DNA of 53,307 nt, the filler included, from Sphacelaria rigidula (Eukaryota), in assembly GCA_964200075.2 (NCBI GenBank). It is 4 parts of 4 records of this genome, joined end to end, with 100 filler letters (N's around TTAATTAATTAA, not from the genome) between each part and the next. Parts side by side here need not be neighbours in the genome. Positions count along the whole stretch, not along the records: positions 1 to 13,252 come from CAXNAA020003024.1; 3 more parts are not named here. One strand, given 5' to 3'. Below, piece by piece: positions 1-53,307 of the stretch. The position numbers and the translations under genes were made by a program. Each line of letters starts with the position of its first letter. The stretch's first letter is position 1. The notes beneath the pieces were generated by a model. It was given only the letters and a program-made list of their open reading frames with translations. It was not told where the DNA came from and made no database searches.

Positions 1-3000
1 GTCATTCGTTGTTTGCCTCAGTCATTTGATCATTGACCACGCATCCCTTGCGAGACGGAGCACGGTTCCTACTCGTGATAGAGACATCTCTAACATTCGA
101 GAGCTCATTACGTTTCGTCCATACCAAACACAAAACATTTTACACATCTTCTCTCCTTCCTGTTTCGCCGTCCGTGGCCATCTGTCTCCTGGAATAGCGA
201 TCGTTTTTTCGCTCCTGTCTCAATGCATCAAACGATTGCATGCCACCTTCCATTTCTTCCCACATGTATCCCTCTGGCACGTGCCGTTCCTCCTTCTGTA
301 CTTCACTTTCTACCACCATGTAACTTCTACACCTAATCGCTTTGACATATGGGCAATTCCGTGCATCCACTCCCTCCTGCACCCGCCTACTGGATGCTTT
401 TTTCTTCTTTCTGGCAAGTCCAGGTCCCCCACCCGGAATCGCAGTTTCAACTCTTCCGCATTGTCCACTGGTCCATACAGGTATCCTTCCATCCCTGTCC
501 CCTCTCTCAACCCTGCGTATATCTCCAGGCGCTCTTCCTCGTTCACCTTCTTTCTCGGCGCTTGTTTACCCCTTATTTCCAGCATGTCGCTTACTATTGT
601 CTTCTACCCCTCACATTGACCCATGGACATTATTTCGTCTTGGTTTCCTCCTGTACCCTTCCATATTTCCTCGATTACACTACCCTACCTTGTTCCAGTT
701 TTCCATTTTGTTACTTTCTACCATACGGCCCTATCAACTAGGGCTGGCAATCTAATCTTCGCATGTTCCTTGCGCTATATTGTCATCTCAGTTTTCTCAT
801 GTGCCTGTTTGTTTATAGTGGGTACATCCCCGATTATGTTCTCAATGCTGTATTACTCATTGTTGAACACCCAAGCATTTTCTTAGCTGCTGTCACCTGT
901 ACTGTTTTCAGCTGCTTCAACTTCGCGTTCCCTTCCCAAACGTCTCCTGCATATTCTAGCTTCAGTGCAATCACAATCATCAGAATACACTCTTAGCCCT
1001 AGTGTCGAGTTGCGAGTCTCTTAGTACCATACCCATCTCGCTTATCTGTGCCTTACCCTTTCCTGTTACTTCATCAATGTGTGCATCCCAAGAACAGTTG
1101 ATATATATATACAGTATATATATATATATATGTGTGTATCTACGCCAAGGAATGTATACTGGTTTACGATCGGCATTTCCTCTTCTCCCCACTTCCGTGT
1201 GAACTCTACCGGGTTATCTTTGCTTTCGCCGCACACAACTACCGCGCATTTGTTAACGCACGCTGTCACTCTTCATTGCCTAGTGTATTTTAGCGCCACC
1301 TCTCTATTTGTCTCTGCAATTCTTCTCGTGTTCCTGATATCTCCACGGATTCATCCGCGAACATCAATCTCGACACCTCATCTTCCCCCACCCTGACTCC
1401 TTGCTGTGCTGCTTCTATTTCTACCGCCATGCCATCAATAAATACCTCGAATAAAGTGGGTGATGACGTACAACCTTATGCAACTCCTTGTAATATGTCA
1501 AGATATTTCTCCATCTAGTATCACAGCATTTCTCGTGTAATCTGTCATATTTTTCACCATTCTCAACATCTTTCCCCTGATCCTAGTTCCCCACATATTT
1601 TCCCACAGCCCATTTCTCCATGCTTTGGCATGGGCCTTCTGTATGTCTAGAGCGAAGCAGCAAGTTGTTATCCCCGCGTCTTTTTCACTTCAAATACTCT
1701 TACCTAATGTGTACACGTGGTCTACGCAGCTACGGTTTGGTTTAAACCCTGCTTACCCCCTCAACGATTTTCCCTTCCTGCTCCAGCATTGGTCCCACTC
1801 TATCGTTCGGAACCTAAAGTAATATTTTCCCTACGGTGAGCACTAATGATATCCCTCCATAATTCTCTGGGCCGGCCTAGTCTCTGTTGTTAAAAAGGAA
1901 TACTACTCCTGCTCTCCCCCTATTCGGTGGGTACCCGTTGTCCCAGATTCAATTATACACCCTAACCATCACGGCAATCATCCCCTCTCCCCCGTACTCC
2001 ATAAATGCATTCACTATTCCGCCTGCCACTGCTGCCTTTCTGCTCTTGAGTTTGGCTACACACTCCTTTACTTCCTCTCTTGTGACTTCTCTCTGCATTT
2101 TGTTTTAGTCATTACGTTTCCATTTTGATGCCTGTACATTTATCCCTGCCCGCACGTTAGTGTATTTTTCTAATTCCGCGTCAAATCTCCTGTTAGTTTT
2201 TGCCGTTCCTAGTTTTCGGTAGTGCTCTGCTAGTACTTACTTCTCTCTTACCCTCCGAACTTCTAACTCTTTCACCGTTCTGGGCTCCTAGAGTGGTCAT
2301 TCCTTGTCTGCCTCTCCTGCCTGTTCGCCCACTATCCCTCTATTCCTACCCACATTTACTCCATCCTGCCGTCAAAATTTTCCTTTGTTTTATTAACTAC
2401 ATATTTTTATGTCCCTTTTTTTCTTCTTCGCCATCCTTTCTACCTTCTTTTTACCTTGAGCATACTCCTTCCCCCCTACCGTGGTTTCACTCGATATGCA
2501 TCTTGCGCGAGCCCATCTCGTTACTCTTGTAATCTCCTTCACTTCATCATTTCACCATTTCACGGCTCTATTGCATACGATCAGTTTCTTCCCTGTGGCC
2601 CTACTTGCTGTGGTCTTGATCAATTGCTCTCGTCCTCCTATGATCTTCACTCCCCTGCCCCACCCCCTTCTATTTCTGTATTGGTGGTACCCCCACTTTC
2701 CAAGAGGTCGGAAAGTTGACTGCATTTTTGGCCATCTCTTCGTTAAACTCTAGCTGTTTCTCTTTTATTCCTAGTTCATCTATTGTCGATTTGTAAGTAA
2801 TAATGTAAGCATCTCCGTTACAAAGTAAAAATACTAAAATTGGTATAAACATAGCCGGTAATGGCGAACTTCAAATAAACTGGATAAACTGGAGTCCTCG
2901 TCACCAGTTCCAATTAAACTCCAGTTCCAGTTTAATCGTCAGTACAAACTGGTCCAGTTCACAGCCCTATGCATTTCCGTTCCCTTATCACTTCCATATT

Positions 3001-4320
3001 TTACTACTAGTCCATTGCGGATCAGGATTTTTTTCTCTGTTGTTCAACGTCTCCATCTCGTCATTCTCAAGGAACTTCACCATATCTACCCCATTTGTAA
3101 TATATTCCGTTTCCCTGTATTGCCCCGATATCATCACTCGCTTGGCTCGCTTTCCCAACTCTTGCATTCAAATCTTCCACTGGCATCGCTTCTTTTTGCC
3201 TTACAAACTTCTGTACATCTGCTGCTACCTCTCCGAAATTCCTCCGCATATCGTCTACCGGACTCTTTGACCCTCGGGGCATGTAGACGCTCCTTAAGAA
3301 AACATCTTCCGTTCCTCGCTCTCCTGGTACCCTTATCCACATGCTCTCGTTGAGGTGTGCGTCTACGATCACTTCTATTGATGTCAAAAAGGTATTTCGT
3401 GACTAGGAATCCTACTCCCCCCGCTGCGCTCTTCCTGCGTTTCTGCCCATTCCCCTCTTTTCCCATCCATGCACTAGTTTTGTTTTTTCTTGGGTACGTT
3501 CGGCTGGATCCCTCAGAGGTCAGTTAAAGTGCGACAACCAACCAATCAGCCAATCAATGAATGAAAAATGTAGTATTCAACTTTGCATCCTATTTCCGCC
3601 CCATCTTTGTTCCATGAATTCCTACCACGTTTAGGCCATACTCCATCACTAGTTCGGCTCTCTTTGTCTCGTTTGAGCTCTTGCGTGGCAAATCCACACA
3701 CGTTTCACCATCCTATTCTCAGCTTGTTTCTCGAAACACTATCCACTCTTCTCTTGTCTATTGTGCTATCTCCGTCGTTTTTACTGCTATTCTCCCCTGC
3801 TCGCCGTTTCTTTCCGTTCCCGGTTTGGTCCTCGTCTGCTTGCTTTGGGTCGATGTTTCCCCTTCCCTTGCCCTTCCGGGCATTCACTTGTTCCTGCTTT
3901 CCCTCACCTCCGTTCCCTAAGGGCTACGTCTCAGGTTTGCTATTCCATTGATTATACAAAGTACGTACTCTCCATCTTACCCTTCTAACCCGTGCTGGCA
4001 CTTTACTGGTTCCTATACTCTCCCGCTCCTTGCTCGCTCTCTGTTTTAGCGTGACAAGTACGTGTTCTCCCTCCCTTTCCAAGTTTTCTATTGCCAAAGC
4101 ATATAGTCCTACGCCATCGTATTTCCTATTCAACTCTGTTCTCGTCACATCGCAAGGGACTCCAAATACCAGCACTACTATTACACTCCACTCTATATTG
4201 CTAGTTTTACCCTTCCTTACCGACTCTCCCTTTCGATCATTTTCCGGCGATAGGGGGACAGGGGAAGCTGCTCTCATAGTCGGTCGACGCGTATCTATGC
4301 AAAAGTGCGGCGACCGCATG
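1..4320 (-). mobile_element. Decayed non-LTR retrotransposon (LINE; APE endonuclease + reverse transcriptase), many stops and frameshifts
   Basis: Minus-strand motifs occur in canonical order. APE N-terminus 'NKLRIGW*NVCGF...ELVMEYGLNVVGI' (~3730-3620), 'GGVGFLV' (~3410), 'MWIRVPGERGTEDVFLRSVYMP...DLNARVG' (3340-3150). RT motifs 'AGFKPNRSCVDHVYTLG' (~1750-1700), 'FALDIQKAH..WRNGLW' (~1660-1600), 'QGVA*GCTSSPTLF' (~1490-1450), 'LMFADE' (~1365-1350), 'QYTFLGV' (~1160). C-terminal 'LKLRFRVGDLDLPERR' and a Cys/His knuckle-like remnant (450-300). ORF1 remnant at ~3930-4320 is less certain. Confidence 0.9.
3474..3572 (+). mobile_element. 3' end of a second retroposon with (CAAT)n-type tail, inserted into the LINE endonuclease domain
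   Basis: 'ggctggatccctcagaggtcagttaaagtgcgacaaccaaccaatcagccaatcaatg' splits the APE reading 'GCKVEY|AWMGK'. It is homologous to 5630-5725 and to the reverse complement of 27955-27992. Confidence 0.7.
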
Positions 4321-5559
4321 CTCATATTCGTAGAGCTTTTACCAGAAACAATGTCCACCTGGAGAGACACGGGCCGACTACAAGAGAAGAAAGGTAGCAG
4401 GCAAACCCCGCCCTCCTTGTGATGGTCCGAGTAAAAACAAGTCGCTGGTGGGAACACGGACGAAGCGATGTAATTATGACCACCCCTCCCTCCCACACCC
4501 CCCTCAATCGTCACGACAATGGCTCTCTCTACCTGCCTCTGTCTCAGATACGTCGAAGCACAGTACAGTAGCTCACATGAGTATCCTCGGGTCATACTCC
4601 AGCACGCTGTTGGACAAGTAAAACCGCCCAAAGTAAGCCACCGCGGTAGCCTGGTTAGTGTGCCCTCCCGCCCGAAAAAAAGGCATGCGTGCGCGTATCA
4701 TTTTGTTTTGTTTTGCCGTTTCAAAGCAAGAAGGAGCGGCGAAACGTCGGGGCGAAACGCACAGAATGGAACGTTGTTACATCACCGTCGTCGATCGGAC
4801 AACATGAACAATCTCGAACGTTGCTCACACCGCTAGAACGGCCGAAGTGGTCGACGCCTTCGGCATATCTGCTGTTAGTGTATCTGCTCAGCCCGAAACT
4901 TGGGCCTGAAGCTCAGCCTAAGCCCGAGCCGGCATCTCAGGTTCACCCCGTTGATCTCAAGAACTTCTTGTCAAGGGGATGACAGGCGACCAAGAACTCC
5001 TGCCTCGTTGCGCGGTTGAACAGCGTAAGCTGCCGCTGATCGTTAGCGAGCCCCGGGGGTATCGGACTATAGTATGCACACCAACCGTTACAAAACATGA
5101 CAATGATTATGTCACTGACACCGTGTCCATGTTACTCGGCCGTTGTCCCAAGAGGCAAAAATTCAACAACGAAGACACGTCAAAATGTGTAGAACCGCCG
5201 TCCGGACACTTAAAAAACAACAACAAAAGAACGACATACAATCTCTCGCCACACGCACAGACAACGACCACAATCGTTTTTTCACCATGAATTGGTCACC
5301 TGAACCTTGTCGGATCTACGCAAGTCTCCGTGAGCAGAGTGCCTTCCGCAGGTCTCCTGGATTTTTTTGGCGTAGTAGCTCTTCATCAACCCCTCCTCCT
5401 CTACCTGCAGGGTACGGTGGGGTACGTTTGTTGTTGTTGTTTTTAAGAGGGAAAATATACATTTTATCTGCTCCTTTTTTCTTTTTCTAGGTCGGCCATC
5501 TCTTTGCTGTGGTTTGCTCTTGTTGGTTTTTCTTCCTCTTTTTCCTCTTTTCACGTCTT

Positions 5560-5725
5560 CGTCTACCATGTCGTTTTGTTCGACTTTTTTCCGCTCTTTC
5601 GTTTTCTTGAACGAGTATTTCAGTTTTGGTTTTTTTGGGTACGTACGTCTATCATGCGACCACGGCTGGACCCATGAGTGGTCAGTTAAAGTGCGTCAAT
5701 CAACCAATCAACCAATCGAATCAAT
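5560..5725 (+). mobile_element. Retroposon 3' end with (CAAT/CAAC)n tail
   Basis: 'gaccacggctggacccatgagtggtcagttaaagtgcgtcaatcaaccaatcaaccaatc'; same family as 3474-3572. Confidence 0.65.
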
Positions 5726-7440
5726 CGGATGCCCGCGCTCAACACACACGCGCACACACCACATACACCGCAGTACAGAAGGATGGTGAAACAAACTCAA
5801 CAAACGCGGCGAAAAAGCGTACGAGACAGGAGGAATGAACACACCTACCTCAGAGGCGTACAACGACGATCCTACGCAAAGCATACAGACCACATGTTAC
5901 TACACCTACAAACTGTGGATGAGATTCGGTCGGTCGGTCTCGAAACGCAACCTACATGCTTCTCTTGAAAAAAGCAAACGCTTGACGCCGAAATCCGGTA
6001 CATTGATGGCAGTACACCTGGGGTCCTGGTCAGGAAGCTCACATCTGGCCTCATACGAGAAACAGAAAATAGACAATTAGACATGTGTTTGCGCACACTC
6101 TCCATGGGTACGTCACTAAGGGGTCCCGCGTCACGCAAGCTCGGCAGGCTGAAGGCGACGACCACAGGCCAAGGACACGATGACATCTGTAAGACACGGG
6201 GTTTGAAAGATTTGAACGACAAGCCAAAAAAATGATGAAAACTCAAAAAGTTAGTTTGTTTTGGCTTGTAGTAAAGGCTTGCACGAATCAAACGGTGCGC
6301 TTTCTTGTGACAATATATGTATATCTAAATACATTTCAAACATCGAAAAATATAAGCAGCCGATCTGTGAACAAAAACCCCTCCATGCCGTGGAAAAAAG
6401 CAAAACCTCACTTTTGCTGATCTGTCTGCGTCGGTATCTACGAGCAAGAGAGGCCGCTCACCGTGAGCAAGGGTTCCACGCCTGCCGGGCGCTTCTTTGC
6501 CGGCTTTCCTTCATTCCTTCCGTTCAGGGGCGCTTCAACACCCCCACCTTGTAAGCAAAAACGATTCAAACAAATACGCAATATGGGTGTCCTTTTCGAA
6601 ACATGGGAAAACAAAGGCGAAAAACAAAAGGAGTGTTTTCACTGCATCTGCCGTGTTCTCCATTTTATTTTGTCGTACTTTCAACCTCTTCCCTTCCTCG
6701 GGATGAGTCTGTCGTCTCAAGGGATCAACCCATCTTTCCCCGGTACTCGTCCTCCCCCCGTCGCGGCGGCGGGTGCAGGGTGAGGCGGGGATCGAGGTCG
6801 ATTGTCGTTAACAGGCGATGATGAATGTGGTGATCACACACCGTCTTGTCCCGCCCGCTGCCCCCCACGGGGTAAAATCCGTCGCCTATCTTTCTTCTTC
6901 CCTGTCTTTCTCTCCATCTCGAACATCTCGTTCGACTTGGAGAGAGGTGGGGGCGGGGGAGGCTGAACGGCCACGTTGGCATCCCCCTATGCGGTTGGCG
7001 TCGGTTAGCAACGACGCCGTAAAGCACGCCACTCACTGAGTAAGCTAGGCAACCAGGTTACCGATTCGTTTTGCGCGCTTGCGTTTTTTTTTTTTTGCGG
7101 TGACCATGATGGTAGTCGAGCTAGATCATGCTGTGCGGCGTGAGAGAACCTTAACTCCGTACAAGGGGATAATCGTACTACGTAGTACTTACATGGTGAG
7201 ACACCCATGAGGCAGTGTATAAGCCGCGGCTGCCTCTGGAAGTGGCGATACCAGAAAATACAGCAAGTTATTGTCGGCTGTCATCCACATGCAAGATAAT
7301 CAGTACGCTTCGGGCCGTACAACCTTGGCAGGATGCAGATCACCGGTCATGCGACTCGCCGAACACACCACGNNNNNNNNNNTCACGGGTGATGCTCCTC
7401 GCTGAAGACACCACGGCGGTTCGCGCTTGGTGATTGAGTG

Positions 7441-7545
7441 CGAGCCTGGTCCAGCAAAAACCCGGCGTGCTCCGTCTCAGCTTGTAGGGATGCGAGGCCA
7501 AAGGTCTCATGACTACGGCATGCACGATCATGATTACACCCCCAC
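7441..7545 (+). repeat. Short LINE-3'-like repeat (G/C-tract family), opposite orientation to the copies at 47290, 48699 and 53262
   Basis: Reverse complement reads 'gggggtgtaatcatgatcgtgcatgccgtagtcatgagacctttggcctcgcatccctacaagctgagacggagcacgccgggtttttgctggaccaggctcg', matching 48699-48797. Confidence 0.8.
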
Positions 7546-7659
7546 CGGTACACGCCTTGTATTTTGGTCTCGCAGATTAGGTCAGCACTCCCGCACTGCG
7601 TCTACTATTCGTTTAACGCTCATGACGATGGGAATCAGATAACTCGAGTAAAAAGACAA

Positions 7660-7738
7660 CGCATCGGGATTCGAACCCTCGTTCTCTCCCCCCTAACGGT
7701 GACAGTCAGACCATTTTAATTTACACCACCGGGCGCGG
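7660..7738 (-). mobile_element. Solo tRNA-derived SINE head (Pol III A/B boxes), same family as the foldback arms
   Basis: Reverse complement 'cccggtggtgtaa...atggtctgactgtcaccgttagggggagagaacgagggttcgaatcccg'; B box GGTTCGAATCC. Confidence 0.7.
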
Positions 7739-9078
7739 CGGCTATCCATGTTGTCCCTGTGTCCAAATACACAACACGTTTGCCACTGGGACTATTGTAA
7801 ACACGGTGAAGAAAAAAAAAAAAAAAGCGACATCTCCACAAGAAGACGCCAACTTTGACAAACCGCAATCCAACGCATTCAACGGGATTTTTCTACGATG
7901 AGGAAGGTTGTCCGTTGGCCGAAAATGACTGCTGTGACAGTACAGCAGTAGCAGAGGCAGCAGCGGCAGCCAATCGGGGCGCATGTTTCCGCCCCCCGCG
8001 CGCAATCTGTTTTGAGCGAGAGTGCAACACTCTGAACGCAGTCAGCCGTCCGGATTGGCGGCCACCGTCGCCTTGAACCCGCTGTGACCTCCTCCCGCTA
8101 AGACAGCACAATTAAAACACGCCCGCACGAGCTTCAGGTTCGAGTTTAGAGGCGTACCTTCGACAGATAGCTTTCCCTTCGGCTCTTGTTTCGCATTGCT
8201 CGGAGGGGTGGCAGCGTTTGACCTTGTCACGGCGAAGCTCCGAGAGGCCTGCGAGTAAAGCACCGAAAAAACATACGATCGCGTCCAGTAGCTAGCCATG
8301 GCATCACGCTGTTTACGTGAATCCATGCAATCACCACTAAAAAATTATTCACCTTTTCGGATGGTCATGTATGCTTTACGGTCGTGCACTCGAAGTCCAC
8401 GACACAGACGGCGGCGACTTTGTCACAACGCAAGGAATAGAGGCGAAATATCAAGAAACTCTTGATAGATGCATGAACGGATCTACGTTAAAGTGTGAGT
8501 AGTTATTGGTAGTAAGAAAAGGTATACGCTAATGATTTTCTTTCATCTCTTGAGGGTACAGTGGTCAGCGAGTGTTTTTCCGCGGCGCGAAAGAGATAAA
8601 TTGAGTTGATCCGACTTCGATCACTTTCGGACAACATCACGCATTTTCGCATCTTCGCTATTCAGTACTAATTGATTGATGGATAGATAGTTCGACTGTC
8701 GCCCACTCACTGACACGCTAGGAATCCAGCGGTGGTCGCCAGTCAGATGTACTCAAGGTAAACAATTGGAGGGGGGGAAACTCGCCAAAGAAAACTCGAG
8801 AAAGGAGAAATGTGAAGAAGGGGGGTAAAACAGAGTGAACGGTGTAACTACAAAATAAGTCCTAAACATAAGTGGGATACTGCTTAGCGCAGGTGCAAAG
8901 GTTGCAGGCAGTCCACCAGACCTGCCTTGTACCCTTCAACTGGCCAAAAATGGCGAGGTACAATTGTTTGGCCTTGCTTTCCTTGGAAGTCACCTGTTTT
9001 TACCGCAACATGACGACTCTGACTACTTTTATGGATTTTTGTCAGTTCACTCATGTACCTCGTTGAGGGCGAAACAGG

Positions 9079-9252
9079 TATTGATTGATTGATTGATTGA
9101 TTATCTCACATTAGCTGATTGCAACAATCCAGCCCGTGGTCAGGAGCAGCAAAAATAGAACAGGATAATAAAAAATAAATAACAAAAAATAAAAAAGGAA
9201 CAGAAAACGACAGAAGCAACGGCCTCAGAAAGGAAAGAAAGGGGGCAGTGAT

Positions 9253-9292
<40 letters not shown>

Positions 9293-9365
9293 ACAACAAA
9301 AATAATGACAAACATAAACACAAACACAAGCACAAGCATGAACAACAACAACAAAAAAGATGATG
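9079..9365 (-). mobile_element. Retroposon 3' fragment with (AATC)n tail and (GTT)n-rich body
   Basis: 'gattgattgattatctcacattagctgattgcaacaatccagcccgtggtcagg...' recurs at 12738 and 39447. The terminal motif is related to the 5630-5725 family. Confidence 0.8.
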
Positions 9366-9744
9366 CAATGACTTCACTTGCGCTCGTGAAATGCCACTAT
9401 ACCCTAAAGTGGTGAAAAATCACGAGGTGGACCTCTTTCTAGCCATTCTCCATAATATGTCGACACGACGATTAGTCTCGTCTAATGACCACCCAAGTGC
9501 GTCCGTTTGCTGAATCGGCATCATTTTATTGCTGCCAGATTCAGATATACATTTGCATACGAGCTGGGTCAGCCAAGGCTCTGTCGCCACAGCCCACAGG
9601 CCAAGTGCGGCTCAATTTTTCGAATTCCGGGGTGAAATGTTGACAGGAAAGAATCAACACTTAGGCCTACCGTGCCAAAGTTGTCAACGTCATTATTTTT
9701 CCCTAACTTTGAGATTTTGATTTTTTTTCTTTAGCTATTTCTTA

Positions 9745-11519
9745 CACCCTGGACAATAGACGGGATCTATTGCGATAGCAATATAATCTGCTGCAGTAGA
9801 TGCCAATATTGTCGTCCGTAATGGTCATCGATCAGCAAGTTTATTTTTCTACTGCCGTTGGCAATGTCTATCGATAGACCAGTTTCCTACACTCCTGTCT
9901 GGGCAGCAGTCTGCTATGGCCCTACACCGGAATCTATTGCGGCCGACCAAAATCCATCGACCGATAGCTTTCCAAATCTTTTGATGACGGCAATGGCTAT
10001 CGATAGACCGCGTGCCAAATCTATCGATGACGACGATGGCTATTGACAGGTTGTATACCAAATCTATTGATGACGGCAACAGCTATTGATAGAGTGCGTA
10101 TAAATCTATGCATGGCGGGAATGAATATCTATAGATACATAGCAGAATCAACTCTAGTGTATAATGCCTACCGACAGATTTGCTCCGTCGTCTATTGCCA
10201 CACCTACATCGTAACATACTACGTATAGAGCATATCCTACTCCGTCAAGGTAGAGTAGAGAAGCCGTAGGTGGACATGCAGTGGGTGCATAACGATACTA
10301 CTTGTGAATATATGACATCACGTTTCTACAAGTTTGGAACGCTTGTATTTGATAGGAAATTCGCAACATGTGTATGTTGTTGGTGTGGTGTTGGTATTTA
10401 TGGTTGTCCCTCTGATGGACATGAGCGCTCGCAGTACTTTTGTGTGTGGGTGATATGTGCTTATACCCTTGACAAAAGACTGTGTAATAGAGCATTGGCG
10501 CTGCAATAGCCCCGAAAATTCGACTGTTCATGTTCATTGTCTGTCATAATCGACTGGCAGCAAGGTCTATCGATGGCTATTGTAGGCGACAATAGATTCG
10601 GGACAGGGGACATGATGTATCATTGCCGTGATAATGGAGAGCCCCAGTTGTCTTTCGATACATTTTTTTTGTTGCAATAGGCTGTGAGTTGTGGCCACCA
10701 ATGTTTTATGGCCAATCACAATAGGATCTACCACGCTGCCACCAACACATATTGTTGGTCACAATAGGATACCAATTGCGCCCACCAATGTCTACCGCTG
10801 GTTACAATGCAATTCGAATCGCGGCCACCAATATCTATTGCTGACCACAAAGGTAGCTGGATGACGTCGATCACTAGCGCTATATGTTCACATTTTTCGA
10901 TTTATGTTTGCGCCTTATTCCACAGAAGCTATGGCCAGCTATCGCCTTAGGTCGTTGCGTGTTCATGTGTAAGGGGTTGCCGTTGATATCATGAGACCAC
11001 TGCAGTGAGCAATCTATTTTTCAAAACCTATTGTTGGCGTCACTGGCTGTCGATAGGTGCTCCCGAGAAAAATCGATTGTTGACGGCAATGCCCATATTG
11101 GTAGATACCAAAAAATGAATTGTTGGCGGCAGAGGCTACCGATAGACGGCTCACCGAATCTATTGATGGCGGTGATAGGTATAGATGGATAACTCACTTG
11201 ATCTATTGATGACGGCAATGACTATCGATGGATGGCTCACCGAACCTATTGATGACAGCAATGACTATGGGTATGTACAACCCAGAATCTATTGCGGTAC
11301 ACGATGCCCATCGATCGATGGCGAGTGATATTTATCTATTGCAATTGCCAAAGGCTATCGATCGACTATTGCAACATCTATTGTCCCTTGCAATACATAT
11401 CCATAGATGTGTTTCACCATCTATTGTGTTCGATAATATATATATATATATATCGATAGATTTCCCCCCGTGTCTACTGCTGAAGCAATGAACTATTATT
11501 GTGTCCATTGTCCAGAGTG
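9745..11519. mobile_element. Non-autonomous TIR DNA transposon (CAC- termini, EnSpm/CACTA-like) with ~43-bp subrepeat arrays
   Basis: Left end CACCCTGGACAATAGAC; right end reverse complement CACTCTGGACAATGGAC. Internal ~43-bp tandem units at ~9970-10145, ~10690-10850 and ~11070-11330. It interrupts a hairpin module whose intact copy is at 33720-34025. Superfamily is inferred. Confidence 0.65.
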
Positions 11520-11680
11520 TGCCATTTTTAAATCCCTCAAAGTGAGCGAGAGAAAAAAAAAACGACACCTTTGACGGGGCAGGTCTACGTGCGGTTCCTC
11601 TGGTGCCAGAGGTGTCACTCCGAGATTCGGGAAATCGAGTTGCGCATTGACGTTCTAGTGCTTAGACATGTAAAAAGTGT

Positions 11681-12700
11681 CCCGGTGGTGTAATGGTCAG
11701 ACTGTCATCGTCAGGGCGAAGGGAACGTGGGTTCGATTCCCGCCAGGTGCACTTTGTTTTCTTCGTGGTAAGTGATTACCACCGTCGGAAGCGTGAGGGC
11801 GTCAAGAGAGATGGATGGATCCCTTGATCCCATGGACCCGTCCCGTGGAAGGAGAGAGGTATAGATTGTGACAAAAAGCAGATCGGGTGCCGGTAATGTA
11901 CTACTCCAAGTACAGCACTTACCCGAGTGCCCCGGAAGGGAGAAAGTGCCGGCGATTCTGCTTCGGTGTGACGATGAAATATCTTCACGTTAATGCAGCA
12001 TGACGTTACCCACTCGGTCGGTAGTATCCACATGCACGAGTCCCACACTCCCATCAGGTGCGTTGTACCTTCTGTACTACGCGAAGCACTCCCTTGGTTG
12101 CCACGCCTCCTTTCGGAACAATATTATTGCGAGACCTCTCTGGTGCCGAACCCGGCGCAACATAACATGCAAAAAGAAACGCTTCACTGCAGAGGCTAGT
12201 GCGGGCGATTGTTCCACGTACTACGACAGCTTTGATAAGACGATGAGGGTTCCCACGATAATATTATTCCGAAAGGAGGCGTGGCAGCCAAGGGAGTGTA
12301 ACGTGTAGTACAGAAAGTACAACGCTCCTGGTAGGAGTGTGGGACTCGTGCATGCGGATACCACCGACCCAGTGGGAAACCTCACACTGCGCAGACGTCA
12401 ATATATTCCAGCTTCCCATCGAAGCTATCAAACATGACAGAATCGCGGGCACATTCCTCCTGGCGAATATTTGGGCACGTGCTTTACTTAACCTAGTATA
12501 TTATCGGCACACGATATTTTTTCTCAACATCCCAAACCCCTCGCCTTCCTCGGGACGAGTCGTTTTCTCAAGAGATCAACCCATCTCTCCTCACGTTCTC
12601 ACATTTTCGGCGGTGGAAATGCGGCAAGAAGCGAACCCACATTCTCTGCACCCTGATGGTGATAGTCTGACCATTAGACAACGGTTTCGCCCTATACTTG
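11681..12700. mobile_element. Foldback dimer of tRNA-derived SINE-like arms with inward-pointing Pol III heads (copy 1)
   Basis: Inverted arms at ~11681-12129 and ~12256-12690 with a ~130-bp spacer. Left head TGGTGTAATGG...GGTTCGATTCCC; degenerate head on the minus strand at 12630-12690. Confidence 0.85.
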
Positions 12701-12737
12701 ACCAAGTATATTTCCGCCACACGACCTTTCATGTCGT

Positions 12738-12895
12738 ATTGATTGATTGACTGATTATCTGACATTAGCTGATTGCAACAATCCAGCCCGCGGTCAGGAA
12801 CAAGAAAAAAGAAAGAAAGGAACAGAAAAAGACAGAAGCAACGGCCTCACAAAGGAAAGAAAGGGAGCAGCGATAACAACATAAACACCAACACC

Positions 12896-12941
<46 letters not shown>

Positions 12942-13252
12942 CATAACAAGAGCAAGAACAAACAACAACAGCAATAACAACACAATAACGACAAACAAAC
13001 ACATACACAAACACAAACAACACAAGATGATTATCTCACATTACGTAGCTGATTGCAACACTCCAGCTCGTGATCAGAAAAAAAAAAGAAGAGAAAAATG
13101 AAAAAAAAGTAATAAATAAAATGATAGAACCCAAAGAAGGGGTACAATAGACAAGAAGACAGAGCCAGGCTCGTTTCCGGCGGGGGAGGGGGGGGGGGGG
13201 GGAACCAAGAAAAAAAAAAAAGAAAGGAAAAAGGTGGGAAGACCAACGAGGG
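12738..13252 (-). mobile_element. Retroposon with (AATC)n tail, internally duplicated end motif and C-run 5' part
   Basis: Collinear with 39447-39956; 'ctgattgcaaca.tccagc.cg.g.tcag' occurs twice (12769, 13049). Confidence 0.8.
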
Positions 13253-13352
13253 NNNNNNNNNNNNNNNNNNNNNNNNNNNNNNNNNNNNNNNNNNNNTTAA
13301 TTAATTAANNNNNNNNNNNNNNNNNNNNNNNNNNNNNNNNNNNNNNNNNNNN
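13253..13352. other. Artificial contig spacer
   Basis: N44-TTAATTAATTAA-N44 (stop codons in all six frames). Confidence 0.97.
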
Positions 13353-14131
13353 CCGTTGACCTCGCATCGCAAGAGGGGGGGGACGGGGCCCGCGTAGTTT
13401 TGGTGGAAGCGGGGGGGGGGGGGGGGGGGGGCGGTGGTAGTCGAGTTTCGTCACATCTTCAGTCGTAGTAGGTGAAAAATGACAAATTATACTTGAGAAA
13501 CTTGCTCGCAGATTACTGACGCACTTTAGACACCGGATGGAGTAAGAAGGCGTCCATTCATACAATTAGCTGGGTCGGCTGAATGTCACAGTAAAATTCG
13601 AGTGATGATTGGTCGATTGTTGGAGATGGGATGTGTTCGAGGTGTTTACGAGCATGGTTTCCTCGTCTGCATTTTGTTCGCGATTTCGGTTTGGGCAACG
13701 CATACTCTGAAAATAATTTAGCAAGGGCGAAGAGGGAGTACCTTCCTTTGATCCGGTTGGGCTAGGCTTTTGCTTTTTACGCGTTCTTACCCCCAAAAAC
13801 TTTTGCGTCTCGTTCAAAAAAGGCAATTTCGAAGCGGAAACCCGGCCGAGGCGTTACAATTACTTGCTTTTAGTGTGGAAAGCCGAAAAACCAAGAACCC
13901 ATGATTTATGCGAATAATATGCGCGCATGAAAATCAAAAGCCTAGGTTGCGCCTTGCAATCCGATTATTTCATGTCTTGTGGTGCGAAACTATCCCGGTA
14001 CGATTAATTCCCGAATTTCAAACGCCATATCCCGCTACACCCGACCTCCAACTTTCGCCAAAGCAGTCGTTTATCACGTGTTTGCCCAATGTCTGCTTGT
14101 CAAGGGTCTCATCTTCGGGGTACTCGTACAC

Positions 14132-15497
14132 CAGGGTTGCACATCGGATATCCAAAATCGATAGGATTTCGATAAAAATCGGCGGTATGCCATATCGGTA
14201 GGGGAGCGTAGAAAACCGATATATGTGATATGTACCAATATCGAATATCCATATCGAATATCGATACGCTCGATTTTTCTGCGTTTTTTTGTCACATTAG
14301 CTCAATTTCGCGAAACCGTCGTCACAAGAAACGCAGGGGGGGGGTGGTATTTCCCGAACGGCAGGCCCCCAATAAATGTGCAACCCCGCCCCCCCCCATG
14401 CCTTACTCCACAAGGTCCGTTTCACACACCACACACCGCTGGTGCCTCGTGGGTTAAGGGTTTAGTGATATGATTCAGCGGGGGTGTTTACCAACGGCAA
14501 CATACGGGTGGCGTGGCGGAGTAGATATGAGAACACGATCAACGCAAAGCTGCCGATAACAGTAGAAAACATCTGTCCTTCGGTTTATAAAGGGACGGTT
14601 CTGTCGCTTCGCCTTTCCTTCATGTTTGACGAGTGTTGGATTTATTTTCCCCTCCATCCATTAGATTGGACATTCTAATTGTTGCAAGCTTCGTGGTTTC
14701 TTCTCCTTGGCTGGTGACATACAAATATATATTTGTTTGGCATCCAAAAATTAAAACTTGACGCATGCTGCCGACGTTTCCTGTAATTGTTATTATAGTG
14801 AAGAACGTGGGGAAAAAAATAGCTCGCACTTGAGTTTGCGCATGTCCCACGTTTTACACCTTTTCCTTTTCTAATGAATATGCAGGGTCGAGGTGTGCGC
14901 TAGTTCAATCTAAACACATGAAATAGTGACCATAGAAATGAAAACAGTACAACCAACCACACCCGGCCCGCTGTGATCAACTACCTCTTGCACGGCGACG
15001 AAAGATATTCGCAAGACAGCTTTATCACCGCATGCCGCCGCTGCTATGATGTCAATTTGCACACTACCCGCTGCTGTACATCATGTGTACACTGCTGTCC
15101 ACTGGAAACTACCGCAAGTTGCTTGAGATACCACTCCCTCAGGAGCGATTTTCAAAGCTCGATTACTTTTTCTCGACGAGATGGTTGCAACGCCGCCCAG
15201 TTCAGCCCTGGGATCGCTTCTGGTGAGGAGTAAGTGAGCTTTGAAAATCTGTGTAGGGGATGTGGTATCTTATTAAGCGACCAACAATAGTGAGTGAGGG
15301 TGTCAGTGTGCAAGTGTACTGCTCAGTCTCGTACACTGCGGCCCTACCAAAACAGCCGTATATCGTATCGAATATCGATAATCGATACGTACCGTGTCAT
15401 CTTCGAAATATCGACAAAAATATCGGTATCGGCGGTTGTGGGTCGATAATCCAAGAATATCAATCGAACTTTATTCTCGGTCCGATATGCAATCCTG
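14132..15497. mobile_element. Non-autonomous hAT-like transposon
   Basis: TIRs CAGGGTTGCACATCGGA and (reverse complement) CAGGATTGCATATCGGA. 8-bp TSD TCGTACAC/TCGCACAC. ATATCG/ATCGAT-rich subterminal regions at both ends. Confidence 0.85.
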
Positions 15498-15848
15498 TCG
15501 CACACACCTAGCGTCCGGGGGGTTTATTAAGCCCGCTGAGTGTCCACAGAACGACCAGCAAGTATCTTTCTGCTTGAAGCTTATTTCATCAACTGAACCA
15601 TGATGCTGACGTCTACCTTCGCCTAGAATCGGCATCATTTCACTCGAAAAATGAATAAAATGCACAGATTGCCCACCATAGCGGCCGAGTCATCACCAGA
15701 TGGGTGCTTTTGGGCGAGGGAGCTAGCGAGAAAATTATATTTGAGATCTCTTCGACAAAGGACGGAAATTTGGGATTTTGACTGCAGGCGCAATGGACGA
15801 CAAACACGAACGTTCAATATCGTATAGTGACAACGAACAAATACAACA

Positions 15849-16173
15849 ACGCCGGTCTATACCTTAATCTGGGCGCACCAGCCGCGGTCACACAGGAGGA
15901 AGGTCAACACTGGAGCTTCTTCTTCATTTGTTTCTAGTACCCCACCTTCTTTTTGGGGTGTTCACCTTTGTTTTTTATCGCGACGGGGGTTCGGCAGTCC
16001 CTTTCCCTCGTCGAGCGTTACCTCAATTGTTGCGTACTGTGTACCCACGACTTTATTGCTCTCCACTGTTGGGCATGGTGAGAAAGAATCCCAGATCGCT
16101 CCGAGAACTGAACCCACGACCCAACCGTCAGAGGGTTTCAAGGTTACCAACTAACTGAGCCACCGGGGCGACC
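15849..16173 (-). mobile_element. tRNA-derived SINE, family 2
   Basis: Reverse-complement head 'ggtcgccccggtggctcagttagttggtaacc...gtcgtgggttcagttc' (A box, degenerate B box). Body is collinear with 43299-43643. Confidence 0.8.
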
Positions 16174-19100
16174 AGTACTTTTGGAAATATCCCATCTTCA
16201 GGAGAACGTATTTTACCCGAGATCGGGGCTAGTATTGATCGATTTTATATTTGGCTCTAGTATGGACCACGATATTCGAATCTTCACAGGACTCACGGTC
16301 CCATGCACGCGCGCAGCGTGAGCACAGCGCGTGAGCATTTTGGCTCGAATCAGTCGAGGCGCCGATTTGGGCCAAATCAAGGTACTCATCGCCCAGGAAA
16401 CGAAGGTAATGTAACCTCCTCGCCCGAGGGTTCACGGTCTGCTTTGCGGTCGGGTCAGGACTAATACTCGATAAAAAGTATATTTCAACCATTGCTGCTT
16501 GACCCCTTTGGGATCGGGTTCGCAGAAACATGTGGTTTACACATGGGGGCCTTTTTTTTGTGAATCGACATAATTTTCAATCGCTCCCAAGTAAAAATCA
16601 TGCCGATTGACCGAAACGCCCCTGCATGCAAGCCACGTGTTCCTGGGAACCCGGTCCCATAAGGATGAACGGCGCCTGACTGGGGTGAACCCGCGTGCCT
16701 CCCTCCGACCAACATTTCCACCATCCACCTGCCAAAAAAGGGGAAAATAATAATCTTGTGCTCGCACAAGCTTTGAGCCCGTCGCCCACATCTCATTCAT
16801 GCCAACAACCTATACACCAGATAACGTCATCATCATCACCCTCAGGAATAACGGCAAAATCAGTTCTACACGCAATGTATTTCATTATGGAGCGTGTTTG
16901 TACGGAGCTGTGAGTTTCTCAAACTGCACGACACAAGCAGCAGTACGATTTTCAAGGGCGCCCCGCTCCGCCTTTCGTAAATATCAAGTTGGAATCAAGT
17001 AATACATACTTGAATGTTGGAAGAGAAAAGCGCGTTTCCAGATGAATAACAGAGGGGGGGACAAAATGCGCGTGCACAGAAAACGTGCAAAAAGGCGACT
17101 TAGAGGGGGTTGCCACACTCATTTATATTTGTTGAGAACGGCCCGGACACTTTGACCGCCAGGGTGAGCCATCTGTCTGGTGAGACAACAGAATCTCTAT
17201 GGCACATGAAAATTATCACGACTCAAATCATCCACCCTCTAGTGGTCAGAGGATTGAAAGCCAATCAAAGCAGACAGAAAGATTCAAGGATTCATTCCTA
17301 GGAGCCTGAAAGAGCAAACCCCCATAGTCAGGGAAGCGGCCCGATCGAGTCAAACGTACGCCCAATCACCACCTGCTGCAGCAAAGATCTCAAAACTCTT
17401 CGTCGCGAGAGGGTCAACGGTTGATGTCGATCACAAGGACCCTTTTTTGACCGCGGCGGTGGGCAATCTAGCGAATGGAGAAACCTCCAAAAAATAATGC
17501 AAAGTCGAGAGACACAGATGGCAGACTACGGCGGTCAAGGGGTCAGCCTTCGACCGCCAGGGTCCTTCATCCGGGTTTATACGTTACAGCAACTTTCCGA
17601 GTAAAATCAGAGGCATCTCCAACTCGGGGTTCCCGGTATATACCTAAATGTTGTAAATTAGGACTACTGTACTGTTGTTAGGTATGCCCGGAATCTCAAC
17701 TTTGAGACACCTCTATTTTGCCCATTCCACAAATACCCCACCCTGCCTATCAAAGCGTTGACGGTGCAACAACCGGAGGTACGCAACCGCACGCAACGGG
17801 GTATCATCCGCGAGGAAGGCTCTTGTTCACGGATCTGGCAAAAACTTTTCAAGGACGCACACAGACGCCTGTCCTCCGGCTTTCGAACGATTTTTTCCTC
17901 TAACCATATAAATACGCGCTACACGGTACGGCACTTTGATCGGGGTGCCGCTGGCGCCGCCGAATTTGACCTTTTCTAGAAAAACGTCATTTGTGTCAAC
18001 AATATCCACATTATTGAATCATTTTCAATATGCTTAACCTGTGCCTAAAGCCCATCGGTGAGGGGCGCGCGACGAAGCACGCAGGCAAATCCAAGGTCTC
18101 CAAAGGAGGAAGCTGAAAAAAGTGGATTCATCCAGACGCATTTTCTGTTATGTCTCTTCCGTTCTGCGCACCGCATATGCTTGAATGTATGTATGCACGA
18201 TCGTTGTGCAGTAGAGTCTAGCGCGTGCGGAAGGTTAGCCTTGCCAGGTTGCGCATGTCGTGGCTCGCGTACAACAGTAGTAGATGAGAGAGTATCCATA
18301 GTTATACACCAATACCGTGTAGCATATACAGTCTTGTGTCGATCACGGAGGGATACTCATCAGGAGCGAAAGTCGGTCGAGGTGAGAACGAACGTTCATT
18401 TTATTTTCGTTCACGGCGGGTGTATCCCATGATTATATCAATACAGCTGGCGCGACGAACGAGCTGAAACTCCAGTACCCTCCGGCTGGAAGGTACATGT
18501 TTGGATGCGATTGTTTACATGCCTACACATAGATGGGTACGGCTACGTGGAAATGTTAATATACTTTTCGCCCGCAACGTGTCTGCCCAGCTGTTCGCCC
18601 CGAGTCATGATCGCGTGCTCCAGACTGTAGGATATGCTCTCAGTCCCTCTCACACCACAAGATGAGAGAATATTTATGCGCATTCATTCTCCGCATATTC
18701 CAAGTTGTCTTCTTACGAAAGAAATCGAAGAAAATAGAAATAAATACGAAATGAATTGCGGATGCGGCGTCGAAGAGACAGCAGTACAGGCGGTGTAATG
18801 CAATGCACAGCCGTGTTCCAGCTATTAGCTGCATGTATCTCCCCTAACTGAGTGTATTGATGGACAAATACCTTCAGGGCAAATGGCTTTTAGTGGGGAC
18901 GAGATTTCACCCAGAGTAAACGGAAATATGCAACTCCTCGAGTAAAATGTTGCAGTGGTTGTTGGTGATGTAGCTTTTCGGAACAGTAGTTTTGACATTT
19001 TTCTCAAATAATTTGGACACCGCAACAGGATACAGCAGGGGCTCACTCACCTGTATCCAGAATCAACCACCCCCGCAGTCGTCGCTAGCTCAACGAGTGG

Positions 19101-19375
19101 CACATCACCCCGCTGGCTGAGTAGTGACTGCCCGCTAGTAAAACGCTTACAGCAAACAGAATATAATTTTGCAAGTGGTCATGATGCCCATTCATCAGGT
19201 GAATGGACACCTCAGGCGAGCAAGGGGTTCGACCGTACCCTTCTTGGCAAGAAGTAAGAGTGCAGCTGCTTGAATAAAAACTTCGAGAGAAACCATCGCA
19301 CAAACACACATGGATCGATGAAATGGAAATACAGGAGAACGAGATGACAAAAATCGTAAGTCGACATCAACTCAC

Positions 19376-19557
19376 ACAGTGAGGGACAGGATCCTGCCGT
19401 GAAGGACCAGGGACGATTCCAATTCAAGGATTTCGCAGAGCGTGGGCGCCGGTTCAATACAGCTGCATCCCTCCACGCTGCTCATCCGAACGAAGGCAAG
19501 AGCCACCGCAGCACCAGCAGCGGTGGCGGACGCACTTTTGGATAACCATCGAAACAT
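19376..19557 (-). CDS. Candidate first exon: signal peptide plus TIMP/NTR-like N-terminus
   Basis: MFRWLSKSASATAAGAAVALAFVRMSSVEG-CSCIEPAPTLCEILELESSLVLHGRILS, followed by a GTGAGT donor. Downstream exons were not resolved, so it may be a pseudogene. Confidence 0.4.
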
Positions 19558-20313
19558 GATCTTTTATCCTCCTAGGCAACGTGCTATGATGTCGATTATT
19601 ACTGCACAGGAGTGAACGCGTGGCTCGACCTCTCAAATGCTGGCGGTCTCTTGTCTGGCGCTTGCTGCTTGTGCTCCGTGCTGATGCTCGTCTCCGTGCG
19701 TCACGGTTTCAGTGTATCCTGAGAATGTGGGGTGTGACGGGTGACTGACTGTGCTGTGCGGTTTTGTACTGAAGTGGTTGTGGCTTGTTGTGGCTGCTAC
19801 TGTCTTGTGGTGTTTCGGGGAGGGAGCCAGACAAGCGTTGGCCGGCTGCGTTCCGAAAAGAAAATACACAGAAATTTCTTGCGGGAATAGATTCGGTGAA
19901 GCGGGTACGAGAAATCGCACATAGCCCAATATATGGTATTTCTGTGTTTTTTTCACCCATTGTACTTGTTTCAATTTTTATCTCAGACCCGCACGGACTA
20001 AAAGAATCCGCGAACGTAACCAAGAAGAGAATCCAAAATATAGATAGTACTACATCGACAACAACAACAACTACATCGAGCACATAGTCCGCTGGTAGCA
20101 AATACATACTGAAAATCATTCGCAAAAAGCACGGGAACACAGTACTGAACTAGAAAACTACCTGTCAACAATACGAAATATAACTGGAAATTGCCTACTC
20201 GTACCTGTCTGTGGTCAATGGAAATCACGACAAGCATACGAGTAGAAGCAGCAGCGAGGATACCGGCTTCTTTCATTCAAGCCCATCTCTTCTTTTCCTG
20301 ACCATCTGAAAGC

Positions 20314-20560
20314 ATGTCCGGTCTTCTTGTCGAGTCTTACGAGATGGAAGAGAAGCAACATACCGTTGTGGCAGAGGGAAGCAGTCTTCTAGTGGGCGAC
20401 AATGGCGTTGAAACGAACAGTGCACGGCGGCAGCAGCGCATAAGATCTATGTGGGTGTTGCTACTCGTGGCGTCCTGTGTCGCGGCCCTGTCAGCCTATT
20501 CTCATGTTTTGAAGCGGTCAAGATCCGACACTGCCTCCGACAATGCAGCTGCTGCCTCAG
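20314..20560 (+). CDS. Candidate first exon of a type II membrane protein of unknown function
   Basis: ATG start, hydrophilic N-tail, basic patch RRQQRIR, TM-like WVLLLVASCVAALSAYS, and a CAG|GTACGG donor. No in-frame next exon was confirmed. Confidence 0.35.
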
Positions 20561-20923
20561 GTACGGTAGACATGTTGAGCATTTCATGGGGGGTGGTCAA
20601 GTATTGCATGTCCTAATGAAAGCCCCGCAGTTGGTCCAGCCGCTGTGTGTTTGCATGCCTTTTGCGAGTATTTCGGTACTAGCGGCAACACTCAAAACTC
20701 TCAACCCTCGTCACGATACTTTTGTACAAGACCTGCGCAAAAAAAAAAAATGTTTTCGAACAAAATCTGACCTCTTTTCACCTCTCGTCGCGCACTGCTG
20801 TAACGCAACCCCAGATCGAGGCAGATGGGCGTGTTAGCTATGGTTTACACGGCATGTAGCCAAAGGTTCAGTGGGTTGTAACGCTCATAGCGTGCGTACG
20901 ACTGTACCTCCCCAACTGAGCAC

Positions 20924-21147
20924 CTCTGCAGGCGATGTCTGCTGAATGATTTTGGACATTTCGTCATTATCCAGCGTATTGCCCAGCACAGATTCATGAT
21001 CGCTTGCGAACACAGCACCCCCTAGGCGCTCATCATGTGGAAATGAGCGCACCAGCGTGTCCAGGTATGCATTCACCCACGGCGTACGATTCAAGGGCGT
21101 GCTGCCGGTATTGCCGAGAATCCAAGTAATCGCTTTGCTTAACTTGC
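20924..21147 (-). CDS. Candidate internal exon of an unknown protein
   Basis: tgcag|...GAG|gtg boundaries enclose an open 224-nt frame (KLSKAITWILGNTGSTPLNRTPWVNAYLDTLVRSFPHDERLGGAVFASDHESVLG...). Confidence 0.3.
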
Positions 21148-21348
21148 CTGCACGCCCGAACGCGCAGCTGGCTGATGCATATGCTGTCAGTGTTGTGTCC
21201 GACTAAAATAGTGCACGAAGTTTCAAGGTGGTGACTCCACCCACGACCAAGATATTTTCTTCCCCTTGTTAAAAAAACAATACGCCAAACCCCAACCCAA
21301 CCTTCGCATTCCATCCTCCAACAAACATTGATTAATCAATTCGGTATT

Positions 21349-22455
21349 GGAGAGTTTCGGAAAACGTTTTTTCAAATCTTGGAGTCAGAGTGGAAGGAAA
21401 AATAGCCGGTAACGGCGTACTTTCCGCTATGAAGTGTTCTTCGGAGCGAGTTTTTCAGAGTCAGAGTGCCGTTTGCACCACTTCACTCTGAAAACCGTTG
21501 TTCCTCTTCAGAGCTCATAACGGAATGAAAAAGAACCACGCCCACCTTCACCACCGTGGTCACCTCCAGTCCAAAGTCAATACATCCTGCCAAGCAAAGT
21601 AAGACATTCATCATCCACCAAAACTGCCGTGCTCATCACAATGGGCCATTCACGAAGTAGAAAAGCTTGGCATCGCAATCAGAAGACCTCCCTGACGCCG
21701 CCATGGTATCAGCATCCGCTTGGTTGTGTTACGTGAAAATTCAAATGCTCGACGGGTACACGTTGCCTTGGGTGCAGTTCCCCACTCTTGCCAGCTACTC
21801 TTGCCAGCTTCAGCTGGAGGAATAAGACGGTGGGGACGATTCGTAATGTACGCAGCGCACAAGCATTACTGCACCTGGCTGTATTCCCATCCCGTGAGAG
21901 ATCATTACGCCTTGCACCACCGCTATGGGTGGGATGTGGTAAATCATCGCAATGCGGCCGAGGTCTGCTGTTTGAAAGTGCTGCGCACCGTACTGTCTGT
22001 ACTAATGTTTGTACAACTGACTCTCTGTGCGGTATCGCTGTACAGTAGTTCACTGCATCGCAATGCACTGACAATTGTAGGATTATGTATTGCACTTTCT
22101 GCACTGCACTGTGCTCCACGCTGCATAGCACTGCAGCACTACAATGTCCTGTAGTGTGCCGTAGTGAATGGAAGTACTGCAGGTGCAGTGAAAAAGCGTA
22201 GTGTACGGTGCGTAGGATGCCGCAGTGTACGGTACAGTCAGCGTTGTGCTGGCCAACGCACTTTCAAACTGGACCTTGGTCGATCGTACATTCGGCGGGG
22301 CAACCTGCGGCCAATCACTGCGACAAAAAAATATCACGTCAAGCCACGTCACATCAGCTTCCGCTATGAACCTTTCAACGTTCACTATGAAGTTTAGAAG
22401 CTTCCACTCTGCACTCTGACTCTATGATAAAAAAAAACATCTTCCGAAACTCTCT
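21349..22455. mobile_element. Non-autonomous TIR element, PIF/Harbinger-like
   Basis: ~50-bp imperfect TIRs (GGAGAGTTTCGGAAAACGTTTTT...GAGTCAGAGTG versus reverse complement AGAGAGTTTCGGAAGATGTTTTT...GAGTCAGAGTG), with a 3-bp duplication ATT on both sides. Confidence 0.75.
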
Positions 22456-24745
22456 ATTATGTGTACTATTTTTTTGTAATCAACAATCGAATTTTTTGTT
22501 CTAAATGCTGTGATTTTTGGTTGCGGGCCAAATGCGGGAATCCACAAATATAGTGCGGGCATTCTGATATATTGAATTATATTTTCTTGTTTTTTTTTCC
22601 GGCTCAGGACTGGTATGCGACACGAACATATTGTGACAGCGTTATTCGTTTCCGATCACATGGAGGCGGTGTTTGGGAAGGTTACGCCTCAAGATATTCG
22701 GTACCTCGCTTGTTATGGCGCCGAAACTTGAAGGATTCGTAGATTTGTACTATTTATACAGCAAGGTGTCACAGCCACAGCCGTAGCCGCGAAAGGCGCT
22801 GAGGGCCCGTTCTGCATTCAAACGGTGGATACCAGGGATGACGGTACACTCTTTTAGCACTTCATGTCTGATGACGATTGTATTGGGTATGGTAACGGTC
22901 AGGCCCGCAGGCTGCAACGGATCCCGTCAGCCTCATCATTAATCTTCGCCCAGTTAGGGATGAGCGCCCGAAGAAACCCAGCAAATGGGCATTGTTCAGG
23001 CTTCCGTTGTATATTTGAGGGTCCAGGTCTGAAAGTTCTCGGTCCAAGTCGCTCGACAGGTCAGGTTTGAGCTTCTGTCGCGCGACCACTGCGTTCTGCC
23101 ACGGACCCTTGGCGGTGCACCCGGCAGGGGGCAACGCTCCCGTATAGATGGTTGCAATGCTAGCGTATCCAAGTTGCTGACAGCCGGTAAGGTGGTTCAG
23201 TGTTGTTCTTCTAGCGATATCAACTTACAGTGCACTGGGGGGAAGTTTGTACGTGAATATTTTGGCGATTGCCCCACTTACATTTCGCCCACATCTTGCG
23301 GTTTCTTTCACAACCTCACCGCGTTAGATCAAATGTGGAAATGTACCACGCCCTGGGCAAAATATTTCTACAGTCAGTATGTATACGATGCAAAAAAATG
23401 TACTGCTCATAGTATGGAATCTGTTTCCTGCTGTAATTTGCGCAGCACTCGTACTTGAAGTCGGTAGCTGCGCGCATTCCACTTTGGTCGCAGTACAAGC
23501 GTCTGCGTTTATGCTGTGACGAACTGCATGAGACAGCGGGGGATTAATACAGCACAGGGATACGCGACGGATGTGACATTCTGCGATGTGCTATGTCACT
23601 CTGCACCCTGCCGCTGTGCAGTGAGCAGGCAGTACCGCCCAGGGCGTCACTGCTGAGCTTGGTACGCAGAGTCAAACACAGACAGCGATCAGTATTTTCT
23701 ACGTATGTGCATCTGGAGAATCCTGCACCAACTTCACCCTATTCTAGCGTATACAAACATCTTGTCAGTAAAAATCGCTTGCGATATGTGCTGTGACGGA
23801 TCTCGTGCGTGATGCGGCTTTCTCCGCCGTGGGGGGGTGGCCCGTAAAGCCAGTTGTTGATGCTGACAGTGCCCACCCCTCTTCCCACGATGGCCTTCTC
23901 TCGGAGCAGAAGACAATTTGAAACTGCGGAACATGAGTCTGTCTACCAGAGCCTACACCTTTCCAGACGTATGCCTCCATATCATCGAAAAGGAATGAAT
24001 AACACTGGTTGCTCCGGCCAATGCGTGATTCGCATGGAGGTCAGGCGCCTAGACAATGCGCATTTCGTGTCTGATGATGCTGAAATTTCGAGTCCATCTC
24101 AGTTGGTGCCAGCAGTACAGTGAGATGTCGAAACCACAGTTTCCGTGGCGCAAGGTGCCGTGGGCGCTGTGTGGGTTGAACACGGTATTACTAGCATGGC
24201 GCTCTTTCTGTTGTTCAGCACCCATTAGACACATATGTAAATGTATACACTTGAAGGTACGATATCATACCGGCGTGGAAGCAGCAATATATCCTGCCAG
24301 CAGTATCCTAGAACTTGGTCCGCTCATGGATCAACGCTCGGAGCAACATAGTATCAAGCACCCTTTAGGCTCCATTGTACATCTGAGTGTACTGGGCTCA
24401 ACCTTACCGATTCAGCTCTCGCGACAGCTCGACGTTAAGCTCCTCTGGCGCGAACAGTGGATTCTACGAAGGACCCCTGCACAGCCAACCACCACACAAG
24501 GGAGCAAAGTCCCCTTACAGGCATCACTAGATATTTGACAGTGGGCATGATGAAAGTCTGACAATCATGGATGTGCTTGCTTTTGTATTCTTCTCCAAGT
24601 ATCAGGGGAGGGCAGGGTTTGCACGTGATTTTTTGGTGGTCGAGCATCTTCCACTTCGCCTTGCTCTTGCGGAGTATTTTACCATCTATCTGGGGCCGTT
24701 TATTATGGCCATCACAAATCTCCACACATGGGACAGATTATCTCC

Positions 24746-25160
24746 CTTTAGCTTGAGCTAGCTCTTTCTTAGCGTAGCTCCCTACGGAACTATGAGAGCT
24801 TCATGGGGTACGCATGTTTGCCCCGGGTGAGCTATGAGAGTAACGTGAACTAGGCATGTTTATCCCAGGTGAGCTCATCAGCGCATGTTGGCCCTGGGTG
24901 GGCTGTAAGAGCTGTATGAACTACGCATGTTTGTCCTGGGTGAGTTACCAACCCGTAGCTCACCAGCGCATGTTGACCCTGGGTGAGCTATTGGAGTTAC
25001 ATGAGCTACGTATGTTTGCCCTAGGTAAAGTACCAACCCGTAGCTCATCAGCGCAAGTTCGCCTTGGGTGAGCTATGAGAGCTACATGAGCGACGCGTGT
25101 TTGCCCTGGATGAGCGATGAGGGCTACGTGAGCTGCGCATGTTTGCCCTGGACGAGCTAA
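24746..25160 (+). repeat. Minisatellite array 1 (~42-bp period, constant core plus two spacer types)
   Basis: About 9 copies of core CGCATGTTTGCCCTGGGTGAGCTA. Confidence 0.9.
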
Positions 25161-26094
25161 CAGACGTGCGCACCAGTCACGAAGTAGCAACGTTCCAACG
25201 CCGTGTTGGGTTGGGCATTTCCTACATTTGCGTATTTTGAAAAGGCGCACTCTACGTTCCCAAAACGGGGTAAAGTATTGAGATCGTACTCAATAACACC
25301 AAGATATTTGGCAGACTAATGCGGTCGTACCGAACTTTACACGCAGATGGGTGGACTTTGGAGATCGGGCCATCTCCATGCAAAGTTCGGGAGAGCTCAT
25401 ACCCGGGTATTTACCCTGCTCAACACACCCTTGGAACGTTTGACATTGCAGACAGGCAACCTGCCGGCCACCGCCAGGGTACGGGTATCAACATTCGCTT
25501 TTGTGTTGTGGATGAAATTGAAATACCAGGGGCGCACAAGGCGTTGCCTTTGCGTACAGCTCCTCACTAGTGCCAGTATCTTGTGTGTATGTTCAGCTGG
25601 GAGAAGACACCGTTCATAGTCTACTCCTTCCGCGCAGCAGCAATGATGCATTGCCGTTCCGTTGAAGGTCATGGCGTGTCCCGCCGTCGTTGTGGGTGGC
25701 ATGGCCGTGCATAATCGTTGCCATGTCTTGTCTCTTTGTTTGGAAGTACATTCGTGCTCCATGTACCACTGTACCGCACCGTACCGCAATGCACTGTACC
25801 GTGGTGTTCTGCATTGCAGTGTGCTATGCTGTAAGGTACTGTGCTGTAACTATACTGTTCTGTACTTTCATGTACGGGGTGCAGACATTTTTTCAGGCAT
25901 GGAGGCTGGGGGCTAGGGTGTGTTACTTCGCATGAACATAAAGAACTAGAGAAGAGTGCTATGGAGAAGAAAAAGTGCGATCTGATACGTCCACGTCATT
26001 AATGTTCTTGCGTGGTTCCAACCCTTGTTTGTAATTCTTCGCGTGCGACCGGAAGGCAAAATATGGAAAAGCTCCACACGTCGGACACATCAGC

Positions 26095-26515
26095 TCCCTG
26101 TAGCTCTAGCTAGCTCTTTTTAGCGCAGTTCCCTACTGAGCTATTACAGCTACACGAGCTACGCATAGTTGCTCTGGGTGAGCTATAATAACTATGTCAG
26201 CTACGCGTGTTTGCCTTGAGCGGGCTATGGAGCGTAGGTCATCAGAGCATGTTTGCCCTGGGTGACTTGACAACCCGTAGCCCCATCAGCGCATATTCGC
26301 CCTGGGTGAGCTATTAGGGCTGTGCATGGGCCACGTATGTTTGTCGTAGGTGAGCTACCAACCCGTAGCTCATTAGCACATGTGTACCCTGGGTCACTTA
26401 CCAACTCGTAGCTCATCAGTGCGCGTTTACCTTGGGTGAGGTACGGGGCGTAGCTAATGTGTACATATTTGACTACAAGTGAGCTACAGCCCGCAGATGA
26501 GCTGGCTCACGAGTT
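26095..26515 (+). repeat. Minisatellite array 2, same family and same leader as array 1
   Basis: About 8 cores. Leader 'agctagctctttttagcgcagttccctac' matches 24757-24785. Confidence 0.9.
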
Positions 26516-26604
26516 TTTTTACATGTGCAAATCTCGATCTGCACGCTCAGATCCGAATTTACCTATCATGGACCCCAATATGGCCCAGATCGGCCGAGCC
26601 CAGA

Positions 26605-26704
26605 NNNNNNNNNNNNNNNNNNNNNNNNNNNNNNNNNNNNNNNNNNNNTTAATTAATTAANNNNNNNNNNNNNNNNNNNNNNNNNNNNNNNNNNNNNNNN
26701 NNNN
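26605..26704. other. Artificial contig spacer
   Basis: N44-TTAATTAATTAA-N44. Confidence 0.97.
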
Positions 26705-29700
26705 GAAGATTTTAATCCTCCGGGTTCTCATCCTCAATAAAAATCTCCATCCTCAACATAGATGATCGGCTATTTGATGACGATGAATTGAAAGGTATCG
26801 CAAACTGGATGAGGAATAAATATGGTGAACATGACAGCTTTGAACTCAGTTTTCACCCATGAATCATACGTCTCACGACTCGACCGTTCACGCACATGTG
26901 GCCGTTGTGCAGTAGAATGCCACCCACTTGTCGATCGTCCTGACTCTGATTACAAGATGCCTCGACATGGAGGTGCTCAAAATGTCCCGAAATCAATCAA
27001 CTACCGTGTGCTTGAGGTACGAATGGAGATATCGGAATGTGCAACAGTCACGATGTTTGTGCTTTCACCTGGAGAACTTTAAGGTTCATGACGGACAACC
27101 ACAAATGTAGCGTAGCGAAGTGGAGAAAACTGCCGTTCTTGGATCATGACCACCCTCTGTACTGTAGGTGGAAATGTATATTCTGATCACCCACGGGTGA
27201 TGAAGCTTCAAACATCGATTCATGTTTTCACACAAAATGGTGTCACTGTCAAACTTTCTTCTCTGCCGGAAGATTCCGACAATCTGTTACTCAGAGCTGT
27301 GATCGCCCTTGTTTTTCGACAAGTTATGGAGCAGAGGACGATAAATACTGTGCTCTACGGTACATGAGACCTATATTTTCTACCTGAAGTCAAATTCTGT
27401 CATTCGGATGGATAAATATATCGTTTGGTTGTCGAGTACGTGATGTACTTCGGGTTCGCTTCTCTGGAACCCGTTCATACGATACACGGCGAACAATTAA
27501 TCCGTGGAAATGCTAACAAAGTTGAGTTGAGGTGGTGGATAAACGTGTAGGGTGCTGTATTCCAGTTACAGGTGACGTAAGTTTCATCAGTATATATTAT
27601 TGTATATTGCCTCTTGTTCCATATGTCTGGGTGGTTGGGATTGTACGCACGGGCTGTTGACGGTGTCCAAGCTCATGCCGTTACTGGCTGCCTCCTCGGG
27701 GCGTTGTTTGAGTTGAAATCCATTGATTTATGTGGCAGGCTGCCATTCTTTCCGGCGGCCGAACGAACGAAAATTCGTCAGCCCGAGATTGGCTTGTATT
27801 CGCTGCTATTCGTACAAAACGTCAAGGAAATGAGGAGCGCGGATAAGCGGCGGAATGACAAAAAGAGGGAGAAGAGCTCTTGATACTGCGTCGCTCGTAG
27901 TGCGACATTAATTAAATGCGCAGTTCCCCGGTCATTTCGTTTGTCAGATTTGAGTTTAGTTATTTATTGGTTGTTGCACTTTAACTGACCCCCCAGTCCA
28001 GAGCCCTCCACTTTGGTGCATATTTCGCCACTGCGGTTCATCAGACACGACTCTTTGGTTCATTTTCACTTTGGTGTGCGGCACGACTGTAGTGCACTGT
28101 GACCAACCCAAGTTGTGGCAAATAGTGCACATGTCATATGTTATTGATATATTTATAGTATTCTGCAAGAGACGGGCGTGCTCGACCCTCCTATCCGAGT
28201 GGACAAATTTACCCTCCGACGGCCAGGGTAGGGCATGTGTTGAGTCGGCATCATTTTCAATTGGTGGTTGAATGAACGATGCACGTGACCCACAGTTGCT
28301 GTCACGTGTTGATTGTTTGATTGCTAAGGTCTGTCATTCGGTCACATCTTTTTTCGGTGGAAGATGATGCCGAGTCGATGACATGCCCCGGCAGCCAGAG
28401 GGTCGAGACGCGAGATTAGAGAACGCCATGTCATTCATTCATTTATTTGTCGCACTTCGAACCCCTCCCCTTCCTCAGAACGAGCCCGTGGTCTCAAGGG
28501 ATCAACCCATCTCTGCCCCGGTACCTACTGATACGTGGATAGAGTGCTTGGATTGTTTGCACGAATAAAAGCGAGTGATTCATACGACAACGGAGATTAT
28601 TTCTCCCTTCCCACCAGTGAAAACGACATGGACCACGTGTGGATGTTCCCCACCTACGACTCAGGGCATGAATCAAGGTTACATATTTCCCACTTGCCAT
28701 TCGTGCGGTGTGAACCTTATCGGTATTTTCCCCACCAGTTATTAGTACAAGAATCGTGATTCGTACATACTTTGTACTCTAAATTTGTGTAGCCATCCCT
28801 AATCCTAATTTTGAGACGCCGAAGGACTGAGTATTGCAGGGTTTGGGGCTACCTGGAGCAAGGGTACGATAGTCGTACCTCTAGCCGAAACCTTGACCGC
28901 AATTTCGGGTTAGGGTTAGGCAAACAAAACGAAAAGACCGCGGGAGCAGACTGCGGCTCCGCTATCCCAGAAACATACTCCTTGGGCATGAGGTCTCACC
29001 CACGAACCCCACGGAAGCGAAGCACGAACACTGCTGGAGTGCAACATGGAGAATGTGTACGATTTCTGCCTTTGAGAACATGACGTGAGTCGCAAATGGA
29101 AGTGTTCTGACGAGACTTGATGCGATGCGCGAGTGGTGATAGTCATGATCTAACCCGCGATACCAAAGTGTCAGGTATACACCGGGTAGACAGGATTGCT
29201 GATATCATGATACAATAGTCCAATGGCGGGGCACATTTCATCCGCGCGCAAGAAGTGGTCGTTGCTGTAATGATGCCTGTTGTTGAGTGGTGATTAGCGG
29301 TGCGTTTGCCTTGTCCCCGTTTGCATGATCTCTTCTCTTCGCTCAGGCGTCATCCCCTCGGAGCTCGGTCGTCTAGGCCGTCTTCAAAAGCTGTTGCTGA
29401 ACTATAACAACCTGTCAGGCAAGTAGAATTCCAGGGAGTGATGCATGCAGCAAAGGATGAGTCGTTTCTCCTGACTTGTGTTGTGATGAGCTCCTTCAGC
29501 CTCCGAATAAATGTCAATTTTCTTCTTACTGCTGTCGACACTACACTCCTCGGAGATGACAGTCATTGTGTAACATGTGCGTCGATTCACCCTATATCTG
29601 TCGAGTGCGTTAGTTCTGCTCGGTCGTACCAGAGCGAGTCGTCCCTGTTGCGTGCGCGTTTTCATGTGACCACAGCGATATACTTCCGTTGCATGGGCGT

Positions 29701-32524
29701 TTTGGCTTTCACGAACCAGGCAAAATATCGCGATAATGAAGTATGTTGTAGGTCCCTACATGACGTCATCTGACGTTCATGTGACGAGAAGTGACGTTAT
29801 TTTCATGAAGCTGTAGCAGCATTTAGTTGAAAACTAGGCTACTGCAAGTGATTTGCATAAACGACTGTACTCGGACTCTTGCATACTCGTATTGAGCATA
29901 ACCACGTGTTTGCACGGCGGGGATAATCAAGGTGATACACCATCGATCTCACTCGATATCTACTGTAGTCCTGTGCAGTTCACCAAAAGCGCATGGTATC
30001 ATACTCGAAAATTAACTTGAGATACAAGAAAGAAAATAGACCTTGCTTGATGTTCGGCGTGGTTATCTCCATTTGTCGATGAACCTACCGCCCGCAGCAA
30101 CGTCGAGCGTTCGTTGCAATAAGTCGTACATATCGGATTGTTGGCGATATTGGACCGCGTCTGATGTAATTGATATTTCGTCATCGTGTCGTATCATTCA
30201 ATATTCTAGTGCGGGGGAGCATGCTGAGTAGGAGTATTTTCCTTTTCTTGTGGCTCTTTGCTGGTGGCAAAGCAGCAAGTTGTGGTGCTTTATTCGATAC
30301 GATGTCTGCATGAACGTAAGTGTGGAAGGTGGAGAAGTGCATGTGTCTCTGAAGAAGCTCGGTTTTTCAATGCAGACTTTCTGTCCTGGTCAGAGCAGAT
30401 GAATTAAACGGAGCACCTTTTTGGAGTTGTCGCTAGATATGCTGTGACTCCACGTTTCAAACCCGTATTGGACGAGAACATCGGGGACGGGCGAAAAAAT
30501 ATACACAGGATAGAAAATGCAATTTTATCGTTATTCGCGAAATAAATAGCGACGCTGGAAGCTGGAAACAGGCTAGTAAGCGATGCTGAAAGCTGGAAAC
30601 AAGCTCGTTTACCCGTTTTCGCTGCTAGATAACAGCGATACTTTACACGATGTCCCGTCGCAGAGCACACCCTCACATGGCCGTCTTCGAACCCGTTCCG
30701 GGAGGACGAAAGAAAAATGCAGCAATTCGCCCAAGGTTTGGTGTAATTGTTTGCCATGTGCGTGGCAAAGGCATGTATACTACAATCGATTCGAAAGTGT
30801 GTGTGTGACGATTCGAAAGTGTGTGAAAGCATGCCGATCACAAAGAAGAGTCCAATGCACGAGGGAAAAAAGGTACGTTTGTCGCGTACATGCTTCGCGT
30901 TCTACTGTGGCACAGCATGCCTTCACACGTTCGATATTCGTATTGTGGTTCACTTGGTGTCTACCGATGATATTTTTCTTTTCCGGTAACGAGATGGTGG
31001 AGTTGTTCCATGCCGAAAATGAGCAGACTCGGGCATTGGCGTTGGAAAGTTCAAAAGGAAGTACGGGTCGCATCGTCTTTATCTGCGATTGCTACCCAAT
31101 ACTTGGCTGGTTATATAGTGTTTACGGTCCCACGTGGCTACTTTTCGTCAGACAATTTAGGTACGAGTTAGGCCGGCCTCAAAACTGAAGTTCCTTTTAC
31201 CGAACATGTCTCAAGAACCGCAGCATGTCGCAAAATGAACGCATCCCTTTGATCAGTAGATGGTGTTGGAATAACTCGTGTCCGTAGCACTGTCCTTGTG
31301 ACAGGCTAACTACCGTTCAGCGAATAGTAGTATGCAGAGGTTGCACCGTGGTTGATTAGACCACTTGCTTCCGCAGTTAAGAATAAAATCAGTGGGACAA
31401 ATGGTTGATTAGGCTCTTTATTCGGCCAAGAAAAGCAGGACTCGCAGTTTCCTCTCAGCGGAGAACTGATGGTAGTGTAAGGAGAGTGATTGTAAGGGGC
31501 AGTGAGGACCACAGATTACAATCATCTCAACCCTGCAACAAAAAACAAAGCTCTACACGCACGTAGACTAAAACGAGTCCTTGACTCTGACGTAATGGTT
31601 TGCCAGCTCACAGACTGGATTCTTACTCAGATTACAACACCTACAAATAATGGCAGCACACTCTCTTATCCTACGAGCTTACGTGGCAAATCTGCAAAGA
31701 TATTGAACTCAAAAATCCATATAGGAAACAGTACTTGCACCCTTGGTCAATATTGGGAGCTCCTAGTTGAACCGGAAAATATTGTGCCGCTAATTTGCTA
31801 CAGAGTAAAAACTCACACACAGAAAACAAACAGCTAGACTGCTGGCTGTATAAATTTCCAACAGATGGCCACGCATGTGGTCCGAGATCAACTCTTAGTA
31901 CATCTAATGGTGTTAGTTCAAGGGGAAAAGGGGTGTCCCAAGATATACTCTTATGTGTATGAATGGAAGCCGGTTTTGGGCACTTCAAGCTGCTGCTGCT
32001 CGTGTTGCTGTGCCCCTCTTGTTGTGGTATGTTGTGCCAATATTTCAACGTGGTTCTCTCGGCAACGAGGCGGAGAATTCAACTGTGGTATGTAGCGTGC
32101 GCTTTCTACACACCCAATCTAGTTTGCGTCGTTACGCGGTTGCCTTCGCGCGTGATACTAAGCTGCACCAAACAAAAATGTACACGAAACGTTTTCTTCA
32201 GTTTTTGGGGGGTTTCGGGTTCGCTGTAGCGAATTAAGCAAAGAGGTACCGACTTGACATACCAGCTGTTGTGTGTATGCAGGGGGCTGTGCAGTGCCGC
32301 GGGTCAGCTTGCTTTCTGTGTCGAGAAAGTCGTGATAAAAAGTGCTATAGCTGTCACATACTAATCTAAGTTGATGAGGGATGAAGCGTGTATTCTTTTC
32401 ATTTTCTGCTCAGCAGAGGTGCGACCACCTGATGACGTGTTAATTCTTCCTCCGTGCTTTGAATGATCACTTTCGGAGAAGGTTTGTTGGGTCTTGAGGG
32501 CCCCCATTCATACCCACAACTGTC

Positions 32525-33690
32525 TTGAGTACAGAGAAAAACGGTGGTCTGATGGTCAGACTGTTACCGTCAGGGTGCAGAGAACAAGGGTTCGGTTTAG
32601 GTCAGACACTTTTTTTGCCCTTCTTCGAAATGTAGGATTTCCATCGGCGTAAACGTGAGTACGTTAGGCGGAAAAATGAATTGATCTCTTGAGAACATGA
32701 GACCATTAGACAACGGACTGGTCTCGAGTAGGGGGGTGATTTGGGGTGTGAAGAAAAGGAATTCGTTTGCCAATAGAGAGTAAAAACAACAAAAGGTTTT
32801 ATGCCGTAATATACTGTGTTAACTAAAAAAGCACGTGCCTAAACATTCGCCAGAAGGAATATGCCTGCGATTCTGTCGCGTATGATCGCTATGTTGGGGC
32901 GGTAAAATATCTTAGACTCGTGGGCAGCGTGACGTTACCCGCTGGGTCGGCGGTCTCCGCATGCGCGAGTCCCGCACTCCTACCCGGTGCGTTGTACTTT
33001 CTGTACTACACGTAGCACTCGCTTGGCTGCTAGTACTCTCTTCGGAACAAAATTATTGTCGGAACGTCATCGTGCATCAAAGCTGTCGTGGTACGTGGAC
33101 AAATCGCCCGTACTACCCTCTGCAGTGAATCATTGTTGTTTGCAATTCACGTCAGTATTTTGCGCAGGGTTCGGCACCAGAAAGGTCCCGATATAGTACT
33201 GTTCCGAAAAAAGGCGTGGTAGCTAAGGAGTGCTCCGTGTAGTATAGAAAGTACAAGGCACCTGATACGAGTGTGGGACTCGTGCATGCGGATACCGCCG
33301 ACCCAGAGGGTAATCTCACGCTGCGCATACGTCCAAGATGTTTCATGGTGCCATCATAGCTGTCATACGTTGCAGAATCGCCGGCACTTCCTGTCAAATA
33401 ATATTCGAGCACGTCCTGTACTCTATGTGGTACACTCTCTGCACACGATTTGTTTTTCTCACACTTCGTCGGTACACGACCCCTTTTTTTTATTTCACCC
33501 TACACCCCTTCCCTTCCTAGAGACGAGTGAGTCCGTTGTCTCAAGGGATTAACCCATCGTTTCATGATGTCCTCACCCTTCCGACGATGTAATATATTTC
33601 CGGAAGAAAATAAAGTGCGTTGGGTGGGAATCGAACCCACATTCTCTTCACCCTCACGGTGGCAGTCCGACCATTGCACCACCGGGGGAC
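32525..33690. mobile_element. Foldback dimer of tRNA-derived SINE-like arms (copy 2, reverse orientation to copy 1)
   Basis: Arms at ~32541-33058 and ~33191-33689. Spacer 33059-33190 matches the reverse complement of 12130-12255. Intact B box on the minus strand at ~33625-33637. Confidence 0.85.
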
Positions 33691-33719
33691 TTTATTCGTG
33701 CAAAAACATTTGAACGATG

Positions 33720-33800
33720 CGTGCCTCAATTTTTCGAATGTCGGGGTGAAATATTGACGAAAGAGAAATCGCACTCGGGCCGACCCTGCCCCACCTTTGG

Positions 33801-33835
<35 letters not shown>

Positions 33836-34025
33836 TTGCTTACTTTGAGGGATTTGAATCGCCCAAAGTTAGTGTTGGACTGAAAGGATAGGAAGCTGAG
33901 GGAGTGATGCGGTGGGCCCAAGACTTGTTCCTCTGGTGTCAACCGTTCACCCCGAGATTCGAATACTTGTGCCGCGCGTAGCCTGTGGACTGTTGCGACA
34001 GAGCTTTGGCCGGCCCAGCTCGTAT
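33720..34025. repeat. Imperfect hairpin module attached to the foldback dimer
   Basis: 'ttcgaatgtcggggtgaaatattgac' and 'gtcaaccgttcaccccgagattcgaa' are inverted. Homologous to 9555-9720 plus 11522-11650. Confidence 0.7.
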
Positions 34026-37000
34026 TTCCCGTGTCTGGGCTATCCTTCCACGTGTCTGGGCTACGCGTACCTGGGTTGCAACGCTGGAAACAATTCCTTA
34101 GAAATGATTCGTACGGCACGAATCAACTACACTAAAATCAATTAATCCACAGACGACTTATTAGTTCGTCCAACCCTAAAAACGTTCACCTACAATTACT
34201 TTCGTCCCCGGTTACTGTAGTTGCCAATAACGAACCTGGCAACGACCAACATGTCGAGGATGCAACTCTGCATCGTTTTCAAAAGAGGAATATTTGAGTT
34301 TTGCTACAACCTTCGTCAATCATGCTTCGACACCCGAGCTGTCGATGTTCTGGGCGAAAGTATCTTGGACGACTCGGAAGGAGCGGTTGGATGTGCACCC
34401 AGGGTCACGGGTCGTGATATGTACAAGCACAGCTCTCACGCTAGCTCACGTGTGAAGGCGAACGTCACAAAATGTGGTACACTGACGTCGATCACATTGG
34501 AAGGGAGTTATCACGTTTTCCGTGGGTGCACCGCCAAACTTGAAGCAACGGTCAGCTAATCACGTAGGTTGGAAGGCACGAGAGCGTTTCGGCGTGCGCG
34601 TGTAGTTATACTGTATTGTCCTACACATAACGGTGACTGTGATTGGTTTGCATCTACTCCGCTGACGTCTTGTGTGCGCAGCTTAGTGCACGTATAATAC
34701 TCTTACATCCCACGACGACTGGCCCATCGGTTGACATGTCTCATTTTCGTCGGATTTGAAACAACCAAGTCGTGTTTGGAGGCACATGCAACCGACAGCA
34801 GGAGTGGTTGAAACCCAGTTTTGATGCGCGTGTTCGCTGTCCGCATCGTACCCATGTTCAGTCACACAATAAACCCCTTTCCCTCTCTTCCTCGGGACGG
34901 GTCCGTAGAGTAAGCGAATCAAACGATCTCTCCCTGGTGCACGCTGCATGTTGTTGCAGTCATGTTTTTGAGTGAATCGAGCAGTTGTAAAAAATGCTTG
35001 AAAGCGTTTCGCAGACGGTAAAATCATGAACACCGCATATGCCATGATGCCGGTTTGGTGACTTCATGCAGATAATAAGTGGCCATCCCGAAGATCAGTG
35101 TCCTCGATTTTCTTGAAATTGTGTTGCCTGGCCCTTTGTTGTGCGGATGATACGTGACCGTCCCGAACATCAGTGTCGTCACTTTTCTTCAATTTGGGTT
35201 GCCTAGCCCTCAAATTTGGACGCGGAACTTGTTGGAATCCGTTATTCACGGCGGAGACTGCGTCTCTTGTCAGTTGCAAATTGCGTACATGTACTTCCTT
35301 CTTTGTACAGTCCTTCTCGCCCTCGTTTACGATTATTGCACAGGTATCAAGTTTTGAGGAGAAAACGGGGAGGTTGTAGACGTCACTCGCCGGGGCAAAA
35401 TATCGCTCTTCAATTATTGAAAATTTGCACGGTTGGAAATCTCTGGTGACACTATTGCGATGACCAAGAGTGCATGCGCTTTTATCCGCACAACATATAT
35501 GTATGTATGTAAGAGTTTCGACAACTCGTTTTTTCCGTAAGTTCGACTTTTGTCAGGCTTGTAACAAGTGAACGTACTCTTGGTCGTGGCGAAAACGTCG
35601 CCGGAAATGTTCATAAGTGTTGGAACTTTCCATCATCGAAGGGTGATGGCCTTGACGAGTGCATCCCCCCTATAACTTGATGGCACCGCCCAGTATCATT
35701 CACATTTATCGGTGCCGCCGTCATGAAAAATGGTTGTGACACGCATTACCCTGCACCGACCATCATCGGCACACGAGCAGTCAGGGTGATGGGTATCTAT
35801 TACTGACGAGGAAACGTACTGGTGGCACAAATCCTTCGCCAAGAAACAATACTCCCGCATTAACGGATCAACGTGGATAAACCCTTCGACCGGGGGGGTC
35901 GATCTCCTCTTGAAGTGGCAATTTTGCTCGAGGAATGAAGACGAGGCCTAGGAGGCGGCGCATACAGCGCTCGCTAGTGCAATTCAATTTGGGTCGTGTG
36001 TTTATAAGGCTAACAAATAGGAGAAAGCATAGCCTGATCTCCGCATTCTTCATTTCCATCGTATATTCAGTCGTTCAGTCAGTAGTCATAGCACGGAGGG
36101 TTGGACTGATTTCCTCGTCAGTCTGCATGTATTTCAAACAGAAAAAAAGGGAAATAAGAGCAAGGGAAAAAAAAGTAAAATTGCGTTGTGTGTGGTGCGG
36201 TGGGGTTCGGGGGTGTTTTTTTTAGTTGTTTCGTTTTCGGTTTTCGGCTCAAGAGGACATAATAATTCCAGATGAACCAGGTGGCATGTGTCGGCTCTTC
36301 ATACGAAATTCAGTACTGTCATTCCTCGCGCGTCTTGAGGCTAATTGGCAAATTGGATACATCGTGTGCCCACGTCCGTAGTGGTGTCCGTAGTGTGTGA
36401 TACTGTCTACAAGCGCCGGCTACATTGGTCGCGGGCTGTCCTTTTTCCGTCCACATGGTTGAGCACGTGCGTGACATGCTGCTCTCGATCAAAGGGCTGT
36501 TTTGAAGGCACCATGGAGGTTCCTCAGTAAACGCAACATTTACGGGTTCAAATCTTGACTCCTTAGACAGTGAGCCTCGCCTCGGAATAATTTCACAGGC
36601 TGACGGTGCGGAGACATCCGGGGGTTCGTGGGCGGAGGGGTGGTTTCTAGGGCGAGGGGGAGTCTATCCGCAGAGCAGCAGGGGCTCACCCAGTCAACCG
36701 TGTGTGTTCGGAAGTTTCCCGTGGAAGATTCTAAGCCAGGAACATGGCCGGACAGGCGCGGAATGGCCATTCTGACTAATCACGGAATGAGCACGTAGTT
36801 CCCCTACACGTAGAGTACTTCGCTGACTAGCAGCCTCTTATTTTGGTCATGCCAATTCGGCCATAAATCACATGGGCACACATAACGTGTCTTGTACTCT
36901 GCCTGAGGTCTGTGCCGCCTGTCTGACGCCTCATGTGTTGACAGCATTGCTTTACAGTCTGTAGTGTTGTCGTGGAACACTGAGCAGATGCACCGGCAGC

Positions 37001-37578
37001 ATGCAGTAAATTGTGTTCACTAGGGAGCGATCGCATGCTGACTGTTTCTTGCCATGGTATCCAGCGGAGGGGAGATATACTACACTCATACTGACTCTGT
37101 ACGCTGTTGATTGCATGGTAAAAACCGGTCCGGGGTTCTCCGCAACTGTATTTTACATAGATGCCCAGCATTCGCGTGATGATGAAACAAGGTGTTTCGT
37201 GCAGCTAGAAAAGAGCTGTTCTAAACCCCAAATGTGGCAAAGTCCGTCTCGAGACCTTCGCGGGGATCGCTGTTGAAGACTTAAGGAAGTGCAGGTGCCT
37301 TTTTTATCGTCCGCAGTTGTGTCTTTTATTTTTAGCCACTACCGTAGATTTTTCAATATCTAACCGTGTACCTCACTCCTGTGCCCCACTCTGCTGTTGG
37401 GTGGTAAATCCTAGTGTGTGGGTGAGAAACCGGTGTACTCACAACGTATACAGCGGCCACCGATTACAAGGTAAAGCAACCGGCGCGAATCCACAAGGCT
37501 CACAAGTATTCCGTGCCGATTCAAAAATATTCCGTCAAGTTACTCGTCTGTCCATGCTGTCCCCTTCGCTCGGCCCAG

Positions 37579-37650
37579 GAGATATCCCCAAAGAGCTGGG
37601 ACAGCTTACTGCTTTGACAACGCTGTGGCTGAACAATAATCGGCTGACAG
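37579..37650 (+). CDS. Single 72-bp leucine-rich-repeat exon (phase 1-1), brown-algal ROCO/LRR type
   Basis: cccag|GAGATATCCCC...CGGCTGACAG|gtgagc, exactly 72 nt. Encodes (G)DIPKELGQLTALTTLWLNNNRLT(G), the plant-specific 24-aa LRR consensus. Confidence 0.9.
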
Positions 37651-38445
37651 GTGAGCTGCTTTGTAACGTTTATAACGAGACTGTCGGGTGATGGCCGGGA
37701 GATAGGGTAGGAGTTCTGTTGTTTTTCTCGTGGAAGTCAGTGCCTCGCTTAGTGCGACGCGTTGTACCATGCGCCATGCCAGATATGCTGTTTCACTTCG
37801 TGTTTTGGTGTGGTGCTCGTGCTTCCTGTCGGGACCCGACGTTGTTCTGTGGGCTGGGCCGGGCAGGCTTGGTTTACTCTGTTCAGCAAGGTTGGGCAGT
37901 AGTGTCTCCTAGTTCGTCTTTCTGCTGAGGTAAACCGTCCTTCTGATATGACGTAAATTTCGGAGCACTCTACCCTTGGTCCTTCGGCAAGCTACGTGCT
38001 GGGCCAGCCAACAACAGATTTGAGCTCTCGAATCAATATCTCATCGACACAGACGAGATCAGCCGTGATCTGTATATCGTATCGATCGTCTAATCAAAAG
38101 AAAGTGCCCATCTGCTCAAAACTCTGGGCCGATATTTTCTCGTTGATTAAACCCCATGTCCCGTAATTCCTGTACCGTACGGCGATAGCGTTCACACTCA
38201 AATCTATATGAAACCCCGAACGATACATTCAGCGGATTGTGACAATTTTTGGTGCGGACCTTCCAAGCGGCACGGGGAGGCGAAAGATATGTAACCTTCA
38301 CCTACTTTACAATCTATCTCGAGATATGGCGCATATAGAATTTCATACTAAAATCAATATATAACGGGCCGCTAGATGCCCTAAATACGATCATCGCATC
38401 TCAGTTTTTGAGAGTTGTTCTATGAAACTTCGTATGAAGACCCGC

Positions 38446-38756
38446 TTATTATTATCATAACTATTATCATTACTATTTTCATTATTGTTATCATCATTAT
38501 GGTTATGATGATGATTATTATCATCATTACTATTATCATTATTATTGTTATTATTATTGTTATTACTATATATTTTTTATATTATTATTATCATTATTAT
38601 TATCATTATTATTATCATTATTATTTTCATTATTATTATCATTATCATCATCATCATCATCATTATTAGTAGTAGTAGTACAATTATCATTATTATTATC
38701 GTTAATACAATTATTATTACCGTTATTATTGTTATCATTATTATCACTATTATTAT
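38446..38756. repeat. Degenerate (ATT/ATC)n microsatellite
   Basis: Seen directly in the sequence. Confidence 0.95.
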
Positions 38757-39446
38757 GGGCGATGGGGTAGAAAAGGTATTCCTTCTCGTTTTTTGCCTAG
38801 GAAAGATACGAAAAATGGCCAGAAGCGCGGAAACAGCCAAACACGCCATTTTGACCGTTTTCGCTCCGAATTTTCCAAGCACATCCTTCGGGGGGGCCAT
38901 TGGCACTCGGGACTCGAATAAAAACGGATTAAAAACATGTTACTCGAGATATGGCGACGCGAAAACGGACATTTCGCCTCCAGAAACCGCTTACCTCTTG
39001 TAGGCCACATTTCGCCGAGGTATATCTGATGTAGGATTTTTTTTTCAATCGTACCTTATCTGGGCCACCGATCGGCCGAGAACCTACCTTTGATAGGCCA
39101 TCGCTCTCAACACTGTGCCAGGGAGCCTGCGCGCCAACTCCAACCATGGCGCCCACACATTTTGCTCTTTTCCCGCTCATTTGCCGTTCACGGTCGCCAC
39201 AACAACCACGCCCCTTTCTTCTCGGAAATGGTTTCCGAGTCTCTCCGCACCGACAAATAACTGCACTCACAACTCACGACGCGTCGGTCTTTCGTGATAT
39301 ACCGGGGTTTGTGAAACACCGTACTGTTCCGATCTCGGGGCTGGTGTCAGTATCAAGCTAGGGTCTCCCGTTACGAACGGGTGGTTGTCGCATTATCGAT
39401 GGCTGGTTCCAAGCAAGGGATTTGCCGTGTGACTGAAAGCTGCACA

Positions 39447-39956
39447 GATTGATTGATTGATTATCTAACTTTATCTGATTGCAACAATCCAGCCCGTGGT
39501 CAGGAACAGCAATAATAGAACAGAATGATAAAATAGCAAAAAGATAAAGAAAGGAACAGAAAACGACAGAAGCAACGGCCTCAGAAGGGAAAGGAAGGGG
39601 GCAACAATAACAACAAAAAACACGACTGCCACCACCACCACCACCATCATCAACAACAACAACAACAACAACATTAACAACAACAACAACAAACAACAGC
39701 AATAACAACAAAATGACGAAAAACACAAAGGCAAACACAAGCACGAAAATCAACAAAAAAAGATGATGATCGCGCATCACGTAACTGATTGCAACACTCC
39801 AGCTCGTGATCAGAAGCAAAAAGGAGATAAATGAGAAAAATGAAAGGAGAATGAAAGAAAACAAAAGAAAAGAACAACAAAATAATAAAACGTAAAAAAA
39901 TAATACAATAGACAAGAAAGCAGAGCCAGGCTCGTTCCGGCGGAGGGGAGGGGGGG
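39447..39956 (-). mobile_element. Retroposon with (AATC)n tail (same family as 9079 and 12738)
   Basis: Collinear with 12738-13200, including 'agagccaggctcgtt(t)ccggcgg' and the G-run. Confidence 0.8.
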
Positions 39957-40056
39957 NNNNNNNNNNNNNNNNNNNNNNNNNNNNNNNNNNNNNNNNNNNN
40001 TTAATTAATTAANNNNNNNNNNNNNNNNNNNNNNNNNNNNNNNNNNNNNNNNNNNN
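39957..40056. other. Artificial contig spacer
   Basis: N44-TTAATTAATTAA-N44. Confidence 0.97.
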
Positions 40057-40400
40057 AACAAATGAGTACCCCCCCCCCCCCCCCCCTCCAGCACTTGTCT
40101 ATCTGTTCATTGTCGACAACACAGCGTTGGAACAGCACTTCTGCACCCCATCCATTGTCGGCGAACTTTACTTCGTGCCTTTACTTGTCGACGGCTGCAC
40201 GCTTTGAACGGCAGAAAACAAAGAGAAGACTATGGCTGTTGGCATTCGAACACACAAAATCACCTGACACTGACCTTTGGTGTGCCAATTTAACCGACCA
40301 TCGGAGCGCTGCATTCGTATCAATATCTTCCCGGTAACTTCAGTGTGACGTATCTCCTGGCGCTCGCTTCCGGACCACGCACAAATCGAAATTCGTGCAG

Positions 40401-43400
40401 GGGGCGGTTTGTCTCGAAAATACGAAAGAGCCGCTGCCAGGTTTGCCCGCGGAGCAGTCCAATACGCCCGCGAGCGTTCGGGCCTCGCGTGTCCGCAGCA
40501 CGTTACTTCTGCTCGAAACGTTGCTGGACCGTCTCATGGAGATCGATGACGGTGCTGTTGTTACGAAGGTGAGCAATGTTGGAAATCCTACCATGTACAA
40601 CTTGTTTGGTCACCCCAGTACGCGAAGAAACGTTTTTTTACGGAACAAGATACGTTCTTCAACATCCCAGGGCAAGGACTGAGTTCACAGTGTTTGTTTC
40701 CGATGCCATTGCCGTAACAACGCCCGGAGAAGTGTTTTCAACACGTATCTTTTCACATGATCCGGACTCCCAACTGCGGTCGGACTCACCACGCCTAGTC
40801 AGACAATAACACATCACATCGCAGTATGGCACGCCATGATTCGTTAAAGATTCAATAATACGTATTTCGTCGAGCACCCATTCATTATCTTGACGTGTAT
40901 GGCACCGTTGGATATTCAATCAAAAATACACTTGAATTATACATCATTTTTTTACCCATCAATTTCGAACCCGCGAACGATACCAAACCGCGCTTGATTT
41001 CCAACACGGAGCAATGATTGCGCTAACCGATAACCCTCGCCATGGTTGGACGGACATCTCGGAATCACTGAACACAAGCGCGGTTGACGTCGTGAACGTC
41101 ATGTTGCTGCGGATTGTGTCCTTGCCTAGTATAGAGGTTGTTGCTGATCCCTCCAGCGGGAATCCCCCATTTGTGCCACAGCATAAAAGAAAATCGAGGG
41201 ATTGATCGACATTGAGTATCCCCCAACATACAAGGTATCCTGCAGTATCAGGCAGTGGCTCTATCTCGAAAGGTAAAGCGTCTACCCGAAGCTGTGATGG
41301 ACACAATTTCGACGTAGTAGGAAGCCTAGTATTTGGGAAGAGCATCCGAGACCCGCTACAGGAGAACCTCAAGTGTAGCCTACCGAGCAACATGCTCTCG
41401 TCGTTGCTAAACCAATGTTGAGCCCTCGTTTGTGCTGTTCACCACGCTACTTTGTGCCGCATTTCTGTTGGATATATCGTGGGTGCAGAAACAACCAGAA
41501 GACAGCAAGAACGCAAATAGATCCAGGCAAGCCGTCAACGATAGGGGAAGGGTGTAATGTGAGTGGCCCCGTAGAGCTGCTCACCCGAGGATGAAGTTTC
41601 AGTATCCCTGTGCTAGCTTACCGCATATGGACGTGGGCCCGTTCGACATTCAACACGGGATTTTACAAATTGGGGATGGATCTTTTATCGGGGATGAAAA
41701 CCCGGAGAATTAAAATCTTCGTATCCATACCAAAGCTTCGAAGTATGCTTCCATTTCTTTACTTGCTGGTAGCTATTGACAACAGCTACTACACGCCACA
41801 AAAATTTGGATTTCGATAACCGAAATTTCGAGGTCCTAGGTGAAGATCCGATTTGGGGGGATTTGAGATGTCCGATCGGACGCCAAAATTGTTTTTTCAC
41901 CTAGGACCCCGATATTTCGGTAATCGAAATCCAAATTTGTATTACTTGTAGTAATTGCCAATGGGTACCAGCAAGTGAAGAAATTGAACCATATTTCGAA
42001 GATTTGGTATGAATACGAAGACTTTAATTCTCCGGGTTATCATCCCCAATAAAAGGTCCATCATCACTTTGAAAAATCGCGTGTTATTTTATCCTTGGGG
42101 CTATTATGTTTATACACTAACATGGTGGGTGCATCTTACCAAACGTGTCGAAAACCTGCTGGTTATGGCAATCGTTTCCGAGTCTTTGGGAAAAGCCGTA
42201 GTTGCAACCTGCAAGTTTTGTGCGAGTCGCGGTTCCCTTGGGTCTTGTACAATGGCGAGAAAACTGCGGTGACAACGTGGTACTGCGTGAGACGTGGTGA
42301 TACAGAGGCCTTGGTGGAGGAGAGTGAGGATAGCTGTTTTTTGAGGCGAAGAAAATGCGTCGTTCTGTAATCCTGACTACATGAGTGATGCTTCTCCCTT
42401 ACGTTCAACGGCTGAGTAGTTCTCCCGCCAATGTCCGAAAAGCTGGTGGAATGGCAGCGCTCGTAGCCTCGGTGAAATGGAGGAGAAGAATCAAGATCGG
42501 GAGCAAAGAAGAGGTTGGGGTGACTGAACCGGAGACCTCCATAGGTACGCCAAACACTCGCCCGTCCGTCGTGGCTTTGTGCCGAGCTTCGCTGGCTCCT
42601 GCAGCATTGAAGACGTGTCTCGGTACTGTCGCACAAACGACACGGTGTTGTTGAAAGCGCCGATGTGAATGCGCCAAGTGTCGATGGCCGACGGTCTTGA
42701 TGATGTCAACTGGAGACCAGCGGTCTTTATGCTATCATATGGAGACGAGCAGTCTTCACGACGTCACATTTTTGGTAAAGCAATCAGAAAAGCCGCTCTC
42801 AACCGGTGTGACCTGTGTTTGATGGTTGGGGCAGTTTTCAATAACCTCTCAGTCGAAATGCGCAGTCGTTCGTTCTCACATTCCAATAGCCCTTGAAGGA
42901 CCAACGTTCTCTCGGCGTTGCAGTCATTATACTGTACAACAACACACCGGCAGGTGAGGCGGGGGAGGGGGGGATCCAGACGGGTGCCAAGGCCACCAAT
43001 GCATTGAAGTTATTCGCACAACAACGCACGGCTGTTACATAACATGCACGGGGGAACGTTGACCTTACACCACGTGTACATAGTAGCACGAAGCGGTGTA
43101 AACCAGGGATACGTGCCGTACAATACAATCAATCCGATGCGTTGAGGGTGTTGCATGCATGTGAAAAGAAATTTGAAAGCGAAATAGCTGAGAGCTGACT
43201 GCTACAGAACTGTATAGTTTTTTGTAACGCTCACCTCAAAATGTACGAATGATCCAGGTCTGTATTTGTTGTTGCCTATGTCGCCGTATCTTGGTCCAGT
43301 ACGTGTTGTCGTCCCATCTATTCTGGACGCCGGTCTACACCTTTCGGTATATATGGGCACACCCCCAGCCGGGGTCACTCACATAGGAGGAAGGTCAACA

Positions 43401-46400
43401 GAAGAGTTTTCTCTTTTTGTTTGTTTTTAGTCCTCCACCTTCCTTCTGCGGTGCTTGCCTTTATTTTTTATATCGAGACGGGTTCAGCAGTCCCTTTCCC
43501 TCGTCGGCCGTCAAGTCGAAGTTTGTGTACCCACGACATAATCGCTCTCCATTGTTGGGCATGGTGTGAGGGAAAATCCCAGATCGCTCCGATATTTAAA
43601 CCCACGACCCAACCGTCAGAAGGTTTCGGGGCTACCAACTGAGTATACGCACGTACTACATGGTGAGAGGACATTTCACATGTTGATGTTTTCGTAAAAT
43701 GACGTGATGGGAGGCTATAGGTGCTCTACCATACGATCGTTCCATCGTGCCTAGTTTGTCCTGAAAACTCTGCTTGACCACCCTCCCAGCCCCCTTCCCC
43801 CCGCCCCTGTCACCGCTGAAACCACAGAACCGGAGCCAGCACCTCCTCATGACGCCAGCAGAAATACCGATGAAACTGCCACCCCACTGCCTGCGAGTAT
43901 GCGGAATATTCGCGGGAGAAGCGACGCCCCCAAAATCAAAGAGCAGGAAGATCGACTGCGTCTTCGTGCCCTGTTGCTGTGTGCCTACGCTACCGTCTGG
44001 GGGATGGGAGGACATCTCTCCGGGGAGGCATCTCGAATCTCCTGCAGCGACCTCATTCGCCAGGTGTTTTCTTCACGACACCCTTCCGGTGCCGCTTGGG
44101 GTGGCTGTGACCTCGTGCGACGTGCTGTAAAGTTGCCGATGCCGGGAAGACCTGGAACGAACCATTTGGTTTCCCATTTACATGAATGTCTTTTGTGGAG
44201 AGCACGTTTTTAACGTTCCTGGAGCGCCACAAGTCTGATCCTGTAAGATGCTTTCACGAAGGGATCCTCCCCCATTCATCGGGTAGATTGCCAGCTGCCT
44301 CTGTACGAGGGAGAGGGCGTTCTTAACCCGATGCAGTCTGTGTGCGCTCCACACTCTGGACAGTAGGTAGCATTGTCGAAACGTATACCACGTACAGTGT
44401 TGAATGCATTGTCTATTGTATTATACGCAACAGACGCTGCTGTACGCAGTACCCGTTTTGGCTATGTAATACTCCAGAGTATATTGTTCAGGGTGTCATG
44501 TGCCCCACACTATTACATCACACCCACGAACCTAGACTGTGCAACTAGATCACGAGCACAGCCCCAACGGTAGCCAGTCTTCCGTGGTAGCACAGTGTTC
44601 TCACTTTATTTCGTGTGGCTGCGCGCGATAGTAGAGGCATGAGGCATGTACAGAGCGCGAGCGGCCACTACATGCAAGCGCGGTGGATCGACGATAGTCC
44701 TTGCCGTCCGCACCACTTCGGAGTCAACTGCAGCTGTGGATATTTCTCGTTTGACCGCGAGGGTAAATTATCTCACTATAGCACTGCCATGAAGTTATCG
44801 GCATCCTTCTCGCTCGAGTCACCAATGGCTAGCAGGAATCCATAACGATGCCGTGGAACGTGAACCACAGGGCGAGTGGTACTGCGCGTTTCACGTCAAA
44901 ACACGCCGCCGTCCTCACACACATGGTGTGCTAGTCCTCTCATAAGAAGTGGAAATGCAGAGCTAGCCTGACTTCTGAATCTGCGCCCATGGATGCGGTA
45001 GCTTGGTGGCTTTAATTCAGGCGACGGTCTCAGAGCCTCATCGTCTTCCCGTTTCCCGCATTCTGTTCCAAAAATGCAATCATTGTTGTACGACTTTGTT
45101 GGATTCGAAAAGCAAGCTTCTTGAAATCGATTGTTTCCATCAGGAGATACTTCAAATATATTTCCCCCCCGTTCGTTCCCATACCCGTTGGTAGATTATC
45201 ACTCTCGTAATTTGGTTTAGTACGCTCATCTAATCTTCGAAACACTTACGGATTGTGGTACGTATCCTCTCTCGAAAGACCCTGTTTCGCCTCGAATCTC
45301 AGAAGTTCGGCTGCTCTTGATGCGGCTTCTCACAAAAGTGTTACCATCCTTGTACTTCTTTGCAGTACGCTCCCGCCGACCTCCGACGGCAGTGCTGCAA
45401 GCGCAACTTGTTCGACTTCGCCATCGATCTCCATGACGCGAAGCTGGTGAACATCGGGGATGATGCTTCGACGGTACCAGGAGCATTGCCGCCGGCCATG
45501 TGGACGATGGACCCTCATTGGGCGATGCGGGTCTGGTACTGCCTGCTTTTTATCTCTACCGAGCTTCCCCTTTCGATTGGAATTTTACGTCAGGATAGTA
45601 TATACTGTGCTCACTATGCATATAGTGACAATAAGAAAAATGAGGAGACTGCGAGTAGCTTTCGTACCGGGTGTGATCAATCTAATGTGAAAAAAACATG
45701 GGGGATAGCGAAAAGGGAGAAATCAGAGTACAAAGTGGCCGGTTGAGCTCAACAAGCTGTATTTTCGAACACTCGCGGCGTTTGTTGTTGTAAGATGCAA
45801 AACTTTGCTGTGATACCGATAGAGAACGGTGAGCTGCCATCGTTCATCTGTGGTTGGTTGATCGATCGATTGATTGGCTTATTGTTTCGTTTGCTTACTT
45901 TAATCGAGCCCCCACACACGCGGTCATTCGGCTACCGCCATAAACGTCCTCTATCGCGATTTTCATCCTCTCGAGGGTGAAGTGACCCTCCGGAGGATAA
46001 GAATACCCTCCAGAGGATATTTCATGCAGTACTCAGTTCCGGTCATAAAACGAATCCTCTGGAGGGCATCTGATGCTCCAGTGACTTCTGATATCTGAAT
46101 CCCTCGAGAGTAACAGCAAAGATGGTGCTCTGGAGGGCTGCGCATCCTCCAAGTTCCTCAAGACGGTGCGCAGCCCTCCAGAGGCAAAAGAAACCTCTAG
46201 AGGCGTTCGATCCCACCCCTCTGGAGGGCCGCGCACCGTCTAGAGGCATTAATTCCTCTGGAGGCTCGAAAAGTTGACCGGAACAGAGTATTTTTGGGGG
46301 TAGCCGAATGGCCGCGTGTGCAGGATCATGTCGTAAACCCTCAACTGAATCGCTTCGAACCCAGCTGTCGCGAAAGACGGACATACCAGATGCAATGCCG

Positions 46401-48343
46401 CCCATCATTATCAGCACTGTTTTTTCGGAGATCATTTTCCATATGAAGGTTACGTGATGGACGTACCCGAGACAAAACAAAACGGAATCACTCGCTGAAG
46501 AAAAGGAGAAGAGACAGCGAAGGTAGAGCAGACCAACGGTGTAAATTAAGAAGCAGAAAATAAATGGAGGTAGCAGCAGTGTTTTGAAACAAATTGTGCG
46601 CCTTGGTGCTTCTATGGGACCAGGGACGGGGCCATGCGCGATATGCCATACTCGCTTGTATCCATGAAAATGTCACAGCTGCCCAATGTGCGCCATGTCG
46701 GCATATACTTAACGCTCAGACCCGAAATCGTTAGTTTCAACGAGGGGTGGCCGGATGAAAGAAAAATGGCGCAACACTCACTATCCACTACAGCCCGAAT
46801 TGGAGAGGGAGCTTTCATTCAAAGTGGCAAAGGGTGTAGACGTAGTCAAACCGCTGAAGCTAGACCTATGTTACGCGTTGAGGGGGCGCTGTGGGACATT
46901 TCTGTAAGATTTATACTGTTTTCGAAAGAATGGTACAGACTGACCGAGTCTGAAAGATCGAGCTGAGGTGAAAATGCCGAAAGATCGGGCTGATGTAGAA
47001 ATGAAAGTTACCAGTACGGCGGTCTAGTATTAGACTTACGTGGAGATCACCTCACACTCTAAAAACAGGGTATAGAGGAATAGAACAGTTCACCCAACGA
47101 GTCATCATATCACCCAACGAGTTATCAGTTTACCCAACGACTTACCTATGTACGTTAAATTCCCGTGCAGCAAACACAGCTAGTTACCGAGACCTTACAT
47201 ACTGCATTCTCGTGGTATTTCCTTCCGACCAATGTGTAAGAAATTCCCTCATGACCAACAAAGGAGAGGCAAGGGGGGGTGGGGGGGGCGATGTACTGAT
47301 GATCTTGCATGCCATTGTCATCTGACCATTAATCTCGCATCCCTACAAAGCCGGGACGGAGCACGCCGGGTTTTCGCTGGACCAGGCGGGGGGTGTGGAC
47401 TTATGGGCGTGCCCCCCCCCGCTCCGCCTACAAAGTACTCTGGAAAGTGCGTTAGTAACGTAGGTGATGCGGCAACCCAACCGCCTCCAGCCATGTCTAA
47501 CTCCGATTGTTCGCCTGCTGTCATGCTGCGATTGTATCCCCCCCAGGCGTCGGAGTTGGCTTGTCCACTGCCCCCCTCGCTCGTCATTCCATCCTCGAGA
47601 ACTTCTGCGATCGCTGTCGCAGCATACACCCTACTCAGGACAAGTAGGGCAAGAATTCTTCTGGAAGGCCCGTCGGGAGCGGGGAAAACCGTGCTTTTAT
47701 CTCACTTGTTGAGGGTGGGTTTCGATGCTGGGCTTGCATCGAAGCTGCAGCATGGATGGGGGGGGGTACTCATTTGTTGCTTGCCTTAGTCAATTGATCA
47801 TTGACCACGCATCCCTTTCGAGACAGGGTGTGGGGGAACGAGGGCTTGCGTGAGAGGAAAGTACAATACATACTCTCGTCGGAGAGACAAAAACAGTAGA
47901 TCATGGACTAACTACGATGTGTTTGAGGGTATCGATGGCGTTCCTGAAATACAGTGTGGGCTGACAGCGTGGACCGTAGTGTGATGTGGATGTGTGTATT
48001 ATGCATTTTTATACCCGCGCTGCGCATGGCGAGCGCAATGCATATACTGTGGCCTTGCAGCGAGGAAGGAGAGATGCGTACCGGTGGGAAACTTATCCAG
48101 CGTGGGGAGAAAGAAACTTAGTGGCATTCACCTACCTTCTGTAAGACGCGCCTCTTAGGGTGCTGCTGTATTTGCGGCACATGCAATGGAAACAGATCGG
48201 CCAGTCGGACTGCGAATATACATGTGAGGTACGGCGATGGCAGAATCATCAGTATCACACACAGCAACTCAAGATCGTCATGAAACCGGACGTGTCTCCC
48301 GTGCGAAGCGGGACAGACACCCACTCATACACGCACATACATA

Positions 48344-48419
<76 letters not shown>

Positions 48420-51400
48420 GATAGCTCACACTTTCTGTTGAATGGGCAGGTGATGGGACATGGTGTTCCATTTGCCATGGATATTGTCACAAGCGGTGGC
48501 AACGGGCGCCGGGCACAAGACGGCAACTCCCACGGCGATCGGGGTGCTTTCGATGGCGTGGCTCGCGGCGAAGGTATCCTCATGTGTTGAGAATTTGCGG
48601 AGGATAACACGAATAGAAATCATTCCTCCAACAGCCAATATACAGGTCACTGTTGAAAGCTCATTATAGAGTGCAGCAAGAAAGCCTCATGAGGGGGGTG
48701 TACACATGATCATGCATGCCATAGTCATAGGACGATTGACCTCGCATCCCTACAAAGCCGGGACGGAGCACGCCGGGTTTTCGCCGGACCAGGCTCGTGA
48801 GGGGTGGGGGGGGGCGAATAACTGTGAAAATTTATGCCGTAACGCTCACATGTATCTATAGAGGAGTGTTCCTTCGTTTCACAAACTCCCTCTGCAGGGA
48901 AATTATTATATCGTGCAGATGTCTTTCCATAGTTCATGTGCGGAATTTTCAGGTGTTTACCGTGTTCAATGGGAAATAAACTCCGTGAAAGGATCTTCGG
49001 GAAACCTGGCAGCCAATATAGCAGCAGGTCTTTAATGATCGACCAACGCAACACCTGTTTTTGTCCAACTTCTCAGATTCGCGGTCATTACTTCTTGTTT
49101 TGTCCAACTCAAGCCTGAGAGGGAACAAGCCACTACAGCATACAACCAACTAACAAGCGGGTCATTCACTACAATCTACCCGTCCACATGTTTCGAAGAA
49201 ACAGCCACGTCGGCATCGTTGAGCGGCCAAAGACCACCTGAGACGACGGCGGCGACCCCCGAGGATGACGTTCATATCCGCGTGCTCGACAGTGCACGGA
49301 GGCAGATGTTACGTGTTGCCGCTGCAACAACGACGTGCGCGGGGGTGACGGCGACCGCCAGGGGTAACATTGGAGGCACGGCAGCAGATTCGTGGGAAGC
49401 TCCCCGTGAAAGGTGCCTACCCAGATGCTTGCTGGCAAACTCGATTTATACTAGATTTGTGCCTCAACCCTCTGCGGTACTCCGTTGAATGCACCCTTTG
49501 AAAGCCTACCACTACGACCTCAGCTGCTGTATGTTGCGAAAGAGCTTACGGGTAGCGTAACACCGCACACCGTCGTGCGCCTATGGGCGGGGACTGCAAA
49601 AACATTTTCGCATGGCCGACTCCGGACATCGCTTTGAATATCTAGCTGGAATTTTCTGTAATCTATCCGCGTCGTTCGTCGCGGCCCCTCATGACTGCTG
49701 GTGTCGCAGAGATCAGCAGCTACCGTTTCACAAGGCCGCGGCATTCAATTACACTACGGAAGACACCAGCAGTGGGGATCGATGCGCATTACAAACTGGT
49801 CTCGAGCGACAGCGGACTCGACCACGGAGTAGCGTGTATCTCAGCATGCGCCGCCGGAAATCCACCGATGACATAACGGAGGCCATCCGCAAAGCGCTGC
49901 TACGGGAAAAGGACGGCGTGCTAGAGCCGCCCCCCGGAAGTGATATCAACATATTCCTCGACGACGTCCACCTGGTTGAAGAGGTGAGTATGAGGGCGCA
50001 TTATTGGCTGATAACCCCATGCGCTATAGCCCCCAACGTGCAATACTGCTAGCGTAATAATTTGTGCTTCCGAGAGCAAGTCTTTGCGCTGTCGAGGTCG
50101 TGAAATATGAGGGGTGTAATGGGAAGATGCCGTCGCCGACTGGTTCCGTCTATGCTGTGTCCCCGTGAGTCAGCGCGGCCAACAATCTGGCAGCGAGAGC
50201 ATCCAAAACAACAGGGGCCACTCACGCCCATCGCCCCAACTGGTGTCTACCCAACTCAGGTTCCCGGAGACGGCTACCATGGGTCACCCTGCGAAGCAAA
50301 CTGCTGTGCATCGGAAGTCGTGAGGGGGATGATCGATAGCTATATGCCTTTAGGGCAAGCCCGGGCGAACACAAAAGATAAGGGGGCGGCAGCATCCGGA
50401 AGCGGCGGGGCAAAAAGCGATGGCGAAAACAAATCGCGCGCAGCTGAGGGAAATGTTTCTGAAGGGCGGTTGCCTCGTCTCTACCAGGTACAAAATGTGT
50501 GTATGGCGTGCGAATTTCACGGCGCCAGCGTAAGGTTGTTTGACATACTGTATCACGACCCTAGAAGGGGAGCACGAGCTTGTGTACAAAGCCCCCAGAT
50601 GGGGACAGGGTGGTACCCGGAACACGATCATGCGAAATTGAGCACTGCATGCTGTCTGCGCCTGAGGCATCTCGAAGGACTCGTGGAGCTAGTGCTTTTG
50701 GTAGCATCAAGGTGGGGTTATTGTCAAGGCTTCATCGCGATCCATCTGATAGCGGTAAACGCGGTAACAAGGGGCTTCTTTCGCTTCGACGTCTGATGCA
50801 GCCCTTGATTTGAGACGGCATCATCGTGGGATTATCGTCACGACTCTATTGCCGCGCATTCGCGGATAACAGACACAGCTTCAAGTAATTTGCTGTAGCT
50901 ACGACACACGATGCAACATGCGAGTTTTTCGGGGCAGAGAGGCCCCCACCCGGCTTTGACGCCGTAAAAAAGACTCCCGCTTCTGGAAACGGCTCCCAAG
51001 GTATGTAAATTGCGCGTCCTCGGATCCATATGTTAGGCTGCGCGGCCTGGATAACGCACCTCGACCACAAACTACATGGCACGGTCACCAACGGACCATT
51101 TTCTACGACACGAACCAATACATGTCAGCACCTGGAATGCCTGACCAGGGACCGAACAAGAAATCCCACACATCAGGCTTTCCCCTCGCGCCTGACTTAC
51201 CCATACCAGGTCCAGCCAGACTTTAGTCCCCGGGCACCTTCAGGACCGGGCGGCGACACGTTCCGCATTCCTTTCTTCACGTCCGTCCTAGCGGCTCGAA
51301 CAACATCACCACCCGCCGACGCCACCGAAAATTCAAGGTACTCTCAGATCTTGCGACCAAATCCAGGCGGTACAGCCGTAGGTACAGGGTCAGCAGCGCC

Positions 51401-51824
51401 GGTACCTTCGTCACATGCGGCAAATACAGCACATGGCACATCGCGGCCGTGTGCTGACAGAGGTGAAATGAGTTCGCCAACATCTACTCACGCTTGTGGT
51501 TTTGCCTCGGCCACCGATCGGCTGTGGAGGCGTTTTTCTATCCTCTCGTTGGATGCGCCCTCAACTGCGGAACTGAGGACGGTGTTCGCGCACGCGTGTA
51601 GCGATTCCTTCGGCGGTGATGGCCCCGCGTCCTCCTCTATGATTGGCGGCGGGCGCAGGAACTCTTCGCTGCTTTCTGGAGAGGTACCGTACGCACTTGA
51701 AAGCTCCGAAGATTTGCGATTTAGCCTATATATGATGACATCATGGTTGGGGGTAATGATGCTGCCGTTCCGTAAGAGTCTGGTATAACCTCGAGCGGGA
51801 AGAGATCTTCAATGATGACAAGGG

Positions 51825-51860
<36 letters not shown>

Positions 51861-51894
51861 CGGGGGGTTGGGGGGGGGGGGGGGGGGGGGGGGT

Positions 51895-51953
<59 letters not shown>

Positions 51954-52848
51954 ATCTACGGTTTTCATGTGTCAGCTGGTGGGGTGTTGATTGCGATGGT
52001 TGGGCTTGCGACAGATGGAGCGAATGACGAGAGACGTAGAGTTGGCAATAGAGGCTTGGACTAGTAGTGGACAACGCTTTCATCAGCACGCTTTACTGAG
52101 GTGAATTCTTGAGGCCTGTAGATGTCTAAGTCAAGCACACAGCTGGCGGAGTTTTGACTCGTTCGAGGATTTCAAGGAGTTTACCTGTGTGCTCGTACAG
52201 GATAGTATAGCGGTACCCCGGTGAACAGATGACAGCAAACAGTCTATTGCGTACGGTTAGTGTTGGTAGCATGAGCGCTTACGGACAGTTTTCGTGTAGT
52301 GGCCCTAAAAACAAAGACAAAAAATGCTCTCGATCGTCCGGAACTCTGAGAAAAAATGCAAAAAACACGAATTCCTCTTTGATATACCACGTGCCGCCCC
52401 TGATGTTGGAGAGCGAGGCGAATTTCGTCCGTATCATAATTTCCTTTGGTGGCGAGTTGTTGTACCGCACGGCATGCTCGTCACAACTTACGGCCTAAAC
52501 CGTCGAAAGGCTGCATCACGATACGCAGGTCGCCTTCTAAGGACACGTCTGATTGCGCACTTACACACCCAGGTGTGGACGGCTGTAGATACCCTGGCCT
52601 GTATTGCGGTGGAATTTCTCGAGCGACTCCAACGACGACTCCGTTCCTCGTCTCAAGGGGGAGGGAAACGTTTCAGCACCGACGGCGATGGCATGGCTCT
52701 CGGGCAAGCTGCATCGTCGATAGAGCAACAAGTTAATGTCGGTATACTGGATTTTTTCGTCTTGAAAAGGATTCTGAGGCCGCTCTCCTTAGCGGGGACG
52801 GGAGTTGTGCCGACGCCTGAGGCTGCACTTCGTCTGTGGTGTCACGAG
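40401..52848 (+). CDS. Divergent dynein heavy chain-like gene, partial (AAA2-AAA3 linker, AAA3 and lid). Exons 40401-40568, 43828-44063, 45366-45530, 47547-47714, 48450-48573, 49205-49412, 49710-49983, 50260-50487, 51210-51683 (or 51752), 52573-52848
   Basis: Exons are AG/GT-bounded and phase-compatible from 43828 onward; one or more exons between 40568 and 43828 are unresolved (candidate ending at 42544). Dynein motifs in order: 'CAYATVWGMGGHL', 'NLFDFAID', 'LVIPSSRT...ILLEGPSGAGKT' (Walker A), 'GVLEPPPG..INIFLDDVH' (Walker B), 'SEVVRGMID', 'RLWRRFSILSLDAPSTAELRTVF', 'LRLWCHE'. Confidence 0.85.
41651..42087. mobile_element. Foldback/MITE with ~195-bp inverted arms
   Basis: 41651-41845 is the imperfect reverse complement of 41896-42087 (e.g. 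ccggagaattaaaatcttcgtat / atacgaagactttaattctccgg). A fragment of the same arm is at 26705-26755. Confidence 0.85.
43299..43643 (-). mobile_element. tRNA-derived SINE, family 2 (head slightly truncated)
   Basis: Collinear with 15849-16160. Confidence 0.8.
45933..46290. mobile_element. Two abutting TA-flanked MITEs rich in CCTCTGGAGG palindromes
   Basis: TIR pair taccgccataaacgtcctct / (reverse complement) tactgcatgaaatatcctct at 45933-46031. TIR pair tactcagttccggtca / (reverse complement) tactctgttccggtca at 46030-46290. The two share the TA at 46030-46031. Confidence 0.7.
47290..47387 (-). repeat. Short LINE-3'-like repeat flanked by G-runs
   Basis: 'ctcgcatccctacaaagccgggacggagcacgccgggttttcgc' is identical to the core at 48740-48784. 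Confidence 0.8.
47766..47826 (-). repeat. 3' terminus of the LINE family at 1-4320
   Basis: 'tcatttgttgcttgccttagtcaattgatcattgaccacgcatccctttcgagac' closely matches positions 2-56. Confidence 0.85.
48335..48418. repeat. (CA)n microsatellite
   Basis: Seen directly, just upstream of the 48450 acceptor. Confidence 0.97.
48699..48797 (-). repeat. Short LINE-3'-like repeat with TGAGGGG flanking duplication
   Basis: Same family as 47290, 7441 and 53262; TGAGGGG occurs on both sides. Confidence 0.8.
51822..51951. repeat. Poly-G tract (~130 nt), intronic
   Basis: Seen directly; the length may be inflated by sequencing error. Confidence 0.9.
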
Positions 52849-53307
52849 GTGTGTTTGCTGTGAAGGAAACTTCGTAGACGGTGAGATTTTGCTCCCGGGT
52901 CGGCGACTTCCTTTTCTGTTGACTTTGATTTTCCGGGCCGCGTGATGATCGAGTAAACTTTCAATTTGCCACGCCGCGTCATGCTCGCGTGTACGTAGTC
53001 AACAACGCACACTATCTGTTGTCTGCGAGAGTAGAAGCGCAGGTCGAGCGGGGTGAACCTGTCCATGTTCGTCTGTCCATGAGTTGCAACACACATATTA
53101 CATGCAAGTGCTTGGACGATTTGATGAAATGTAGAACGTCCTCAACTAATCCCCGATGGACCCAGCCGTGGCTACAAGACAGACGTACTGACGGTAAACG
53201 AAGCGAAAATGCTCGCTAGAGAAAGGGAAAGGGTGTGGGTGTATAGGGGGGGGAGGGGCGTGTGTACTCATGATCTCGCATGCCATAGTCATAACACCAT
53301 TGACCTC

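What the first reader, a model, noticed from the sequence alone, without database searches (positions are those of the whole stretch)
11681..12700. Fixed tail-to-tail dimer of tRNA-headed arms with convergent Pol III promoters, spreading as one unit
Seen: a ~1-kb palindrome with ~440-bp inverted arms, each starting at its outer end with a tRNA-like A/B-box head pointing inward, around an asymmetric ~130-bp spacer. A second copy lies on a different contig piece (32525-33690, reversed). The spacer and junctions match. Arm-specific variants are shared between loci: left arms have 'agtgccggcgattctgc' and an intact GGTTCGATTCCC, while right arms have 'attcgccag.aggaat.tgcc.gcgattctgtc' and 'gggtgcagagaa'. 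So the dimer formed once and was then copied, rather than arising from two chance SINE insertions. Inference: transcription from either end would give a long hairpin or dsRNA able to feed siRNAs against the dispersed related fragments (6680-6745, 7660-7738, 28455-28525, 34875-34935). Established: Ectocarpus essentially lacks 5mC and its TEs are associated with small RNAs.
Basis: partly seen in the sequence, partly recalled or inferred. Interest (0 to 1): 0.75.

Follow-up and report, generated by a model that had tools for sequence, protein, structure and literature searches.

The report
Old palindrome capped by two SINEs
This is a real but decayed, multi-copy mirror-image repeat whose ends are copies of a short tRNA-derived mobile element; it was copied around the genome long ago as part of a larger block, and its sequence gives little support for it being a working source of silencing RNAs.

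Summary
The palindrome and its second copy are real and share spacer and junctions. Their flanks are unrelated, and laid contigs show a third centre, so this is not a two-copy segmental duplication. Each arm is a ~200-bp tRNA-headed SINE-like element (A/B box, T-run, body, A-rich tail) joined to ~260 bp of unrelated non-coding sequence. The SINE also occurs alone in the window. The shared unit is ~1.5 kb and includes a second small foldback; in copy A a very abundant 1.8-kb TIR element interrupts it. Copies are only 70-84% alike. The promoters are not convergent as they stand: both right-hand B boxes are broken. Both intact left heads have a T4 run within ~20 nt of the B box. Only one of four inward readings reaches the second arm without crossing a run of five or more T. 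Arms group by side in the heads but not in the core. Best reading: a fossil composite foldback repeat carrying a fixed nested SINE, copied as DNA. A hairpin/siRNA role is untested and unlikely. The organism was not confirmed as Ectocarpus.

The parts
9557..9716 (-). Module U, outer arm (U2) of a small foldback; 9557 is the sharp left boundary of homology between copies A and B
   Evidence: 92/116 identical to 33910-34025; flanks beyond are unrelated
9744..11521 (.). Very abundant 1.8-kb element with terminal inverted repeats and 43-bp internal repeats, inserted at the centre of module U in copy A only
   Evidence: loose ends at 9744 and 11521 in 118 and 130 contigs of X1; inverted ends; tandem repeats
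11531..11655 (+). Module U, inner arm (U1), lacking the outer terminus; abuts the left SINE head
   Evidence: 83/118 identical to B
11681..11878 (+). Copy A left SINE-like unit: A box 11686-11696, intact B box 11730-11740, T3-G-T4 run 11753-11760, body, A-rich tail
11879..12140 (+). Copy A left inner arm (non-SINE: segments Y, X and core)
   Evidence: no free copy of this part elsewhere in the window
12141..12248 (+). Copy A spacer; 12192-12246 is a degenerate third copy of arm segment X in left-arm orientation
12249..12520 (-). Copy A right inner arm (non-SINE)
12517..12684 (-). Copy A right SINE-like unit; A box and B box degenerate, T-run region deleted
12692..12729 (+). 38-bp direct repeat of 12482-12519, flanking the right SINE like a long target-site duplication
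   Evidence: 30/38 identical, 0 of 300 shuffles; not significant for the other three arms or for the free copy
32542..32759 (+). Copy B right SINE-like unit; B box broken, T7 run at 32610-32616
32791..33065 (+). Copy B right inner arm (non-SINE)
33066..33184 (-). Copy B spacer with the same degenerate X copy
33185..33454 (-). Copy B left inner arm (non-SINE); T6 run near its inner end
33476..33684 (-). Copy B left SINE-like unit; intact A and B boxes (B box 33627-33637), T4 run behind, A8 tail
33715..34025 (.). Copy B module U, uninterrupted foldback centred near 33856, with (TA)15 in the inner arm; 34025 is the shared boundary
7616..7738 (-). Free SINE copy, 5' half (head, intact B box, T5, part of body)
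   Evidence: profile positions 1-112, E 2e-17
6664..6765 (-). 3' half of the same free SINE copy, about 850 bp away, ending in an A-rich tail with no inner-arm sequence after it
   Evidence: profile positions 123-193, E 1e-9
28443..28577 (-). 5'-truncated free SINE copy with A-rich tail
   Evidence: profile positions 68-200, E 2.5e-14
34861..34939 (-). 5'-truncated, more diverged free SINE copy
   Evidence: profile positions 118-194, E 1e-4

Best explanation
A fossil composite repeat built in steps. (1) A ~200-bp tRNA-derived SINE-like retroposon inserted into the end of an unrelated ~350-bp non-coding element that had its own internal inverted repeat, leaving a ~38-bp direct repeat (shown at one arm; order inferred). 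(2) The SINE-bearing element was duplicated tail-to-tail once, with the junction inside that inverted repeat, which explains why half of the spacer is a leftover arm segment (inferred). (3) The dimer became joined to a second small foldback (U), and the ~1.5-kb block was copied as DNA to at least three centres, probably tens, by a transposase in trans or as cargo of a larger non-autonomous element (multi-copy state shown; enzyme not identified). (4) The copies then decayed. If Pol III still fires, it does so only from the left heads and mostly stops after ~90-100 nt, giving a short SINE-head RNA and not a 1-kb hairpin (inferred from sequence). Any long dsRNA would be a by-product of passing Pol II transcription.
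For: The SINE part occurs alone at three loci (four fragments) with a fixed 3' end (profile 193-200) and variable 5' ends; the inner-arm part does not occur alone in the window. Contig record 7 (=15 in X3) covers half the spacer plus the right inner arm and stops at 12522, at the SINE tail junction. 38-bp direct repeat around the A-right SINE. All seven modules are 70-84% identical between A and B, and homology ends at U's terminus (305 and 400 of 500 shuffles reach the flank scores). Third centre: record 6/14 spans 11937-12500 with 77 differences and 26 gaps, whereas B has 107 and 29 there. No excess of within-locus arm identity: AL-AR 0.76, BL-BR 0.66, AL-BL 0.73, AR-BR 0.76. Strict B box in 2 of 4 heads. 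T4, T4 and T7 follow three heads, and only A read from the left reaches arm two before a run of five or more T. Precedent: brown-algal DNA transposons keep moving with fixed nested insertions (PMC12477816, section 5).
Against: No terminal inverted repeat or target-site duplication could be fixed for the whole 1.5-kb block, and its right end differs between A and B, so the transposition step is unproven. Heads differ more by side than cores do (5/84 vs 1/184 columns, Fisher p=0.013), which one duplication explains only with later homogenising of the inner arms. The long direct repeat is significant at 1 of 4 arms. Pol III can read through T4/T5 in human cells (PMC3141230, passages), and terminator rules for this lineage are unknown to me. 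Only two full copies could be read; the other copies are known from one cut table.
Confidence: 0.6

Rival explanations
1. Two separate SINE copies inserted (or one was copied across by conversion) at the same site in both arms of a foldback/MITE that was already palindromic; the doubly capped element then transposed.
For: Side-specific differences sit in the heads (5 side, 0 locus, 1 cross) and not in the core (1/4/1), Fisher p=0.013. Left and right heads have different 5' leaders. Record 6 shows a centre that was laid only from 11937.
Against: The SINE tail abuts the same point of segment Y in all four arms, apart from a 33-nt insertion in each B arm. Two independent hits would need strong target-site preference. 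Sites are few.
Confidence: 0.17
2. One reading: a functional dimer with convergent Pol III promoters that makes long hairpin or dsRNA and feeds siRNAs against the dispersed SINE family.
For: A full-length transcript would fold well (-565 kcal/mol), with three helices of 21 bp or more in A, one of them (26 bp) in the heads. Five of 16 arm-versus-fragment pairs hold a 21-mer with at most 2 mismatches. A read from the left meets only T4 before position 837. Ectocarpus TEs carry 21-nt sRNAs and it lacks cytosine methylation (PMC12477816). Window CpG observed/expected is 0.99.
Against: Both right B boxes are broken. T-runs lie behind 3 of 4 heads, and 3 of 4 inward readings hit five or more T before the second arm. 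No excess complementarity within a locus. B's helices of 21 bp or more lie in the core, which the dispersed fragments lack. Longest exact arm-to-fragment match is 15 nt.
Confidence: 0.08
3. A non-autonomous Penelope-like (Chlamys-type) insertion: partial tandem plus inverted truncated copy with a 30-40 bp tail, made in one retrotransposition event.
For: PLEs form inverted copies, partial tandems and a 30-40 bp extension at one end (PMC8557442, passages) and occur in Ectocarpus. Here there is an inverted copy, a partial repeat in the spacer and a 38-bp repeat at one end.
Against: The 38-bp repeats flank the SINE part exactly, as a TSD would. No hammerhead core on either strand of A or B and no Rfam hammerhead hit, although some PLE clades lack one. 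Separate PLE insertions would not be expected to share one spacer at three loci (inference).
Confidence: 0.1
4. One chance inverted duplication that was later copied only by old segmental duplication.
For: No transposon termini or TSD were defined for the block.
Against: Homology stops at module U's terminus in both copies, and the flanks score like shuffles. A third centre and further partial copies exist.
Confidence: 0.05

Closest known systems
Brown-algal non-autonomous DNA transposons with fixed nested insertions (e.g. EnSpm-N1_Ec32 with palindromic subtermini and a truncated RTEX-N1; unknown7-N1_Ec32, 1051 bp with internal inverted repeats; PMC12477816, section 5 and annotation table)
   Same: Composite non-coding repeat, internal palindromes, a retroposon copy fixed across copies
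   Different: Here the nested retroposon sits in both arms of one long palindrome; no TIR or TSD was defined; sequence identity to those families was not testable because the FASTA supplements could not be read
MER6 MITE carrying V-SINE sequence (PMC6887750, abstract and section 2.4)
   Same: SINE-derived sequence spread as cargo of a DNA-level non-autonomous element
   Different: MER6 holds one SINE body without its tRNA head between Mariner ends; here two whole heads point inward and no parent transposon is known
tRNA-derived SINEs (SINE2)
   Same: tRNA-like head with A and B boxes, short body, A-rich tail, fixed 3' end with 5'-truncated copies
   Different: A T4-T10 run lies directly behind the head, inside the element; the partner LINE is not identified
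Dimeric SINEs such as Alu or Twin (recalled, nothing read)
   Same: Two related Pol III-headed units in one repeat
   Different: Those are head-to-tail and move as one RNA; this is inverted, has 500+ bp of non-SINE sequence between the units and shows no RNA-type ends
Penelope-like element tandem/inverted insertions (PMC8557442, passages)
   Same: Inverted copy, partial repeat, 30-40 bp extension at one end
   Different: No ORF, no hammerhead core; the repeat flanks the SINE; the same junction recurs at several loci

Membership tests
tRNA-derived SINE (outer ~200 bp of each arm) | Internal type 2 Pol III promoter (A and B boxes) in a tRNA-like head | tested here: met
   Both boxes in the two left heads, B box in the free copy; broken in both right heads (consensus patterns recalled). 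Rfam gives only a T-arm-like partial match, 15.3 bits against a cut-off of 47; ARAGORN 0 genes
tRNA-derived SINE (outer ~200 bp of each arm) | Interspersed copies with fixed 3' end, A-rich or simple tail and 5' truncation | tested here: met
   Four free fragments at three loci; the three 3' pieces end at profile 193-200; shared 5' leader with mixed flanks in 12 contigs each of X6 and X7
tRNA-derived SINE (outer ~200 bp of each arm) | Target-site duplication | tested here: inconclusive
   38-bp direct repeat at 1 of 4 arms; none found at the free copy
tRNA-derived SINE (outer ~200 bp of each arm) | No Pol III terminator inside the transcribed body | tested here: not met
   T4, T4, T7 and T5 runs behind 4 of 5 heads; T10 in the loose-end consensus of 14 contigs
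tRNA-derived SINE (outer ~200 bp of each arm) | 3' end shared with a partner LINE | not testable with these tools
   No whole genome held
Dimeric SINE retroposed as one RNA (whole palindrome) | One transcript from a 5' promoter to a 3' tail, with tail and TSD at the dimer ends | tested here: not met
   Tails are internal, T-runs interrupt, no tail at either end of the block
MITE / foldback non-autonomous DNA transposon (whole block) | Long inverted repeats, no coding capacity, several copies with unrelated flanks | tested here: met
   0 Pfam hits for the 3 ORFs inside the dimers
MITE / foldback non-autonomous DNA transposon (whole block) | Terminal inverted repeats at the true ends and a fixed-length TSD | tested here: inconclusive
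   Left end sharp; right end differs between copies; only a 4-6 nt inverted match, not significant
Helitron | 5' TC and 3' CTRR ends, inserted between A and T (recalled) | tested here: not met
   The one sharp end fits neither motif on either strand; Helentron-type ends not tested
Penelope-like element / retrozyme | Hammerhead ribozyme in the repeat (absent in some clades) | tested here: not met
   0 exact cores on 4 strands; no Rfam hit
Hairpin (IR-derived) siRNA locus | Transcript through both arms and 21-nt reads from the stem | not testable with these tools
   No raw-read or small-RNA run was listed; contigs cannot show this

The most novel reading that the evidence does not exclude
A mobile, SINE-capped palindrome family in which some younger genomic copy keeps a working left promoter, reads through the weak T4 (as copy A could) and makes a ~800-nt hairpin whose head-to-head stem supplies 21-nt siRNAs against the abundant free SINE family: a self-spreading silencer in a genome that appears to lack CpG methylation.
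Probability: 0.08. Interest if true: 0.7.

Novelty: new variant of a known kind. Interest (0 to 1): 0.3.

Why it matters
As a fossil composite it mainly adds to repeat annotation. It shows a SINE with recognisable A/B boxes in an alga-associated, apparently unmethylated genome. The curated Ectocarpus table has 0 mentions of tRNA and only 'possible' SINEs (section 5). It also shows SINE promoters spread as cargo of a DNA-level palindrome. If a young copy did make hairpin siRNAs, it would give a concrete, testable source of dsRNA for transposon silencing without 5mC, a mechanism PMC12477816 describes as largely unknown.

Tried and rejected
No whole genome is held, so genome-wide counts, boundaries and trees were not possible. 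Expression: no RNA holder was listed. X6 and X7 are only guessed to be RNA, are contigs, and their summed depths cannot rank parts; none of their 16 listed pieces lies in the dimer, but 22072 pieces were not shown. This says nothing for or against transcription. Summed contig depth in X1 (head bins 8078 and 3223, core bins 1451-2637, spacer bin 989, U2 520-642, against 25-33 for single contigs) is not a copy number by the tool's own note; I use it only as a hint that heads outnumber cores and cores outnumber centres. Collection scans found no relatives: metagenome 1 locus (L001) and viral 0, 2 and 0 loci, all three loci being 18-23 nt chance matches; prokaryote genomes 0 and 0. Earlier findings: none in 4 look-ups. 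Real tRNA or known ncRNA rejected: ARAGORN 0, Rfam gathering 0, the five heads fold no better than shuffles (z -0.83 to 0.40). Coding: 35 of 78 ORFs were scanned; 4 gave only sub-threshold Pfam hits, none in the dimer. Taxon: a search with a dynein-like exon found nothing, so the organism stayed unconfirmed. DIRS-type reading (spacer as internal complementary region) rejected: the spacer repeats an internal arm segment in one orientation only (0 of 8 opposite-strand pairs significant). A 3-bp TSD at the block ends fits B and 2 of 3 letters in A only if the right end is chosen by a 4-nt match; not counted. Literature: searches listed no inverted SINE-capped dimer; the library lacks most subscription papers. 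Searches found nothing on long TSDs of RTE elements, so that link is recalled only.

Full report
Observation. The window is four pieces joined by N-linkers. The palindrome at 11681-12700 is real: self-BLAST gives 70% over 876 nt, and the strand folds at -565 kcal/mol against -302 +/- 53 for 25 other windows of equal length. A second copy (B) lies reversed at 32525-33690 on another piece. Arms are about 436-460 bp and spacers about 108-119 bp.

Each arm has two unrelated parts. A profile of the outer ~200 bp finds the four arms plus four free fragments: 7731-7616 (positions 1-112) and 6739-6673 (123-193), which are complementary halves of one split copy, 28577-28443 (68-200) and 34939-34861 (118-194). 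The three 3' pieces end at the same place, two of them in an A-rich tail. A profile of the inner ~260 bp finds only the four arms and three short pieces inside the dimers. So the outer part behaves as a tRNA-headed SINE and the inner part is a different non-coding repeat. At the right arm of A the SINE is flanked by a 38-bp direct repeat (30/38, 0 of 300 shuffles); this was not significant at the other three arms or at the free copy. In the laid contigs, record 7 (15 in the second run) covers half the spacer and the right inner arm and stops at 12522, at the SINE tail junction. Loose ends at 11681 and 11742 in runs X6 and X7 show a free family with a shared GC-rich leader, mixed flanks and a T10 run behind the head, matching the copy at 7738.

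The spacer is not unique sequence. About half of it is a degenerate third copy of an arm segment, in left-arm orientation (36/46 and 38/48 against the B-left arm, 0 of 200 shuffles; the other six same-strand pairs were weaker, 6 to 160 of 200; none of eight opposite-strand pairs was significant; also found by profile). The inner element therefore had its own inverted repeat, and the dimer junction falls inside it. This step is inferred.

The shared unit is larger than the dimer. A second foldback (U) abuts the left head. In B it is intact (33715-34025). In A it is split by a 1.8-kb element with inverted ends (9744-11521) that has loose ends in 118 and 130 contigs of X1. Homology between A and B ends at the same base on the left (9557/34025), and the flanks on both sides score like shuffles (305, 400 and 424 of 500). 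All seven modules are 70-84% identical between A and B, as expected if the block was copied whole and long ago. Record 6 (14 in X3) spans 11937-12500 with 77 differences and 26 gaps, while B has 107 and 29 there, so it is a third centre. Whether record 6 carries the SINE heads is unknown, as only one piece of it was shown.

Arm relationships. Among 27 informative sites, 13 group by side, 7 by locus and 7 crosswise (p=0.08 against a third); the ML tree joins the right arms (UFBoot 98). The signal is in the heads (5/0/1) and not in the inner core (1/4/1), Fisher p=0.013. Within-locus arm identity (0.76, 0.66) is no higher than same-side identity between loci (0.73, 0.76), so there is no sign that pairing is being maintained. 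One duplication followed by homogenising of the inner arms fits, and so do two SINE insertions into an existing palindrome.

Promoters and terminators. Using recalled consensus patterns, both left heads have A and B boxes, while both right heads fail the strict B box. Three of four heads are followed within about 20 nt by T4, T4 or T7; the fourth has a broken promoter. Reading inward, B-left meets T6 at 479, B-right T7 at 86 and A-right T5 at 526, all before the second arm; only A-left meets just T3-G-T4 until position 837. Human Pol III stops at T4 or more but reads through in part (PMC3141230, passages); I have no data for this lineage. Convergent Pol III transcription is therefore not supported for these copies, and a read-through hairpin stays possible for A only. 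If made, it would have three helices of 21 bp or more, one in the heads; B's lie in the core, which the dispersed fragments lack; exact arm-to-fragment matches are at most 15 nt, though 5 of 16 pairs hold a 21-mer with at most 2 mismatches. Expression could not be tested.

Mechanism. Most likely (0.6): SINE insertion into a small hairpin element, one tail-to-tail duplication, fusion with U, copying of the block as DNA by a transposase in trans or inside a larger element, then decay. Shown: the modules, the shared boundary, three centres, the broken promoters and T-runs. Inferred: the order of events and the mobilising enzyme; no TIR or TSD of the whole block was fixed.

Comparison. It works like brown-algal non-autonomous DNA transposons that keep moving with fixed nested insertions (PMC12477816: I read section 5, passages on sRNA and methylation, and searched one annotation table; the consensus FASTA supplements could not be read and may hold a relative) and like MER6, a MITE that spread SINE sequence (PMC6887750, abstract and section 2.4). 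It shares inverted copies and a 30-40 bp end repeat with Penelope-like insertions (PMC8557442, passages) but has no hammerhead core. It is not a dimeric SINE of the Alu or Twin kind (recalled). Searches listed no description of this arrangement, within a library that lacks most subscription journals. A brown alga is plausible; Ectocarpus was not shown.

Verdict. A real, old, multi-copy composite palindrome with SINE caps; a new variant of a known kind; interest 0.3. The silencer reading is not excluded but has about 0.08 probability.

Noticed in passing
window 7616-7738, 11681-11878 and loose ends at 11681 and 11742: The free SINE family has a T4-T10 run right behind its tRNA-like head yet also has copies that continue into a body and A-rich tail. 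Summed depth hints that heads are several times more common than 3' parts, the reverse of ordinary 5' truncation. This suggests a short terminated form and a read-through form. It may be the more interesting object.
   Followed up: partly
window 9744-11521: Very abundant 1.8-kb non-coding element with ~17-bp inverted ends and 43-bp internal repeats, inserted at the centre of foldback U; no TSD evident; superfamily not assigned.
   Followed up: partly
window 32701-32716 and 12669-12684: A 16-nt insertion in B's right arm matches exactly the reverse complement of the A-box region of A's right head, but only 6-8 nt of the other three heads. It may be a templated insertion from the ancestral right head, or a by-product of a local 8-bp tandem repeat.
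   Followed up: partly
window 12141-12156 and 33184-33169: The spacer begins right after the left core with a 13-nt stretch shared by both copies that resembles a tRNA primer-binding site (recalled, untested). It may equally be the remnant of the inverted X segment.
   Followed up: no
window 41652-42085: Another ~434-bp palindrome (81% arm identity) unrelated to the dimer, with a partial copy at 26705-26783: foldback repeats are common in this genome.
   Followed up: no
window 9084-9357, 12738-13194, 39447-39956: A repeat family starting with (TGAT)n and holding (AAC)n tracts lies on both sides of copy A and in another piece; it may have removed or masked A's right boundary.
   Followed up: no
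window 43755-50049: Three ORFs give sub-threshold hits to dynein heavy-chain or P-loop domains, consistent with exons of one intron-rich dynein gene; a homolog search found nothing.
   Followed up: partly
window 24716-26443: Clusters of 42/43/85-bp tandem repeats in two blocks, like the subterminal repeats of a DNA transposon.
   Followed up: no
window 7441-7546, 47284-47387, 48693-48797, 53255-53307: A further dispersed ~105-bp repeat, one copy of which lies in the sequence that splits the free SINE.
   Followed up: no
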